Source of the DNA: Candidatus Micrarchaeia archaeon
Lineage (GTDB): Archaea > Micrarchaeota > Micrarchaeia > CAILAH01
DNA: 64,000 nucleotides
Assembly: GCA_038874595.1 (NCBI GenBank)
Contig: JAVZCB010000002.1
Span: forward strand, 135,850 to 199,849
Direction of reading: 5' to 3'
Part shown: in pieces, positions 1 through 64,000 of the stretch
Layout of the letters: each line of letters opens with the position of its first letter
How positions within the stretch are numbered: position 1 is the first letter of the stretch
Position numbers and translations under genes: made by a program
Notes under the pieces: generated by a model
Told to the model about the DNA's origin: nothing
Database searches by the model: none
Seen by the model: only the letters and a program-made list of their open reading frames with translations

Positions 1-1157
1 CCCGTCCTTGGGTCTGTTATCGTTACAGAAATCTCTGTACGGACATAGAGCTCGCTTGGTGATGCAACAGCCAACTTTACTTTTTGGAGGTCAAAATATT
101 CCTCATCCGAACGGATATATCCTCCCTTTGATGCATATGCATAATAGGTTCCTGCCTCATCAAGAGCAGAGGGGTCTGCCGTATATATTCCGTTCTCATC
201 TGTCTTTCCTGTATCAACAAGGGTGGAAAAACCTCCGTGCTCACGGTAAACACGCACCGTGGCATCTCTTACCGGGTCCCTGCTCGATACTGTAAAAACG
301 ACTGGGTCATTAATATACCCTGTTGTTGATACTGAAATGTAAAGGTTTTGCAGTCTCTCTTCGCCGCCACAGCCCGGTATTGGTACGCACACGCCCCCAT
401 CACATCTCTGGCAGTAACCACAGTCTAAATCTGTGATGCATGCAGGCGTATAAAGCTTCGCTGTCAGGTTGTTGACTTTTATGTATGTATAGTTGGTCCG
501 TGGAAACACTGCATCCGTGACCCTGTCAACAAGCGTACTATTAATAAAACCGCTGGCGTTCCATAGAGACACAATAAGATATGGCTTGTTTGTGGTTATT
601 TCACTGTTGCCCGAGTAGTATATTTTCTCAAGGTGTATTACTGTGTTAGTTGGTGTTGATTTATCAGAATACCTATACTCCCCATAAAGGAGGCCAGTAT
701 AGTTAGTAAGGTCAACAAATTGCGGGTTCTGCATCAGTGGTGATGTTGAGATGCCTATCGAGAGAATCCCCGGGTAAAATGCTTTGTAAACACTCGTGTC
801 AACATCAACTACTGTGCAGTTTGAAGCATTTACATAAGTTATATTTGCAGGTATTAACCCTATGCTTATGTTGATTGCCCCTGACCGGTAATAAATAGAA
901 ACAAACTTTCCTATGAGCTCTGTACCCTGGTCAGCGCACAGCTCAACATATACATTCGGGTTGGCAAAGGAAGTGTCAACATATGTTGCAGTCCGCGTAT
1001 CAAAGTAGAGCGTTGCGTTCGAGCCGTTGATAAACACAAGCCGGCCCGAAGTTATTGCTGCTGAAGGGGCTGATGACACAAGCAGGAATACCAGGATTGC
1101 TATAAGTATTGCCCTGCTATGCAAGGGATTTCCTGCCACTGTGTTGCGTTTATGCAT
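1..1157 (-). CDS. secreted, probably N-glycosylated surface protein; N-terminal part only (C-terminus lies beyond window start)
   Basis: Hand translation of the minus frame from ATG at 1157-1155 (MHKRNTVAGNPLHSRAILIAILVFLLVSSAPSAA...) runs without a stop to position 1. It has a signal-peptide-like hydrophobic segment, many N-x-S/T sequons and a Cys-rich CGYCQRCDGGVCVPIPGCGG stretch. It is absent from the ORF track because it has no in-window stop. Confidence 0.55.
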   Translation of the reverse strand, partial: MHKRNTVAGNPLHSRAILIAILVFLLVSSAPSAAITSGRLVFINGSNATLYFDTRTATYVDTSFANPNVYVELCADQGTELIGKFVSIYYRSGAINISIGLIPANITYVNASNCTVVDVDTSVYKAFYPGILSIGISTSPLMQNPQFVDLTNYTGLLYGEYRYSDKSTPTNTVIHLEKIYYSGNSEITTNKPYLIVSLWNASGFINSTLVDRVTDAVFPRTNYTYIKVNNLTAKLYTPACITDLDCGYCQRCDGGVCVPIPGCGGEERLQNLYISVSTTGYINDPVVFTVSSRDPVRDATVRVYREHGGFSTLVDTGKTDENGIYTADPSALDEAGTYYAYASKGGYIRSDEEYFDLQKVKLAVASPSELYVRTEISVTITDPRT

Positions 1158-1172
1158 AACTTGCACCTCAAC

Positions 1173-2891
1173 CTACCCTATCCACTTTGAGAGTGCTGCA
1201 AACACGTTGTATGCAAACTGCGCTATTTGAGAGATATATTCGTCCCGGTGCATTGGGTTTGCAGTGCCCTCCTCAGCCTGTGAAGGTATACGCGCGCTCA
1301 TATTCAGCAAAGTAAAGTTATACTGGCTTATTAATGCCGTACCGTTTGTCTGTTGCAGCTCCTCACCTGAGGTTATATTGTAAACCTTGAGGTATAGTGA
1401 ATATTCCCCTACGTAATTTGAAACCTGCAGATATGCATATTCAGGAGTATACAGTTTGTTGCCTGTTGGGATTATTGTATAATTGACAATGCCAAAGCGG
1501 GTTCTTGACTCGCCGTAGCTAACTGATTTAAGGCCCCTGTAAGGAGATGTTGTGCTATCTATGCGCTGTATAGGCGAAAACAGGCTTATGCCATTCACTT
1601 CATACATGCGCACCGTAACGTTTGCTGGCACACCATCACTGTCTGTAACGTTTATTGTGAGGTTGTACGGCCTGCCCGCATCAGGAAATGTTTTTGATTC
1701 AATACCATTTATGAATGTGCGAACCCGGTATGTCTTTACAATCGTTAGCACCGCAGAACTTTGGTTGTTTGACAAATCACAATCGGCAATTGTGGTCGGG
1801 GCGAGCCTCGCCAATATTGTATGTGGCCCTGATGAGTTAAGGCCCGTATTAAGCGTAAATGACCTGGTTGTTGATGTGTATTTTGCGAGCCCGCCCGCAA
1901 CTGTAAGCACTTGTGTGGGTATACCATCAAAATAGACGTTGACATCAAAGGGCTGGGTGATATCAACATTTCCATCATTTCTTATTGTAACCGTGACAAG
2001 GACTTGGCCGCCGGCAAACTGCGTTGACGGAGCCAAGCTTACACCAACAACCGCCGGGTCCGGGCCAATACAGAAAGACCTATCTATACCGTTTATCAAA
2101 TAGTACTTTGTGTACTTTGCAGTGTCTGGTGGGGAGACCACTCCTGTATGTAGCGAGTATGCAACACCGCGCGATACACCTGACCTGCCACCTGTACACG
2201 CCCATGCAAAAAGAGAAGGTGACGGCTCACATATGCCTAGCTGGAAGTATGGAAGGTTTACGTTGTTCGTTGCCGAACCGGTACGTGTATAACTTGTAAC
2301 CCCTGTTATTGTGAGAGTAACATTACCGGTTGCACTGTTGTATGTGCTTTCTACATCGTTTGTTGTGTATGCACCACGAAGGTGGCTCTTTGGGCCAACC
2401 GCTATGAAGGTATCTGATTCTGTGAACACCTGGTCATCTGAAACGATTGCATATATGTACGCAGGGTAAACTGCCGTGCCGCTGTAGAAATTGTACGGGC
2501 CTACCGGCTGGCCGCCAACATTGTTTATTGCACTCATACAGCACGTGCCAGAGCAGTTAGTAAGCTGGGTATGGTCTTTCCCTGTATTATCCTTTGATAT
2601 GTTTTGGAACCCGGCAACGTTACCTGTCCTGTATACAAACATTACGTACTTATTCTGTATTTCTCCAATATTGCCCGGTGCATCAACACAAACCTGTACA
2701 ACTGTGTCTGGATTACCGCCTACGGAATCAATATATGAAGTGCTCCCTATATCCCAGCTCATATTTACGGGAACGCGTTGTGCCTGATTGAAACTCACAT
2801 TCAAGATTGTTGCGCTTGTTATTGACGCGTATGAGAGCGGTAAGGCAATCAAGAGTAACAAGAGGAACTTTTTCTTTATCATAAGATGCAC
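1173..2891 (-). CDS. secreted glycoprotein with CARDB-like domain
   Basis: N-terminal signal peptide (MHLMIKKKFLLLLLIALPLSYA) and more than 15 N-x-S/T sequons. A CARDB-like segment (VLVTVTIRNDGNVDITQPFDVNVYFDG...) is present, with no TM anchor. Confidence 0.6.
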   Translation of the reverse strand: MHLMIKKKFLLLLLIALPLSYASITSATILNVSFNQAQRVPVNMSWDIGSTSYIDSVGGNPDTVVQVCVDAPGNIGEIQNKYVMFVYRTGNVAGFQNISKDNTGKDHTQLTNCSGTCCMSAINNVGGQPVGPYNFYSGTAVYPAYIYAIVSDDQVFTESDTFIAVGPKSHLRGAYTTNDVESTYNSATGNVTLTITGVTSYTRTGSATNNVNLPYFQLGICEPSPSLFAWACTGGRSGVSRGVAYSLHTGVVSPPDTAKYTKYYLINGIDRSFCIGPDPAVVGVSLAPSTQFAGGQVLVTVTIRNDGNVDITQPFDVNVYFDGIPTQVLTVAGGLAKYTSTTRSFTLNTGLNSSGPHTILARLAPTTIADCDLSNNQSSAVLTIVKTYRVRTFINGIESKTFPDAGRPYNLTINVTDSDGVPANVTVRMYEVNGISLFSPIQRIDSTTSPYRGLKSVSYGESRTRFGIVNYTIIPTGNKLYTPEYAYLQVSNYVGEYSLYLKVYNITSGEELQQTNGTALISQYNFTLLNMSARIPSQAEEGTANPMHRDEYISQIAQFAYNVFAALSKWIG

Positions 2892-2974
2892 CTTATGCTG
2901 CTGAGTATAATTGCGTATGTATTATTTAAATATATATCAGAAGAAGGAGGGAGGTAATTAACGTTAAGCAATAT

Positions 2975-4687
2975 TTACTGCACCCTAAACAGCATGTTTA
3001 TATTGTCAACAAATGTGTTTAGAATCCCCATGAATCCTGGCCTTGGCAGGTCTGGAACATTTATGTTAAGCACGCATGCGCCGTTGCTGCATCCCTGAGT
3101 GCACCTTACCCTTGTATTGGTAATTTGGTTATATGTGGTGCAGGAATACTCTATAACGTAATCCCCATCGCACTGGTCCGTCCGTGCTTGGTGGCCTCGT
3201 GTTACCGTTGACCTTTTGAAAATGCTTCCATCGCCATCCTCTTTATCCGGGTCAACACAATAAATGCCATCCCATATCTTTCCATTCCAGCATTCTTGGT
3301 AATTGCTTGCCGTGTATGTCTGGTAATTGAAGCTGTACGGGGATGTGCAGTAATACTCTGTAAGACGCTCAAAGCTGTTGCACGTGTCACTATATTTAGA
3401 ATTGCCATATAAAAGCTCACCGTATATTTTGGGGTAGTTGCCGCCATCTGTATCATAACAGTAAATGTACTGCTGGCCATCGGCATCACTCTCTCGAACA
3501 CACTTACCAAGAGAGCATACATAACCAGCTGGGCAGTGCTGGATAACATAATCCACATCGCCTTTGGATGTACAATAATAATCCCTTACACGATAGCTGT
3601 CAATGCATTCGTCCCTATAAGTAGTAAAGTAACCCGTGGGATATTGATAGATAACATCCCCACTGACATATATTTCCTGCCCAACATCTGTATCATAACA
3701 GGTCGATGAAAGGTTCACGCAAGCACCGCCATAACAATTATAACCTGCCGGACATTTTTTGGTGAACATCTGAAGGTTTGACCCTTCACAGTAATATTCT
3801 TTTATTTCGGTTGAAGAAATGCATGAATCTGTATATTCGACACCACGAACAAATGCCTTGCCCGGTGTGTAAATATCCTTGCCATCACTATCCTGGCAGC
3901 TGTTTGATTTGCATGCGCCATCATCACAAATGAAACCTGTAGGGCAAACTGTTATTTGTGAATCTATCTGCCCATCCTGCGCACAGTAAAAATCAAGCAC
4001 CTTTTGTGAATTAATGCAATAGTCTGTTTTACTTACGTTGCCGGCAGAAACTGTATCTTTCATGTATATATTATAGGGTGTGTCTGTGAGGTTTGAGGTT
4101 GTGGTACAGCCCTCAATACACATTCCATCAGAGCACACATAACCTGCCTGGCAGAAAACCACGGCCTCTTTAATCTCGTTGTTATCGCAGTAGTACTTTA
4201 CAACCCTATTATTATCAAGGCAGTGGTCTTCTTTTATTACGTCTGCTTTTGTGGTTTTTCCTTTTGAGTAAGGTGAGAGGCTGTTATCAGAATCTGTGCA
4301 TTTTGGTAAAACGCATGCACCGCTTTCACAAATATATCCTGCCGGGCACTGTTCCCGTACGGACTGTATGGCGCCGTTAGCACAGTAGTACTCAAGCACC
4401 ATTCCACCCGAGCATGAATCGGTGTATGTGTTTCCGTTAATGGTTACCGTACCTGCCTGCATAAGGTTTTTTCCGTTGTCACTTTCACTGCATACTGCAC
4501 AAGCCCCATCATATGCAACTGTTGTACCGGAAGCACTTGCTTTGCAGGCATTTCTGTATGTGATGCCGTCAGCACCGCATACCGGGGCGTACGTATCATC
4601 ACAGTTAAACTGCGTTACGCATCCGCTTATTATAATTATCGAGAAAAGCACTGATGCCAGTACGGCCCCGTGGATAAATTGGCGCAT
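2975..4687 (-). CDS. lipoprotein with N-terminal Kazal-type domain followed by about 7 tandem six-Cys modules
   Basis: Signal plus lipobox-like IISGC. Kazal signature C..PVCGADGITYRNAC..C. Repeated about 60-aa modules of the form D.D.G..Y..G..YTD.C...EYYC......CPAGY.C..G.C. Confidence 0.6.
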   Translation of the reverse strand: MRQFIHGAVLASVLFSIIIISGCVTQFNCDDTYAPVCGADGITYRNACKASASGTTVAYDGACAVCSESDNGKNLMQAGTVTINGNTYTDSCSGGMVLEYYCANGAIQSVREQCPAGYICESGACVLPKCTDSDNSLSPYSKGKTTKADVIKEDHCLDNNRVVKYYCDNNEIKEAVVFCQAGYVCSDGMCIEGCTTTSNLTDTPYNIYMKDTVSAGNVSKTDYCINSQKVLDFYCAQDGQIDSQITVCPTGFICDDGACKSNSCQDSDGKDIYTPGKAFVRGVEYTDSCISSTEIKEYYCEGSNLQMFTKKCPAGYNCYGGACVNLSSTCYDTDVGQEIYVSGDVIYQYPTGYFTTYRDECIDSYRVRDYYCTSKGDVDYVIQHCPAGYVCSLGKCVRESDADGQQYIYCYDTDGGNYPKIYGELLYGNSKYSDTCNSFERLTEYYCTSPYSFNYQTYTASNYQECWNGKIWDGIYCVDPDKEDGDGSIFKRSTVTRGHQARTDQCDGDYVIEYSCTTYNQITNTRVRCTQGCSNGACVLNINVPDLPRPGFMGILNTFVDNINMLFRVQ

Positions 4688-4717
4688 ATACCACTTTTTT
4701 AAGAAAGGAATATAAAA

Positions 4718-5599
4718 CTAGCATATGATGCGTTTTGAAAGTATGCTTAATTCATCAACTACCATGTCCGGCGTGTATGCGCTCAGCGATTTTATAAGAC
4801 CTGGTTCCTCCAGCATATCCGGGTAGATGGGGATTGCGACGCCGTCAACTGTTTTGGCATCTGACATATGAAGCGAGAATGGCGCACGCGCAAGCTTTCC
4901 TGGAGGTGTTTGGGATGGGTCTAAAATTATTGCATTCGCAACTTTTTCGTGGCCTGCCAAAACGTTTATACCTATCTCTGCGCATATTTTTTTAGCCCAT
5001 TTAGTGGCAAAAGATGATGATTGCGATTTGCCAAATGCAAAATACTTATCATAAAAAGATTTTGGTTGCGGCTTTTTTAGTAAAATATAAACATGGAATG
5101 AGCTCCCTGTGTACTGCACATATATTTTTGATTTCGTGAGTGATTGGAAATCACTATCTTCCTGTATTGCAACTACTAGAGAATATGCAACTTTTTGTGC
5201 TGTGGCTGTACTTATACCTTCCCCACGGTCTATATCAAAAAATATCCTGTCTATATAAGTACCTTTCTCACCGTTTGTTGCATAAAATAAGTCTGCAAGC
5301 TTTCTTGGTGGGAAATACCTCCATATTATTTGTTGCGTGGGTGTTAACTTATCCTTAACATCTTCTAAATGGTGCCCTTTCCGGATTTCAAGAAATTTGT
5401 CATCAACGTTCTCTGCAAGCTGTTTGACAAATAAAGGAGGTAATTTGGTACCTCGCGTAAGCAGTGGGCGCCGTGCGCCCGGAAACAGCACCTTGCCTGC
5501 AAGTTCTTTGCCAGCTAGGAAATTTTTCAGCTTTGATGAAATCGTGGAATAATAACCAACAACGTCAAGATCTCCGAATGGGTGCAGAACATCTGGCAT
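4718..5599 (-). CDS. archaeo-eukaryotic primase superfamily protein, LigD polymerase-domain (PolDom)-like primase-polymerase
   Basis: Motif I FFDIDRGEG (DxD), motif II YTGSSFHVY (SG..G.H), motif III ILDPSQ, and ARAPFSLH resembling the PolDom APYSLR motif. Confidence 0.6.
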   Translation of the reverse strand: MPDVLHPFGDLDVVGYYSTISSKLKNFLAGKELAGKVLFPGARRPLLTRGTKLPPLFVKQLAENVDDKFLEIRKGHHLEDVKDKLTPTQQIIWRYFPPRKLADLFYATNGEKGTYIDRIFFDIDRGEGISTATAQKVAYSLVVAIQEDSDFQSLTKSKIYVQYTGSSFHVYILLKKPQPKSFYDKYFAFGKSQSSSFATKWAKKICAEIGINVLAGHEKVANAIILDPSQTPPGKLARAPFSLHMSDAKTVDGVAIPIYPDMLEEPGLIKSLSAYTPDMVVDELSILSKRIIC

Positions 5600-5656
5600 A
5601 ATTCTAATATGTTCACATATTTATAAAAATTGCCGAATAGAATCAAAGGATAAGAA

Positions 5657-7396
5657 ATGAAAAGAATCTTGTTGCTGGTACTAGTTATTTGTGCGGTTGT
5701 AACAGCAAAGGATTATTCTATTGTTTCTGCAGACGAGAAAATAACTATAAAAGATAACGGCATAGTGCATATCACCGAAACAATAAACTATGATTTGTAC
5801 GATTGTAATGATAACAAATTCAAAGAGCTATACCTAACAAAACCAAGGGATTTGGAAATCAGAAATGCGCGAGGGTATTGTATTGGTGCTTTGTGCAATT
5901 TCAGGGTTGATGAGCCAGAAGTTTCTGTAAGCGGTGACAGGGAACTGATAAATGAGCTTGTTGGGGGCGGGTGCGGGAAGGTTACTGCTGTGTTTGAATA
6001 TGATGTAAAAGCAATTACAATTTACCCGGATACTTCACAGTTTTACTATAAGGTTTGGGGGGATAAGTGGGAGAAGCCTGCAAAGCTGAGTGTGAGTATT
6101 TACCTGCCCGGGAAAGCAAAGGAGACTGTATATTTTGTGCATTACGATTATTTTACATTTACACCTCCAACTAACTCCAGCAGTGGGAATATCATAAGCA
6201 TCAGTGCTGACCAACCGGCAAACCGGCTGCTTGAAATAAACCTACTGATGCCAAAAGAGTGGTTCAATGAGAACGGAGACTACTACTACAACAACAATAC
6301 GAGAAAGAAAGACATAATAAGTATTGAAGAGCGAACAATGTCAGCACTAAGTATTAAGCGCTTTGTTGATATTTTACTCCTGATTTTGTTTGTTGTATTT
6401 ATAACAATACCTTTTGCTGCTATAATCATATCATACCTGATTTTTGGAAAAGAACTTTCTGGTGAAGATGTTGGGTACAATGGATTGTACGAGTATGATC
6501 CACCTGAAAATAGGGGTGCGGCTGAAAGCATATTCTTTATAACAATGGATAAAGACTGCACTAAGAAGGATCTTGGAAATGCCCTCTCCTCAACAATGAT
6601 GGCCCTTGTAAACAAAGGTGCATTTGATATACAGGAGAGGGAAGTTAGCGGGCTCTTTGGGAAGACGAAAGAGATTGTATTTATTGTTAGAGAGCCAAAA
6701 GAAGAGTTGCTCGATTATGAAAAAATGCTGTTTGATTTTATGAAAGAGAAGGCAGTCAACGGAGAAATTAGTATGGATTCTTTTGCAAAAACAGTCGGCA
6801 AAACAAAAGAGTTTTATTTTTTCTCCCTAAAGTGGTGGAAAACAGTAATAAATCATATAGATGAAAACAAATTCGCAGATTACAAAGGATACTATATCCT
6901 TATGGCTATCATATTAATACACTTCTTTTTGTACTTTTTTGCCATAGTGCTTTTCTCATCAATAAATACTGTTATTCCCATAAATCTTTTTGCACTTATA
7001 GACTTTTTTTTGCTCATAATAGTTACTCCAAGAAAAAAAATTTGGGGAAGATGGACAAAGGAAGGAAGGATACTCAACCTCAAATGGGAAAATTTCAAGA
7101 AGTACTTATCAGATTTCAGCGCGCTTGAAGAACACCCTCCTTCAAGTGTAAAAATCTGGGACCATTATATGACGTATGCAATTGCGCTTGGAGTTGCGGA
7201 GAAAACAATAGAAGCAATGAAAAAAATAAGTCCCTTGGTGGTGCAACATTCAAGGGGCAACTATGTGTATGCAAACTATGGATTGTATACTTCTTTCAGT
7301 ACAAGTATGACCCCAAGCTACAAATCATCATCACGTGGAGGTAGAAGTGGCGGGTTTGGTGGCGGTAGGGGCGGTGGCGGCGGCGGTGCAAGATAA
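5657..7396 (+). CDS. DUF2207-like membrane protein with C-terminal Gly-rich tail
   Basis: Signal peptide, extracellular domain, internal TM helices and a terminal SRGGRSGGFGGGRGGGGGGAR tail. A TATA-like tttataaaaatt lies about 35 bp upstream. Confidence 0.5.
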   Translation: MKRILLLVLVICAVVTAKDYSIVSADEKITIKDNGIVHITETINYDLYDCNDNKFKELYLTKPRDLEIRNARGYCIGALCNFRVDEPEVSVSGDRELINELVGGGCGKVTAVFEYDVKAITIYPDTSQFYYKVWGDKWEKPAKLSVSIYLPGKAKETVYFVHYDYFTFTPPTNSSSGNIISISADQPANRLLEINLLMPKEWFNENGDYYYNNNTRKKDIISIEERTMSALSIKRFVDILLLILFVVFITIPFAAIIISYLIFGKELSGEDVGYNGLYEYDPPENRGAAESIFFITMDKDCTKKDLGNALSSTMMALVNKGAFDIQEREVSGLFGKTKEIVFIVREPKEELLDYEKMLFDFMKEKAVNGEISMDSFAKTVGKTKEFYFFSLKWWKTVINHIDENKFADYKGYYILMAIILIHFFLYFFAIVLFSSINTVIPINLFALIDFFLLIIVTPRKKIWGRWTKEGRILNLKWENFKKYLSDFSALEEHPPSSVKIWDHYMTYAIALGVAEKTIEAMKKISPLVVQHSRGNYVYANYGLYTSFSTSMTPSYKSSSRGGRSGGFGGGRGGGGGGAR

Positions 7397-7499
7397 GAGT
7401 ATGTTGGATTATTGCACAAATGCACTGCCATCGTTTTCTGCTTAACGGTGTGGATAGAATTCCCTCAATGTGCCCTCTTATACACCGCACTATAATATT

Positions 7500-9152
7500 T
7501 TATTGACATTGTAATGGTGGTTCTTTACTTCTTTCGGTGCTGTTTTGTGTATCTCTCTTTTTTATTGCCGCATCAATAAGAAACAGGAAAAGTGGTGCCG
7601 GCTTCTCAAGGCGGCTCTTAAACTCTGGGTGTGCCTGTGTACCAATACCAAGGCCGTTTGGCCATTCAACCATCTCAACAATGCCTGAATCCTTATGCCT
7701 GCCAGAGATAACAAGGCCGTGCTCTTCAAGGTCGGGCACAAACTCCGGGTTAACTTCATAACGGTGCCGGTGCCTCTCATCAACAAACTCAGAACCATAA
7801 TATGAATATGCCGTTGTGCCTGGGAAAACGTGCATTGTGTAGGAGCCAAGGCGCATTGTGCCTCCCTTCCTATCAATAAATTTCTGGTCTGGAAGCAGGT
7901 CTATAACAGGGTGTTTTGTTTCTGTGCTGAACTCTGTTGTGTGCGCATCATCCCATCCTAATACATTACGCGCATACTCAACGACCATCAGCTGCATACC
8001 AAGGCAAAGGCCAAGATAAGGGATATTGTTTGTACGTGCACAGTTGATTGCTGCAATCTTGCCTTCAATACCGCGTTTTCCAAAACCGCCAGGTACGATT
8101 ATGCCATTATACTTTGCCAGAAGTTGTGGCCCGCTCTCCTCAATTAAAGTAGATTCAACAAAATCTATAACCGGCTTTACATTGTAATGGGCGGCTGCGT
8201 GGATTATGGATTCGTAAACGGATGCATAAGCATCGCGTGTGGAAGTATATTTGCCTACAAGAGCTATGTGTACCTCTCCATTAGATGGTGATATAATGCG
8301 ATTAACAAGAGAGCTCCATGATGAGAGGTCTGGCGGGGTCTCATCCACATCTAATTTTGAGGATATTGCACGCATTATGCCCTGCTTGTTCAAAATGATA
8401 GGAAGCTCATAAATCGTACTTACAGTTGGATCATCATATACAAACTCTGGCTTGATGTTTGCAAATAAGGCAATTTTTTCTATGGCTTCCGCGCTGAGCG
8501 GCTCGTCCTCCCTGCACACAATAGCATCCGGGCGTAGGCCCAGGCTTTGTATGAGGCGGTTGGCGTGCTGTGTTGGCTTTGTCTTTGGCTCTCCCTTGGT
8601 AAGGCTCGGTACGCGCGTAAGTTGTATTGTCATAAAGTATTTTTCTTCATAGGATAACTGGCGGATTGCTTCAATGAAATATGAGTTCTCAAGGTCACCA
8701 ACCGTACCACCAACCTCTATAACAACAAAGTCGGCGTTTGTCTCGTCACCTAAACGGCGTATCCAGTCTTTAAGCTCATCTGTCAGATGAGGAATTATCT
8801 GGACATCGCGACCAAGGAAACGGCCCTCGCGCTCTTTTTGTATTAGGTGTTGGAATATCTTGCCGCCAGTTATGCTGGAAAATTTGGTCATAGGTATACC
8901 TAAAAACCTCTCGTAAGTGCCAAAGTCCATATCCACTTCAGAGCCGTCATCGAGCACAAACACCTCGCCGTGCCTGAAAGGGTTCATCGTCCCGCAGTCA
9001 ACGTTTAGGTAACCGTCAAACTTGAGCGGGACAACCTTGTAGCCTTTGAGTTGCAGAAGCTTGCAAATCGATGCGGTCAGTATTCCTTTCCCAAGGCCGG
9101 ACATGATGGAGCCGAGAATTGCGATATATCTCCTTTTGTTTGGCGCTTGCAT
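7500..9152 (-). CDS. pyrG: CTP synthase
   Basis: N-terminal synthetase motifs (ILGSIMSGLGKGI, KFDGYLNVDCGTMNP) and C-terminal class-I GATase (GLCLGMQ). 550 aa. Confidence 0.95.
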   Translation of the reverse strand: MQAPNKRRYIAILGSIMSGLGKGILTASICKLLQLKGYKVVPLKFDGYLNVDCGTMNPFRHGEVFVLDDGSEVDMDFGTYERFLGIPMTKFSSITGGKIFQHLIQKEREGRFLGRDVQIIPHLTDELKDWIRRLGDETNADFVVIEVGGTVGDLENSYFIEAIRQLSYEEKYFMTIQLTRVPSLTKGEPKTKPTQHANRLIQSLGLRPDAIVCREDEPLSAEAIEKIALFANIKPEFVYDDPTVSTIYELPIILNKQGIMRAISSKLDVDETPPDLSSWSSLVNRIISPSNGEVHIALVGKYTSTRDAYASVYESIIHAAAHYNVKPVIDFVESTLIEESGPQLLAKYNGIIVPGGFGKRGIEGKIAAINCARTNNIPYLGLCLGMQLMVVEYARNVLGWDDAHTTEFSTETKHPVIDLLPDQKFIDRKGGTMRLGSYTMHVFPGTTAYSYYGSEFVDERHRHRYEVNPEFVPDLEEHGLVISGRHKDSGIVEMVEWPNGLGIGTQAHPEFKSRLEKPAPLFLFLIDAAIKKRDTQNSTERSKEPPLQCQ

Positions 9153-9232
9153 GTGTATCAGCTATATTACGATCCAAACAATAAATATATGACTGGCCAA
9201 TAACTCAGTTTATTATAATTTGTTGAAATAAA

Positions 9233-10387
9233 ATGTGCATGCATAAGCCGATATGTATAGTAATCCTATTAATTCTCTTCTTATTTACCTCTATAACAAT
9301 CGCACTTGAGAATGCTAAAACTGAAGAGAATCAAAAAGATGGCCTAAGCGATACAATTAATATCGATTTTTATTATGGGATTGGGTGCCCACATTGCGCT
9401 GCAACTGAAAAAATATTTGAGAAGTTGAGTGCAGAGTACAAACTCAATATTACAAAGTATGAGGTATATCAAAATGCCGAAAATCGCCAGAGAATGTTCA
9501 AAGAGTATGAGAGATTCAATGTGAGTCTCAGCCAGGGCGGTGTGCCAACTTCTGTGATACGTGGGAAGGCTTTTGTTGTAGGCGAGCTTGCTGAAGAGCA
9601 GTGGAGGGAGCTACTTGATGCTGCGTGCAGTGAGGATACCTGCCCTGTTGGTGTTATAACGCAGAAGAACTTCAATATCATACACGAGAGAGATAGTACA
9701 TCTGCGTTAACCTGGCCGGTCTTGATTGGAGCGGCGCTTGTGGACTCTATCAACCCGTGCACAATTGCAATTATGGTTATCCTTATCAGTACTATTTTAT
9801 ACTCAAAAGGCAGGAAAGAGGCGCTCGTTGCAGGCATTATGTTTGCAGTGACTATTTATGTGATGTATTTCCTTTATGGGATTGGAATCATGAAAGCGGT
9901 TACAACTTTAGAAATAAGCAATTTGTTCTATGTTCTTGTTACGCTTGGCGCACTCATACTTTCAATTATGGAGCTTAATGCATATTTCAACTATAAGCCA
10001 GGGTTCTTTTCAGTGGAGATGCCCGTATGGCTAAGACCGCATGCGCACGAGGTAATTGAGAAAGCCACCACGCCTCTCGGAGTTGTTGTTGCGGCCGTGT
10101 TCTGCTCTTTGTTTTTACTACCGTGCTCATCCGGGCCATACCTTATGGTTCTCGGGATGATTGCAAAATCTGCAACGTTGCAGACTTTCACTTATCTTGC
10201 AGTTTATAACCTGTTCTTCATCCTGCCGATGATCGTGATAACTATATTGATATACTTTGGAAAAACCACAGTTGAGAAAATTGGTGAAATGAAAGAAATG
10301 TATGTAAGACAGATACACTTGGTTTCAGGTATAATACTGTTTGCTCTGTTTATCCTAATGATAAATGAGCTCCTAAAAATCGTATAG
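9233..10387 (+). CDS. thiol:disulfide interchange protein, thioredoxin domain fused to CcdA/DsbD-type membrane domain
   Basis: Signal peptide, CPHC thioredoxin motif, then multi-TM region with conserved NPC and LPCSSGP Cys motifs. Confidence 0.65.
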   Translation: MCMHKPICIVILLILFLFTSITIALENAKTEENQKDGLSDTINIDFYYGIGCPHCAATEKIFEKLSAEYKLNITKYEVYQNAENRQRMFKEYERFNVSLSQGGVPTSVIRGKAFVVGELAEEQWRELLDAACSEDTCPVGVITQKNFNIIHERDSTSALTWPVLIGAALVDSINPCTIAIMVILISTILYSKGRKEALVAGIMFAVTIYVMYFLYGIGIMKAVTTLEISNLFYVLVTLGALILSIMELNAYFNYKPGFFSVEMPVWLRPHAHEVIEKATTPLGVVVAAVFCSLFLLPCSSGPYLMVLGMIAKSATLQTFTYLAVYNLFFILPMIVITILIYFGKTTVEKIGEMKEMYVRQIHLVSGIILFALFILMINELLKIV

Positions 10388-10410
10388 TGCCACACCAAAT
10401 TAAGCTAACT

Positions 10411-10896
10411 TTACGGGTTTTGCTTTCTTATGTCTTCAACAAATTTGGCAATGCTCTTTTTATAGCCGCCAGTGAAATAGCTCATGTGCGAAATGCACAT
10501 TACTGCGATTGGTTGCCGGCCGCACAGGTAGGACATATCCTTTATTGTGTTCTTGGCACCAAACCCCCCGCCAGTACAAAAAAATGCTATTTTTCCAAAC
10601 TTGTGCTTCATACGGGTAATGTACGCTTTTACCGGGAGAGACATTGTGCCTGCCCATACGGGCGTTCCTATTATAACGACGTCGTATTGTGACGGGTCTT
10701 TCGCTGGAGACTCTATCTCAGAAAGATGATGTAGAAAAACATCCTTCCCTGTCCTTAGTATACCTATAAGGCCTTCCCTGTTTTTCTTATCCATAATCCT
10801 CTCAATATCGGCACCGAGCTCTTTTGCAATAATGTTGGCTACTGCCGCAGTTACCCCACTTCTTGAATAAAAAACAACCAGGACCTTGGAAGGCAT
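10411..10896 (-). CDS. flavodoxin-like fold protein
   Basis: VLVVFYSRSGVTAAVANIIAKEL and FFCTGGGFG segments. Start moved to the internal Met (MPSKVL) because the longer ORF would overlap the upstream Nudix gene. Confidence 0.55.
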   Translation of the reverse strand: MPSKVLVVFYSRSGVTAAVANIIAKELGADIERIMDKKNREGLIGILRTGKDVFLHHLSEIESPAKDPSQYDVVIIGTPVWAGTMSLPVKAYITRMKHKFGKIAFFCTGGGFGAKNTIKDMSYLCGRQPIAVMCISHMSYFTGGYKKSIAKFVEDIRKQNP

Positions 10897-10927
10897 GCCG
10901 TTTTTTAGGTGTGCGCTATATATAAAC

Positions 10928-11650
10928 TTATTTTGAGGCCGTGCGTTTACGCCCCATCTTTTTTCCTGAAAGCTGTTGTGCGGCCGCCTTGAGCGTCTTG
11001 CGGGTGTACGGCTCAACTTGCTTTGAGAGGGCTGCTTTCTTAAGTGGCATCCATACGTGTTCTTGCCCTTCACTGTTTAACCTTACAGATGATGGGTTTC
11101 GCGCGCGGCAGAGGTAGTCAAACATGATGAAATGGCGCTTTTTCCAGAATGCTGGATCGTGTATGAATTCCTGCGTTATTATGTGGCGTATGTTATATAT
11201 GTCAAGGTTGGTTTCTTCTTTTATCTCGCGCCTGAGTGCGTCCTCTGCACTCTCCCCAAGCTCGATGTGACCACCAGGTATAACATACTTGTTATGCCAT
11301 TTATGAGAACGCATTAGGAAAACTTCACTATTATTATTTAAGATGACTGCACCAACAACCGGTTCTGGGAAATACTGGTGCTCTTTCACTAATTGTATTG
11401 CGTCCAGGAGACCGTATGCATAATCAGAGCATCCAAAAGAGGTGAAGTAGTCACCCTTATTAAAATAATGCACCGCATCCCTGTAATACTGCTCTGCCAA
11501 GGCGTATTGGGTGCCAAAGTTATGTGCAAGCTTCTTACATTTCTCAAGGTTTTCCTTGAGAAGACGAATGCTCTTCTCAGCACGAGAACGTTCTGTTATA
11601 TCCATGTTTAAATGCTCGGTATTATAATATAAAAATGTTTCAACACCCAA
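10928..11650 (-). CDS. NUDIX hydrolase with N-terminal helical extension
   Basis: Nudix box GGHIELGESAEDALRREIKEETNL. Confidence 0.8.
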   Translation of the reverse strand: MGVETFLYYNTEHLNMDITERSRAEKSIRLLKENLEKCKKLAHNFGTQYALAEQYYRDAVHYFNKGDYFTSFGCSDYAYGLLDAIQLVKEHQYFPEPVVGAVILNNNSEVFLMRSHKWHNKYVIPGGHIELGESAEDALRREIKEETNLDIYNIRHIITQEFIHDPAFWKKRHFIMFDYLCRARNPSSVRLNSEGQEHVWMPLKKAALSKQVEPYTRKTLKAAAQQLSGKKMGRKRTASK

Positions 11651-11657
11651 ATTCTAT

Positions 11658-12659
11658 ATGCTTGGTATATCAGAACTCAAAAAAAGGATGAGCGAGAAAG
11701 TTATTGACGTTGAGAAAACAATGCTGCATATAATGCCGAACAGGGAGCCAGCAAGTGTTTATGAGCTTGCCTGGGATTTTCTTAATAGGGGTGGAAAAAG
11801 AATCAGGCCATACCTTTTGCTTACTTCTGTTGAGGCTTTTAATGGAAATCCAGAAGATGCGCTTGAGATTGCTGCTGGAATAGAGATATTTCACAATTTC
11901 ACGCTCGTCCACGATGATATAGAAGATAACTCTGAGATGAGAAGGGGTAAACCGTGCCTGCATATTTCTTATGGTATTCCTTTGGCAATCAATGCTGGTG
12001 ACGGGATGTTTGCGCATGTTTTCAAGTCTTTAAAAGAGTCAAGACTGACACCTTACCAGAAAGATAGAATTATTGGGATGTTTGCTGAAGCATTTATAGG
12101 GGTTGTTGATGGTCAGGGATACGAGATCGGCTGGATTGAAAATAATATGTGGGATATTTCTGAGAAAATGTACTTGGATATGGCTGGTGGAAAGACCGGC
12201 GACTTGATGGGTGCGTGCACACAGATAGGGTCATTTATAGGTGGTGCCAGTGAAAGAGATATGGAGGAGATGCGGCTGTTTGGGTATGAGATTGGGCTTG
12301 CGTTCCAGATACAAGATGATGTGCTAAACCTTGTTGGTGAAGAGGAAAAATACAAAAAAGAGATTGGCGGGGATATCAGGGAAGGAAAAAGGACGCTTAT
12401 TGTAATAAAGGCGCTTGAGAGGCTTGGGGAAAATGAAAAAAGAGAGTTGATAGGCATACTCGCAAAAAAAGAAAACACACATGAGGAAATCGTGAGAGCG
12501 ATTGAGCTTATGAAAGGGTGTGGTGCAATTGATTACGCAAAAGAGTACGCTGAGAGGCTTGTTGCAAGCGCTAAGAACAGGCTAAGCGTGGTAAAAAACG
12601 CTGAAAAAAAGGAAGAGCTGGAAGCGATTGCTGATATGTTCATCAAAAGAGAGGCGTGA
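11658..12659 (+). CDS. polyprenyl synthetase (geranylgeranyl diphosphate synthase type)
   Basis: First Asp-rich motif LVHDDIEDNSEMRRGKP and second motif FQIQDDVLN. Confidence 0.9.
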   Translation: MLGISELKKRMSEKVIDVEKTMLHIMPNREPASVYELAWDFLNRGGKRIRPYLLLTSVEAFNGNPEDALEIAAGIEIFHNFTLVHDDIEDNSEMRRGKPCLHISYGIPLAINAGDGMFAHVFKSLKESRLTPYQKDRIIGMFAEAFIGVVDGQGYEIGWIENNMWDISEKMYLDMAGGKTGDLMGACTQIGSFIGGASERDMEEMRLFGYEIGLAFQIQDDVLNLVGEEEKYKKEIGGDIREGKRTLIVIKALERLGENEKRELIGILAKKENTHEEIVRAIELMKGCGAIDYAKEYAERLVASAKNRLSVVKNAEKKEELEAIADMFIKREA

Positions 12660-13356
12660 TTTTTTGGTAAAGGAATATACTGCTATCGTAGGAAAAGTTG
12701 TGGTGTGGGCGGACGGCCTAAAATCTATCTACCTGAGGTTTAAGGATGAGAAGATGGCATTCAGCGCCGGCCAGTATGTAATGCTCCGTGCAAAAATTAA
12801 TGATAAGCTGGAAAGTAGGGCATACTCAATCGCATCAACACCTATTGATGATGAGATTGAGATAATATTTAGGGTTGTTGGGCCATTTACAACATACCTT
12901 GACAGATTAAAGGAAGGAGATATAATAGAGGTTGTTGGGCCGTTCGGCCACCTAAATAAGGGGATGGCAAAGCGTAGAAATGCTGTGTTTGTGGCAACTG
13001 GAACTGGGCTGTCGCCACTCTTAAGTATAATCACTGATATAATTAAGAGTGGGGAATGTGCAAGATTTGGGTCAATCGTGCTCTTATACGGGACAAAATA
13101 TGAAAATATGCTCGTGCATAAAAAAGAGATTGAGGAGCTTATGGCAAAATGCCCTAATTTTGTGTTTTGCCCAATACTAAGCAGGGAAGAAAAATGGGTT
13201 GGCAGGAGTGGGCATGTGCAGGCACATATCGGGGAATTCATAAAGGATGATACGGACTATTTCATTTGTGGGCTGCCGGCCATGACTGACGAGGTCGAGA
13301 AAATACTTCTTGAAAAAGGAGTTAAAAAAGAATGTATACATCTTGAAAGGTTCTAA
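12628..13356 (+). CDS. FAD/NAD(P)-binding oxidoreductase, ferredoxin-NADP reductase-like
   Basis: RAYSIAS FAD-binding motif and GTGLSPLLSI nucleotide-binding motif. No C-terminal Fe-S cysteines. The ATG start overlaps the upstream gene by 32 nt, so a downstream non-ATG start is possible. Confidence 0.65.
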   Translation: MLICSSKERRDFLVKEYTAIVGKVVVWADGLKSIYLRFKDEKMAFSAGQYVMLRAKINDKLESRAYSIASTPIDDEIEIIFRVVGPFTTYLDRLKEGDIIEVVGPFGHLNKGMAKRRNAVFVATGTGLSPLLSIITDIIKSGECARFGSIVLLYGTKYENMLVHKKEIEELMAKCPNFVFCPILSREEKWVGRSGHVQAHIGEFIKDDTDYFICGLPAMTDEVEKILLEKGVKKECIHLERF

Positions 13357-13610
13357 TTTAAATTCATTTTATCTTTTTTTGGTTAGATTCTTGAAACGAA
13401 GTAAAAAGATGTGTTCGCCTTGAAAGGCCTAATTCTAAATCAATCTTAATTCTTAATTCTAAATTTTGTCTTTTTGTTTTTGGTTAGTGAGATTCTTGAA
13501 ACGAAGTAAAAAAAAGATTTGTTAATCTTGGATGTGGAGGTCTAAATCCAATCTTTTTTGATATTGGTTGGGGTTCTTGAAATAAAGTAAAAGAGAATAT
13601 TGTGCTAATC
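13340..13610. repeat. degenerate tandem repeat array (about 90-bp unit, 3-4 copies) in AT-rich spacer between convergent genes
   Basis: Sub-repeat A CTTGAAAGG(T/C)TCTAATT.AAAT occurs at about 13342, 13417, 13527 and 13606. Sub-repeat B TGGTTAG.ATTCTTGAAACGAAGTAAAAAG occurs at about 13379, 13479 and 13563. A T7 run at 13371-13377 looks like a terminator for the upstream gene. Confidence 0.6.
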
Positions 13611-13775
13611 TTAAAGGTTCTTAAAAAAATCTGCTTGGATTTATGAAATACTTCTCAAAAAGTTAGAAATAGCTTAAAGAACAAGTAATGCTTTCTAAAT
13701 TTTCTTGTTGGTTTAAAACTTCTTAAAAGAGTTAAAAAATAGTTTAAAGATATCTAGAAAGATTCCAAAACGTAA

Positions 13776-14579
13776 TTACTTGTCGTCCTGTTTTTTATTG
13801 AGAATGTCAGAGAGCTTGACGCCTTCTATTGCCCTAAGGACTTCAACAGGCAACAGCACAACAACTGTGTTGCTCTGGTCGGCAGACACGTCCGCAACCG
13901 TCTGTAACGTCCTCAGGTGCAACGCTCCCGGGCCTGAAAGGTTCTCGGCTGCCTTTTTTAAGTTGGCTGATGCCTGTAACTCTCCCTCTGCCATAATAAT
14001 TGTTGCGCGCTTCTCCCTCTCCGCTTCTGCCTGCCTTGCCATCGCCCTCTTCATATCACTTGGTAGCTCTATATCCTGGATTTTTATTGCGGTTATATCT
14101 ATCCCCCATTCGCTTGTTTCCTTATCTACAAGTGATTTTATTTCCCTTGCAATCTCATCACGCTCGGTTAATACAAAATCCAACTCTTTGTTTCCAATAA
14201 CATCACGAAGGGCTGTTTGGCCATACTGTGCAACTGCATACATATAATCCTGTATTTTTAAGACGGCGTCCTCGGGGTTTTCAACTTTATAATAAATCAC
14301 TGCATTTACACTTACAGGAACATTGTCCTTGGTCATTACTTCTTGTTTTGGAATGTCCACGGTCTTTATCCTCATATCAACGGTGCGTGCCGATTCAATC
14401 ACGGGAATCAAAATATTAAGGCCCGGCCTCAGCAACCTGTGATAACGGCCAAGCCTAAATACCACTGCACGTTCATACTCAAAAACAACCCTTAAAGACA
14501 TCAGTAGCAGGACACCTATAATTATTAGTATAGGAAAAGCACAGCTTAAACCAATCCCAATCGTTTCAAGGTCGGCCAT
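13776..14579 (-). CDS. stomatin/prohibitin (SPFH, band-7) family membrane protein
   Basis: N-terminal TM followed by an RVVFEYERAVVFRLGRY...GLNILIPVIE SPFH core. Confidence 0.9.
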   Translation of the reverse strand: MADLETIGIGLSCAFPILIIIGVLLLMSLRVVFEYERAVVFRLGRYHRLLRPGLNILIPVIESARTVDMRIKTVDIPKQEVMTKDNVPVSVNAVIYYKVENPEDAVLKIQDYMYAVAQYGQTALRDVIGNKELDFVLTERDEIAREIKSLVDKETSEWGIDITAIKIQDIELPSDMKRAMARQAEAEREKRATIIMAEGELQASANLKKAAENLSGPGALHLRTLQTVADVSADQSNTVVVLLPVEVLRAIEGVKLSDILNKKQDDK

Positions 14580-14632
14580 TTTTACACCACACTAATAATA
14601 TTAAAAAAGGTTAAAAAATAGCTGTAGCTTTT

Positions 14633-15640
14633 TTATGAGGGTTGTGCTTCCTGCATGCCGTTCGCTGCCATGTATTCCTTATAAGTTTCAAGCTCGTTCC
14701 GTGAGCTGATTATAATATTTGCAGTGCAGTTTGGCCCTGGGTACCATGGCCGTATCGGTGATGGGGAGGTGCGCATAAACGTCGTGCTGTTAGGTGACCC
14801 TGCAAAACAAGCTATATCTGCAGATGCGCCTTCACTTACAGAAATTTCAAGAACATAATCGCCAGCTGGGAGCGTTCCCTGCTGCGTCTTGCGCCTTAAA
14901 ATTGAGATGCTTCCCCAATCACCGCCTAGGTTGAAAAGTGAGGTGCTAAACCGCATAACACTTTCCCTTGAAGGGGTATTATTTACTACGGGGTATATAC
15001 TATAATTCAACGTTGAATTGGGTGAGAACATAAAGTTCCTTCTTAAGAATGTGCCTATTGAAAAAATCTCCGTGTCAGCATCAAAGTGCAAAAGCATACC
15101 GTACGTGCGCCTCTCTGAGATGCTTGTATAATTATCAACGTCATAAAACACTTCCTCTTTCTTACAATAATTTGTGCTGGATGTATTGCACTCGTAATAG
15201 GCAGTTTTTGTTATTCTGTTAATGACTGCTGTATAATTGCCATACGGAAGCACCTTCACAGGCAGGGTTTTGAAATCGTTTGAAATGTTTGTGTCTATAA
15301 AGGATGCGTTGAGAAGCAAAACAACTGCGGTTATGTTGTGTTGGCCGTCCCTGCTTGCCGGGAGTTCAAGCTCTTTTGTGAGGTTGCCGCTTGCAGAATA
15401 TGACTGGGTTCTTTCACCGTCAACTTTTATATCAACCCTGTAAGTTGCTTCTTCGCTTGTTGATGCTGTTTCAACCTTGATTTTATATTTTGAGCCTAGC
15501 ACTGGAATTTCCTGGCTAGGTGATGATAAGGAAACAACGCTTACATCTACTTTCTTATCGTGTTGTTCTGGTGGGTTGGTACAACCCACAAGCACAATTA
15601 TTAATAATAACCCTATTACAAACACCGCTTGGCGATTCAT
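14633..15640 (-). CDS. secreted lipoprotein-like glycoprotein, unknown function
   Basis: Signal plus lipobox-like LVGC and dense N-x-S/T sequons. Probably co-transcribed upstream of the stomatin gene. Confidence 0.45.
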   Translation of the reverse strand: MNRQAVFVIGLLLIIVLVGCTNPPEQHDKKVDVSVVSLSSPSQEIPVLGSKYKIKVETASTSEEATYRVDIKVDGERTQSYSASGNLTKELELPASRDGQHNITAVVLLLNASFIDTNISNDFKTLPVKVLPYGNYTAVINRITKTAYYECNTSSTNYCKKEEVFYDVDNYTSISERRTYGMLLHFDADTEIFSIGTFLRRNFMFSPNSTLNYSIYPVVNNTPSRESVMRFSTSLFNLGGDWGSISILRRKTQQGTLPAGDYVLEISVSEGASADIACFAGSPNSTTFMRTSPSPIRPWYPGPNCTANIIISSRNELETYKEYMAANGMQEAQPS

Positions 15641-15694
15641 AAGAAAGGATTGGGGCAGACAACATTAAAATAATTAGCTTTTTGAATACGATGG

Positions 15695-17479
15695 GTGTTT
15701 TCTTTGATTACTGCTAAAGAGCTGCGACAGAAGTATTTGGATTATTTCAGACAGAAAGGGCATACTATAATAGAATCTGCCTCTGTTATACCTGAAAACG
15801 ACCCCACTGTCTTATTTATAAGTGCAGGGATGCATCCGCTTGTGCCGTTCCTGCTTGGCCAGCCGCACCCTGGCGGGAAACGGCTCGCCGATATACAAAA
15901 ATGCTTGAGGACAGATGATATAGATGAAGTTGGTGATGGGTGCCATCACACGTTCTTCTTTATGCTCGGCAACTGGTCTCTCGGTGACTATTTCAAGAAA
16001 GAGGCAATTGAGATGAGCTGGGAGTTCCTTACTAGTAAGGAATGGCTCGGGCTTGATAAGGAAAGGATTGCTGTAACGTGTTTTGAGGGTGATGATGACG
16101 CACCGCGTGACGAGGAGAGTGCAAAAATATGGGAATCGCTAGGTGTGCTGCGTGAGAGGATATTCTTTAATGGGAAGAAAGATAACTGGTGGGGCCCTGC
16201 TGGCCAGACCGGGCCGTGCGGGCCGGATACGGAGATGTTCTATTACACTGGTAGAAAAGAAAAGGAATGTGACCAGGAAGGGTGTGGGCCGGGCTGCCAC
16301 TGCGGCCTATGGGTTGAGATATGGAATGATGTGTTTATGGAGTATAATAAGACAAAAGAAGGTAGGTTTGAGGCACTTAAGCAGAAAAATGTTGATACTG
16401 GGATGGGTTTGGAGCGCATAACTGCGGTTATGCAGAACGCTGCGAGCGATTATGAGACTGAGCTTTTTGCACCTATAATGAAATGGATCAAGGAAAATTC
16501 AAAGAATTATGATGAGAGGGCGGCACGCATAATTGCAGATCATCTACGCGCGGCCGTGTTTGTGCTTGCTGATGACAGGGCGGTTGTGCCGAGCAATGTT
16601 GAGCACGGTTATATATTAAGAAGGTTAATCAGGAGGGCTATCAGGCACGGGAGGCTGTGCGGGCTGCCATCGCCTTTTTGCAGAAAAATTGGGGAAATTG
16701 TCATTGAAATATACAAGGATGACTGGCCCGAGCTTGAAAAGAATGGCGGGTTTGCGATTGCTGAGTTGGAGAAAGAGGAGAACAGGTTTGCAGAAACGCT
16801 TGAGCGCGGGCTGAAGGAGTTTGAGAGGATATTTGCATCTACTAAGGATAATGTGATTGATGGTAAGCACGCGTTCCTGCTGTTCCAGAGTTATGGATTT
16901 CCATTGGAGATGACTGAGGAGCTTGCAAGGGAGAGGGGCAAAACGGTTGATAGGAAAGGGTTTGAGAATGAAATGGAAAGACATAAGGAGCTGTCGCGTG
17001 AGGGAATTTCACAAAGGTTTGCGTCTGGGCTCGCTGATTACAGTGAGAAGACTGTTGCGTTGCATACCGCAACGCACCTGCTGCAGGCTGCCCTTAGGAA
17101 AGTGCTTGGGGAGCACGTGCAGCAGAAGGGCTCTAATATTACGCCTGAACGGCTCAGGTTTGACTTTACGCATGGTGAGAAGCTAACACCAGAACAAATA
17201 AAGCAGGTTGAAGAGCTAGTTAACAAATGGATTAAGGAAAAAATCAATGTTGAAAGAAAAGAAGAGACAATAGAAGAGGCGCGGGCTGAGGGCGCGCTTG
17301 CATTCTTCAGCGCAAAGTATGGTGAAAAAGTTTCCGTTTATGTAATACCTGGAGCGAGCAAGGAAGTATGCACCGGGCCACACGTGAATAATACCGGTGA
17401 GCTTGGCACATTCAAAATAATTAAAGAAGAATCTGTAAGCGCAGGTGTAAGAAGGATTAAAGCAATCCTAGAAAAATAA
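15695..17479 (+). CDS. alaS: alanyl-tRNA synthetase, compact bacterial-like form lacking the C-terminal C-Ala domain
   Basis: Motif-by-motif resemblance to E. coli AlaRS: HHTFFFMLGNWSLGDYFK, GPCGPDTEMFYY, VEIWNDVFMEYN, VDTGMGLERI, ADHLRA..VPSN..GYILRRLIRRA. Editing motifs HTATHLL and CTGPH are present. It ends at GVRRIKAILEK after 594 aa. Confidence 0.85.
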   Translation: MFSLITAKELRQKYLDYFRQKGHTIIESASVIPENDPTVLFISAGMHPLVPFLLGQPHPGGKRLADIQKCLRTDDIDEVGDGCHHTFFFMLGNWSLGDYFKKEAIEMSWEFLTSKEWLGLDKERIAVTCFEGDDDAPRDEESAKIWESLGVLRERIFFNGKKDNWWGPAGQTGPCGPDTEMFYYTGRKEKECDQEGCGPGCHCGLWVEIWNDVFMEYNKTKEGRFEALKQKNVDTGMGLERITAVMQNAASDYETELFAPIMKWIKENSKNYDERAARIIADHLRAAVFVLADDRAVVPSNVEHGYILRRLIRRAIRHGRLCGLPSPFCRKIGEIVIEIYKDDWPELEKNGGFAIAELEKEENRFAETLERGLKEFERIFASTKDNVIDGKHAFLLFQSYGFPLEMTEELARERGKTVDRKGFENEMERHKELSREGISQRFASGLADYSEKTVALHTATHLLQAALRKVLGEHVQQKGSNITPERLRFDFTHGEKLTPEQIKQVEELVNKWIKEKINVERKEETIEEARAEGALAFFSAKYGEKVSVYVIPGASKEVCTGPHVNNTGELGTFKIIKEESVSAGVRRIKAILEK

Positions 17480-17480
17480 A

Positions 17481-17969
17481 CTATTCTTTCTTTTTCATTA
17501 TTTTACCATAAATATAGTATATATTTTTCCAATGTGTGCCTTCCCAGTATGCTTTATTGCAGGATGGACAAATCCAGAAGTTTCCCCCTTTCTCAATAAT
17601 ATCCTGGGGCACATGGCCATACGCTTCAGCCTGTGATATTTTTCTGAGCTCAACGTTGCAGATTGAGCAACGGGTCTTTTCCGGGAAGGTGAGCTCAATC
17701 CCAGTTACTGAAATTATATGCCTTATTTGCTCTACCGGGTCCGTGCTTTCAACAAGCACTGAAGGGATGTTTTTTGAGATGCACCGCACATAAACCTCCC
17801 TATCGCGCGTAACGAGTATGCGGCCTTCCTTTACTGCTGTTTCTATCAATTCAGTATCATTGCGTGGGTGAAAGTATGCTGTATCAACACCAAATATGCG
17901 GAGTAATATTGCTGTGTTCTTCAACATTTCATCAAGTATGAGTTTTTTCATCGGCACCACCACGAGCAA
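17481..17969 (-). CDS. Mut7-C/DUF82 family PIN-like RNase domain protein with C-terminal zinc ribbon
   Basis: KKLILDEMLKNTAILLRIFGVDTAY core and C-terminal C..C...C..C with YWEGTHW. Confidence 0.65.
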   Translation of the reverse strand: MLVVVPMKKLILDEMLKNTAILLRIFGVDTAYFHPRNDTELIETAVKEGRILVTRDREVYVRCISKNIPSVLVESTDPVEQIRHIISVTGIELTFPEKTRCSICNVELRKISQAEAYGHVPQDIIEKGGNFWICPSCNKAYWEGTHWKNIYYIYGKIMKKKE

Positions 17970-19926
17970 AAAGAGGGCTGTCTATCACTAATGATTCGAA
18001 TTCTCCACCTTCCCCGGCTATATTTATCCCATACCTTTTACTTAATTTTACAAGGATATCTATATCTTTAAGCGTGATCTCACGATTCAGCCACGATTTA
18101 TCGAGCCCTTCTGCTGCAACAGATGTGATTATAAACCTAAAACCGTCCTTTATTAGCCTACGCATGTGCATTTCCTGGTCAACGTGCCAAAGAGGGGAAA
18201 ATACGCGCAGGCCAAGCCTGTCACATACCGATTCTATACGAGTGCGCTGGTACTCTGAACTTATCGCACCTGTAACAACACCTTCAATATTGTATTTTTT
18301 TATTGCATCAAGAAGTGCCGTTTCAAGATCATAAAGCTCTCTCTCCTTTTCGCCGGCAGTCTCCTGCATTATGAGAGGGAGGCCCATGCGCGCAGCGTGC
18401 GTGCGAACGTTGTCTATCTCAGGTGTGTGGTATAAATATGAGTCCTTGTTCCGGCTCTTCAATGTGACAAGGCATTTTATATCATAATTGCGCTGGCTCA
18501 TAAGATAAAGAGCGTATGCGCTATCCTTACCACCACTGTAAAGTGCTGCGAGTGGAATATTCTTTTTGTGGTGTTTGCTAAGAAACTGGCCAATACTCAT
18601 TCCTTCCTTTGCGGCAAGCCTGCGCAGAAGAGCCATTGATTTTGTACCATATTGTGCTGCCTTTTTTGGGCGTGACCAGAATTTTTCACTGACATTATAA
18701 TACTCTCTTAAGATACGGCGCAATATTGCTTTGTTTGTAAGTTGATGCACTGAAAGAGAAAGTGAGTTTGTTACGACCTGCTTATCAAGAAAAGGCACCC
18801 TGAGCTCTATGTTGTTATACATTGTAATACAGTTGTCCCTGTAAAGGTCTCTTTCGTAAATTGATCTAAGAGAACTTACCTGTTCGTTGTGCATTGCCTC
18901 TGTTAAGCGGTCTTTTGCCAGGCTTTCATAATGGAGCGGCCGGAACCGCGCATAGCCAGCAAAAATATCATCCGCACCAATACCTGAAAAAAGGACTTTG
19001 ACCTTGTCTGCAGATGCTTGCCTTGCAGCAAAAAAGATGGGTATCGCTACGCCCACCTTTACAGAATCGCTTGAATCTATTACTTTACATATCTGTGGGA
19101 TTTCTTGTAAAATGGACTTTTCTGAAATTTCGGTTTCAACGTGGTCAAAGCCAAATGTGCGGGCAAATTCCTTTGAATATGTTGCATCTTCGGAATTCTT
19201 GTTGCAGTATGCCGTGTATAGTGTTATTTTTACGCCCTTCTCTGCAAGCCGGAGCGCTATCAGTGCCGAATCTACACCGCCTGAGAAAAGAACGCCTTGC
19301 TTGGCTTCAGCTATGCGCTTGTCAATCGCATCAAATAAGTAATCGCGCATTTCTTCGTAAGAGGTCTGCCTGCCGCTAAGAACAAATATATCTTTATAAT
19401 GAGACCTCGCTGTGCCATTAGTCACATCATAAAATATTACCGTGCGTGGGTGAAGCTCACGCAGTATCCCTGGGTTTGCCTTTCTCTCAGATGCTATGAA
19501 GAGAGGATTGAATGAAAAGAAGAGTGGGTTAACACCTAAAGGGTCACGAAAAAGAACGAGTTGGCCTTCCCTATAATATACACATGCAAAATCGCCATCA
19601 AGAGAATCAATTATTTTTAGGATTGACTTTTCAGAGTTGTCTGAATTTTCAAGAAGGCAAAATAGGAGCTCTGCATCGTTCCTTGCCTGGATGCCGTGCT
19701 CTTCCGCAAGCTGTTTCCAGTTATATATTTCACAGTTTGCAGCAAGGATACCTTTACCTGAAAATGGCTGGACTATATTATGGCCAACAACCGAATGTAG
19801 AAAATGTGAAAATGTTATTCCATCTCTTTCTATTCGTGAATGGTTGTCTTTACCCCTATGAGATATTGAAGATTCTGCTGTGAAGAGGTTTTTGTTACTC
19901 GTGTTACATACAATAATCCCGCACAT
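17932..19926 (-). CDS. asparagine synthetase (glutamine-hydrolysing) fused to a C-terminal Dph6/MJ0570-like (DUF71) ATP pyrophosphatase domain
   Basis: MCGII class-II GATase start, start moved to Met9 so that Cys2 is catalytic. AsnB PP-loop VLFSGGVDSALIA. A second PP-loop ALYSGGKDSAYAL ... EGGEFESLV is typical of diphthine-ammonia ligase-like domains. Confidence 0.7.
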   Translation of the reverse strand: MCGIIVCNTSNKNLFTAESSISHRGKDNHSRIERDGITFSHFLHSVVGHNIVQPFSGKGILAANCEIYNWKQLAEEHGIQARNDAELLFCLLENSDNSEKSILKIIDSLDGDFACVYYREGQLVLFRDPLGVNPLFFSFNPLFIASERKANPGILRELHPRTVIFYDVTNGTARSHYKDIFVLSGRQTSYEEMRDYLFDAIDKRIAEAKQGVLFSGGVDSALIALRLAEKGVKITLYTAYCNKNSEDATYSKEFARTFGFDHVETEISEKSILQEIPQICKVIDSSDSVKVGVAIPIFFAARQASADKVKVLFSGIGADDIFAGYARFRPLHYESLAKDRLTEAMHNEQVSSLRSIYERDLYRDNCITMYNNIELRVPFLDKQVVTNSLSLSVHQLTNKAILRRILREYYNVSEKFWSRPKKAAQYGTKSMALLRRLAAKEGMSIGQFLSKHHKKNIPLAALYSGGKDSAYALYLMSQRNYDIKCLVTLKSRNKDSYLYHTPEIDNVRTHAARMGLPLIMQETAGEKERELYDLETALLDAIKKYNIEGVVTGAISSEYQRTRIESVCDRLGLRVFSPLWHVDQEMHMRRLIKDGFRFIITSVAAEGLDKSWLNREITLKDIDILVKLSKRYGINIAGEGGEFESLVIDSPLFARGGADEKTHT

Positions 19927-19937
19927 CCTACCCGATA

Positions 19938-21314
19938 TTGAACAAACCATATTTATTATATTTAGGTTTCCGAGAATATTCTATGCCTCCAAACCCAATT
20001 CTCATAGCATACTCTGAGATAGGAACTAAAGGTGAAACAACCAGACCGCGTTTTGAAAAGATACTGCTGAATAATATAAAGAGGTTGGGTGCAAAAATTA
20101 AAATATCCAGACAAAGCAGGAGAATATTAGTTTATCCGATAACTGAAAAGGATAATGCATTCTTATTAAGCAAATTAAGGTATGTGTTTGGGATAAAATA
20201 TTATGCACCGGTTAAAAAAACCACGTTTAATAGTATTGAGGAGATTGCAGATTTTGTTGCTGAAATATATTGTAAAAAGGTTGTTGGAAAAACATTCAGG
20301 GTGACTGTGCACAGGGTTGGAAGACATAACTTTAATTCAATTGATGCACAAAGGGTAATCGGTGCCAGGCTGGTTGAATGTGGCGGGAAGGTCAATCTCA
20401 ACAATTTTGAAATGGAAATTGCTGTTAATATAAAGGATAACGTTGCGTTTGTGTTTGATGAAAAGATATGTGGCCCAGACGGCCTGCCTCTTGGTTCTGA
20501 AGGTAAAGTGCTTGTATTATTCTCAGGGGGTATTGACTCGCCTGTTGCTGCGTGGCATATGATGCGCCGCGGGTGCTCGCCAACTTTCCTTTTTGTAAAT
20601 TTAGGGGGAAGAGATAACTTAACAAAGGTGTATAAAGTATACAAAAAACTCGTTGATGTTTGGGGATGTGAGAATGCTCCTTTTCTGGTTGCCGATGGTA
20701 ATAAAATCATCTCTGAAATAACAAAAAAAATAAAACCATCTTATAGGCAAGTTGTGCTAAAAAGGGCATTCTATGAGATTGCTGAGAAGGTTTGTAGGGA
20801 GTATGGATTAGATGCAATTGTTACTGGAGAATGTGTTGGCCAAGTATCTTCCCAGACTATAAAAAACCTGTGGGCAATAGGACACAATACAAACTTGCTC
20901 GTGCTCAGGCCCCTCATTGGAATGAACAAAGAAGATTGTGTATGTAAGGCACAAGAAATTGGTACGTATGATCTCTCTATAGAAATTGGCGAGCTTTGCA
21001 ACATATCAAAGGGAAGTGTAAAACTTTCTGCGAGGCCTTACGAGGTTGATAGGGAATATTCACATATAAGAGATGTAGTTAAAAACATAAATGTAACTCA
21101 AGTTACACACATCCGGGCTACGCACCATAAAAATAATATCACAAAAACCATAGATATAGATAAAGAAAAAATAAACTACTCTGAGCTTGACCCTAAAGTA
21201 GAATACGTCATTGTATGCAAGGATGGCGTGCGGGCATCTATTGAATGCGACATCCTGCGCGGTATGGGATATATGTGTACTAGCAGGAAAAAACATTCTT
21301 CGGATAATAAATAA
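19938..21314 (+). CDS. thiI: tRNA 4-thiouridine synthase ThiI with C-terminal rhodanese domain
   Basis: THUMP region, PP-loop VLVLFSGGIDSPVAAW, and rhodanese active-site loop VIVCKDGVRAS. Confidence 0.85.
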   Translation: MNKPYLLYLGFREYSMPPNPILIAYSEIGTKGETTRPRFEKILLNNIKRLGAKIKISRQSRRILVYPITEKDNAFLLSKLRYVFGIKYYAPVKKTTFNSIEEIADFVAEIYCKKVVGKTFRVTVHRVGRHNFNSIDAQRVIGARLVECGGKVNLNNFEMEIAVNIKDNVAFVFDEKICGPDGLPLGSEGKVLVLFSGGIDSPVAAWHMMRRGCSPTFLFVNLGGRDNLTKVYKVYKKLVDVWGCENAPFLVADGNKIISEITKKIKPSYRQVVLKRAFYEIAEKVCREYGLDAIVTGECVGQVSSQTIKNLWAIGHNTNLLVLRPLIGMNKEDCVCKAQEIGTYDLSIEIGELCNISKGSVKLSARPYEVDREYSHIRDVVKNINVTQVTHIRATHHKNNITKTIDIDKEKINYSELDPKVEYVIVCKDGVRASIECDILRGMGYMCTSRKKHSSDNK

Positions 21315-21315
21315 A

Positions 21316-22311
21316 TCACAAAAATATCTCTTTTCTTTCCTTATCAATATTAAGTTTGATACCTGCGATCTTGCTTATCGTATATATATTTGTGGAAGCG
21401 TGGCTGGAAAGTAAGTTGTATCTTAACCTGCCTTTCCCTGCAAGTACAACATAAACCATCAGCTGGTCTACCATGTTTTGGTCTAATGCATTATGTTGTG
21501 CATCTTCCCTGTACAAGCGCAACAATTCATCCACCACCACTTCTGCTGGTTTGCCTGCCTGGCCAATCACATCAACACCTATATTATAATTATCATACTC
21601 ACTGATGAGCGTTATGGAATTCCCTTTGCTTGCACAGTTCATATAATTTGTTTTTATTACCTCGGTGCTGCTGCCTAAAGCACTCTTTATTCTTGCTTCT
21701 TCCCTTTCTAAGATGTGTGTGGGAAGATCAGCTAGTAATATGTACGCTGTTGTCTTTTTGAGTGCACCGCGCCCTGTAAGTTCTGCATTCTGTACGCCAG
21801 AGGGAAATATGGTAAGGCATACCTCACCACCACCCTGGGGGTAAAAGCCAGGCCGTTTCAGTTCAATGTGTGCCTTCACACCCATCCGCTGTATATTCGG
21901 TAAAAAGCAATAAGCAAAGTATTCGTATGTTGGCGATTTTATAACGTGTGTTCCTCCTTTAATTGTAACCGTGCTTTTTGCATCTGCAAATGTAAGTATA
22001 GGTATAAGTGCTTGCAAAAGCAGCGTTACCGAGCCCGCCGTGCCTATATCAAATTCAAAATCGCCCGCCTTAATCTCTGTTGGATAAAAAGATAACTTTG
22101 TTGAATTTAAGGTATTTCCTTCCACTTTTGCATTACACACTTTTGCAACAGCATTAACCGCTGCGAGGTGCTGAGGCAGGAGGCCTGGTTTTGGTCTGTT
22201 AGCCCTTATTTTAGTTATTGTGAATGGCGCTTTATATATTGCGCTTAAAGAAAGGGCAGTCCTAAGGATTTGGCCTCCGCCTTCTAAATATGACCCGTCT
22301 ATCTCTATCAC
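21316..22311 (-). CDS. rtcA: RNA 3'-terminal phosphate cyclase
   Basis: N-terminal [22 protein letters not shown] and overall length and architecture. Confidence 0.9.
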
Positions 22312-22370
22312 ACTCTTTTTTCAGGAAAACATATTATTTAAAAGGGAGTGGGGAGGGGTCACTTCCACTA

Positions 22371-22413
22371 TTATTTATATATAATAAATATAAAATTTTG
22401 TTACTCAAGTAAC
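22371..22413 (+). promoter_or_regulatory. TATA-rich promoter plus a 6-2-6 perfect palindrome GTTACTcaAGTAAC ending 2 nt before the ATG
   Basis: ttatttatatataataaatataaaa at about -45 to -20. The palindrome sits at 22400-22413 directly abutting the start codon at 22416. Confidence 0.4.
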
Positions 22414-22415
22414 AT

Positions 22416-22667
22416 ATGGCAAAATTAAACCTTCTTTACGTTTATGACATAAAACCCCAAAACCCCTCAAAAAAAGGCAGCATAAAAAGAAATTTTTATT
22501 ATCATATGGAAAAGTTACGCCCCTTCATAAGAAGGGCCACAGAGTCGGTTATTTTAACCTCAAAGGAACACGAGAGCACGATAGATGGCTTTTTTATGCG
22601 CTTCCTAAATGATGTAGAAGTATACAAATGTGATATAACTAAACTAACAATCCTTAAAAAAATGTGA
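22416..22667 (+). CDS. small Lys-rich hypothetical protein (83 aa)
   Basis: ORF with a well-placed TATA box. No recognisable domain. Confidence 0.35.
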   Translation: MAKLNLLYVYDIKPQNPSKKGSIKRNFYYHMEKLRPFIRRATESVILTSKEHESTIDGFFMRFLNDVEVYKCDITKLTILKKM

Positions 22668-22723
22668 AATCAATTAAACGTAGCCCACACCGGATATAAA
22701 AGAGAATAGTGGAAGAAACCCCC

Positions 22724-22996
22724 CTATCTCTCTTTATAGTTGTCTTCTACAATAACAACATCACCGACAGATTTTACTTTTTTATAAAGGATGCTTTTAT
22801 CCTTAAGAACCTGCCTGGCCTCCTCACGTGAGCTAATGCTGGTGAGAGGTTCCATAGAGATGCGAATTACCTCGCCTTTCTCTAGATCCACGATAACGTC
22901 CTGGACTTTACCAACAAACTTACCGCTTGCCGTGAAAATGTCCATGCCATAGAGGTCTGCGATGTTTAATGCCATTTTACCACCTACACTATACAT
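22724..22996 (-). CDS. PRC-barrel domain protein
   Basis: MALNIADLYGMDIFTASGKFVGKVQDVIVDLEKGEVIRI matches the PRC-barrel pattern. About 90 aa. Confidence 0.6.
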   Translation of the reverse strand: MYSVGGKMALNIADLYGMDIFTASGKFVGKVQDVIVDLEKGEVIRISMEPLTSISSREEARQVLKDKSILYKKVKSVGDVVIVEDNYKER

Positions 22997-23040
22997 TATA
23001 TAGTAAAGTATTTATTCTTTATAGAGTAGTCTCTTCCTAT

Positions 23041-23304
23041 ATGACAATCCCATTTATTCGTGAGCGACCCGCGGCAATAATGTTACTTTTAAGAAATACA
23101 ACAAAAACGTGGTGCGTTTCCTCACTCTCTCGTGAAGCAGGGCTCACATATCTTCACACACTGCATCTTTTATCCCAGATGTATAATTTAGGGTTGGTGG
23201 ACTATAAAAAAGAGGGAAGGAGGAAAGTAGTTTTCTTAACAGAAAAAGGAAAAAGTATATCCTCAACCTTAAACCAGCTGATTGATGATTTAAAAGAACA
23301 ATAA
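23041..23304 (+). CDS. winged-helix transcriptional regulator
   Basis: LSREAGLTYLHTLHLLSQMYNLGLVDYKKEGRRKVVFLTEKG is a wHTH recognition helix plus wing. Start placed at the internal Met. Confidence 0.5.
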   Translation: MTIPFIRERPAAIMLLLRNTTKTWCVSSLSREAGLTYLHTLHLLSQMYNLGLVDYKKEGRRKVVFLTEKGKSISSTLNQLIDDLKEQ

Positions 23305-23308
23305 ATAA

Positions 23309-23674
23309 TTAGACAACCCTTAATGTGATTTCCTTAAGTGTACTCCCAATTATGTGTGAGAACCCTCTATAGTGTTTGTTTGCGGAAACCTTTACAGTAT
23401 AACTCCCCGGCGTTGTTTTTGGGTGTGAGAATAAATCCACAAAAAACACCTTCTCCTCATTTGGGAGCATTTTTCCAATTCGGATTTCTTTTTTGAAAAC
23501 AATACCTGTCTTATCAAACCCAACAGCCGTCGGTATATCCACAACAAGGCTTGCAAGAACATCCTCGGGCTCCTTGTTTTTGAGCCAAACCTTCATTTGT
23601 ACAGGTCTCTCATCACCTTTTTTCAATCTGAGTGGTGATAACTCGATTTTCATATCAAACGGTGAACCAGCCAT
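23309..23674 (-). CDS. hypothetical beta-rich protein (121 aa)
   Basis: ORF only. Divergent from the ATPase gene. Confidence 0.35.
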   Translation of the reverse strand: MAGSPFDMKIELSPLRLKKGDERPVQMKVWLKNKEPEDVLASLVVDIPTAVGFDKTGIVFKKEIRIGKMLPNEEKVFFVDLFSHPKTTPGSYTVKVSANKHYRGFSHIIGSTLKEITLRVV

Positions 23675-23740
23675 GGTATCAACTCCACAATGTGTAATAT
23701 AGTATACAATTATTTTTATAATTTCACAAATAACATAAAT

Positions 23741-26041
23741 GGCATGTGTGACATGTCTATAAAAGGAAATACGCTCGTTTTTGACTGCATTAATTCGCCA
23801 TATGAATTTATGAGCCCGGAATTTATAGCAAACAACATTCGTGCAATGACGACGCTTGTCCGCACAGATTTTGAGAAGATAAGGTATGAGGAGCAGCTGG
23901 TGTTTGAGTTATCGGGTGAAAAAGCAGAGATAATTCTTTCATACATCCGCTTTCTCAAACAGGTGGAAAAGCTCCTTATGAACAAGCAGATATATGGAAG
24001 AGAGGATGATGATTCATATGTGCTTAGGAAAACAACACTTTCAAAAGTTTATGAAGAGCTTATGATGAACCCGCTTTTTGCAGAGCGTACGATAAACGAG
24101 TATAACGAGCCGCAACCTACAAAATCTGCATTTTATGAGGCTTACAAGGCATACAAGGCATGGCTTAAAGGGATACAGCAGAAGCTCCAATCAACAAAAA
24201 TGTACCAGCTTGTAAAGGAAAAGGGAGACATGCGGCAGGCATTTATTTACCTTCTCAACATGAGGGTAATGAAGCTTGTAGATTCCCTCGAACTGCTTCT
24301 TCCGGAGGGTTCCAAACCGCTTGATAAACCAGGGGCAGCTTATGAGCTTGATTATGGATATAAAATTACAATATATGATGTTCCAGGTTCTGAATCCTAC
24401 TGGTATATTATAGATAATCCAATAATTAATTCGCTTCCAGAGGAGGTTATTGTTGAAGCAAGAAAGCTTATTGAAAGAGATATGGGGGCCGTCCGCGGTA
24501 TCCAGGTAAAAGATTACAATCTTTTGTTGGATGAAAAGACGCGCGAGTATCGCAAGTATTTCTTTGAGTGGGCAGATGAGCATAAAGTTCAATTAACGCC
24601 CGAACAGAGCCTCGTCCTAGCACGCGCATGTGCATCGTGGGTTGCAGGCCTAGGCGAACCCATAGAGGCAATATGTCTCGATAAGCGCAACATAACAGAC
24701 ATTTACATTGATTCTGAGAATGCCCCAATATATATTGACCATGCCAATTTTGGGATATGTCATACAGTATATAGGTATAATTCAAAGCTAGTAGACCAGC
24801 TGTTCTTTAACATTTTGGCAACAGACAAGTCAGCAGTTTACGGCCCGCAAAACCCCATAGTTGATGTTGTTATGAAGCGCCTAAATATGCGATGCCACTT
24901 ACAGGGCCCACCAGCAACGTTCGGGGAAAGGCAGGGTGCGCTACGTTTGATGAAACAGACCCCATTCACATACGCGGAATATTTACGCTATCACGCCTTT
25001 TCGGCCTTTTTTGCAGGTTACGATGATACGATGGTTTTTCTTGGAACTTCAGAGGCCGTGCTTGGCTTGAAAGGTGTAGGTAAAACTTCATTTACAGCGG
25101 CAAAGATGATTGCGATTGGAACAAAAACAAGGATAATCCCCATACAAGACATAGAGGAGATACCAGTTGCTGCCTATAGGAAACGCGGGTTTCATATAGG
25201 TGTGATGCGCTCAATGGCTTCAGATAAAGAGGTTGAGCAGGCGACAGCCGGCTCAGCACTCTCACTCGTTGCGCTTACAAGCGCAACACTTCGTATGGGC
25301 GATGCTGCACTCATAATAAACGAGGTCCGCTCACGCGCAGCAATACAAGGTATAATAAATCTTCTGAACACCCAGCCGGGCGTATTTGTCCTTTACAATT
25401 TGCATGCTGAGAGCCTTAAAGATATCCGGGATAGGTTAGAGCTCGTATTCGGTATTCCGGGAGCAAGCATGTTTGCAACTGACAGGTATACTTTCCTGAA
25501 GAAGGTGCGTTTTGGGAGAAAGAGTGCAACATACCGCCTCCTCGGCGCCGCATATGAGAGTAATATAGAAGAGAAGCGGTTTGAGGAGGTTTTTGTATTT
25601 GAAAGGGGGAAAGATATAGAATCATCACAATGCAAAGCGCTGTTTGTTGAAAATCCAGAGCTTAACAAGTGGCTCATTGATGATATAAATCTTGGTGATT
25701 TGCAGAAAAACCTCTCGCTAAAATTTATACCCCCTGCTTTGCAACGGCGCGCAGATGACCGCGGCATTGCACCTGAACAGATGATAATGCAGGCAGCGTT
25801 TAAGGGTAAGGTGTATTCACAAATATATAGGGCGTATGAAAAGTATGGGTATTACGAACTGCTTGAAATGGATTTTGTGCTTAAGGCATCCTCTCTAGCA
25901 AATAAGCTGCTCAAATCGCTTGAAGACGAGGAAGGAAATGTTAATTATGAGGTTGTTGATAGAGAATGGGAGGCAGAATTCCAGCAATTGCTATCTGAAG
26001 AGCTGGAATTTCTTCGCCTTAAGAAAGAGCAGGCGCGGTAA
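23741..26041 (+). CDS. divergent secretion-superfamily ATPase (FlaI/VirB11/TadA class) with long N-terminal extension
   Basis: Ordered motifs: Walker A GLKGVGKTS; Asp box TRIIPIQDIEEI; Walker B DAALIINEVRS (catalytic Glu kept); His box VLYNLHAES. Start set at Met18 so the TATA atttttataattt sits about 25 bp upstream. Confidence 0.5.
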   Translation, partial: GMCDMSIKGNTLVFDCINSPYEFMSPEFIANNIRAMTTLVRTDFEKIRYEEQLVFELSGEKAEIILSYIRFLKQVEKLLMNKQIYGREDDDSYVLRKTTLSKVYEELMMNPLFAERTINEYNEPQPTKSAFYEAYKAYKAWLKGIQQKLQSTKMYQLVKEKGDMRQAFIYLLNMRVMKLVDSLELLLPEGSKPLDKPGAAYELDYGYKITIYDVPGSESYWYIIDNPIINSLPEEVIVEARKLIERDMGAVRGIQVKDYNLLLDEKTREYRKYFFEWADEHKVQLTPEQSLVLARACASWVAGLGEPIEAICLDKRNITDIYIDSENAPIYIDHANFGICHTVYRYNSKLVDQLFFNILATDKSAVYGPQNPIVDVVMKRLNMRCHLQGPPATFGERQGALRLMKQTPFTYAEYLRYHAFSAFFAGYDDTMVFLGTSEAVLGLKGVGKTSFTAAKMIAIGTKTRIIPIQDIEEIPVAAYRKRGFHIGVMRSMASDKEVEQATAGSALSLVALTSATLRMGDAALIINEVRSRAAIQGIINLLNTQPGVFVLYNLHAESLKDIRDRLELVFGIPGASMFATDRYTFLKKVRFGRKSATYRLLGAAYESNIEEKRFEEVFVFERGKDIESSQCKALFVENPELNKWLIDDINLGDLQKNLSLKFIPPALQRRADDRGIAPEQMIMQAAFKGKVYSQIYRAYEKYGYYELLEMDFVLKASSLANKLLKSLEDEEGNVNYEVVDREWEAEFQQLLSEELEFLRLKKEQAR

Positions 26042-26044
26042 CCA

Positions 26045-26809
26045 TTAACTTTCCTCAAGATATACCCCATAAGGCACAAACACCAACAAGCCGTCTTTAT
26101 CATATATTATCAGCTCATCTCCCCCTGTGTTGAATATGTGCTGGCACAAGCATATTTTTCCAGCATTTTCTTTTTCGTCACAACAATTTTCTTCGATGCG
26201 CACAATCTCTTTAGGTGCGAGCCGTAAGTTTCTTTTGAACCTGTGCGATGCGCTTGTATCCCGTATGGTTATTTCTGTATCAACATTAATATCACACAAA
26301 TTTTCAATAGTGAACCCACCATTATCCCATTTTCCAAAGATGCATTCCTTGTAAAGGCTAGCCTTCCACATACACCCAGGTATATCTCTCCCCATGCTTT
26401 CAGCCTCGAAATACCTTTTCCAGTTAATACCCTCTTCTCTTCCATAATAAACATTTGCAAAGCCATTTGCCAGCATTGCATGGTTTACGTTTTTACCATT
26501 ATAATATACCTCTGCCAAGGCCCTTCCGTATTTTTCCTTTCCGTAAATTATAACCGACACCTCCTTCCCCCAAATTAAAGAGGTAAGGAAATTCTTCGCC
26601 TCCTCATAACAAAGCTCACCTTTTTCAGGCGTGTTTATACCAACCAAACGATACTTATTACCAGCATTATCTTCAAACGTATCGCCATCAATTACGTTGT
26701 ACACGAGCACTTTCTGTGATGTGACTCCAAACAAATAATCAACAACCAGGATGGCTGCAATAATAAAAATAGCAATCGCAACACCGTGCTGCCAGCGTAT
26801 CTTTATCAT
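26045..26809 (-). CDS. membrane-anchored staphylococcal-nuclease (SNase/thermonuclease)-like nuclease with C-terminal Cys-rich domain
   Basis: N-terminal TM (VAIAIFIIAAILVV). SNase motif VIDGDTFEDNAGNKYRLVGINTPEKGE. A Cys-rich tail of about 120 aa. Start chosen at MIKIRW, placing the palindromic TATA tgttttaaaca about 26 bp upstream. Confidence 0.65.
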   Translation of the reverse strand: MIKIRWQHGVAIAIFIIAAILVVDYLFGVTSQKVLVYNVIDGDTFEDNAGNKYRLVGINTPEKGELCYEEAKNFLTSLIWGKEVSVIIYGKEKYGRALAEVYYNGKNVNHAMLANGFANVYYGREEGINWKRYFEAESMGRDIPGCMWKASLYKECIFGKWDNGGFTIENLCDINVDTEITIRDTSASHRFKRNLRLAPKEIVRIEENCCDEKENAGKICLCQHIFNTGGDELIIYDKDGLLVFVPYGVYLEES

Positions 26810-26867
26810 CACTCTTCTCTTTTTATGAAATGTTTTAAACATTAATAACCCAAAATTTCCAGATGGG

Positions 26868-27231
26868 GCCATGGTGCAACCTGGCAACACGGCTGGCTCC
26901 AGACGAAGGGCAGACACCTACGGTTTCCGCCCTTCGCAACCCTACTTTCCCCTACGGGAAAAGGGACTGGTTTAATGAGAACTTTTTGGATGGCTAAAGG
27001 CCTCACCAAAAGAAGTTCGATGATTGCATAAACTGGAGCTTGTCAACACGCCCATTTGCATATGCAAATGGCGCATCATCCGCTTTGGCGGATGCTTGTG
27101 ACATGACCTGTCGTGTTGTATTGAGAAACCAGCAAATCGGGGTTCAAAAGAGGAGAGGAAGGGGGCTTTGCCCCCTCTCTCCCTCTACTCTCATACCTCT
27201 GAGGGGCGTGAAATGGAAATCCTCGTGGCCC
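26868..27231 (+). ncRNA. candidate structured RNA, about 360 nt, with paired 5' and 3' ends (SRP-RNA or RNase-P-RNA size class); identity unresolved
   Basis: GC-rich island without a credible ORF. 5' GGGGCCAUGG pairs with 3' CGUGGCCCC. Internal hairpins: 20-bp perfect palindrome CCATTTGCATATGCAAATGG (27052-27071), CATCCGC-TTTG-GCGGATG, and a 16-bp stem GAGGAGAGGAAGGGGGC-TTT-GCCCCCTCTCTCCCTC. A TATA-like element lies about 27 bp upstream of 26868. Confidence 0.4.
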
Positions 27232-27285
27232 CATCCTTATTAAAGCTTAAAATACTTACGACAGACATTTAAAAGGGGTGTATAT

Positions 27286-27696
27286 ATGGATTTAAAGAAA
27301 ACATGGGAACTTGCAAAAATGCCAGTAGTTGCTTTGGTAGTCTTAAGCATACTTTCTTTGATTATAGGTGTGCTTGCCCCAACAATGGGTATGATTGTTG
27401 GGTCGCTGGTTGGCCTGATAGGTCTAATTATATACATATATGCAGGTTACGTGGCAGCCAAAAACAAGATGGGGCTCGTTGAAGCCGGCCTGGTTGGTGC
27501 TGTTGTGGCGTTGGTTTCCGGCATTATCAACGGCATACTCGGCTTGCTGGCTGGCATGTTTATGATGGGCCCGAACGCACCAGCGTTTATTATAACACTC
27601 GGCTTGCTGGCAGTAGGCATCGTTGTCGGCGTGGTAATCGGTTTTGTACTGGCATTAATAGGGGCTGTGCTAGCCGGCTTTATAGGAAAGAAGTAA
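27286..27696 (+). CDS. small Gly/Ala-rich four-TM membrane protein
   Basis: SD-like AAAGGGGTG upstream. Four hydrophobic helices rich in GxxxG. Confidence 0.5.
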   Translation: MDLKKTWELAKMPVVALVVLSILSLIIGVLAPTMGMIVGSLVGLIGLIIYIYAGYVAAKNKMGLVEAGLVGAVVALVSGIINGILGLLAGMFMMGPNAPAFIITLGLLAVGIVVGVVIGFVLALIGAVLAGFIGKK

Positions 27697-27697
27697 T

Positions 27698-28756
27698 TCA
27701 GAGCTTATTTTTACATTTTTTCATTATCCAGTTGGCATCAATACACTCGTAATTGATAATAGGTATCTCCTCCAACCCTTCCAAAATATCGGCAAGCCCA
27801 GTGATGCTGTGGTTTAAAAATATCTTTCTTTTATCAAGAGGATTATCAAGGAGCTTTTCTGCCAGTGCGGTAACCTCAGAATCAGTAAGAAGGCTTGTGA
27901 GCAGCACGGGGTCAAACTCCTTGAATGTCTTTTCAATTATTTCATAAATTGCCTCTAAAGTTATGGTTTTAAGCCGTCCATCTATCTTTCCATACACTTT
28001 GTCATACATAAAATCCTTCAGCCTTGCGAACAGTTTCGCTTCCTTTGAATCAGAAAAGGCCACGTATCCCTTTTCTAAGCTTTCATTAACAAGCGCATTT
28101 ATGCAGTTATCAACCCGCTCACGCTGGCAACACCCAAGCGCAACCGCCTCATATGGGAGTTTCTTAAGATAACCCAGTCTTTCAGAATCATTGATATCTG
28201 AGAATACATACGCAAGCTTATCTGCAAGCATCACAACGTTCCATTCCTGCGGGACCTTCTCGCTCACATCCAGCCGCCCACTCCCGCGGGAGTGGTAAAG
28301 GATCCCACCAGCTGTTTCAACACATATATTAGTTCCCTTTCCTGCCCTTTCAACAAGCTCGAGAACAACAATACTATTTTTCTCGTGCCTGAAACCAGGC
28401 CTTATTTTAGCGAGCAGTGCCTCACCAGGATGGCCGTAAGGAGTATGGCCGATATCATGCCCAAGCGCAACAGCTTCACATAAATATTCATTTAACCCCA
28501 GCCGCATTGCGATAAGTTTTGAAATCCACACAACCTCATTTGTATGGGTTAGCCTAGTTCTTATATGAGGATTATCTGGGACAGTGTAAACCTGTGTTTT
28601 GCTTTCAAGCCTTCTTAGAGACTTTGATTGTGCTATTTTATATGAATCAATGAAAAAGGGCGAAAACCTCCCATAAAGCCCCTTTTCATCATCATTCTCG
28701 CAAAACCTCCTTCCATTATCAGGATGCCTTTTAAGCTTCTTCATGCGAAAATTCAA
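27698..28756 (-). CDS. HD-domain dNTP triphosphohydrolase (dGTPase-like)
   Basis: LGHDIGHTPYGHPGE is the dGTPase-family HD signature. Confidence 0.75.
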   Translation of the reverse strand: MNFRMKKLKRHPDNGRRFCENDDEKGLYGRFSPFFIDSYKIAQSKSLRRLESKTQVYTVPDNPHIRTRLTHTNEVVWISKLIAMRLGLNEYLCEAVALGHDIGHTPYGHPGEALLAKIRPGFRHEKNSIVVLELVERAGKGTNICVETAGGILYHSRGSGRLDVSEKVPQEWNVVMLADKLAYVFSDINDSERLGYLKKLPYEAVALGCCQRERVDNCINALVNESLEKGYVAFSDSKEAKLFARLKDFMYDKVYGKIDGRLKTITLEAIYEIIEKTFKEFDPVLLTSLLTDSEVTALAEKLLDNPLDKRKIFLNHSITGLADILEGLEEIPIINYECIDANWIMKKCKNKL

Positions 28757-28787
28757 ACATTTCTGTTTTAATAATATTGCGTTCTCC

Positions 28788-29819
28788 TCACTCAGGGTAT
28801 GCCTCCTTGATTAATTTTTGCATTTCAGGTGATGCAAAGTGCTCTCTCACCGGCCTGAGTACCTCGGCAAGTTCCCTTGCCATAGCAGCTTTCAGGTCCA
28901 TCGGATGTAGTTTTTCTTCCTTGTACATTTTTTCCAACTCATTGTAGCTGCTAATTTCAACATTTCCTCCAAACTTCTCAGGCCGCTCAACAAGAAATCT
29001 TTTCCCTTTCCTTTCAAGAAGCGGGAACATAACCACCTTTGCAAATGCAAGCACACCGTTTCCTTCAACCTGCCCTACTGGACAGTATGCCTTTGCAAAT
29101 TTTTTCTTTATATCCTCTTCACTATCAAGCAGGTCAATCTTTGACTCCGGCTCAGACGAGCTCATCTTACCCCCAGACAGCCCAGGCATCATAGGGTTCA
29201 TAAGATGTATCCTTTTCCTGTAGCCTATTTTAGGCAATATTTCTGCGGCAAGCACAAATATTTTCCTCTGGTCAAGCCCTCCAAACTGTGCATCAACACC
29301 AAGATACTCCTCATCAAGCGCCTGCAATAAAGGATAAAGCAATCCACCCAGCTTTGGGTTATCAACCTGCTTTACCACTTCCGCCCCCGCTTTCTTTGCA
29401 TCGTGCACACTCACGATAGACGAAAGCCTATATACATCTAGCGTGTATTCCCTGCTCAATTGCATATCTGTGCCTTTCACAAACCTTAGCTTTTTGATAT
29501 CCACACCTACACTTTTCAACAGCTCTTTCATTATATGCTCATAATACACAGTCCTTTTTGCAAGCAGCTCCCACGGCGCCTTCATATTATCAAGATAGGC
29601 GTGCAGGTCGGCCAGCAAAATAGTTACCTCACACTCAGCATCTAAAAAATCCGCAATTTTCATAGCCGGCACGAAGTACCCTATATGAGGCCTCCCAGTA
29701 GTAGCAGTTCCAAGATATATTTTAAGATCCCTCTTTTCAAGTATACTTCTAAGCTCCTCTTCGCCTATAACCTCTTCAAGGTTTCTGGTTATTAATTCAT
29801 ATTTTCTGCCGGCGTCCAT
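28788..29819 (-). CDS. tyrS: tyrosyl-tRNA synthetase, archaeal type
   Basis: [30 protein letters not shown] (KMSKS), KAYCP, RPEKFGG and ELHPMDLK are collinear with archaeal TyrRS. Confidence 0.9.
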
Positions 29820-29822
29820 GCA

Positions 29823-30908
29823 CTATTTTTTATCCTGATTGCTTTTTAATCTTATAATCCTGGAGCGACCTTTTCCGACATTCTCTTTTACTTCAATTAT
29901 CCCAGATTTCTCCATTTTTGTAAGGTAATTTCTCACAGTTCTCTCATTCATGCCATCAAGCTTGGCATACAACTCACCGCTACTTATCTCACCATTCTTG
30001 AGTATTTCAATGATCTTTTTTTCTACCTCTCCAAGCTCAACCTCAACCTTCTCGATTTTTGCCTGCCGCGACTTTTGTGCAGCCGCCGCTTCCTCAACAC
30101 TTTGCACATCGAGTTTGGGCAGCCCTTTTTTTTCGGCAATCCTCCCCGCTGAAAGAAGTAGGCCGATACCAACCCTCGCATCACCGTTAAATTTGTACGC
30201 ATGCGCAGCACACACACCAATCGCCTCAGGCGAATATGAGCTGAACGCAAGCCGCGCCCTCTCCTCCAGTATCTGTTTAAGCTGTGGGACAGTATATGGT
30301 TTAAACTCAACATCTCTGTTTATTACGGAGCTCCTTATGCGCGGGTCCAGGGCGGCGAGCAGCCCAACATCATTAACAATCCCAATAACACTTATTTTTA
30401 CACCATAAACCTCATTCATCCTGCTGATATCATATAACACATCGCCGTGCCCACTTGCTACCAACCGGTCCATCTCATCAAGCACGACAACAACAAAAAT
30501 CCCCTTCTTTTTTATTATCTCAGCCATTCTTTTAAGCACATCCTCAACCGCAGCCCCTTTCATAGGCGATATATATCCCACACATCTTGCAATCTCACTT
30601 AAAATCCCAAACCTCGTGCCCATATGCCAGCAGTTTACATAAGTGATGCGGACCTTTCCAGAATATTCGGCGAGCTGCCTAATTACGTACTTGAGCACAG
30701 CTGTTTTTCCCGTCCCAGGCGGGCCATAGATAAGCAAGCTTTCAGGCTTCCTACCATTAAGTGCAACCTTAAAATTATGTGCAATCTCATTAATTTCCCT
30801 TTCCCTCCCAGGCAACCTTTCTGGAAGGTACTCTGGAAGCAGTACATCCTCATTGAGAAGAAGCTCGCCATAATCCATATACGACACCTTTACAGCAGCC
30901 GACACCAC
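29823..30908 (-). CDS. cdc6: Orc1/Cdc6 replication initiator
   Basis: AAA+ Walker A IYGPPGTGKTA, Walker B VVLDEMD, C-terminal winged helix. Confidence 0.9.
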   Translation of the reverse strand: MVSAAVKVSYMDYGELLLNEDVLLPEYLPERLPGREREINEIAHNFKVALNGRKPESLLIYGPPGTGKTAVLKYVIRQLAEYSGKVRITYVNCWHMGTRFGILSEIARCVGYISPMKGAAVEDVLKRMAEIIKKKGIFVVVVLDEMDRLVASGHGDVLYDISRMNEVYGVKISVIGIVNDVGLLAALDPRIRSSVINRDVEFKPYTVPQLKQILEERARLAFSSYSPEAIGVCAAHAYKFNGDARVGIGLLLSAGRIAEKKGLPKLDVQSVEEAAAAQKSRQAKIEKVEVELGEVEKKIIEILKNGEISSGELYAKLDGMNERTVRNYLTKMEKSGIIEVKENVGKGRSRIIRLKSNQDKK

Positions 30909-30922
30909 ACCATAAATAATAC

Positions 30923-31648
30923 CTAAAACCCAGCGGCACTTTCAAACACCGGCTGGCTAGGATAAAGCACAACACCTTTCCCTTCAACCATCTTAAGCGG
31001 GACCATCTTTTTGAAATGATTCGTCCCGCGCATCTTTACAACTTCAAGTGCAAAATCCCTGACCTCTTTTTTCCTGATAGAATGTATTGCAATGAACCCA
31101 TCAGCAATAAACTCAACGCCAAACTTAGCCTTCATATCTCCAAGCGTGTTTAATTCGCCTTCTGACGTGATAAGTGAAGTAACACCCCATTTCTTTAGGT
31201 TTGCGAACAGCTGCAGCACAGCCTGCCTCATCTTATAATCATTCTCAAAAAGCAATGCAAAAGAGGTTATCGAATCAATAACAACCCTCTTAATTCCCAT
31301 ATCCTTGATTGTATCTTCGATCACGGTTCCATCCTTGAAAAACTTTTCAGCCTCATGCGGAGCATACTGCATAAACCTGAACTTACCTTTTTTTTCAAGC
31401 ATCTCAAAATCCCAACCGAACCTCTTCATATGCCGGTAAACCTGCAATTTTGGTTCTTCAAATGTTATATAAAGACCGGATTCACCATATACAGCCGCCC
31501 CATTATGCAGAAACTGCAACGCAAGCGTGCTTTTTCCAGCACCCGCATCGGCAGCAACCATAATTATAGATTCTCTTTCAAAACCGCCTTCTATCATTTC
31601 ATCAAGGCCCTCAATACCAGTTGGTGCCCTGCCATTCTCGTTTGCCAT
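30923..31648 (-). CDS. KaiC-like RecA-superfamily ATPase (single domain)
   Basis: Walker A MVAADAGAGKST and a RecA/KaiC-fold core. 241 aa. Confidence 0.8.
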   Translation of the reverse strand: MANENGRAPTGIEGLDEMIEGGFERESIIMVAADAGAGKSTLALQFLHNGAAVYGESGLYITFEEPKLQVYRHMKRFGWDFEMLEKKGKFRFMQYAPHEAEKFFKDGTVIEDTIKDMGIKRVVIDSITSFALLFENDYKMRQAVLQLFANLKKWGVTSLITSEGELNTLGDMKAKFGVEFIADGFIAIHSIRKKEVRDFALEVVKMRGTNHFKKMVPLKMVEGKGVVLYPSQPVFESAAGF

Positions 31649-31665
31649 AATACCACCATGTCTTT

Positions 31666-31863
31666 TTACTTGTTATTATTGATAATATTCTCAACGAGCT
31701 CTCTTCTCCCAGTAATACGCACCAGTTCTTCAATATACTCTTTTCTAAATGAAATTTCATCCCTGCTCCTTTTAAGCGCCTCCGCTGCCAGGGTTTCAGC
31801 AACAGGCCCAAAAACCTTCTTTGCTTTTTCAACCATCTTTTTAGTTAAAGGTGTTGCATCCAT
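31666..31863 (-). CDS. small helical hypothetical protein (65 aa) within the KaiC-like operon
   Basis: ORF tightly packed between roadblock and KaiC-like genes, with 15-18 bp spacers. Confidence 0.4.
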   Translation of the reverse strand: MDATPLTKKMVEKAKKVFGPVAETLAAEALKRSRDEISFRKEYIEELVRITGRRELVENIINNNK

Positions 31864-31878
31864 ATTAATAACCTTCCT

Positions 31879-32247
31879 TCACCCACCAAGTATATCAGAT
31901 ACCTTTTTGCTGGCGTTCTCCATGCTGAGCAGCACAAGGCCTAGGTTTGCGTTTTTACTTACCAAGCATGCAAGTATTGCCATACTCCCCGCCCCGGTTG
32001 CAACAAGCTTTCCATCACCACTTTCCACAATTACCTGGTTAAATCCACCTATTTTTAGCTCGTCAGCAGATGTTTCAGCGGTCCCTACAAGCGCAGCAGT
32101 CATAGCCGCTATCGTTCTGCCATCCACATAGTTAGGCATATCGCTTGCAACCATCAGCCCGTCCCGGCGCACGATTGCACTAGCACTAATATCACCAACT
32201 TTTCTCAGTTCAGCAAGTATTGTCTCCAACTCCTGCCTTTTTTCCAT
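31879..32247 (-). CDS. Roadblock/LC7 (MglB-like) domain protein
   Basis: ASAIVRRDGLMVASDMP....AAMTAALVGTAE matches the roadblock pattern. Confidence 0.7.
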   Translation of the reverse strand: MEKRQELETILAELRKVGDISASAIVRRDGLMVASDMPNYVDGRTIAAMTAALVGTAETSADELKIGGFNQVIVESGDGKLVATGAGSMAILACLVSKNANLGLVLLSMENASKKVSDILGG

Positions 32248-32308
32248 GATATTAGATGCGGTTTAAACATTTATAAATAAGCAGCCCGATGTAATATTAG
32301 GTGTTCAT

Positions 32309-32707
32309 ATGGTGGCCAAAAAGCTCAAATCTAAGGTTAAGAAATCTGGACGGGCAAGCAAAATTAGGAAGAAGGCGACCGCCCGGAAAACGGCCAGAAA
32401 GCCGGCTCCGATAGAGAAAAAAATCGAGCACGATCTTGAACCAGTCCTGCGTGAAGAGATAAGGCAAGACATAGAGAGCGAGATTAAGGAGGAAGTTGCA
32501 AACGAGGTTAAGAACGCGATTGAGGTTGAAGAGGAAGACAATATGCTCAAAATTGCAATCAGTGTCATAATAAGTACAATACTTACAGCATTGATTGCTG
32601 GTGCTGTTTGGTGGTTTAACCCGCTCCCAGCATCCCAGATAACCTTAATAGCAATCGTTGTTTGGATTATAATAACAATAGTGGCATACTTCTTCCAGAG
32701 TAAGTAG
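32309..32707 (+). CDS. small protein with Lys-rich histone-H1-like N-terminus, acidic linker and C-terminal two-TM hairpin
   Basis: MVAKKLKSKVKKSGRASKIRKKATARKTARK, then an E-rich segment, then two hydrophobic helices. Preferred over the antisense Ser-rich ORF 32305-32751. Confidence 0.45.
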   Translation: MVAKKLKSKVKKSGRASKIRKKATARKTARKPAPIEKKIEHDLEPVLREEIRQDIESEIKEEVANEVKNAIEVEEEDNMLKIAISVIISTILTALIAGAVWWFNPLPASQITLIAIVVWIIITIVAYFFQSK

Positions 32708-32780
32708 ACATTTGGAAAAATCCTAAATAAGCTTTTTGGAAATTTTTTCATATTATAAACATTTTCTGTCCTTTAATTTT

Positions 32781-35700
32781 ATGCGCGTGCCATTTTTTAT
32801 CTTAGCATTGCTTTTTGCACTTTCTCCATGCTTCGCTTTCAATGCAACTTACCTGGACCCAACAATTGAAAAGCCGTGGGAATTTAACAGCGTCTCGCTA
32901 CCAGATTTTATAACAAACGTGCTTCTCAATAGCCCTGGCAGGACAGACATTGACAATAGCTATATGTTTGCGCTTTCACCGGAAGTATCTTCACAGCTGA
33001 GCGAAGAGATACGCCACGCTAAGAATGCAGACCAGAATCTGAAAACGCTCGGTGAAAGTAGATACCTCCTCAAAGATGCAATCCAGAGTCATCTTAACGA
33101 GACAGTTGGAAAATCTGCCGCAGCAATCGCTTACATGCTTGTTCCTATGCTTGGGATGTTTTTGGCCATTGATGCGGGAACAGGGGCGATATATGAGGTT
33201 TCAGATCTTGGGGCGGAGATGCTATCAATATGTAAAAACCATTATACGGCAGCGGTAGCGGCAGTCGAGGAAAGCGAGCTGGCATACAACGGCCTGCTAT
33301 CAAAGGTTTCTATGGGTTACAGGGAGCTTTGGCTTATGGGTGCTCTCAATCCTTCCTATAAAGGCAGGTATGCCAACGACATCGCACAGCTAGAGTCGCG
33401 CCTTGCATCAATAGATGGCAAGCTGCTGCGTGAGCGGGAAGCCAGCATTAAGAAATATGCACATATGACTGCAAATGACCCGTCAGCTTATCATCCTCTT
33501 GTTTCAGAGTCAGTGTTCCAGGCCAGGTACCTGCTTGATGGGCAGGAATCAGCATTCTCAAAGCTTATTTTTGCATACACAGCCCAGAATTCAATAAAAG
33601 AGGGCCTTATCAAAGAGCGCGAATCAGCAAAGTCTTCCGCAGAAACACGTGCCGGGCAAATATCTGCAGAATACTCTGAGGTAAGTAAGAAATATGGGCA
33701 GATAACAGATGCAGATGTTGTATACTTTGGTATTGCTACGCTGGACACGCTTGATTCACCTTCAACCCATATTTCAAAAGCTTCTGAAAACATTGCAGAA
33801 TACACTTCCATCATCTCAGAAGGTGACAGGGTTTATGCTGCAAAATCATACGGATATGTTATAGACTCAATAAATGCATATTACTTAGCGCTTTCAAAGA
33901 TGGATAGTGCATCATATAACCTGAAAGAGGCGGCGCGGCGCGGAATCCTGATAGTCAGCTCTGCCGAAAATATAACACAAAAAGAGTATATTGCAGCAAC
34001 AGCTGCAGCATCTGCATTTATTCCTAAGACTGCGGCAGAGCAACAGCAGCTCTCTCTTGCTCGTAGCATGATCGAAAAGGCAGAAAAAGAAATGGCTCTT
34101 GCCAGCAATACTCCTGCTGAGAGGATATCACATCTTAAAATTGCGCTGAACAGCCTGCGCCTTGCCCGTGCATATCTTTCTCCAGACGAAGTGTTCCGTG
34201 CAAATGCCAAGGACTCAGCGGTGAGCTCACTTGATTATTTGAAATCGGTGATTGACCGTGCAAAAACAGATTCAATCGATGTTTCTTATGAAGAATCATA
34301 TTATAAAAGCAAAATGCTTGCATTGCAGAGCGGCAATTTAGCCGCTGCAGAAATGGTAAACATCTCACTCACATGCAACAACCTGACGGAACAAATATTT
34401 ATGCGTGGCGCTGCACAGTATTCACATCTTTCATCACGTTATGCCACATTGCTACCGCTGGCAACGTATTTTGAATCGCTTGATGGCAAGCCATTGAAAG
34501 AGTACACATTGCTCAACCCATACATAGACGCCACTGGCACTTTTGATAAATATCTATCGCTCGGGCATTACAAGGAGATAACTGGGCTCATAGCAGGGCT
34601 CGAAGCGCAAATACGTGTAAAAACGAAAGAGCTCATCCGCGAATCGCTTGAAAGAAACGCTGTTGTGAGCGTCAATTATGACAACGCAACGATTGTTTTA
34701 GATGTGCCTATCACGCGCAAGGTTGATGTATCTACATACAGTATTCTGGATTTAGAGTACAAAGGGCCTATTTCAACGAGCATTCGAATTCCCTATGACG
34801 TTTCAAGATCAAAGGCCAAGTATGATACGGCAGGGCTTTCTTATAGTTATACAAACAACCAGCTCAATATTCTTATCAACCAATACACCCCAAATAAGAT
34901 GTATACAATTTCTTTTGAGGACACGCAGGTTCTTGCAAGAACACAATCCGTTAAAAGGGAATCTACCCTTATTACGCCAACGCTGCTCAGGGTAAAAGTT
35001 GAGAGAAAAATAACCTCGCTCGGAACCCCCTATCTTAAAATCCCGGCAAACTATGATTATTCATATGTGTTGTATTATGATGGAGAGTACGTTGGGAGTT
35101 TTAATTATGATGCGGAAATAGCACGACCGATACCTGCAGGGGAGCATATATTAACAATGGTATATTCAATTGAAAACCCTTTTGTTGCTACATTGAACAG
35201 CGTATCTAGCACAAAAACCAGCACAACAATGTCTGTTATCATTAAAAACACAGTCCCATTTGATATTAGCGACGCTATGATAAGCTATGACATTCCGGCA
35301 GTATCCCCATCTTCTGTATTAGTATCATCTTCGGATTGTGAAATAAAATCAACTGCCAGCACACATTTTCCAACATACACGCGTCTTACCATAAACGTGA
35401 AGGCATTTTCAGCCAGCTCAAAATGTACTTTTGACATCCATGCAAGCACACCTATAAGCAAGGAGTATATTGAGGAGGAAATTGTACGCTTATCTAAAGA
35501 CAATACTGCATTGCAGAGTAAAGAGGTGGAAAACCACCTTAACAAGGCACGGAACGCATTCGAGACTGGAAAGTATGAAGATGCTCTTAAAGCAATCTCC
35601 GATGCGGACAAGACGCTGGTTGAGGCAAAGCGAGCAACCGAGCAAGCCAATCGCCAGGGAGAAGAGATAGAAAGGTTATCAAAACAAACCGCCTCGGTGT

Positions 35701-36650
35701 TAGCCAACTTATCAAATATGAATGATGTGGAAGTCCAAAAAGCGCTTGCCAAAATCAAGTCCTACTACGATTCCGCAAATGCTGAGGCCGAGCCTGCAAA
35801 GAAGCTTACATTCCTGCGAAAAGCAAACGATGAGGTTCTGGCTTTGAACACGCTTGTATACAGTAAGATATCCTCCATTTCAGAACGCCTTAATTCAGTA
35901 AAGCAGAAATGGCTTTTACTTATAGATAAGGGATACTCAAAAAGCATGCCGCCAGAGGTTGCGGAAGTAGAGTCCGTGCTTGCGATGGCATCTTCTTCCC
36001 CAAATCCAGATTCAAGCACGTTTTTGCAGCTTGGTAAGGCCTCCTCAATTCTAGATTTGCTTGAAATATCAGTAAAGAACGCAGACAAAAATGCATCTGA
36101 ATGGGAATCTTCACTTAAAGAGAGGTTTAAGTCATCAGTTACCATGTTAAAGGCCGCAATAGCCCAGCTCACAAAAGCGTGCGGTACAAAGTGCCCCCAA
36201 GATATGGTTTCTTATTCCCAGTCACTATTATCCTTGAATCCACAAACACCGTCTGAATATTCTATTTCGATAGATACAATAAACAAAACGCTTTCCAGCA
36301 TTAACACCTATATATCTACAGAGCGCTCAGCCGCAAACACGGCAATATCAGAGCTTAAATCAATATCCTTAACAATATCGGACCCGCGCGTGAAACAGGT
36401 GCTAACACCAAAAATCCAGGAGATTGAGTCTATGTATGTTGCGGGAGAATATTCTCGAGCAAAAGAGGCAGCAATTGCAGTCAAAGAAAGCCTCACAGGC
36501 ACACCACAGAAACCAGCAGGTGATTATACCCTTATCCTTGCTGGACTTGCAGTAATTGCAATCTCCTTTATAATATTAAAGATGCGTGAGCGCGGCGCAA
36601 AATCAAATGAAGCAATTCAAGAGGCAAAACAGCTAAAACGCGAAAAATAA
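32781..36650 (+). CDS. very large (about 1290 aa) Ala/Ser-rich coiled-coil surface protein with signal peptide and C-terminal TM anchor
   Basis: Signal MRVPFFILALLFALSPCFA. Long helical low-complexity body. C-terminal TM LILAGLAVIAISFIIL followed by basic residues. Confidence 0.6.
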   Translation: MRVPFFILALLFALSPCFAFNATYLDPTIEKPWEFNSVSLPDFITNVLLNSPGRTDIDNSYMFALSPEVSSQLSEEIRHAKNADQNLKTLGESRYLLKDAIQSHLNETVGKSAAAIAYMLVPMLGMFLAIDAGTGAIYEVSDLGAEMLSICKNHYTAAVAAVEESELAYNGLLSKVSMGYRELWLMGALNPSYKGRYANDIAQLESRLASIDGKLLREREASIKKYAHMTANDPSAYHPLVSESVFQARYLLDGQESAFSKLIFAYTAQNSIKEGLIKERESAKSSAETRAGQISAEYSEVSKKYGQITDADVVYFGIATLDTLDSPSTHISKASENIAEYTSIISEGDRVYAAKSYGYVIDSINAYYLALSKMDSASYNLKEAARRGILIVSSAENITQKEYIAATAAASAFIPKTAAEQQQLSLARSMIEKAEKEMALASNTPAERISHLKIALNSLRLARAYLSPDEVFRANAKDSAVSSLDYLKSVIDRAKTDSIDVSYEESYYKSKMLALQSGNLAAAEMVNISLTCNNLTEQIFMRGAAQYSHLSSRYATLLPLATYFESLDGKPLKEYTLLNPYIDATGTFDKYLSLGHYKEITGLIAGLEAQIRVKTKELIRESLERNAVVSVNYDNATIVLDVPITRKVDVSTYSILDLEYKGPISTSIRIPYDVSRSKAKYDTAGLSYSYTNNQLNILINQYTPNKMYTISFEDTQVLARTQSVKRESTLITPTLLRVKVERKITSLGTPYLKIPANYDYSYVLYYDGEYVGSFNYDAEIARPIPAGEHILTMVYSIENPFVATLNSVSSTKTSTTMSVIIKNTVPFDISDAMISYDIPAVSPSSVLVSSSDCEIKSTASTHFPTYTRLTINVKAFSASSKCTFDIHASTPISKEYIEEEIVRLSKDNTALQSKEVENHLNKARNAFETGKYEDALKAISDADKTLVEAKRATEQANRQGEEIERLSKQTASVLANLSNMNDVEVQKALAKIKSYYDSANAEAEPAKKLTFLRKANDEVLALNTLVYSKISSISERLNSVKQKWLLLIDKGYSKSMPPEVAEVESVLAMASSSPNPDSSTFLQLGKASSILDLLEISVKNADKNASEWESSLKERFKSSVTMLKAAIAQLTKACGTKCPQDMVSYSQSLLSLNPQTPSEYSISIDTINKTLSSINTYISTERSAANTAISELKSISLTISDPRVKQVLTPKIQEIESMYVAGEYSRAKEAAIAVKESLTGTPQKPAGDYTLILAGLAVIAISFIILKMRERGAKSNEAIQEAKQLKREK

Positions 36651-36682
36651 TATTATAAAATGAAATGAAAGCAAGGATTTAT

Positions 36683-36800
36683 TCTTCTTCCTCCTCTTCT
36701 TCCTCCTCTTCTTCGTCTTCCCAGTCTTCTTCCTCTTCATCCCATTCCTCATCTTCTTCCTCTTCATCGATATCTTCATCTTCCTCATCAAAGTCGTCGT
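36683..36800. repeat. about 120-bp polypyrimidine (TCT/TCC/TCA)n tract
   Basis: Reads as poly-Ser on the plus strand and poly-Glu/Asp on the minus strand. Lies between the convergent 3' end of the large surface-protein gene and the PAP2 gene promoter. Confidence 0.7.
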
Positions 36801-36880
36801 CACCGAACATCATCTTTACACCTCTGTTAGCTTTTGTTTTCTTGTCAAAGTTTTTAATACTTATGTGGGGCAATTTTCTT

Positions 36881-37984
36881 ATGCAGCCGACGTTTGATGC
36901 CATAACAAGATATATTTTTTCACTTAAAGATCCAATGCTCACATTTATTGCAACAATAATTGACGAATACCTCCCTTTGATATATCTTGTTGCCCTTATG
37001 TTTCATACAAGACTTTTATCACAGCAGGACCGTCTGCTAAAAGTTACGGTGGCCGTGCTGCTTGCGCTCCTCCTAACATATATACTTAAATACGCATTTC
37101 AGGTACCTCGGCCCTGCATTTTAGACGAGGCATACATAAAGACAGAGTGCCCAGCAGTACCAGATTTCACGTTCCCAAGCGGCCACGCAACGCTTGCAGC
37201 GGTGGTGCTTGCGCTGTTTGTTGGCACACAGGCATTTCCGACATTTCTTATTCTCTCATTACTGGTTGGTTTTTTCAGGATTAACCTGGGTGTGCATTTT
37301 CTTAACGATGTTCTTGCAGGTTTTGTAATAGGTTTTCTCTCGTACGATGTCGTGGACCGCTTTTTTTCAAAAGGTACGCTAACACTGCACACCAACAGCC
37401 AAAACCGAAAATTTGAGTTCAGGCGCCAGCTTCTTCATGTATTTATAGGGGTATTACTTCTATTTGCGCTTTTCTTATTTACAACATATTACAGGATGAA
37501 CGGCCCGGTGTATCTCGAGTTTCTCATTTTTATAGGCCTTGTATTTCTCCTCGTATTGATAAATTATAGGATGTGTGGCGGGAAAAATCCTCAAATATCC
37601 TTCATTTTTGACATATTTGAGCGTGCCGGCAGCACGCAAGGGTACGGTGCGTTCTGGTATGGCATGGGCATTTTATTCGCTTTTGTGTTCATATCAAATA
37701 TTAGTTTCCTTGCCGCAACGATAGTTGCACTTGGTATAGGTGACGGGATAGCAACACTTGTTGGTACGCATGGCAGGATACGTAATCCAATAAACCCAAA
37801 TAAGACAATTGAAGGTACACTTGCATTTTTTGCATCAACAGCTATTTTCTCATATTTCTTATTAGGACCGTTCGCGCTCTTATTTGCAGCAGTAACTGCT
37901 TTTGTCGAGTCGCTCCCTCCAAAGCTTGATGATAATTTTACTATCCCCTTGGCTTCAGTACTACTATACGCGCTTGTTTTCTGA
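36881..37984 (+). CDS. fusion of PAP2 lipid phosphatase and CTP-transferase-family polyprenol (dolichol) kinase-like domain
   Basis: PAP2 motifs KYAFQVPRP, PSGH and RINLGVHFLNDV. C-terminal GIGDGIATLVGTHGRIRNPINPNKTIEGTLAFF is typical of dolichol kinase/CdsA-family enzymes. Start placed at MQPTFD, with the TATA tttttaatac about 26 bp upstream. The track ORF starting at 36665 would add a poly-Ser N-terminus. Confidence 0.6.
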   Translation: MQPTFDAITRYIFSLKDPMLTFIATIIDEYLPLIYLVALMFHTRLLSQQDRLLKVTVAVLLALLLTYILKYAFQVPRPCILDEAYIKTECPAVPDFTFPSGHATLAAVVLALFVGTQAFPTFLILSLLVGFFRINLGVHFLNDVLAGFVIGFLSYDVVDRFFSKGTLTLHTNSQNRKFEFRRQLLHVFIGVLLLFALFLFTTYYRMNGPVYLEFLIFIGLVFLLVLINYRMCGGKNPQISFIFDIFERAGSTQGYGAFWYGMGILFAFVFISNISFLAATIVALGIGDGIATLVGTHGRIRNPINPNKTIEGTLAFFASTAIFSYFLLGPFALLFAAVTAFVESLPPKLDDNFTIPLASVLLYALVF

Positions 37985-38677
37985 TTATTTTTTTCTACAC
38001 ACAATAAACAAATGGTGCTTTTCGTATGGGTCAAGCTCAAAGCTCTCCAGGATTTCAAAAGTCCCCCCTAAGTTTGAGAGCACCCTCCTATACACTTCCT
38101 GCGGTTTCAGTGTCACATCAATTGATTGGGATTTTACAGCAATCATTGCAATCCCGTTTTTTTTCAGGTATCTGGAATTCTCAATAAGTATTCTATCTTG
38201 GTCTGGTTGTGCAACATCTTCAAATAACACATCTACCACGCCAACATAACTATATTTTTGGGGAAGCCGTGCATCTGCGAGCACCGGCCAGATATTTTTT
38301 CTGTTTTCACACCGTAAGAGCAGGTCTTTCATGCATTCAGGTGAAAACTCAACAGCATATATCCTGCCATCTTCACCAATAATATCTGATATAAAACTTA
38401 CCGTAACGCCTGCAGCCGCACCCAAGTAAAGCACTTTCACGCCTTCTCTAAAAGGCCACGTCTTAAGTCCTTTCATCATTGCCGCTCCAAGCTTACTCCT
38501 CTTTGGGTCCCATACCCTATACTCCTTTCCATCCTCTTTAACGATTTGCTCGCCATGCACCCGCACACCAGGGTCTAAACTCAAGGTGGCAATTTTCCCG
38601 TCAATTTCATAAACCCCATAATATGAAGATTTTTTAATAACCATGGCTAAATTAGGAAAGTGAAAGCACATAAACAA
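37985..38677 (-). CDS. flpA: fibrillarin (rRNA/tRNA 2'-O-methyltransferase)
   Basis: VLYLGAAAGVTVSFISDIIG, IYAVEFSPEC, NIWPVLADARLPQKY and VDVLFEDVAQPDQ are collinear with fibrillarin. Confidence 0.9.
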   Translation of the reverse strand: MFMCFHFPNLAMVIKKSSYYGVYEIDGKIATLSLDPGVRVHGEQIVKEDGKEYRVWDPKRSKLGAAMMKGLKTWPFREGVKVLYLGAAAGVTVSFISDIIGEDGRIYAVEFSPECMKDLLLRCENRKNIWPVLADARLPQKYSYVGVVDVLFEDVAQPDQDRILIENSRYLKKNGIAMIAVKSQSIDVTLKPQEVYRRVLSNLGGTFEILESFELDPYEKHHLFIVCRKK

Positions 38678-39592
38678 ATGCTTTATTTGGCAGTTTCATT
38701 GCTTTCCCTAATACTATTCATTTTGATTGCACAGTGGCTTGGTTTTGATGTTTCCGCCTCTTTTAGTGAGATTCTCTCAATAGGGATACTACCATTCATA
38801 ATACTTTTTTTAATTACAACGATAGAGTTTATTGCAAAGACATTCAGGTTTAAATATGCACTGAATAATGAGTATTCCTTTAGGCAGCTAGCAGCACCTT
38901 ATCTTGCCAGCATTTTCATATCCTTCCTTGTCCCATCAAGATTTGCGGGGGAAGGAATACGGCCATTGGCATTCAGGTCAAACCCAAAAATACCTGCCAG
39001 CGAGTGCCTCTCAGCAATCTCGATTGAGCGCGTATTTGATGTGTTGTTCTTGCCTTTCCTTCTTTTTGGGGCCATCTCATCCCTGTTGGACCCAATAATA
39101 TCAATTGCACTTATAATCTCGCTTATCTTGTTTCTTGTAATATCAACGACGACTTTATTTATAGAGGCCTCCTCGCTGGTGCCACATAAGGCGCTATCAT
39201 CTTTTTTTAGCATATATTTCAAGTCATTGCGCGACACGATTTCTAACACGAACAAGTTCATAACCATAACGGCGCTTACAGTAATAATATGGCTGTGCGC
39301 ATTCCTGCGCTTGTGGCTTATCATAATGTTTTTGGATGCAAGCCTGCCCTTCTTTGAGGCTTCCTCTGCAAGCGCCGCCGCATACTTGTTTTCTGTGTTA
39401 TCAATCCTCCCAGGCGGCGGAGTTTTGTTTGAAGGGGGAGGCACGGCAGCACTTATGTTTTTTGGTGTTGCATCAGATAAAGCGCTGTCTGCGATGCTTG
39501 TTGAGCGCTTTTTCGCGTATTGGGTATTTATAATAGCGGGCCTGGCGGTGCTTCCCTACCTTAAATTAATGGGCGCGGGGAAGAAAGAATAA
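38660..39592 (+). CDS. UPF0104/LPG-synthase-TM-like integral membrane protein (flippase-like)
   Basis: Eight predicted TM helices. FRSNPKIPASECLSAISIERVFD region. Confidence 0.4.
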   Translation: MKAHKQMLYLAVSLLSLILFILIAQWLGFDVSASFSEILSIGILPFIILFLITTIEFIAKTFRFKYALNNEYSFRQLAAPYLASIFISFLVPSRFAGEGIRPLAFRSNPKIPASECLSAISIERVFDVLFLPFLLFGAISSLLDPIISIALIISLILFLVISTTTLFIEASSLVPHKALSSFFSIYFKSLRDTISNTNKFITITALTVIIWLCAFLRLWLIIMFLDASLPFFEASSASAAAYLFSVLSILPGGGVLFEGGGTAALMFFGVASDKALSAMLVERFFAYWVFIIAGLAVLPYLKLMGAGKKE

Positions 39593-39637
39593 CAAGAGTA
39601 TAAAATATATAACAAGCCCCCAAAGAATAAGCATAAA

Positions 39638-39793
39638 TGCGGCTGCCGGGATTTTCACATGCACCCAGCACGTTATTGTATGGAGTGCCCTGCTTTGAAC
39701 CCGGGTCTTAGCCTTTTTGAGAAGCACCGCATTTTTGGCGCTCAAAAAAGCGGCATGGCAAGGCCATGTCCTACCAGGCTAGACTACAGCCGC
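39638..39793 (-). tRNA. tRNA-Gly(GCC) with two predicted introns (after position 37 and inside the T-loop after position 58)
   Basis: Minus-strand read: acceptor GCGGCUG/CAGCCGC (7 bp) with discriminator A. D-arm GUCU-AGCCUGGUA-GGAC. Anticodon stem UGGCC/GGCUA with loop UUGCCA[41-nt intron]A. T-stem CCGGG/CCCGG with T-loop UUCAA[42-nt intron]AU. Exons sum to 73 nt. Confidence 0.55.
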
Positions 39794-39870
39794 CTGTTAT
39801 TGTATCATTCAAATTGGAAAACTATTTATTAGTTTCCAGGCCAATTTTTTTTATGCGAAGGGGCGGGCAA

Positions 39871-40377
39871 ATGGAGAATAATACAAGTGTACTGATGAAT
39901 AAGCTGGTACAGGAGGGCGCATCGAAGAAGCTGGCCAGTTTTATATGTCGCCTTAACGAGGACCTTTCACTAATAAACCCATCCAAAAAGATAGATTTGG
40001 TTGATCACAAATTATTCATTTTTGAGGAAAATTCCCCGCTTGCAGTTATAGGTTTTTTAGGAAAGATAAATAATACCATCTCTTTTATTTATGACTCGCG
40101 CCATTTTGATGAATATGGCAGCACGGCACGCACAGTATTTTCACAGCTCTTTGCAGAGGATTACGAGAGGCTTCTGCAAAGCGGGGATGACCGGGAAATC
40201 CCAGCCTCATTAATTCACGAGTTTCACTATTTTGTAGCTAAACTTAACAGGTTTGGCAATGTGCTTGAAGTTGAGTTATACTCAAAGGATAGTGAGCTTT
40301 TGGCAATGCTAAGCGATATCCCAAAAGAAGCAGTTCTAGCAGACCGCAATAACACGGCAGATTCAGGTTTGAATTAG
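39871..40377 (+). CDS. hypothetical protein
   Basis: ORF. Start moved downstream of the tRNA to MENNTSVL. No recognised domain. Confidence 0.35.
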   Translation: MENNTSVLMNKLVQEGASKKLASFICRLNEDLSLINPSKKIDLVDHKLFIFEENSPLAVIGFLGKINNTISFIYDSRHFDEYGSTARTVFSQLFAEDYERLLQSGDDREIPASLIHEFHYFVAKLNRFGNVLEVELYSKDSELLAMLSDIPKEAVLADRNNTADSGLN

Positions 40378-40393
40378 CAGCCAGAACAAAACA

Positions 40394-42433
40394 TTATTTT
40401 TTATGCGTGTCCCTCCCTTCTTGCTGTGATAATAATGGGCATTTTGGGTTTGCACACCTTACAACCACACGCTTGTTGATTATATACTTAATTACAGGGG
40501 CGCCACACTCTTCGCATTTCTTGACAAAGCTTACCTTGTGCACACCAAAAGGTATGGGATAAGCAACCTTACAGTTAGGCCACCCCGTGCATCCTATAAA
40601 TATTCTCTTATCCTTGGTTGTTTTAATGGTAATCTCTTTTCCGCATTGTTCGCATTTCATAAGGAATCCCTTACTCCTCTCGCTTTGCCTGAGCGCCGAA
40701 AGAAGCTCTTTTCCTATACTGTACTCGTTTTTCTTGAATTCATCAATTATTTTACTGAGGACATCTCTCGCCTCGGCAAGCACCTTTTCCTCTTTTTCCT
40801 TTCCTTCTTGGATTTTTTCAACCTTATCTTCAAACTGCTCTGTGAGATGCTCATCCAGGATTTCAGGGGAGTATTTCATCAGCGCATCATGCACAGCCAT
40901 CCCCAAGCTTGTCACCCGCATGCTTTTTTCTCTGACATAATCCCTTTTGAATAACGTATCAATTATAGTCGCCCGTGTTGCTTTCGTGCCTAGGTTTTTC
41001 TTTTCAAGCACTTTAACAAGAGAAGTCGCAGTATATCTTGCAGGCGGCTTTGTCTCCTTTCTATCCTTTGTTATTTTGTCCGCTACGAATTTCTGGCCTT
41101 TGTTAAGCTCTGGCAACCTCTCTTCATCAGCTGTATAATACTTGCCGTAAAGCCCAATCCAGCCGGGCTTCTTAATAACAATCCCCTGCCCCTTGTACCT
41201 CTCGTTGCCCATTTTAAGCCGCACAGTGGTGCTTTCCTTTACAGCCCATTCACCAAAACACGCAATGAACCTTCTTGCAATGAGGTCATAAAGCTTTTTC
41301 TCCTGCTCGCTCATCTTTCCATATATCCCAGTTGGGTGTATTGCAGGGTGTGCCGCATCGCTCTTTTCACCTTCATGTGGTTTTAACATGCCTTCCTCCA
41401 AAAGGAATTGCGCATCCTTGCGATACTCATCTATTTTTGACATCTTTTCAAGGATTCCCTTCAGATTGAGTGAGAGAGGAAGCTTTTGCGAGCTCGTTCG
41501 CGGGTAACTAATGTAGGAGTTTTCATAAAGGTTTTGTGAATATTGTAAAACCTCCTTTGGAGACATTTTATATGCACGGTATGCCTCAACCTGCAGTGAC
41601 GTCAAGTCAAACGGTGCAGGAGGTGCAACCTTAAACATCTTTTTAGTTACTTCTTCAACAATCCCTTCCTTGCTTGTGGCACTAAGCACAGCATCTGCTT
41701 CCTTCTCATCCCAGAATTTTTCTTTTTCATGCAAATACTTTATCTTATCTTTCTCAACAGCAACTTCCCAATACGGAACAGGTTTAAATCCGGCTATTTC
41801 TCTTTCCCTTTTCACAAGGATATCAAGAGTAGGCCCCTGTACGCGCCCGATACTTAGCACTTTATATGCGCCAGCTTTTCTGATGGCATCCATAAGTAGC
41901 CTGCTTAGATTAATTCCCCAATACCAATCAAGGAAATGCCTGGCCTCGCCCGCATATGCGTTATTATAATCAAGTTCACCCATGTTTTCGTATGCACTCA
42001 CTATATCCTCTTTTGTAAGTGCAGAAAATTTCATTCTCTTCCCAGATGTGCGCTTTGCAGAAAACCTGATCGCATTGAATCCGATAAGCGACCCCTCGAC
42101 ATCATAATCGCACGCGGATACAATGACATCTGCTTTTTTGGCAACTTTCTCTATGGTAGTTATATAATCCTTGGTGTGTGCAGATGCCTTTGACGCCTCA
42201 TATGCTGGTACCCACCCAATATCAAATTCCGGAACACGCCTATTGCCCCCTTTTTCTTTAAGTGAAAACAAGTGCCCCACAGCGCTAACAACGTAAATCT
42301 TCTTTCCGTCCCTTTCAAGCTCATAATAAGGAATTTTATGCTCGCTCTTCTTTCTCGCCTTATCATCAAGAAAACGCGCAATCTTCTCCGCTACCTTAGG
42401 CTTTTCTGCAATTATTACGAGTGTTTCCGCCAT
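40394..42433 (-). CDS. topA: DNA topoisomerase I (type IA) with C-terminal zinc ribbons
   Basis: Toprim N-terminus VIIAEKPKVAEKIA, topo-IA core, and three C-terminal C4 ribbons. Confidence 0.9.
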   Translation of the reverse strand: MAETLVIIAEKPKVAEKIARFLDDKARKKSEHKIPYYELERDGKKIYVVSAVGHLFSLKEKGGNRRVPEFDIGWVPAYEASKASAHTKDYITTIEKVAKKADVIVSACDYDVEGSLIGFNAIRFSAKRTSGKRMKFSALTKEDIVSAYENMGELDYNNAYAGEARHFLDWYWGINLSRLLMDAIRKAGAYKVLSIGRVQGPTLDILVKREREIAGFKPVPYWEVAVEKDKIKYLHEKEKFWDEKEADAVLSATSKEGIVEEVTKKMFKVAPPAPFDLTSLQVEAYRAYKMSPKEVLQYSQNLYENSYISYPRTSSQKLPLSLNLKGILEKMSKIDEYRKDAQFLLEEGMLKPHEGEKSDAAHPAIHPTGIYGKMSEQEKKLYDLIARRFIACFGEWAVKESTTVRLKMGNERYKGQGIVIKKPGWIGLYGKYYTADEERLPELNKGQKFVADKITKDRKETKPPARYTATSLVKVLEKKNLGTKATRATIIDTLFKRDYVREKSMRVTSLGMAVHDALMKYSPEILDEHLTEQFEDKVEKIQEGKEKEEKVLAEARDVLSKIIDEFKKNEYSIGKELLSALRQSERSKGFLMKCEQCGKEITIKTTKDKRIFIGCTGWPNCKVAYPIPFGVHKVSFVKKCEECGAPVIKYIINKRVVVRCANPKCPLLSQQEGRDTHKK

Positions 42434-42493
42434 CTGCTTTTATTCCATGCGCAAACTATATAATTATATTATTTAACCCCTCTCAATTTTCCC

Positions 42494-42817
42494 ATGTTTC
42501 CAACAGACCCAAGACAAATGCAGCAGATGCTCAGGCAAATGGGCATAAAAAGCAGGATGATTGAAGCAAAGAGAGTAATAATAGAATGTGATGGCTCGAA
42601 CATTATAATTGATAACCCACAGGTAATGGAGATGGATATCAAAGGAGAGAAGAATTACAGTATAAGCGGGCGCGTGCACAGCGACCTGCAATTAAGTGAG
42701 GAGGATATAAAGCTTGTGATGGACGGTGCCAACGTATCCCGTGAGGAAGCTATAAAGGCATTAGAAAAAGAGGGAGATGTTGCGTCTGCCATAATTTCAT
42801 TGAAGGGCGATAAATAA
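42494..42817 (+). CDS. nac: nascent polypeptide-associated complex alpha subunit
   Basis: NAC domain (KRVIIECDGSNIIIDNPQVMEM) plus C-terminal UBA-like EEDIKLVMDGANVSREEAIKALEKEGD. Confidence 0.85.
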   Translation: MFPTDPRQMQQMLRQMGIKSRMIEAKRVIIECDGSNIIIDNPQVMEMDIKGEKNYSISGRVHSDLQLSEEDIKLVMDGANVSREEAIKALEKEGDVASAIISLKGDK

Positions 42818-42826
42818 AGGAAATGG

Positions 42827-43606
42827 ATGGTGTTATGGATGTCATCTATCAATGAGATAGGCAAAGTTAGGGTTTCACCGATGAACAGCCTGCTGCTGCG
42901 CGGGAAATCTCCTTTTCAGGAAGCATTTGAAAAGGGGAACATTAAGTGTATCGTTGAAGAGCTTAAGCAGCTGCCAGGCACGCCTGCCAACAAGTTTAAC
43001 ATGCTATTGGTGTTAAGCACTTCAACAGGCAAATACGAGCTTGCAAAAAAGGTAGGTGTAGCGGCGTATGATATTCTTTCTAAAAAAGACATAGCAAGGC
43101 TATTATCATACCAGAACGGGCCATCTGAGAAGATAGCGTTGTTTGTTGAAATAATGCGCACACGATACGGTACCCTAGGACCTTCACAGCAAACATATCT
43201 TTTCAATGCGCTCAAACAGTATTACAACCAATATAAGATATCAGGGAACAGCCTTCCAAAGGAGTGGCTTTCCTTATGTATAGAAGATATATACAAGTAT
43301 AGCAAGTTTAGCGCAATCCATATGTATCTTAAGATGTATTCAACAAAGGCCCCATCTATATATGAGCGCAACGTGGCATCTTTTATTGCAGAGCTCATCA
43401 GGAAAAACACAAAGTTGCTCAGTACACTTGCCCACGGCTCATATTGCAGGGTAAATGTTCAGTATGAAGCGCTGCATGCCCTTAATTTGGTATCACCTGA
43501 GCAGGCGCGTATGTTTGCGCACGTGCTTCTCGAAAGGCAGTTCAGGAATAATGTGTTTTATGATATGCGCGTAATCGAGCTTGCAAAAGCCGTTTTAGGG
43601 GAATAA
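42827..43606 (+). CDS. hypothetical alpha-helical protein
   Basis: ORF only. Confidence 0.35.
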   Translation: MVLWMSSINEIGKVRVSPMNSLLLRGKSPFQEAFEKGNIKCIVEELKQLPGTPANKFNMLLVLSTSTGKYELAKKVGVAAYDILSKKDIARLLSYQNGPSEKIALFVEIMRTRYGTLGPSQQTYLFNALKQYYNQYKISGNSLPKEWLSLCIEDIYKYSKFSAIHMYLKMYSTKAPSIYERNVASFIAELIRKNTKLLSTLAHGSYCRVNVQYEALHALNLVSPEQARMFAHVLLERQFRNNVFYDMRVIELAKAVLGE

Positions 43607-43616
43607 GCACATCAAA

Positions 43617-44939
43617 CTAAAAATTTGTCACTGCACTGCGCCCTCTCAATTCACCAGCATAATCAGTATACATCATTTCTATAACTTTCTTTCTTTCTTT
43701 TGTTTGCCCAAGCACCCAGCTAAGCTTGACAAAAGCAGTCTCTGGAAGCCAATCGCAGTTGTGCCCAATCACACCAGTTTCCTTAAGCATCCTTCCAGCA
43801 GTATATACATTAAGGTTCAGCCTTCCATATATTGTCTGTGGTGCAATTACAACATATATTCCTGACTTTGTGAGTTCACCAATCTCTTTTATTATGGGCG
43901 TTGCAAGCGCGTCACCGAACGGGTTTGATGGGACGTGCCCAAGCCCAGTAGCTGCTAGGACCACCCCTTCATAATCAGACAATTTTGAAATGAAGCTTGG
44001 CTTTATTCCAGGATGTATATAAACCAGTGCGACGTTCTCGCTGAATTTATTGATAAGTTCCATATCACCGCCAGCTGGCACGTTAGTGCACTCACCTATG
44101 TATTCTATTTTCTTTTTTGAATAGTCAACTTCTGCTACAGGTGTTGCGTTAATGCTCCTGAATGCATCGCGCCTTGAAGTGTGCATCTTTCTAACACGGG
44201 TACCAAGGTGTATATGTGCTGCACCATCTGATGTTGTTGCGTGCATTGCAACATAAACACCAGGCCTGCCTGTGCTGGCATAAAAGGCTGCATTGAGAAC
44301 ATTTTCCTTTGCATCAGAGGACCCCCTGTCAGAGCTTCTTTGCGCCCCTGTTAGCACAACCGGCCTTTGTGGGTTGCGAATCATAAACGATACTGCGGCA
44401 GCACTATACCCAAGCGTGTCAGTGCCGTGAGTTACAACCACGGCTTTGCCTTTTTTTAGTTCCTTAAACACCTCTTCACCAATTATTTTCCAGTGCCGGG
44501 TGTTCATGTCTTCTGAAAGTATTGACATCACATTCTTAAAGCGCGCCCCGCCAAACGTGTTCATTTCAGGGAAGGATTCTCTAAATTCCTCTGGCGTTGC
44601 AGCAGGAAACACTGCACCGGTAGAGTATTCAACCCGTGATGATACCGTGCCCCCAAACATCAGCACCGCAATATCATATTCTTTGTTATCTTCAGTTTTA
44701 CCAGCACCATGCCGTTTTTCTTTTAAGGCACCTTTCTTTTTTATGAGCTTTAATGTATCATTGAACACCACACCTAGGTTATACCCATTGTCAAGCTTAA
44801 GCTCAATAATATCTGTATTCTCAGAATAATTCTCTAAAAGAATTCCCTCCCTTTCGGCCCCGCCAAATTCTATGGAGACTCTATCTCCAATATCTATATT
44901 CCTTTTCCATAACTGTTCACGAACTTTCCTGCTGTACAT
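43617..44939 (-). CDS. gatD: Glu-tRNA(Gln) amidotransferase subunit D
   Basis: GatD-type N-terminal domain followed by an L-asparaginase-family domain (FGGTVSS, VVVTHGTDTLGYSAAAVSF, VVLTGAQRS). Confidence 0.75.
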   Translation of the reverse strand: MYSRKVREQLWKRNIDIGDRVSIEFGGAEREGILLENYSENTDIIELKLDNGYNLGVVFNDTLKLIKKKGALKEKRHGAGKTEDNKEYDIAVLMFGGTVSSRVEYSTGAVFPAATPEEFRESFPEMNTFGGARFKNVMSILSEDMNTRHWKIIGEEVFKELKKGKAVVVTHGTDTLGYSAAAVSFMIRNPQRPVVLTGAQRSSDRGSSDAKENVLNAAFYASTGRPGVYVAMHATTSDGAAHIHLGTRVRKMHTSRRDAFRSINATPVAEVDYSKKKIEYIGECTNVPAGGDMELINKFSENVALVYIHPGIKPSFISKLSDYEGVVLAATGLGHVPSNPFGDALATPIIKEIGELTKSGIYVVIAPQTIYGRLNLNVYTAGRMLKETGVIGHNCDWLPETAFVKLSWVLGQTKERKKVIEMMYTDYAGELRGRSAVTNF

Positions 44940-44943
44940 CGAT

Positions 44944-45900
44944 TCACCTGTATCCCTCAACAGAAACGTCAGGAAGTTTCTCATTTCTCTTACAGAACCC
45001 CTTCAAAAAATTATATGCGAGCTCGCCAAGGTCCTCAACCCAGTACCCTCCTTCAAGAACACCAAAGATAGGCACATCTAGCTCTTTTGCGCATGCATCA
45101 AGAAGCCTTCCTATCTTCATATATGTCCTTGGCTCTTTTATTTTTGTTACTGTACCAAAGAACAGGTCTTTGTAATAAGTATTAAATCCAATGCCAACAG
45201 CAATAATATCCGGTTTTACTTCATCAACAACCTTAGGTATAACTTTGTATAGCTTATCCAAGTATTCCTTATCTGTAATCCAGAGCCGGTTTTCGTAACA
45301 GCGCACCCGCGAAGTGCTTTCTTTCTCTTTTCCGGTATAAGGATATACTGAATCAGCGTGCTGATGAACTGACAGAAGCCATACCCTCTCATCATCTACA
45401 AATATATTGTTGGTACCATTACAAAAATGCGCATCGAGATTGATTATAAGAGGATTCCTTGATTTTCCAGCAGCAAGAAGTTTTGCAATTGCAACCGCCA
45501 CATTGTTTATATAAGAGTACCCGCCAAAGAAATCCCTCCCTGCATGGCCTCCTTTTGGCCGTGTAACCGCAAATGCAAAACGTTTTTTGCTAATTGCATA
45601 CTCTGCCGCGCAGCACGCCGCACCAGCGGCAAGAGAGGCAATCCTATAAGTATTCTTATCAACCGGCTCGTCAGGAAAGTACGTGTTGATTCTCTTGTAA
45701 TTTTTAATTTCATCAAGATACTTTGCAGAGTGCACTCTCTCAAGATCTTTTCTTGATGCGGGCTTTGGCTTGGCAACAGTATATTCCAAATCAGATGTCC
45801 TAATGTAATCCATTATTGCAGCGAGCCTTTCTGGCGTATCTGGAAATTTACCACTAAACTTCATAAATTCCTTTGAATAGTATATGCTGATTTTAGTCAT
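44944..45900 (-). CDS. histone-deacetylase/acetoin-utilisation family (arginase-deacetylase fold) protein with non-canonical active-site residues
   Basis: HDAC-like RPKGGHAGRDFFGGYSYINNVAVAIA and NLDAHFCNGTN in place of the canonical D.HHGDG. Confidence 0.55.
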   Translation of the reverse strand: MTKISIYYSKEFMKFSGKFPDTPERLAAIMDYIRTSDLEYTVAKPKPASRKDLERVHSAKYLDEIKNYKRINTYFPDEPVDKNTYRIASLAAGAACCAAEYAISKKRFAFAVTRPKGGHAGRDFFGGYSYINNVAVAIAKLLAAGKSRNPLIINLDAHFCNGTNNIFVDDERVWLLSVHQHADSVYPYTGKEKESTSRVRCYENRLWITDKEYLDKLYKVIPKVVDEVKPDIIAVGIGFNTYYKDLFFGTVTKIKEPRTYMKIGRLLDACAKELDVPIFGVLEGGYWVEDLGELAYNFLKGFCKRNEKLPDVSVEGYR

Positions 45901-47363
45901 TTACATAACCTCAAAAAGTCTATTGAAAACCCAAGCAGCGAGTTGAGGTATCTTATTATGCCACACAGCACCCCGTCACTACCACCAACCTTTTCCCCCA
46001 TTGTTGTATTTATTGGGATGTCTGGAAGCACATTCTTGCCTTTATCTTCCTCAACGATTTCATTGTTTAGCACGGCCTCTGCAACCATCATTTTCACAGA
46101 TGCATCAATCTCATCCATGCGTTTTGTTAGCTCAGTTATCTCTGACTTGTTAACTTTTCTGCCCAAGACCTCTTTTATCTCGTTTGAATAATTTGTAAGA
46201 TTCTTGTCATACTTTGTGCCATTAAGTTTCTTTCTTGCATTTACAATAGCATCCAAATCAGCCTTTGCCTTGGATTTCATAAGCTCATACTGTGCATTTG
46301 TCATCTGCACTTCGGCTTTTAGGTTTGTTAGTATACTTTTGTATTGGCCAGCCAGCTTTATAGCCAATTTATACTTACCATCATTTTTCAGTTGACTTAT
46401 CTCCGTAGTATAATTTTCAGCAGATTTAATTGAGGCCTCAGTTGCATTATCCTTCCAATCGGCCTTTGAATACATAGATTTTATGCTGTTGTAAAGGTCA
46501 TATACCGCCCCATACTCTTCTAAGTATGTTTTTTCTCGTGTTTCCAGGTATTTAATCCTGGTATCCGTCTGCACCTTTATTTTTGCAGCCCTTTCCCTGG
46601 CTTGAGGTACCGTGGCAAGCGTTGTAACAATATCTTCACAGAGGCCCTTCGCCTCATTTGCATTATCATAGGTCGGATGCATCTCTTCACAGTACGGGTA
46701 ATCATAGAGCTTGTTATCATCCATTATTTTCATTGTATCGCTCATATTTTGTATGAGCCTGCAAAGCTCCCTGTAATCTTCCTCAGTCTTGGGGTTTTTT
46801 GCCTTTTCTGAAGCAGCAAGTATTGAATTATCAACCGCCTTTCTTTGGATGTTCCAGCTCATTATTGAGTATATCAAATCATCCCTTATCTGCATTGCAC
46901 ACAGAGGTACACGGTAGCACGCCTTAATGCACGATTCCTTATCATAGCATGGCATCGCATCCACACCAGTGATCCTTTCACACACCACCCTCTCCGGATA
47001 TTCACTTTCGTTAAAAGCCCGTATGAGCTCCCGTATCCTTGCTGTTTTCTCATCAACACCAGATGTTTCCCAGATGTTCTGGACAAGCACGGCGGCAATG
47101 CTGTCCGTGTCCATCATTACCTTTGAATCGTCACCAATCATCATCATCTCAACGCCATCCACAGTTATTATCCAGTAATCTTTTCCCCACGCAGAGAGCT
47201 TGTTTAATTCGTACTTCTCCTGCGGCTCGATATATTCCCCAGCGACTTGTGCCGGGGAGGCCGCAAAACCAACTGCAAAAACCATAACTGCAATTATCGC
47301 GGTTATAAGGGAGATGCGCAAGGCCCCTGCGTTTAAGAATGTATACATGTTACTATTTTGCAA
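45897..47363 (-). CDS. membrane-anchored extracellular coiled-coil protein, unknown function
   Basis: N-terminal TM, a Cys cluster CYDKESCIKACYRVPLC, and a long helical region. 4-nt overlap with the downstream HDAC-like gene. Confidence 0.45.
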   Translation of the reverse strand: MQNSNMYTFLNAGALRISLITAIIAVMVFAVGFAASPAQVAGEYIEPQEKYELNKLSAWGKDYWIITVDGVEMMMIGDDSKVMMDTDSIAAVLVQNIWETSGVDEKTARIRELIRAFNESEYPERVVCERITGVDAMPCYDKESCIKACYRVPLCAMQIRDDLIYSIMSWNIQRKAVDNSILAASEKAKNPKTEEDYRELCRLIQNMSDTMKIMDDNKLYDYPYCEEMHPTYDNANEAKGLCEDIVTTLATVPQARERAAKIKVQTDTRIKYLETREKTYLEEYGAVYDLYNSIKSMYSKADWKDNATEASIKSAENYTTEISQLKNDGKYKLAIKLAGQYKSILTNLKAEVQMTNAQYELMKSKAKADLDAIVNARKKLNGTKYDKNLTNYSNEIKEVLGRKVNKSEITELTKRMDEIDASVKMMVAEAVLNNEIVEEDKGKNVLPDIPINTTMGEKVGGSDGVLCGIIRYLNSLLGFSIDFLRLCK

Positions 47364-47372
47364 CAGAGGTTT

Positions 47373-47978
47373 TTAACACTTAATAATAGGTCCCCCAACT
47401 ATCCTACCAAGGGCTTTCATAATTGACTCGTGTACTTTCTCTTTCTCTTCCGCTCCGTTTATGAGGTGTACCTTTTTTGAAAAAAACCCCTCTTTATACA
47501 TTTGTAGGTAGTTACTGCGCACCTTACTCAAAAAATATGTGCGCTCAAACACTTCTCTTCCACCGCGTAGCCGCCCTATGCACAGCGCCGGGTCAGCATC
47601 CAAAACAAGCACAATGTCCGGTTTGACAAGCCCAAAGCCCTCAATGATTTTTTTGCCGTTATCATAATTGAATCCCTGGGCGCACTGATACGCAAGCGTT
47701 GAGTGAGCATACCTGTCAACAACTAGGTGTCTTTCACTGTCTCCCTTGAACTTCTCAAACAGTTGCACATCTTTCAGCATATCCATCAAGAACATAGGGA
47801 ATAGTGATTCGCCGCTCAGCTCAAACCCCGCCTTCCCTTTGAGTATATTGTTAAATAACTCCCCATAAATCCCTTCCCTGTCCGGATATTTTTTCTTTTC
47901 GCATCTTATTTTTCTGGAGAGCATCTCGATTTGAGTTCCTTTTCCAACCCCATCTATCCCCTCAAAGCAGATTATCAT
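47373..47978 (-). CDS. tmk: thymidylate kinase
   Basis: P-loop ICFEGIDGVGKGTQ and dTMP-kinase length (201 aa). Confidence 0.8.
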   Translation of the reverse strand: MIICFEGIDGVGKGTQIEMLSRKIRCEKKKYPDREGIYGELFNNILKGKAGFELSGESLFPMFLMDMLKDVQLFEKFKGDSERHLVVDRYAHSTLAYQCAQGFNYDNGKKIIEGFGLVKPDIVLVLDADPALCIGRLRGGREVFERTYFLSKVRSNYLQMYKEGFFSKKVHLINGAEEKEKVHESIMKALGRIVGGPIIKC

Positions 47979-48055
47979 ATTTCCAATCTCGCAGCGTAAT
48001 CTTAAAAACAGGCATGCACAGAAAAACTTTTATTATCAATAAATAAAATTAATGT

Positions 48056-48628
48056 ATGGTTGATGCAAAGCAGTGCCCTCGTCATATGCTTGGCAAAAGC
48101 GCTTGCAGGACAGGTTTCGGCAAAGAGAGCTTTGGGCAGCCGCTTTCTGAAGAATCATATGCCTGGCTAAAACAGGCAGCTGCAGGGGAGAACATATGCA
48201 GGCGCCACGCGTTTTCTGAACTTAGCGACAAAAACTGCCCGGATGAGCGAGCACGGCAGTTTGCACTTGATGCTCTCATCACAGAGAAAGAGAAGGATTT
48301 AAGGATGCTCTTAATAATGTATCTCGCTTCCCAGCGTGATGTAAGGGTTATCCAGCACGTAATAAAAGACATTGAAGATGCGGCAAAGGAAATCTACTTA
48401 AACAAAAACGCCTTGAAGACGGGCGGTTATTATATAAACCACCTTCTTTTTGTGGTTAGGAAATTTATAGAGAAAGATTGTTCTGCGGTGCACGCCCTCG
48501 GGGTGTTGTATAAATCAGTTGCTGATGAAGAAGAGGTGGCCTTGAATGAGCAGATAAGGAAATTATTCCTTGATTTGTATGAGAAATACCATAAAACGCT
48601 CCCGCCAAGGATTAATGTCTATAAATAA
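48056..48628 (+). CDS. hypothetical protein
   Basis: ORF only, helical. Confidence 0.35.
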   Translation: MVDAKQCPRHMLGKSACRTGFGKESFGQPLSEESYAWLKQAAAGENICRRHAFSELSDKNCPDERARQFALDALITEKEKDLRMLLIMYLASQRDVRVIQHVIKDIEDAAKEIYLNKNALKTGGYYINHLLFVVRKFIEKDCSAVHALGVLYKSVADEEEVALNEQIRKLFLDLYEKYHKTLPPRINVYK

Positions 48629-48731
48629 TGTGCATAACTCTTAATCCTTTTGAGCATCATAAGGGCGTTGACACAATGGGCTATCCCACTAGAAAGCCCA
48701 TAATATAGCTTGGGCATCATGGAAACAAAGA

Positions 48732-48885
48732 TGGACCCGCCCAGATTTTCAAGAAGGAACAACCGCAACTCGCGCGTGTTCGCGAAGCGAACTACCTGGG
48801 AGCGCGAGGGGCGGATGCGCCATCGCATTGAACTGGGGATCTTTCCCGTGTCAGGGGAACGTCTTAACCACTCGACTACGGGTCC
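48732..48885 (-). tRNA. tRNA-Val(GAC) with a predicted 81-nt intron inside the T-loop
   Basis: Minus-strand read: acceptor GGACCCG/CGGGUCC with discriminator A. D-arm GUCG-AGUGGUUA-AGAC. Anticodon stem UUCCC/GGGAA with loop CUGACAC. Variable loop AGAUC. T-stem CCCAG/CUGGG with T-loop UUCAA[intron]AU. The intron 3' end CUUGAAA can pair with exon UUCAAG. Exons sum to 73 nt. Confidence 0.6.
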
Positions 48886-48979
48886 ACGCATAAAATTTAG
48901 TGTGCCACCTTTAATAAAACTTGTGTGTTCCATTCTAAAAATAGCAAAGTTTTTAAGGTATATTTTTTTCTAAAACAGT

Positions 48980-50026
48980 ATGCAAAAGAAAGTTATTGTT
49001 GCAAGCTTTGACAACGTGCTTCTCAACCCAGGACCAGTGCATATGTATGCTGCACTGAGAGCATACAGGAAGGTTCTTGAAGAGGGGCTTGTTAAAGACC
49101 ATACAAAGTTTAAGTATAATGGGTTTTTGAAACAGGACATAAACGCCAGTGAGTTTCTAAACAGTTCATTGTACTTCAAAGGGTTTTTTTGCATCGCTTT
49201 TGACAAGCTTAGGCACCTTGCAAAAAACGAAGATGACTACCTCAAAATGCTAATGCTCATAGAAAAAAATAAAGATCTCGCGATTAAGCTGCAGTCATCT
49301 GCAAATTCAGAAGTATATAAGATGTTCGCGGACGCAATTCTTGATAACCCAATCGAGCTTGGCAAGGAATCCATTGGGCGCATCTCAGTTGATAAAGTTA
49401 CCAGGTGGCGTTTCAGTACAGTGTTCAGGGAAGCTATCAGGGATCTGAACCGGTATGACAAGTTTGCCTTGTTAAGGATGTATAGCTCTGATTCCTCTAT
49501 TGTACCACAACTCAGGCAAATTGTTGCAAAATACCCAGTTTATTTTGTTACAATGCAGCAGCAGGAGATTGTTGGTAAGCTATTGGAAGGGCTGCTTAAA
49601 CTCAATTATTTGGCAGATTCAGATTTCAAGCAACGTGACATAAAATGGGTTTACAGTGAGTCCTTGCTCAATGATTGGAGATGGGAATATAAAAGAAGAT
49701 ATTTAGTGGATGACAATAACATATTAACGCTGGAAACGAGTTCATTTTTGCCAATACAACTTAAGCAAATTGCGGCCAAAGAGGAAGTGAAAGAAAAAGA
49801 TGTGTGGTTTTTGACCAGGAAGTTTGATCATAAAACGGCAAAGGCACTGTTTGAGGCTGGGTTCAGAAGGCAAAATGATGGCGCTCCACAGGTGAATATT
49901 TTTGTAATTGCCGCCAGCCAGCCTTTTATTGGGCAGTATCGGGAGGAGATGGCGGCGGGCGTGCTTGTGCTCGAGCACGACAAGTTTGCAGAAAAGCTGC
50001 TTAAAATTGCCTCTATTTACAAATAA
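48980..50026 (+). CDS. hypothetical protein
   Basis: ORF only. A weak HAD-like VIVASFDNVLLN start lacks the second Asp. Confidence 0.35.
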   Translation: MQKKVIVASFDNVLLNPGPVHMYAALRAYRKVLEEGLVKDHTKFKYNGFLKQDINASEFLNSSLYFKGFFCIAFDKLRHLAKNEDDYLKMLMLIEKNKDLAIKLQSSANSEVYKMFADAILDNPIELGKESIGRISVDKVTRWRFSTVFREAIRDLNRYDKFALLRMYSSDSSIVPQLRQIVAKYPVYFVTMQQQEIVGKLLEGLLKLNYLADSDFKQRDIKWVYSESLLNDWRWEYKRRYLVDDNNILTLETSSFLPIQLKQIAAKEEVKEKDVWFLTRKFDHKTAKALFEAGFRRQNDGAPQVNIFVIAASQPFIGQYREEMAAGVLVLEHDKFAEKLLKIASIYK

Positions 50027-50093
50027 GATGTGCCTCTTTTTAACGGTCCTTTTTACCTAAAAGCAAATAAATAAGCACCTTTATAATTAGCAT

Positions 50094-50867
50094 ATGCTTT
50101 GGTTAATCATAATTGCAACAGTGCTCATAAGCTTGCTTTCCTTGTCAGGAGTGCTTCTTCTAGGCATGAAAAAAGACCTGATGAGAAAGGCACTTATTTT
50201 CCTTATTGCATTTGCTGTTGGTGCAATGATGGGCGGAGCATTGCTTCACCTTATGCCTGAGGCAATAGAAGAAATAGATGTGATGGCAGCATTTATTTTG
50301 TTGTTTATAGGCTTTATGCTATTTTTTGTGATTGAGAAGTTCCTGCACTGGAGGCACTGCCATGAAGGCGATTGCAAAATCCACGGTGGCAGCATTACAG
50401 GAAAGAAAGGAAAAATAAAGCCGGCCGCATACTTAAATCTCATTGGGGACAGTGTGCATAATTTTATTGATGGAGTAATAATTGCAGTATCATTTGTGAC
50501 AAGTATTGAAGTTGGGATTGCAAGTGCAATAGCAATAGCGCTGCATGAGATACCCCAGGAGTTTGGTGATTTTGCAGTGCTTGTGCACAGCGGCATAAAA
50601 CCAAAAAAGGCATTAATTTATAACCTATTCACAGCATTTACGGCTGTGGTGGGCGGCATTGCAGGATATTTCTTTCTCACAGCAGTCACAAGCGCAACGC
50701 CATATCTCCTGACAATTGCAGCTGGCGGGTTTCTTTATATTGCAGCAGCCGACTTGGTTCCAGAGCTTCATAACGAAATAAGGCCGCACACATCAGCAAT
50801 CCAGTTTATTGCAATCCTTCTGGGCTTTGTGCTGATGTACCTTATGAAATCCATATTAGGTGGCTAA
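50094..50867 (+). CDS. ZIP-family metal transporter (ZupT-like)
   Basis: HNFIDG and HEIPQEFGDF motifs in a multi-TM protein. Confidence 0.85.
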   Translation: MLWLIIIATVLISLLSLSGVLLLGMKKDLMRKALIFLIAFAVGAMMGGALLHLMPEAIEEIDVMAAFILLFIGFMLFFVIEKFLHWRHCHEGDCKIHGGSITGKKGKIKPAAYLNLIGDSVHNFIDGVIIAVSFVTSIEVGIASAIAIALHEIPQEFGDFAVLVHSGIKPKKALIYNLFTAFTAVVGGIAGYFFLTAVTSATPYLLTIAAGGFLYIAAADLVPELHNEIRPHTSAIQFIAILLGFVLMYLMKSILGG

Positions 50868-50966
50868 TGTTGTGGCTGTGCATATTGGAACTGTAGGTTT
50901 TTACCTAACAATATAATCCCTATTAAAAAGGTTATTCCTGATATGTTAATCAATAAAGGTGGTTAG

Positions 50967-51797
50967 ATGGGAAACAAGGAATGTTCGGGAAACGTTTATT
51001 GTAATAATGCCCTGATTTCTTTTGGGATTATTACAGCCGTGGCTCTCCTTGGGTTTGTTATTGGGATGTATCTTGCTATACCCCAACAAGGTGTTACAGG
51101 TAACATAACACTTACAAGCCCTTCGGAGCACACAATCTCTGTAAATGGGGAGGCGCAGCAGAAGGTCACACCTGACCTGCTGGTTATCTCTTTAAGTGTC
51201 GAAACGCAGGAAGATTCAGCAGCGCTTTCACAGGAAAAGAACGCAGAGATTATGGATAACGTGAAGAAAGCACTGCTTTCAAGAGGGATTCTTGAGAAGG
51301 ACATATCAACGAGCTCATACTCTGTATATCCTGTTGAGCAGTCGCACTGGATATGCCCCAAATATAGACCGGGCTGCACGGATGATGAGAAGATATATGA
51401 GACAAAAGTAATTGGTTACAGGACAGTCCATATAATCTCTGCCAAGACGGGTGACCTTACAGGCGGTGGCGCACTTGTTGATGCTGCTGTACAGGCAGGT
51501 GCAACAAATGTTAATTCAGTGGTGTTCACCCTTAAGGATGAGACGAGGAAATCCATAGAGGAGAGCCTGTTGAAGTATGCTTCAGCAAACGCAAAGGGCA
51601 AGGCACAGAAGATTGCGGACGGTCTCGGTGTCAGGCTTGGCGCACCAGCATCTGCTGGAAGCAGCTATGTCTACTTCCCGGGGCCTGTGTATAAGAACTA
51701 CGCCAGCTATGCGATGGATTCAGCGGTACCCACAAGTTTCTCGCCAGGCGAGATGGTCGTGACTGCCTCTGTAAGTGTCTCATACCTTATAGAGTGA
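50967..51797 (+). CDS. SIMPL/DUF541 (BP26/Omp28-like) domain protein with N-terminal TM
   Basis: DUF541-like core (LLVISLSVETQEDSA...VIGYRTVHIISAKTGDLTG). Confidence 0.6.
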   Translation: MGNKECSGNVYCNNALISFGIITAVALLGFVIGMYLAIPQQGVTGNITLTSPSEHTISVNGEAQQKVTPDLLVISLSVETQEDSAALSQEKNAEIMDNVKKALLSRGILEKDISTSSYSVYPVEQSHWICPKYRPGCTDDEKIYETKVIGYRTVHIISAKTGDLTGGGALVDAAVQAGATNVNSVVFTLKDETRKSIEESLLKYASANAKGKAQKIADGLGVRLGAPASAGSSYVYFPGPVYKNYASYAMDSAVPTSFSPGEMVVTASVSVSYLIE

Positions 51798-51913
51798 GGC
51801 AGTTGTGTAGTAATGCCATCTATACTGAAATAAGGTGTTTGCAAGCATTGCATATTACAGATGTGCGCCCGCTTCAGCGCAGGCCACATCTGGTTCTTTT
51901 CTTTGGTGTTTAT

Positions 51914-52504
51914 ATGGTTGGTATTGCGATTGACCGCCCTGTGAGAAAGGCGCTCAGCTCCGAGAATCGCGTTCGTATCCTGAAATTAATTGCTTCAAGG
52001 AGACGGACACAGAGCGAGCTTGCCAGGGCGTTATCTCTGTCATCCCCGACAGTGTTAGAGCACCTCTTAATCCTTCTTAACGCAGGTCTCATAGAGAAAA
52101 TTGATGAGGGCCGGAAATGGAAATATTACCAGCTTACTGAGAAGGGCCGTGCGCTTATGGGTGTTGAGCATAATCCGGTTCCAATCCGCTCAATAGTGCT
52201 GTTCGCAATATCCATTATGCTGCTCGTACCGTCTATATATATGCTGGGCTTTTATGTACCCCATGAGGCTCTTGATGTGTACGGGTTGGAGAGCAAGCCG
52301 CAGGCCCACAATCCAGATGTACAGCCACAAATGAAACTGTTTGCAATGCCTACATCAAACACCACACAAGATATCTCTCCGCCAGAAGCCAACGACCCCG
52401 GCTATGAGCTGCATGAAAAGGGCATATATTACATAATGCTTGTGCTGGGCATCATTACTCTTGCAATGGCAGTATACACATACATAAGTGGCAGCCGGCG
52501 CTGA
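51914..52504 (+). CDS. ArsR-family winged-helix regulator with two C-terminal TM helices
   Basis: RVRILKLIASRRRTQSELARALSLSSPTVLEHLLILLNAGLIEK HTH, then hydrophobic helices. Start at the internal Met. Confidence 0.55.
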   Translation: MVGIAIDRPVRKALSSENRVRILKLIASRRRTQSELARALSLSSPTVLEHLLILLNAGLIEKIDEGRKWKYYQLTEKGRALMGVEHNPVPIRSIVLFAISIMLLVPSIYMLGFYVPHEALDVYGLESKPQAHNPDVQPQMKLFAMPTSNTTQDISPPEANDPGYELHEKGIYYIMLVLGIITLAMAVYTYISGSRR

Positions 52505-52627
52505 AGCAGATATGTGCCCAGTATTTTTACTGCCAATTTAGAGGGATAGGTAGCGCCACAGTGATAGTGGTCACTGTGCCTATTTGCCAGCTTCCACATT
52601 TTTATTATTGTATGCGTATTTACTTTT

Positions 52628-54412
52628 ATGGACTTTTTAACGCTCGCCTCTGCAATGCAAGAGCTTGAGAGCACGCGCTCGCGCAACCAGATGGTGGATA
52701 TAATCGCTGATTTATTCAAGAAATTATCGCCGGACGAAATTCAATACGCTGCATATTTAATACAAGGTGTAGTAGCACCACCACATAAAGGTGTGGAGGT
52801 AGGCCTCGGTGAAAAGCTTGTTGAAGAGGCTATTTCAAAAGCAACAGGATATTCTGAAAAGGAGGTGCAGAGGCTTTACTTAAAGGCAGGTGACCTAGGC
52901 ACGGTAGCAGAGCAGTTATGCGGCAGCAAGAAGCAGACATCCCTGTTTTCCAATAAACTTTCCATAACAAAAGTGTACTCATCATTTTATAAGATTGCAA
53001 CGTTATCTGGCCACGGCTCACAGGATATTAAGGTTTCGATGCTTGCCGAGCTCATAAACAACGCATCACCGCTTGAGGCGAGGTATATCGTACGGTTCCC
53101 GATAGGCCGACTCCGGCTCGGTGTCGGCGACCCGACCGTGCTTGATGCGCTATCTGTTATGCACAAGGGCGACAAGAGTGACCGCGAGCTTCTTGAATCA
53201 AAGTATAATATCTGTTCTGATTTGGGGTTAATTGCAAAGTCGTATGCCCAGGACCCGCGTTCAATTTCAAAGCTTACTATGATGCCATTTACACCGGTCA
53301 GGCCGGCGCTTGCGGAGCGCCTCTCCTCTGCTGAAGACATAATAAAGAAGATTGGGCAATGCATTGTGGAAGCCAAATATGACGGTTTTCGCCTGCAAGT
53401 GCACCGCAGGGGCAATGAGGTGGAGATATTCTCAAGGAGGATGGAGCGCATGACGGATATGCTTCCAGACATAGTTTCAGCAGTGCGTAGCGAGATTAGC
53501 TGTAAAGAGGCAATATTTGAGGGTGAAGCGCTTGCCTATAATGAGGAGACCGGCGAGTTCTATCCATTCCAGCAGACTATCCAGCGCAAGCGGAAGCACG
53601 GTGTGGAGGAGAAGACTGCTGAGATGCCGCTCCGCCTTTTTGTGTTTGACTTGCTCTACCTCAACGGAAAAGAGGTTGCATCCAGGCCTTTAAAGGAAAG
53701 GAGGAAGCTGCTTGAGTCCATAATAAGCAGGGACAGCAAGGTGATATCCCTTTCCGAGAGCTATACTGCAAAAAGTGCTGCTGATATTGAGGCGCATTTC
53801 AATGATTTTGTATCGCGCGGTCTTGAAGGGCTGATGGCAAAAGACCTTAACGCTCCGTACACTGCGGGTGCGCGCAAGTTTGCGTGGGTGAAGCTGAAAA
53901 GGTCATACCGCAGTGAGCTCTCAGACACGATAGACCTTGTGGTGATAGGGTATTTTGCTGGCCGCGGTTCACGCGCGCGGTTTAAGTTTGGAGGTGTCCT
54001 TGGCGCAGTTTATGACCCGCACACTGACATGTTCTACTCGCTTGCAAAGGTTGGCTCAGGGTTTTCTGAGGAGCAGATGTCAGAGTTTGAATCTCTATTA
54101 TCAAAAATTAAGGTGAAAACCAAACCGGCACGTGTCAGCTCAGATATGGCACCAACATATTGGGTTGAGCCAAAATATGTGATAACAGTAAAGGCGGATG
54201 AGATTACGCGGTCCCCAGTACACACTGCTGGGAAAACCGCTAGCGGGCAGGGATATGCATTAAGGTTTCCGCGCATAGTTGATGGTATCCGCAGGGACAA
54301 ACGGCCAGAGGACGCGACAACTGTTGATGAGATAATTGATATGTACAATATGCAAAAGAGGATAGAAGTTGGGACTGGTGAAGGGACTGATGAAGGGAGG
54401 CATCCTGAATAA
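52628..54412 (+). CDS. lig: ATP-dependent DNA ligase
   Basis: KxDG adenylation motif EAKYDGFRLQVH and full Lig1-type architecture. 594 aa. Confidence 0.95.
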   Translation: MDFLTLASAMQELESTRSRNQMVDIIADLFKKLSPDEIQYAAYLIQGVVAPPHKGVEVGLGEKLVEEAISKATGYSEKEVQRLYLKAGDLGTVAEQLCGSKKQTSLFSNKLSITKVYSSFYKIATLSGHGSQDIKVSMLAELINNASPLEARYIVRFPIGRLRLGVGDPTVLDALSVMHKGDKSDRELLESKYNICSDLGLIAKSYAQDPRSISKLTMMPFTPVRPALAERLSSAEDIIKKIGQCIVEAKYDGFRLQVHRRGNEVEIFSRRMERMTDMLPDIVSAVRSEISCKEAIFEGEALAYNEETGEFYPFQQTIQRKRKHGVEEKTAEMPLRLFVFDLLYLNGKEVASRPLKERRKLLESIISRDSKVISLSESYTAKSAADIEAHFNDFVSRGLEGLMAKDLNAPYTAGARKFAWVKLKRSYRSELSDTIDLVVIGYFAGRGSRARFKFGGVLGAVYDPHTDMFYSLAKVGSGFSEEQMSEFESLLSKIKVKTKPARVSSDMAPTYWVEPKYVITVKADEITRSPVHTAGKTASGQGYALRFPRIVDGIRRDKRPEDATTVDEIIDMYNMQKRIEVGTGEGTDEGRHPE

Positions 54413-54484
54413 GCAACAATTCACATTTATGCTTTTTGAGCCCCTATAATAATATTTATTAATATAGGAGCGTATATTCTCAAT

Positions 54485-55054
54485 ATGCGGCGCGGCTTTG
54501 TTTTTATGCTTGATGCTTTTATTGCGTTAATAGTGGTGATAGCATTCGTAAGCTCACTTAACCAATTCTCGCGCGATTACTCATACATCCAAGATGAGAC
54601 TTTGTACTCGTATGGCAGGGGCATGATGGATATACTCTTGAGCAAGCAGGTCAAGGTTGAGATATCTAAGACCGAGCCAAAGGAATATCAATACATCCAG
54701 CTTATTCATGCGCTCTCAACAGAGGCAGGAAAAAAGGAGATGGATGCGATAGACAAGCTTGTCCCGAAACAGTATTCATATAAGGTAGAATATTACAGCA
54801 GCAAGGAGAACAGGTGGGTTCCGCTTTACACACCCGCCTCAAGGGATAAGAAAGACATAAAGAAGGCAGTTGCCATTGTATCCACAATCCCGGTTATAGT
54901 GAAGAATGAGAATTATACCGCTCCGTACACATACGGGGACTTTTGCGGGGAGCCGGGTGGCATTAACAGGTGCCTTACACCTGAAGAGCTCTACAGCCCT
55001 GATGAGTTCGGCTCGTTTGACAGGGCATTTGTCCGTGTGGTGATAGGCATATGA
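54485..55054 (+). CDS. pilin-like protein with class-III signal peptide (MRRG|F)
   Basis: Short basic N-terminus plus hydrophobic helix FVFMLDAFIALIVVIAFV. First gene of a five-gene overlapping operon. Confidence 0.5.
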   Translation: MRRGFVFMLDAFIALIVVIAFVSSLNQFSRDYSYIQDETLYSYGRGMMDILLSKQVKVEISKTEPKEYQYIQLIHALSTEAGKKEMDAIDKLVPKQYSYKVEYYSSKENRWVPLYTPASRDKKDIKKAVAIVSTIPVIVKNENYTAPYTYGDFCGEPGGINRCLTPEELYSPDEFGSFDRAFVRVVIGI

Positions 55055-56661
55055 TGCGCAGGGGATTTGCACTCACACTTTCAATAATAATACTGGTATT
55101 TTTCCTCACGCTTATACTTTCAGTTGAGTCGCAGCGTATCATCATTGAGGAGCAGACACGTGCCAGCCACGCGAGGATGCGTGCTGTAACATCGCTCGTT
55201 TCAGATATGGATTCGCCCGCACTGGATTATGCAGTCTCCAAGATGGCGAAGCGCGCACTTTATGATGTCACGATGGATGTAATTGCTAATAACAAGCCCG
55301 CGCGCAATGCAAGGCAGGAGGTCTGCAACAGGTTCACTGAAATGTATTTAGGGTATCTCAAATCCATGCAGCAGCGCGCGAACGATTCCGGCCTTGCCCT
55401 TTTATATGAGGATAAGCCGCCTGCCCTTATATGTGATATTAAGCTCGTGGACGGGTTCAAGGCGCAGGTTTCAATAGGCACAAAGGTGACTATAAAAGGG
55501 AAGGATATATACGTAACAAAAGTGCTTTCGCACACAGAAAACTTTACGATAAATGGGATTTATGACCCGTATATTGCACTGAAGAGTTATGACCCGAACA
55601 TGGGCACAAAATACAATATGGTCCTTATTCCAATAATCCCGTCAAAAATAAGCACTGATGAATTTAAGGCAGAGCCAGCACAGCTTTCCTCTGTAGGATA
55701 CGGGAAGGGCTGGGGGTATGGCACAGTGATATCTTCAGATGAGGCACTTTCAGCTGCGGACTCGGCGCTTGGCACCAGGATACTTCTAATTACAAATGAG
55801 GCGGAATTTTCAAGATGGAAAGACCCGCGCAACCTTTCAAAGTTTGCAGGCGTAATCCTGGTGAAGACGAACCTCGCAACAACCCCAACCACATCTGAGA
55901 ATGTGAGGATAGCAGGGACCGATGATATGAAACAGCCCTGCTTTGTTAATGCAACAAAATACGTGTGGGTGGAAAATACTGCACCGTGCATCTCTTGTGG
56001 TGAATACTCAAAGCTCGTAATATTGCAAAGGTCTGTTGACTCTTGTGAGCCGCAGCTCTCAGGGGTGTATTACAGGGAAGGCAACACGTACTATACATAC
56101 GTGCCATCCTCCTCTGTAACTGACCCGAACAATATCCAGGACAAAAAGAATATCGTGCTTAATGATGTTCCTTTCATAGCGGTGAGCGGGGTAAGTGTTA
56201 GTGCTGGCCAGAGAGTGCTCATAAGCAGCACGATTGAGCAGGACCTTGATGATACCATTGCGGGCAAATACCCACCAGTGCACGAGGATGTTCACATATA
56301 CGATATCGAGAAACAGCGTGCGGCAGTACTGTGTGGCAATTACTTCTTCTGGAAAGGCGCAAACAGCGGGAACAGCTGGGGACCGGACATCTTCAGCAGG
56401 CTTGAAGGCACAAACTCAAATGACAAGTATGGCATAGAAACATTTGTGATAGGGCCGTGGGCCAACGCAGATTACTCTAAGGTTGACCACAATTACTACG
56501 CGCGCGTTGGAGGGCATTATGCTAAGGGTATGCCTGGATGCATTAACCCGAATATGTGTAACAGGCCGCTGAAAGAGCTCCAGATAGGGCACTTTATAGT
56601 AAGCACACAACGTGATTCGGATTACGGTATGGATGATAAAGGCATTTATATAAGCAAGTGA
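55051..56661 (+). CDS. large pilin-like/pilus-associated protein with class-III signal peptide (MMRRG|F)
   Basis: N-terminal signal as above. 536 aa extracellular body. ATGA overlap with the upstream gene. Confidence 0.45.
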   Translation: MMRRGFALTLSIIILVFFLTLILSVESQRIIIEEQTRASHARMRAVTSLVSDMDSPALDYAVSKMAKRALYDVTMDVIANNKPARNARQEVCNRFTEMYLGYLKSMQQRANDSGLALLYEDKPPALICDIKLVDGFKAQVSIGTKVTIKGKDIYVTKVLSHTENFTINGIYDPYIALKSYDPNMGTKYNMVLIPIIPSKISTDEFKAEPAQLSSVGYGKGWGYGTVISSDEALSAADSALGTRILLITNEAEFSRWKDPRNLSKFAGVILVKTNLATTPTTSENVRIAGTDDMKQPCFVNATKYVWVENTAPCISCGEYSKLVILQRSVDSCEPQLSGVYYREGNTYYTYVPSSSVTDPNNIQDKKNIVLNDVPFIAVSGVSVSAGQRVLISSTIEQDLDDTIAGKYPPVHEDVHIYDIEKQRAAVLCGNYFFWKGANSGNSWGPDIFSRLEGTNSNDKYGIETFVIGPWANADYSKVDHNYYARVGGHYAKGMPGCINPNMCNRPLKELQIGHFIVSTQRDSDYGMDDKGIYISK

Positions 56662-56698
56662 TACTATGAGGCATTCTGATAACCTGCAAAAATACCTG

Positions 56699-57127
56699 AT
56701 GCATTACAGTTCAAGCAGGCGTGGGCAGGTGGCAGTTGAGTTCCTTGCAGTGGTAGCGTTTTTCATTCTCATAAGCGTGCCTTTGTTTATGTACTTCTAC
56801 ACGGCTGCTCCGCAGAAGGAGTACTATGCAAGCCTGTCCCAGGCCGAGGCGGCGGCAGACGAGCTAGTAAAGTATGGCGAGCTTGTCGGCACACAGGGCA
56901 ACGGCACCACGATTTCGCGCGTTATTGTTTTTCCCAAGTATGCTACGCAGGTGTCTTTCAACGCATCGCACGTTGCGATACATGTTGAGTATTCTGACCT
57001 TAAGACGGATGTCGTGCGGACCGGGCCGGTGAGGTTTTCACAAAGTACTTATATGCTGCCCGCCGGTGGCAGTTACGTTTTCATATTTAAGAACATAAAC
57101 GGTAATGTGTATGTCACTCAAGGGTAA
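56699..57127 (+). CDS. archaeal type IV pilin (DUF361-like, RRGQ|VAVEFL)
   Basis: Canonical +GQ.A.EF class-III signal. Start moved to Met12. Confidence 0.6.
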   Translation: MHYSSSRRGQVAVEFLAVVAFFILISVPLFMYFYTAAPQKEYYASLSQAEAAADELVKYGELVGTQGNGTTISRVIVFPKYATQVSFNASHVAIHVEYSDLKTDVVRTGPVRFSQSTYMLPAGGSYVFIFKNINGNVYVTQG

Positions 57128-57572
57128 AAGCATAACAAGTTGGATACGCCCATTACGGGCAAACAAAAAGCCGACAGGCACGCGTGGACAGACGGCTGTA
57201 GAGTATCTCACTTACTTTGCGTTTTTCCTGCTTGTTGCAGCAGTTTTCTCGGTGTATGTGTTCTCGCAGTCAGGTGAAGAGCTTAACAAGCGTTCCCAGG
57301 AGAGGTTCAAGTCGGCACTGTTTTATGTCTCGCAGGGTGTCCGTGATGCAAACAACCTTGCAAAATATGCTGACACAATGAGCGTCAATATTACACTGCC
57401 AGTTATAACAAAAGGCAGTGGTATTAGTATCTCAGGTGATAGTGCTACTGGGGTGATTGCAGGCAACACAACAACCGAAAGAGGGCCGGTATACTACTAC
57501 GTGCAAATAGGCAGGTTTGAGTATGAGCCGGAGCAGAAGCCAGGTGATAATTATGTTACTATCTCTAAGTAA
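57105..57572 (+). CDS. archaeal type IV pilin (DUF361-like, TRGQ|TAVEYL)
   Basis: Class-III signal motif. The pre-sequence is long, so the true start may be non-ATG. Confidence 0.55.
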   Translation: MCMSLKGKSITSWIRPLRANKKPTGTRGQTAVEYLTYFAFFLLVAAVFSVYVFSQSGEELNKRSQERFKSALFYVSQGVRDANNLAKYADTMSVNITLPVITKGSGISISGDSATGVIAGNTTTERGPVYYYVQIGRFEYEPEQKPGDNYVTISK

Positions 57573-58008
57573 AAGAGGGCAGGTGCTCTCCTACGACGCG
57601 ATTGGAGGTATTGTAATCTTTCTTGTTGCGGTAGGGATACTTGTTACCTATTGGTCTTCACTGAGTGCATCATTCTCTGATGCGGATGCAATTATGGTGC
57701 TTGAATCTAACACGGCCCTTGATAATCTAATGACCACGGATATGCTTATGGAGAACAGCTATATATTGAACACTACAAAGTTTGAAAGTTGCAGTTTTAG
57801 CCCGCAGGAGGCAGGCATATTCCACGAGTATTACTTACAGGTGATTGACTCAAGTGGCAGGCCCCTGAAAACAAAAGATAATAAGGATGGCTGTGGTATT
57901 GCGCCGGGACATGACAAGAAGGTTGCGGTATCAGAACGGCTTGCTTATATATCACAGGGCGGTAAGGAATACCCTATAAAGGTCGTGCTTAAGGTTTATA
58001 CAAAATAA
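57553..58008 (+). CDS. archaeal type IV pilin-like (KRGQ|VLSYDAIGG)
   Basis: Class-III-like signal. Start moved to MLLSLSKRGQ. Confidence 0.5.
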   Translation: MLLSLSKRGQVLSYDAIGGIVIFLVAVGILVTYWSSLSASFSDADAIMVLESNTALDNLMTTDMLMENSYILNTTKFESCSFSPQEAGIFHEYYLQVIDSSGRPLKTKDNKDGCGIAPGHDKKVAVSERLAYISQGGKEYPIKVVLKVYTK

Positions 58009-58061
58009 GGACTGCGGCAAACTCTTAAAATAAGATGCTCTCATTTTTGCAAAATAGTTTT

Positions 58062-58388
58062 TTACCTTGCGACTTTTGCTTTTGTGGCCTTAGTCTCTGT
58101 TGTTTTGCGCGAGGCCTTGCTCTCTATCTTATTCCTATTCCTTCCCTTCTGCTGTATTTCACCAACATATTCTATAAGCTCGTTTGTGCTGGCAGCAGCT
58201 TCCGGGTCATCACCCGCACCCGTAGCTTTTGCATACGAGTCAAACTTTTCCTTATCCTGCTGCTTGAGCCGTGCAAAAGATACCAGGAAGGATGATGGCA
58301 CATCATCAACCTTCTCCCTTACCTTCCCGCTTCTTCCTGTAAGCCTGGACATAACCCTCTTGAATATCCTGAAAAGGTCGGCTGCCAT
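58062..58388 (-). CDS. small basic hypothetical protein
   Basis: ORF with a K/R-rich C-terminus. Preferred over the antisense ORF 58084-58416. Confidence 0.35.
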   Translation of the reverse strand: MAADLFRIFKRVMSRLTGRSGKVREKVDDVPSSFLVSFARLKQQDKEKFDSYAKATGAGDDPEAAASTNELIEYVGEIQQKGRNRNKIESKASRKTTETKATKAKVAR

Positions 58389-58405
58389 AGTATGGTTTCC
58401 CCGTG

Positions 58406-59317
58406 TTATTTTTTAAGCCTTAACAGGATCAAAACAAGGTTTGCAAGCACCAGACCGGTAATGAGCGGGAATGCAAAAGCAACAGATAAAACCGGAAGCA
58501 CATTTGTAATGTTTGATATCATCAGGTATTTTGAGCCGAAGATGCCGAGTGCAAGCACGAGCGCAGCCACAAAATACCTATTTATTTTGCTCCCCTCAAT
58601 AATAAAGTATAGGGAAAGCAGTGCAATGATATACATCACAACAAACGCGAGTAGCGTGTTTAGCGCAATCAAGTACCCATAATCGCTTAGATAAAACCCG
58701 CCAGTGTAGCTTGCATAAAGCACGAACAGCGCAACAGCACACATCACAAGTACGATGAGTGGGCTCTCCCTAACAAAGCTAATTACGCTTCTCATATCAC
58801 CGCTGCTTGACGCAGCGCCGGGCGCAATTATAAGTGAGGCAAGCACCAGCAGCACATCCCGCGCGTTATCAAGTGCACAAACATCCCTGAGCACGGCAAC
58901 GTACTTTCCTATAATATCAGGTTCTGAGATGAATTCTATGATATCCTGCCCGCTAGCAAGCGCATACAATACAATAAACAGCAATGGCAGTATAAATGTA
59001 GGCCCAAAGCCAGCAACGAATACAGATACACCCCCAAAGATATTCTTCTCATATTTCACAGAAACATTGCCCTTTTCCTCGCGCAAATCAACTCCTATAA
59101 CGTTGCTACCGCTTAATAAAGCAGGGATTATATGGCCAACAACCTCGTGCAGAAATACTGTAGGCACGCTCAGCACACTGCCAATGTACTTTATGTCTTT
59201 TAGCCTTACAAATAAGCCCCTATAAAGAAAAACCATTAGTACGTGCTGGACAAAAGTGGCAAAAACAAAAACAAGCGCAAAAGCACAAATGCTTTGTAAG
59301 GCAGCATCAGCAATCAT
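58406..59317 (-). CDS. multi-TM protein with intramembrane HExxH motif (M50/DUF3267-like putative metalloprotease)
   Basis: FLHEVVGHIIPALLSG lies within a hydrophobic region. At least six TM helices. Confidence 0.4.
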   Translation of the reverse strand: MIADAALQSICAFALVFVFATFVQHVLMVFLYRGLFVRLKDIKYIGSVLSVPTVFLHEVVGHIIPALLSGSNVIGVDLREEKGNVSVKYEKNIFGGVSVFVAGFGPTFILPLLFIVLYALASGQDIIEFISEPDIIGKYVAVLRDVCALDNARDVLLVLASLIIAPGAASSSGDMRSVISFVRESPLIVLVMCAVALFVLYASYTGGFYLSDYGYLIALNTLLAFVVMYIIALLSLYFIIEGSKINRYFVAALVLALGIFGSKYLMISNITNVLPVLSVAFAFPLITGLVLANLVLILLRLKK

Positions 59318-59324
59318 TGTATAT

Positions 59325-59576
59325 TTACTGGTTGTATTTGCTCATAAGCCTTTTCTTCTTTTTCTCAAAGATTTTTCTGTGCTTGCCGCAGCTTATGCAG
59401 TAGTAAACCTTTCTCATATCCGTATAAGTAACATCATCACCAGTCCTGAGCTCAGTAGAGTATCTCACAAACCTGTTATCCTGCACTGCTTTGCCTCTTG
59501 GAACGCTCCTTCCACACGAACTGCACGTAACAAGTGCTTCCTTTCCCCTGCTTTTCTTGCCTTTTGACATTAACAT
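59325..59576 (-). CDS. rps26e: ribosomal protein eS26
   Basis: VTCSSCGRSVPRGKAV ... YYCISCGKH matches the S26e C..CGR.VPK.KA...Y.C.SC.H pattern. 83 aa. Confidence 0.75.
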   Translation of the reverse strand: MLMSKGKKSRGKEALVTCSSCGRSVPRGKAVQDNRFVRYSTELRTGDDVTYTDMRKVYYCISCGKHRKIFEKKKKRLMSKYNQ

Positions 59577-59582
59577 AACCTC

Positions 59583-60308
59583 CTATTTAACCCTAATACC
59601 GTTCAGCAGGTATATTTCCGCTGACGATTTTATAAATATATTTTCATTAAGCAGCGGGCTGCGCAGCCTTTCACTGCCGTCCTGGCTGCGCCACCCCTTC
59701 CAGGGCCCGAACGCAGGCACGCATATAATCCTTATTTTCTTCCTGATTCCGGCCTCTTTCCCGTAACACTCTTCAAGTGCGCTCGTGTTGAGCTGCCCTA
59801 TAACCCATACCTTTTCAGAATGTTTGATTTCACTTCCAAACAGCAATTGGGGGTGGGAGTGCCCCATCATGATTGTACCGCATCTTAGCAGCTCGGCATC
59901 AGGCCACGCGTGGCCGTGCATAACACCTATTTTTGGTTTTGCATCTCTCCCAAGCCCAATTTTCCCATCATCATAAATTATAGCACCCCCTGCACCGTGA
60001 ACAGTGCAATATTCACTGTATTTCTCAATCCCGCCATCATGGTTGCCTTTTGTTATGTGCAAAGAGTACTCCTTCCCAATCTCGCGAATAAACTTCCCGG
60101 CATCCCCTTCTGTTTCTGTGACACTTGCCTTTACATCACCTAATATGAGCAGATTTTTCCGCTTTTCTTGCTCCATAATGTTCCTTACAATTTCTGCGGT
60201 CGCTTTCCAGCCCACACCATCTTTTTTCCCAATGTGCAGGTCGCTTATGATTACCCATTTTCCGTGCACGGCGGCTGCAGTATTATGCAAGAATTTAACC
60301 ATCGTCAT
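59583..60308 (-). CDS. calcineurin-like metallophosphoesterase
   Basis: DLHIG, GDVKA, GNHD and GHSHP motifs. Confidence 0.7.
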   Translation of the reverse strand: MTMVKFLHNTAAAVHGKWVIISDLHIGKKDGVGWKATAEIVRNIMEQEKRKNLLILGDVKASVTETEGDAGKFIREIGKEYSLHITKGNHDGGIEKYSEYCTVHGAGGAIIYDDGKIGLGRDAKPKIGVMHGHAWPDAELLRCGTIMMGHSHPQLLFGSEIKHSEKVWVIGQLNTSALEECYGKEAGIRKKIRIICVPAFGPWKGWRSQDGSERLRSPLLNENIFIKSSAEIYLLNGIRVK

Positions 60309-60352
60309 CTATTGAGGAAAACATTTTTATATATCTATTTCCCTATTTATCC

Positions 60353-61861
60353 ATGTCTTATTCCCATAAGAAAGACACAGATGCGATAAAGAGAAAGTTA
60401 AGGCAAATGCGGGACAAGGCACAGAAAGACCTTGAAAGGCTAAAGGTTCCGCCCGATGTCATCTACCATAATCAGCAGCTGTTTTATACGATTGCTGCAA
60501 GCCTGAACGGTATCACAAAAGCAGCACGTGCAGATATCAATCCCACGGACCTGCTCTGGCTCTCATTATACCACGAAAACCTGAGCTATTCTGCATTGCC
60601 TTCCGAAATTAAGGAAACAATAGGCGGCTTGTTCAGGAGATTCATTGAGCTGAAGCACATTGATATGTCAAAGAAAGAAGTTTGGACACCTTATAATAAC
60701 CTTGTTGATGAATGCCCGGCATTGGCAGTTTTCCGTACAATAGACCTGGCGCACTTCCCGATGGATTATAACACGCTTGTCAGGTCATTCTTATTTAAAA
60801 AAGATACTGTAGAGTATGCAGTACGCAATATTGCAGAGTCAATGCTTTATGTTTATGTGCCGTTTGCTGATATCTTGGGCATTCTTGATGTATACTCCTC
60901 CTTGCTTGATAAATCTACGAGCATACTTTATCCAGATCTTTATCGTGGGGTATATGCAAAACTAAAAGAGCTGCAGGATGAGAATGAGCACATTCTTAAA
61001 AACTTTGGCAACCGGCTCGAGTATGATATTTTGGAAGCTGAAATGGAAGACATCCATTTTGCGAATTTTAGTGATAATTCATTAATAAAGGGCCGCATTA
61101 AAACAACCGGCTCTACAGTGCTTAAGCTAATCCGTAAGAACTACCCGATAGAAAAGATGATGGAGTTTGAAGACCTGGTGGCATTCACAGTACTGACAGA
61201 AACAGAACAGGATGCATACAAGTTTGTGGAATTCCTCAAAAACAAGTATAAGATACCGGAGGGCCATTTTGATGATTATATAAGGTCACCGCGCGGCCAG
61301 ACGCAATATCAATCCCTCCACCAAGGTGTCCCTTTTGAGGTTGAGCGGTTTGGTGAGAAGAAGATAAGATTTATTGAGGTCCAGATACGCACTCCTGAAA
61401 TGCAGGAAAAATGTGAGCGTGGTGACCAAGCACATGCACTTTTTAAGCAGAGAAAGATTGACAAGGAGAAGCTCCTGCTGATGTTACAGTATTCCACAAC
61501 ACTCAGGAATGCTTCTACGGAAGAGGTGCAGATGCTGGCTCTCAATTTGAGGTCTGAAAGGATAACCGTGCTTGCAACGGTGACTCCAGATAGTGAGGTA
61601 ATGATTGTTGACCTCCCGGAGAATTCTTGTGTGTATGACCTGATATGCAAGGTTTCAGACCCGTTCTATGAGCATAAGGTGGTTTCAGCTACAACCAACA
61701 GGATGTTTTCGCCATACGAATCTCTTATACCAGGGGCAGGGTACTTTATAATGAAGACCGGGGAAAGGATGCGGTCCTCAGAAATCAGAAGAATTATTCC
61801 GATATGCTCTCTTGAGACAAGAATGCAATTACAATGGATGCTTGAAAACAAAAAGAAGTAG
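60353..61861 (+). CDS. RelA/SpoT-homolog (p)ppGpp synthetase-like protein: degenerate N-terminal region, RSH synthetase domain, TGS-like C-terminus
   Basis: GRIKTTGSTVLKLIRK, DYIRSPRGQTQYQSLHQGV and IEVQIRTPEMQEKCERGDQAHALFK are collinear with RelA/SpoT synthetase motifs. The C-terminal beta-grasp-like segment is TGS-like. Confidence 0.65.
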   Translation: MSYSHKKDTDAIKRKLRQMRDKAQKDLERLKVPPDVIYHNQQLFYTIAASLNGITKAARADINPTDLLWLSLYHENLSYSALPSEIKETIGGLFRRFIELKHIDMSKKEVWTPYNNLVDECPALAVFRTIDLAHFPMDYNTLVRSFLFKKDTVEYAVRNIAESMLYVYVPFADILGILDVYSSLLDKSTSILYPDLYRGVYAKLKELQDENEHILKNFGNRLEYDILEAEMEDIHFANFSDNSLIKGRIKTTGSTVLKLIRKNYPIEKMMEFEDLVAFTVLTETEQDAYKFVEFLKNKYKIPEGHFDDYIRSPRGQTQYQSLHQGVPFEVERFGEKKIRFIEVQIRTPEMQEKCERGDQAHALFKQRKIDKEKLLLMLQYSTTLRNASTEEVQMLALNLRSERITVLATVTPDSEVMIVDLPENSCVYDLICKVSDPFYEHKVVSATTNRMFSPYESLIPGAGYFIMKTGERMRSSEIRRIIPICSLETRMQLQWMLENKKK

Positions 61862-61896
61862 TAAATAATAGAATACACGTATCATAAAATACCCTA

Positions 61897-63987
61897 TTAC
61901 ACCCTCTCCCCATACTCATCCAAGAAGTGCTTGTATTCTTGAAGCATCTCAATAGTTAGTGATGGCTTTCTCCTGCTTATTACTTTTAATATATCTTCCG
62001 TCTTGAGCTTTACATCCCCTTTGCCAGATATTCCCTCTCGCACAAGGCTAAATTTAGATTCCTGGCAGATGCTTGCTATGTCTGCACCTGTAAACCCTTC
62101 CGTGGCAGCTGCAAGCGCAGCATAATTTATATCTTCTTTTGGTACCTTTGCCAGGAATCTCTTAAACATCGCCTCCCGCTGCTCTTTGAGTGGGGGCGGT
62201 ATGAAGACAATCTTATCGAGCCTTCCTGGCCTGAGCATTGCCTTATCAACCATCTCGGGCTTATTTGTTGCTCCAATCAGGACGACATTTTTTAGCTCTT
62301 TCATCCCATCCATCTCCTGGAGCAATTGTGTGACAACATCCTCAACATACTTTGAGCTGTATAACTCACGTGACGGCGCAACACTCTCAATCTCATCTAT
62401 GAACACAATCGCGGGCGGGTTCTCGCGTGCCCTGTTGAATGTCTCCCTTATCATTGCAACTGCACCTTCATATCCCCTTTTAAGGAGGTCTGCACCGCTA
62501 AGTGCAAACACGTTTACATTCATCTCATTTGCCGCCGCTTTCACAATAAGGGTCTTCCCGCACCCAGGCGGCCCGAACATAAGCACACCTTTGCTTGGCT
62601 TCACATCATATTTTTCCAGGAGTTCCTCGTGCAGTAACGGGATCTCAACCGCCTCTTTGAGCATTTGCCTGACATCATCAAGCCCGATTACATCATCCCA
62701 CGTGACCTTCTTCTCCTTCTCCTTTTTCTCTTCGTCAACCCTTCTTTCATAATCAAGCCTGAATCTCTCGTAATCATCTAGCATAGAGAGTGTTGTGCTC
62801 GGCTTGATTGATTTAAGCACTTTAAGGAAGTCATCCATCATTACAGGCTCAAGCTTCTCCTTCTCAGCAGCTCTCTTTGCCGCAAGGCGGACAGCCTCTT
62901 TGCACAGGTTTGCAAGGTCAGCCCCCGAGAACCTCTCAGTTTTCTTTGCTAGTTCTTTCAGGTTAACATCCTTGCTTAGAGGTATCCCGCGCAGCTGCAC
63001 CTCAAGCACCTTCAGCCTCCCTTCCATATCAGGTAGCGGCATATAAATTATCTTGTCAAGCCGCCCAGGCCTTATGAGTGCCTTGTCAAGCATATGTGGG
63101 ACGTTTGTAGCTCCAACAACAAGCACATTGTTATCGCTTGTGAGGCCATCCATCTCCTCAAGCATCGTGCTTAGTACCCTCGCAGCTGCCTCATCACCTC
63201 GCGCATACTCCCTGCTTTTCCCTATTGCATCTATCTCATCAAAGAACAGGACTGCGGGCGCATTTTTCCGCGCAATGCTAAATATCTCTGAAACGTTCTT
63301 CTCCGACTCGCCGAAATACTGTGATAAGAGCTGTGATGCCTTTACATAGTAGAACCCAACTTCAAGCTCCTTGGCGAGGGCGCGCATAAGCATCGTCTTC
63401 CCTGTCCCCGGCGGCCCAAACAGCAATATCCCTTTTGGCGGTTTAATATTATATGCAACACTGATATCTTTTCTTTGAAGGGGCATTAGTATTGCATCTC
63501 TAAGCTCTTTCTTGACACTTTCATAATTGCCTATATCACTTAGTTTTGTTGTTGATGCAAGCCCAAGGTCCTGCACACCAAACTTGCTAAACTTCTGCTC
63601 TTTCTCCTTGAGCACCGCGCCGGTCTGCCCGGCAATACTGAATTTCTTAATGTCAAGGTAGTATACGAGCGCAGTGGTAAGTGCAACGTATATTATAATC
63701 TCAGGATGAAAAATGCTTCCTGTGGCAACGGCAAGGAAATAGTGCAGTGGTATGAAAAGCCAGAACACCACAGTCGCAGCAGTCTGCCTGTATCTTCCGC
63801 GCAGGATACCTGGCAGCATTGATGCAAAGTACATTATTGCACCAATAGCAGCTATTTCTATAAGACCAACATCACCGAAAAACAACACTAAGGTGGTGCC
63901 TGTTGTGAGACCGAGCAGCGGATTGATATATGTAAAGGCGTCAGGCCCAAACATCCCACTGAACGCCTCCCCGACAGCACCAGCCAT
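61897..63987 (-). CDS. membrane-anchored tandem-AAA ATPase (Cdc48/VCP-like D1-D2)
   Basis: About 115-aa N-terminal region with 3-4 TM helices. Then two AAA modules, each with GPPGTGKT/GPPGCGKT Walker A and DEID/DEIE Walker B. Confidence 0.85.
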   Translation of the reverse strand: MAGAVGEAFSGMFGPDAFTYINPLLGLTTGTTLVLFFGDVGLIEIAAIGAIMYFASMLPGILRGRYRQTAATVVFWLFIPLHYFLAVATGSIFHPEIIIYVALTTALVYYLDIKKFSIAGQTGAVLKEKEQKFSKFGVQDLGLASTTKLSDIGNYESVKKELRDAILMPLQRKDISVAYNIKPPKGILLFGPPGTGKTMLMRALAKELEVGFYYVKASQLLSQYFGESEKNVSEIFSIARKNAPAVLFFDEIDAIGKSREYARGDEAAARVLSTMLEEMDGLTSDNNVLVVGATNVPHMLDKALIRPGRLDKIIYMPLPDMEGRLKVLEVQLRGIPLSKDVNLKELAKKTERFSGADLANLCKEAVRLAAKRAAEKEKLEPVMMDDFLKVLKSIKPSTTLSMLDDYERFRLDYERRVDEEKKEKEKKVTWDDVIGLDDVRQMLKEAVEIPLLHEELLEKYDVKPSKGVLMFGPPGCGKTLIVKAAANEMNVNVFALSGADLLKRGYEGAVAMIRETFNRARENPPAIVFIDEIESVAPSRELYSSKYVEDVVTQLLQEMDGMKELKNVVLIGATNKPEMVDKAMLRPGRLDKIVFIPPPLKEQREAMFKRFLAKVPKEDINYAALAAATEGFTGADIASICQESKFSLVREGISGKGDVKLKTEDILKVISRRKPSLTIEMLQEYKHFLDEYGERV

Positions 63988-64000
63988 TCTGGTTATATCC

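Follow-up and report, generated by a model that had tools for sequence, protein, structure and literature searches.

Among the closest described systems to the gene reported here are the long RelA/SpoT homologues (RSHs) of bacteria. Bifunctional Rel (B. subtilis, 6yxa; S. equisimilis N-terminal fragment, 1vj7) hydrolyses (p)ppGpp at an intact HD site. The monofunctional RelA of E. coli (5iqr, 5kpv; 744 aa) has, in this order, a degenerate and catalytically inactive hydrolase-like N-terminus, a SYNTH domain that looks active and a TGS domain, and it also carries ribosome-docking helical, ZFD and RRM/ACT domains. A histidine of the TGS domain (H432 in RelA, H420 in Rel) stacks on the CCA end of tRNA, and through H432 RelA reads the CCA end of deacylated tRNA (PMC7797070). 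RelP/RelQ and the toxSAS enzymes (FaRel2, CapRel) are single-domain proteins of ~200–250 aa that are tetrameric or paired with an antitoxin. As for archaea, the 2011 RSH census recorded no long RSHs (PMC3153485). RelA/SpoT homologues of presumed bacterial origin are described from the DPANN lineages Diapherotrites, Woesearchaeota, Pacearchaeota and Nanoarchaeota, and Micrarchaeota is absent from the phyla given there as carriers (PMC8407392).

In the current work, the window (the whole 64-kb stretch of DNA analysed) comes from a Candidatus Micrarchaeia MAG, a DPANN archaeon. Its ORF list holds a 502-aa frame with an ATG start at exactly 60353–61861 on the plus strand, and the identical NCBI entry is named ‘hypothetical protein QXS93_02230 [Candidatus Micrarchaeia archaeon]’. 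Neighbours in the window encode ribosomal protein S26e, a Cdc48-type AAA ATPase, an ATP-dependent DNA ligase, fibrillarin, Cdc6/Orc1 and GatD. Together, the identical entry and these neighbours bear out the archaeal gene context that had been read from the letters. The gene and its upstream flank are divided as follows.

59583..60308, minus strand: metallophosphoesterase, archaeal SbcD/Mre11-related and TIGR00024-like (PF00149, E=4e-8; TIGR00024, E=3.9e-12)
60309..60352, no strand: divergent intergenic region of 44 bp, read from the sequence
60353..61861, plus strand: complete divergent RSH gene, 502 aa, stop codon counted in, from the ORF list
60353..60817, plus strand: N-terminal all-helical domain, aa 1–155, probably a strongly degenerate HD domain, from collinearity and weak fold evidence
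60818..61057, plus strand: helical region, aa 156–235, corresponding to the C-terminal portion of the hydrolase domain in RSHs plus the helices that join it to the synthetase domain
61091..61453, plus strand: SYNTH (nucleotide pyrophosphokinase) domain, aa 247–367, from PF04607
61553..61858, plus strand: divergent TGS-like beta-grasp with a short C-terminal helical tail, aa 401–502, from phmmer, hhalign and the model

Judged by its sequence, the gene is a divergent member of the RelA/SpoT-homologue superfamily and represents a new subfamily. The Pfam search placed PF04607 (RelA_SpoT) on aa 247–367 with 72.7 bits (E=3.8e-20; gathering cutoff, 27 bits), and the same profile matches all 13 family members that were compared. 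TIGR00691 (spoT_relA) covers aa 158–449 only, with 114.4 bits (E=4.9e-33), below its curated cutoff of 499.2 bits; the score against NF053588 (GTPPhKinYjbM, RelQ/RelP) is 35.5 bits, likewise below the cutoff of 320. Among sequences in the PDB, phmmer found the best solved relatives to be B. subtilis Rel and E. coli RelA. A Foldseek search with the predicted structure put 6yxa, 5iqr and 1vj7 on top (E=3e-15 to 1e-10), and the alignment with 6yxa extends across 520 columns, the predicted fold agreeing with bifunctional Rel in the HD-like, SYN and TGS regions. Finally, global hhalign of the protein against a canonical RSH profile gave E=1.9e-65 over 456 columns. The PF04607 and TIGR00691 matches and the PDB relatives uphold the core of the original prediction, a protein with an RSH synthetase domain, and of the profile checks that it had proposed, the one with PF04607 came out far above the cutoff. 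The family is small, with ~10 clusters at 50% identity, and all its named members are Micrarchaeota. RSHs of other DPANN archaea are recognised by standard annotation (P0061, a Pacearchaeota archaeon RSH, has HD_4, TGS and ACT matches), whereas the Micrarchaeota family is ‘hypothetical’ and far more divergent.

The synthetase domain carries the argument for activity. Residue roles were assigned from published work (PMC5794853, PMC11782079, PMC7797070, PMC3153485), and residue counts compare the 13 family members with 237 canonical RSHs. The triphosphate-site motif reads R248-I-K-T-T-G-S254-T-V-L-K258, the G-loop region (aa 306–323) reads FDDYIRSPRGQTQYQSLH, and aa 341–365 read IEVQIRTPEMQEKCERGDQAHALFK. 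Thus, the RSH motif regions that had been named beforehand are present, but the strings quoted for them are consensus and the literal sequence differs. By alignment, the predicted ATP-triphosphate residues (R248, K250, S254 and K258) are all retained, as are the putative catalytic Mg2+ residues (D274 and E342) and those expected to position the acceptor (Y319, H323 and Q344). Eight of them, R248, K250, K258, D274, Y319, H323, E342 and Q344, are invariant in 13/13 members, down to 29% identity; S254, kept in the 502-aa protein, is Ala in two of the 13. The catalytic Asp and Glu, whose loss had been named in advance as evidence against an RSH, are therefore present as D274 and E342. SYN is also the best-conserved domain, with a mean pairwise identity among the 13 members of 0.44 versus 0.26–0.36 elsewhere. 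RelP/RelQ and the toxSAS enzymes have this SYNTH fold and these catalytic residues in common with the archaeal protein, which, unlike them, has three domains.

This pattern of conservation bears on the idea that the protein is a catalytically dead pseudoenzyme, its RSH scaffold preserved because it serves structure or regulation, for example by binding a nucleotide or a partner protein. Such an idea would account for the combined loss of the HD catalytic set, the TGS histidine and an adenine-stacking arginine (all described below); it would also suit a reduced-genome DPANN symbiont as host, and alarmones are so far undetected in archaea. However, the Mg2+-, triphosphate- and acceptor-binding residues are, S254 excepted, strictly invariant among proteins that are only 29–50% identical, and in a dead enzyme SYN should have drifted as the HD part did, rather than remaining the best-conserved part. 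We therefore regard a dead enzyme as quite doubtful.

What has changed in the domain lies around the nucleotide bases. Residues 273–281 read EDLVAFTVL, which confirms the altered DxxGxR (D-x4-R) motif that had been pointed out: the adenine-stacking Arg, five residues past the catalytic Asp, is T279. This second of the two adenine-stacking arginines, seen in structures as R112 of SaRelP (PMC5794853) and R95 of FaRel2 (PMC11782079), is kept in 230/237 canonical RSHs and in all of RelP/RelQ and the toxSAS enzymes, but in 0/13 members of the archaeal family, of which 11 have Thr and two have Met at this position. The first (R248) is kept. Replacing an Arg of the adenine sandwich with Thr or Met could weaken or alter donor binding. 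In addition, the G-loop of the window’s subclade has PRGQTQY in place of PKxNGY; most family members have T(Q/K/G)Y where NGY would stand, together with a one-residue insertion in the G-loop. In 12 of the 13 members, as in E. coli RelA (PMC3153485), the EXDD/RXKD motif has an acidic residue (D or E) at its third position.

Remodelled pockets of this kind would be expected of an active pyrophosphokinase with changed specificity, making (pp)pApp, pyrophosphorylating RNA 3' ends or using a donor other than ATP. Both the substituted Arg and the rebuilt G-loop speak for such a change, and known RSHs do accept adenine nucleotides or the tRNA CCA end (PMC11782079). Set against it, the E-x-Q motif, whose Glu is responsible for donor-site adenosine specificity in FaRel2 (PMC11782079), is invariant, as is the base-stacking Tyr of the G-loop, and R248 still provides one of the stacking arginines. 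Moreover, those RSHs that are known to act on adenine nucleotides or tRNA are toxins paired with an antitoxin, and no antitoxin was found here. On balance, we consider a changed specificity unlikely.

The N-terminal part is a different matter. The HD-dyad position of the 502-aa protein reads Y73-H74-E75, and all 13 members lack the HDxxED motif's ED pair as well as ADRLHN. Neither Pfam HD nor HD_4 matches any of the 13, even at E<=1, and hhalign of the N-terminal 155 aa against RSH HD domains was not significant, whether run with a 6-sequence or a 237-sequence profile. HMMER alignments to long RSHs all start at aa 156–161, in the helical region behind this domain, and that region shares the conserved Y168, P170 and L192-Y193-P194 with canonical RSHs. 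The positive evidence for the N-terminal domain comes from position and fold. Besides the collinearity with RSHs, some HMMER alignments reach RSH profile positions 42–85. A model of the N-terminal domain built from the family-only alignment has a pLDDT of 75, and its best Foldseek matches, weak at E=0.25, are the small alarmone hydrolase RelH and N-terminal structures of Rel. Because of this collinearity and weak fold evidence, we interpret the domain as probably a strongly degenerate HD (pseudo-hydrolase) fold. The absence of an HD dyad, as first noted, is thus confirmed together with the loss of the hydrolase catalytic motifs; of the likeness to the RelA pseudo-hydrolase, the missing motifs stand, and the HD homology itself is presumed from collinearity and a weak fold match.

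Residues that might still bind a metal deserve comment. All 13 members have H39, H74 and D131, and global hhalign sets H39, H74-E75 and D131 on the metal ligands of HD domains, the three invariant residues falling on three of the four. One could imagine on this basis a bifunctional synthetase–hydrolase, binding metal through H39, H74, E75 and D131 and hydrolysing alarmone. Yet position 75 is variable: Glu occurs in 11/13, and the other two have a gap there in the alignment and Asn after H74. The missing ED pair and RLHN motif, the silent HD models and the non-significant N-terminal alignment likewise tell against hydrolysis, which we hold to be highly improbable. In this, the protein differs from bifunctional Rel, having no such intact HD site.

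After the synthetase, a TGS fold is retained at the collinear position, as sequence and model comparisons support. Pfam TGS matches none of the 13 members, even at E<=1. Since the HD and TGS Pfam models are both silent, these two domain calls rest on profile–profile and fold evidence. Local hhalign of aa 398–502 against the 237-sequence RSH profile falls on its TGS region with a probability of 91% and E=1e-6, the phmmer alignment with B. subtilis Rel runs to Rel residue 433, and the model has strands at 403–472. With the structural alignment to 6yxa, these results agree with the TGS-like beta-grasp that had been proposed. The CCA-stacking His, however, present in 219/237 canonical RSHs, occurs in 0/13 family members; in the phmmer alignment S435 lies opposite H420 of B. 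subtilis Rel. The protein stops ~30 residues past the TGS, without the C-terminal helical, zinc-finger (ZFD) and ACT/RRM domains of long RSHs, and the global alignment accordingly ends at position 521 of 742 in the canonical profile. Because the archaeal protein, unlike E. coli RelA, has neither the docking domains nor the TGS His, activation dependent on ribosome and tRNA is unlikely.

A counterpart along the whole length is found among Patescibacteria (CPR), in HD-SYN-TGS RSHs of ~484–508 aa (P0028, ‘RelA/SpoT family protein, Patescibacteria group bacterium’, P0012, P0013 and P0023). They have the same length and domain order as the Micrarchaeota family, are collinear with it end to end, share its synthetase catalytic residues and likewise stop just past the TGS, without ZFD or ACT/RRM. 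In contrast, they keep HP...HDxxED...ADRLHN, the D-x4-R Arg and the TGS His, none of which the Micrarchaeota family keeps; they match Pfam HD_4 and TGS, which it does not; and identity between the two is only 21–24%. The gene most likely derives from this short HD-SYN-TGS type of ‘long’ RSH. As to the donor, the nearest matches outside the family are mixed, comprising long RSHs from bacteria, the short type from Patescibacteria and an Asgardarchaeia protein that is degenerate in a similar way; most of the matches are without a taxon label.

The gene occupies the same chromosomal position in nine Micrarchaeota genomes, at 29–50% protein identity, and the lack of a detectable HD signature, of the TGS His and of the second adenine-stacking Arg is common to 13/13 members. 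This conserved position points to a gene that was inherited vertically and is neither a recent arrival nor part of a toxin module. Its base composition is ordinary, with no anomaly; given this and the shared position, any horizontal transfer is ancient and was followed by vertical descent. The remark that archaeal RSHs are usually horizontally acquired is therefore a poor description of this gene.

A toxSAS, which had been mentioned as an alternative and set aside, fares no better here. Under a toxin or anti-virus defence reading, one might cite the PADLOC match over the SYN domain to the candidate system PDC-S33, but this is weak (E=1.8e-9) compared with the long-RSH match of TIGR00691, and PADLOC returned no CapRel match. 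No small ORF lies next to the gene in the ORF list or in the neighbourhoods of the nine genomes, nor is there a fused pseudo-ZFD antitoxin. Furthermore, the fixed place beside S26e, DNA ligase and the Cdc48-like ATPase in nine genomes is unlike that of mobile defence islands. We therefore reject this reading, on the conserved housekeeping locus, the missing antitoxin ORF and the weak PADLOC match, and judge it very improbable.

The gene is divergent from a metallophosphoesterase–S26e pair. The metallophosphoesterase adjoins it in 9/9 RSH-bearing genomes, and metallophosphoesterase, S26e and the Cdc48-like ATPase recur as neighbours in 8–9. As a dedicated partner or hydrolase the metallophosphoesterase was considered and rejected: other Micrarchaeota have the pair with S26e but no RSH, and the TIGR00024-like family is widespread in archaea. 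For these two reasons the adjacency is best read as the RSH insertion site, and a functional link between the two genes is a low-probability idea. Within the 44-bp intergenic region, an AT-rich TATA-like element, TTTTTATATAT, lies at 60324–60334, its centre preceding the ATG of the RSH by ~24 nt and that of the metallophosphoesterase by ~21 nt. Such spacing would fit leaderless, divergently transcribed genes, with the element as their presumed promoter. The 64-kb window contains no second RSH and no RSH-type HD hydrolase. It also encodes a dGTPase-like HD protein and a NUDIX protein, and nothing connects either to alarmones.

Taking the evidence together, we propose, with moderate confidence, that the protein is probably a synthetase-only alarmone synthetase that is regulated otherwise than RelA. 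In the proposed reaction, the beta,gamma-pyrophosphate of ATP would be transferred to the 3'-OH of a purine nucleotide, giving a (p)ppGpp-type alarmone. The enzyme would be synthetase-only, in the manner of RelA, since its N-terminal domain has no hydrolase motifs; the acidic third EXDD/RXKD position also resembles monofunctional RelA. Its regulation should differ from that of the bacterial stringent factor, because the chain ends after a His-less TGS without the ribosome-docking ZFD/RRM. The pseudo-HD and TGS domains would then probably serve as intramolecular regulators or partner-binding modules, and breakdown of the alarmone would need a non-RSH enzyme. Several observations stand against this proposal: the loss of the second adenine-sandwich Arg in every member, the altered G-loop in the window’s subclade, the lack of a dedicated hydrolase in the 64-kb window, and an N-terminal HD homology that is without statistical support.

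A bolder variant, which we think rather unlikely, is that of a vertically inherited archaeal pyrophosphokinase with a non-classical substrate or product, as the remodelled donor pocket and G-loop might suggest, and a trigger other than ribosomal deacylated tRNA, given the missing TGS His and ZFD/RRM. Clearance of its product might fall to the metallophosphoesterase that always lies next to the gene, or to a different non-RSH hydrolase. If this variant is true, alarmone-like signalling would be native to an archaeal lineage.

The advance is incremental, one subfamily added to the dozens already counted in the superfamily. Across a long divergence, a synthetase derived from an RSH has stayed at a single chromosomal site in a Micrarchaeia clade, its catalytic core strongly constrained while the hydrolase and tRNA-sensing features decayed. 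The family offers a natural experiment on the second adenine-stacking Arg in RSH catalysis and a clonable protein for asking whether some archaea make alarmones, and with it RSH regulation without the bacterial ribosome interface becomes addressable.

The RSH gene lies exactly where it had been placed:

60353-61861, plus strand: RSH gene, listed as a 502-aa ORF with an ATG start.

Its product is identical to the deposited 'MAG: hypothetical protein QXS93_02230 [Candidatus Micrarchaeia archaeon]'. The sole significant Pfam domain is RelA_SpoT (PF04607) at residues 247–367 (E=3.8e-20; 72.7 bits, gathering cutoff 27), which, together with the retention of catalytic residues, confirms the synthetase domain of the original prediction. 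Among the motifs quoted there, EDLVAFTVL is the literal sequence; the others are real but had been given in consensus form, the actual strings being R248-IKTTGSTVL-K258, FDDYIRSPRGQTQYQSLH and IEVQIRTPEMQEKCERGDQAHALFK. In NCBIfam, positions 131–402 of the long-RSH model TIGR00691 align with residues 158–449, scoring 114 bits, under the cutoff of 499. By sequence, the top solved relative is B. subtilis Rel (6yxa; E=2e-12, residues 156–449 on Rel 159–433), and E. coli RelA and S. equisimilis Rel are also among the closest. PF04607 and the catalytic residues place the protein in the RSH superfamily, and it does not qualify as a canonical long RSH, a SAS or a toxSAS. We conclude that the family (13 aligned members) is a new, highly divergent subfamily within this known superfamily.

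Only three close relatives were found among 5.8 billion proteins (P0002, P0003 and P0004, with 49%, 47% and 33% identity); below these comes a gap, and the next matches are bacterial long RSHs (E~1e-14). When 1.84 billion cluster representatives were searched exhaustively by profile, 10 clusters had E≤1e-30, with a clear gap between 1e-72 and 1e-29, and among GTDB species genomes the family was seen only in Micrarchaeota/Micrarchaeia MAGs (loci L004–L007). The next-best full-length match, P0129, is far weaker; it comes from an Asgardarchaeia MAG, is 471 aa long, carries the label 'hypothetical protein' and is similarly degenerate. This protein (NCBI MHA1859554.1, Candidatus Asgardarchaeia archaeon), which lies outside the window, is covered nearly completely by the family profile (E=2e-29), carries Thr for the adenine-stacking Arg (DVIAYTIV) and has E-x-H where E-x-Q is expected (VEIHIRS); it may represent a second degenerate archaeal RSH lineage.

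By MAFFT and global profile-profile alignment, the family is collinear end to end with 484–503-aa HD-SYN-TGS proteins of the RelA/SpoT family, forms that are common in Patescibacteria (e.g. P0028, P0012, P0013 and P0023). The hhalign alignment to the profile of 237 canonical RSHs (E=1.9e-65, 456 aligned columns) ends at position 521 of 742, and the protein therefore has neither the ZFD nor the ACT/RRM domain. In its AlphaFold2 model (pLDDT 78.5), about 12 helices make up the N-terminal part, followed by an alpha/beta synthetase core and, at the C-terminus, a domain rich in beta strands. Searched with Foldseek, this model matched B. subtilis Rel (E=3e-15, 520 columns), ribosome-bound RelA, SpoT, and Rel N-terminal crystal structures (~360 columns, target TM 0.58–0.63).

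The synthetase domain is the best-conserved part, with a mean pairwise identity of 0.44 versus 0.26–0.36 in other regions. In the 13-member alignment, where members are 29–50% identical to the query, R248, K250, K258, D274, D308, Y319, H323, E342, Q344 and H361 are invariant, and position 254 is Ser in 11 members and Ala in two. Thus, the catalytic Asp and Glu (D274, E342), whose loss had been named as counter-evidence to the original prediction, are both kept. In S. aureus RelP, R78/K80/S84/K88 bind triphosphate and D107/E174 coordinate Mg2+ (PMC5794853); these residues have counterparts in the family, as do R64/K66/S70/K74, D90 and E145/Q147 of FaRel2 (PMC11782079). B. subtilis Rel has D264 at the position of D274, and its D264G mutant is synthetase-inactive (PMC7797070). 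Conservation of this kind would be expected under purifying selection on catalysis. The protein could be a dead pseudoenzyme, but the strict invariance of its catalytic set is hard to square with that.

In the ATP pocket, one residue of tested function is lost. Five residues past the catalytic Asp, RelP and FaRel2 carry a second Arg (R112 and R95, respectively) that, with the first, stacks on the ATP adenine (PMC5794853, PMC11782079). Arg occupies this position in 230 of the 237 canonical RSHs; here it is T279, and the family has Thr (11/13) or Met (2/13) throughout. The altered motif DLVAFTVL noted originally is therefore no lesion of this one gene, but a fixed family trait. At its third position, the EXDD/RXKD motif carries an acidic residue in 12 of the 13 members, the RelA-type state that has been tied to monofunctional RelA and guanine-nucleotide preference (PMC3153485). 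Of the alternatives to a conventional synthetase, an enzyme whose specificity for donor or acceptor has changed is the most interesting, given that donor pocket and G-loop have both been remodelled.

HMMER-detectable homology begins only at residues 156–161. No family member matched Pfam HD or HD_4 even at E≤1, and local profile-profile comparison of residues 1–155 with HD domains was negative. Several family-profile alignments to long RSHs nevertheless reach collinearly to profile positions 42–85, and in the global alignment H39 falls on the 'HP' histidine, while H74-E75 coincide with the HD dyad and D131 with the ADRLHN Asp. All members share H39, H74 and D131; Glu fills position 75 in 11 of them, and in the other two, which lack it, Asn comes after H74. 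None of the 13 has the ED pair of HDxxED or the RLHN motif. A second model of residues 1–235, built from family sequences only, retained the helices (pLDDT 75); none of its Foldseek matches was significant on its own (best E=0.25), but the small alarmone hydrolase RelH ranked first among them, and Rel N-terminal structures and other SAHs were also present. We infer an HD fold that has decayed strongly and lost its hydrolase chemistry, i.e. a pseudo-hydrolase N-terminus like that of RelA. The claims of a missing HD dyad and missing hydrolase motifs stand, while the decayed fold is our reading of these alignments and fold matches.

It is unlikely that the RSH retains hydrolase activity, and the 64-kb window encodes no second RSH or RSH-type HD protein. 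Two of its proteins are generic candidates for hydrolysing nucleotides or alarmones by a non-RSH route, neither with specific evidence tying it to the RSH:

27698-28756, minus strand: dGTP-triphosphohydrolase-like HD protein (NF002327, E=1e-59, below cutoff).
10928-11650, minus strand: DUF357+NUDIX fusion protein.

Archaeal and eukaryotic SAS carriers often have no recognisable SAH, and non-homologous hydrolases may serve (PMC3153485).

The predicted TGS-like domain escapes Pfam TGS, but profile-profile comparison places residues 398–502 on the canonical TGS region in collinear position (91% probability, E=1e-6), and the phmmer alignment with B. subtilis Rel runs on through its TGS. In that alignment S435 sits opposite Rel H420 (H432 in RelA), a histidine that stacks against the 3' CCA end of deacylated tRNA in the A site and whose replacement abolishes activation (PMC7797070). 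His is found here in 219 of the 237 canonical sequences versus none of the 13 family members (S, A, V, D or P). With this histidine missing and the ribosome-docking ZFD/RRM domains absent, it is unlikely that the protein senses ribosome-bound uncharged tRNA as RelA does.

The window carries an ordinary set of archaeal housekeeping genes, which bears out the archaeal gene context of the original prediction. It encodes S26e, a Cdc48-type double-AAA ATPase, ATP-dependent DNA ligase, AlaRS, diphthamide synthase, RNA 3'-phosphate cyclase, a class I Trp/Tyr-type tRNA synthetase (PF00579), fibrillarin, Cdc6/Orc1, a KaiC-like ATPase, GatD and a topoisomerase; the identical Candidatus Micrarchaeia protein agrees, and GC near the RSH gene (0.42) equals that of the remaining window. 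The surrounding features are:

23690-26041, plus strand: 783-aa ORF.
32736-36650, plus strand: 1304-aa ORF.
54485-58008, plus strand: five consecutive genes downstream of DNA ligase, conserved in all syntenic loci.
58062-58388, minus strand: 108-aa protein with a lysine- and arginine-rich C-terminus.
58406-59317, minus strand: 303-aa polytopic membrane protein, conserved in synteny.
59325-60308, minus strand: metallophosphoesterase-S26e pair (also L072 6001-6983, L073 4888-6822).
60324-60334: one TATA-like element in the 44-bp spacer between the divergent RSH and metallophosphoesterase genes, ~24 nt before the RSH ATG.
61897-63987, minus strand: Cdc48-like double-AAA ATPase beside the RSH, listed ORF 696 aa.

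The TATA-like element would suit a leaderless RSH transcript. Eight genomes (the window, the contigs of P0002, P0003, P0004, P0122 and P0125, and loci L005 and L007) share the order DNA ligase, pilin-like small-protein cluster, membrane protein, S26e, metallophosphoesterase, RSH and AAA ATPase, with S26e and the metallophosphoesterase on the minus strand, RSH on the plus and the membrane-anchored Cdc48-like ATPase on the minus. In a ninth (L074), RSH is divergent from the metallophosphoesterase-S26e pair and flanked on its other side by deoxyhypusine synthase. Control loci, taken from more distant Micrarchaeota homologues of the metallophosphoesterase, have the pair without RSH. Given this fixed position and the RSH-free pair, the gene was therefore acquired once, beside the pre-existing pair, in the ancestor of one Micrarchaeia clade, and descended vertically since. 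The phosphoesterase family (TIGR00024-like, 'SbcD/Mre11-related') is widespread in archaea, and its pairing with S26e occurs in Micrarchaeota with or without RSH, in L072 after RpoE' (Rpb7) and Spt4; adjacency alone is not evidence for a functional link. A toxSAS or defence role, to which a weak PDC-S33 match (E=1.8e-9) might point, is very unlikely: the locus has no antitoxin-like ORF, as originally noted, there is no CapRel match, and the context is fixed and housekeeping.

The Cdc48-like ORF starts 13 bases from the window edge and is probably truncated by it; syntenic homologues have 898–918 aa and a long multi-pass membrane N-terminus (e.g. L005 7711–10422), and membrane anchoring of a Cdc48-type ATPase is itself unusual. 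The 303-aa protein, without Pfam or NCBIfam match, has a conserved HExxGH motif (FLHEVVGHIIPA; L005 homologue IIHEFFGHLIPA) and could be an unclassified membrane metalloprotease. At least three of the five clustered genes (56666–57127, 57105–57572, 57517–58008) have class-III-signal-peptide-like starts (RGQVAVEF, RGQTAVEY, KRGQVLSYDA); the cluster looks like an archaeal type IV pilin-like one. Its sole Pfam signal is a weak DUF7287 match. The 108-aa protein has no family match, and a 107–110-aa gene holds its position in all syntenic loci. The 1304-aa and 783-aa ORFs have no Pfam match at E≤1e-6.

In a 2011 census, the archaeal RSHs were all small and confined to a few archaea; no long RSH was found (PMC3153485). 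A 2021 DPANN survey, which inferred bacterial origin, listed RelA/SpoT for Diapherotrites, Woesearchaeota, Pacearchaeota and Nanoarchaeota but not for Micrarchaeota (PMC8407392). The original observation and its interpretation were essentially correct, and the protein is a distinct RSH variant stably inherited in a DPANN lineage: short, predicted to be synthetase-only, altered in its ATP pocket and devoid of the histidine that reads tRNA. Its importance would grow considerably if biochemistry showed activity, and would be greater still if its product or activating signal proved unconventional.
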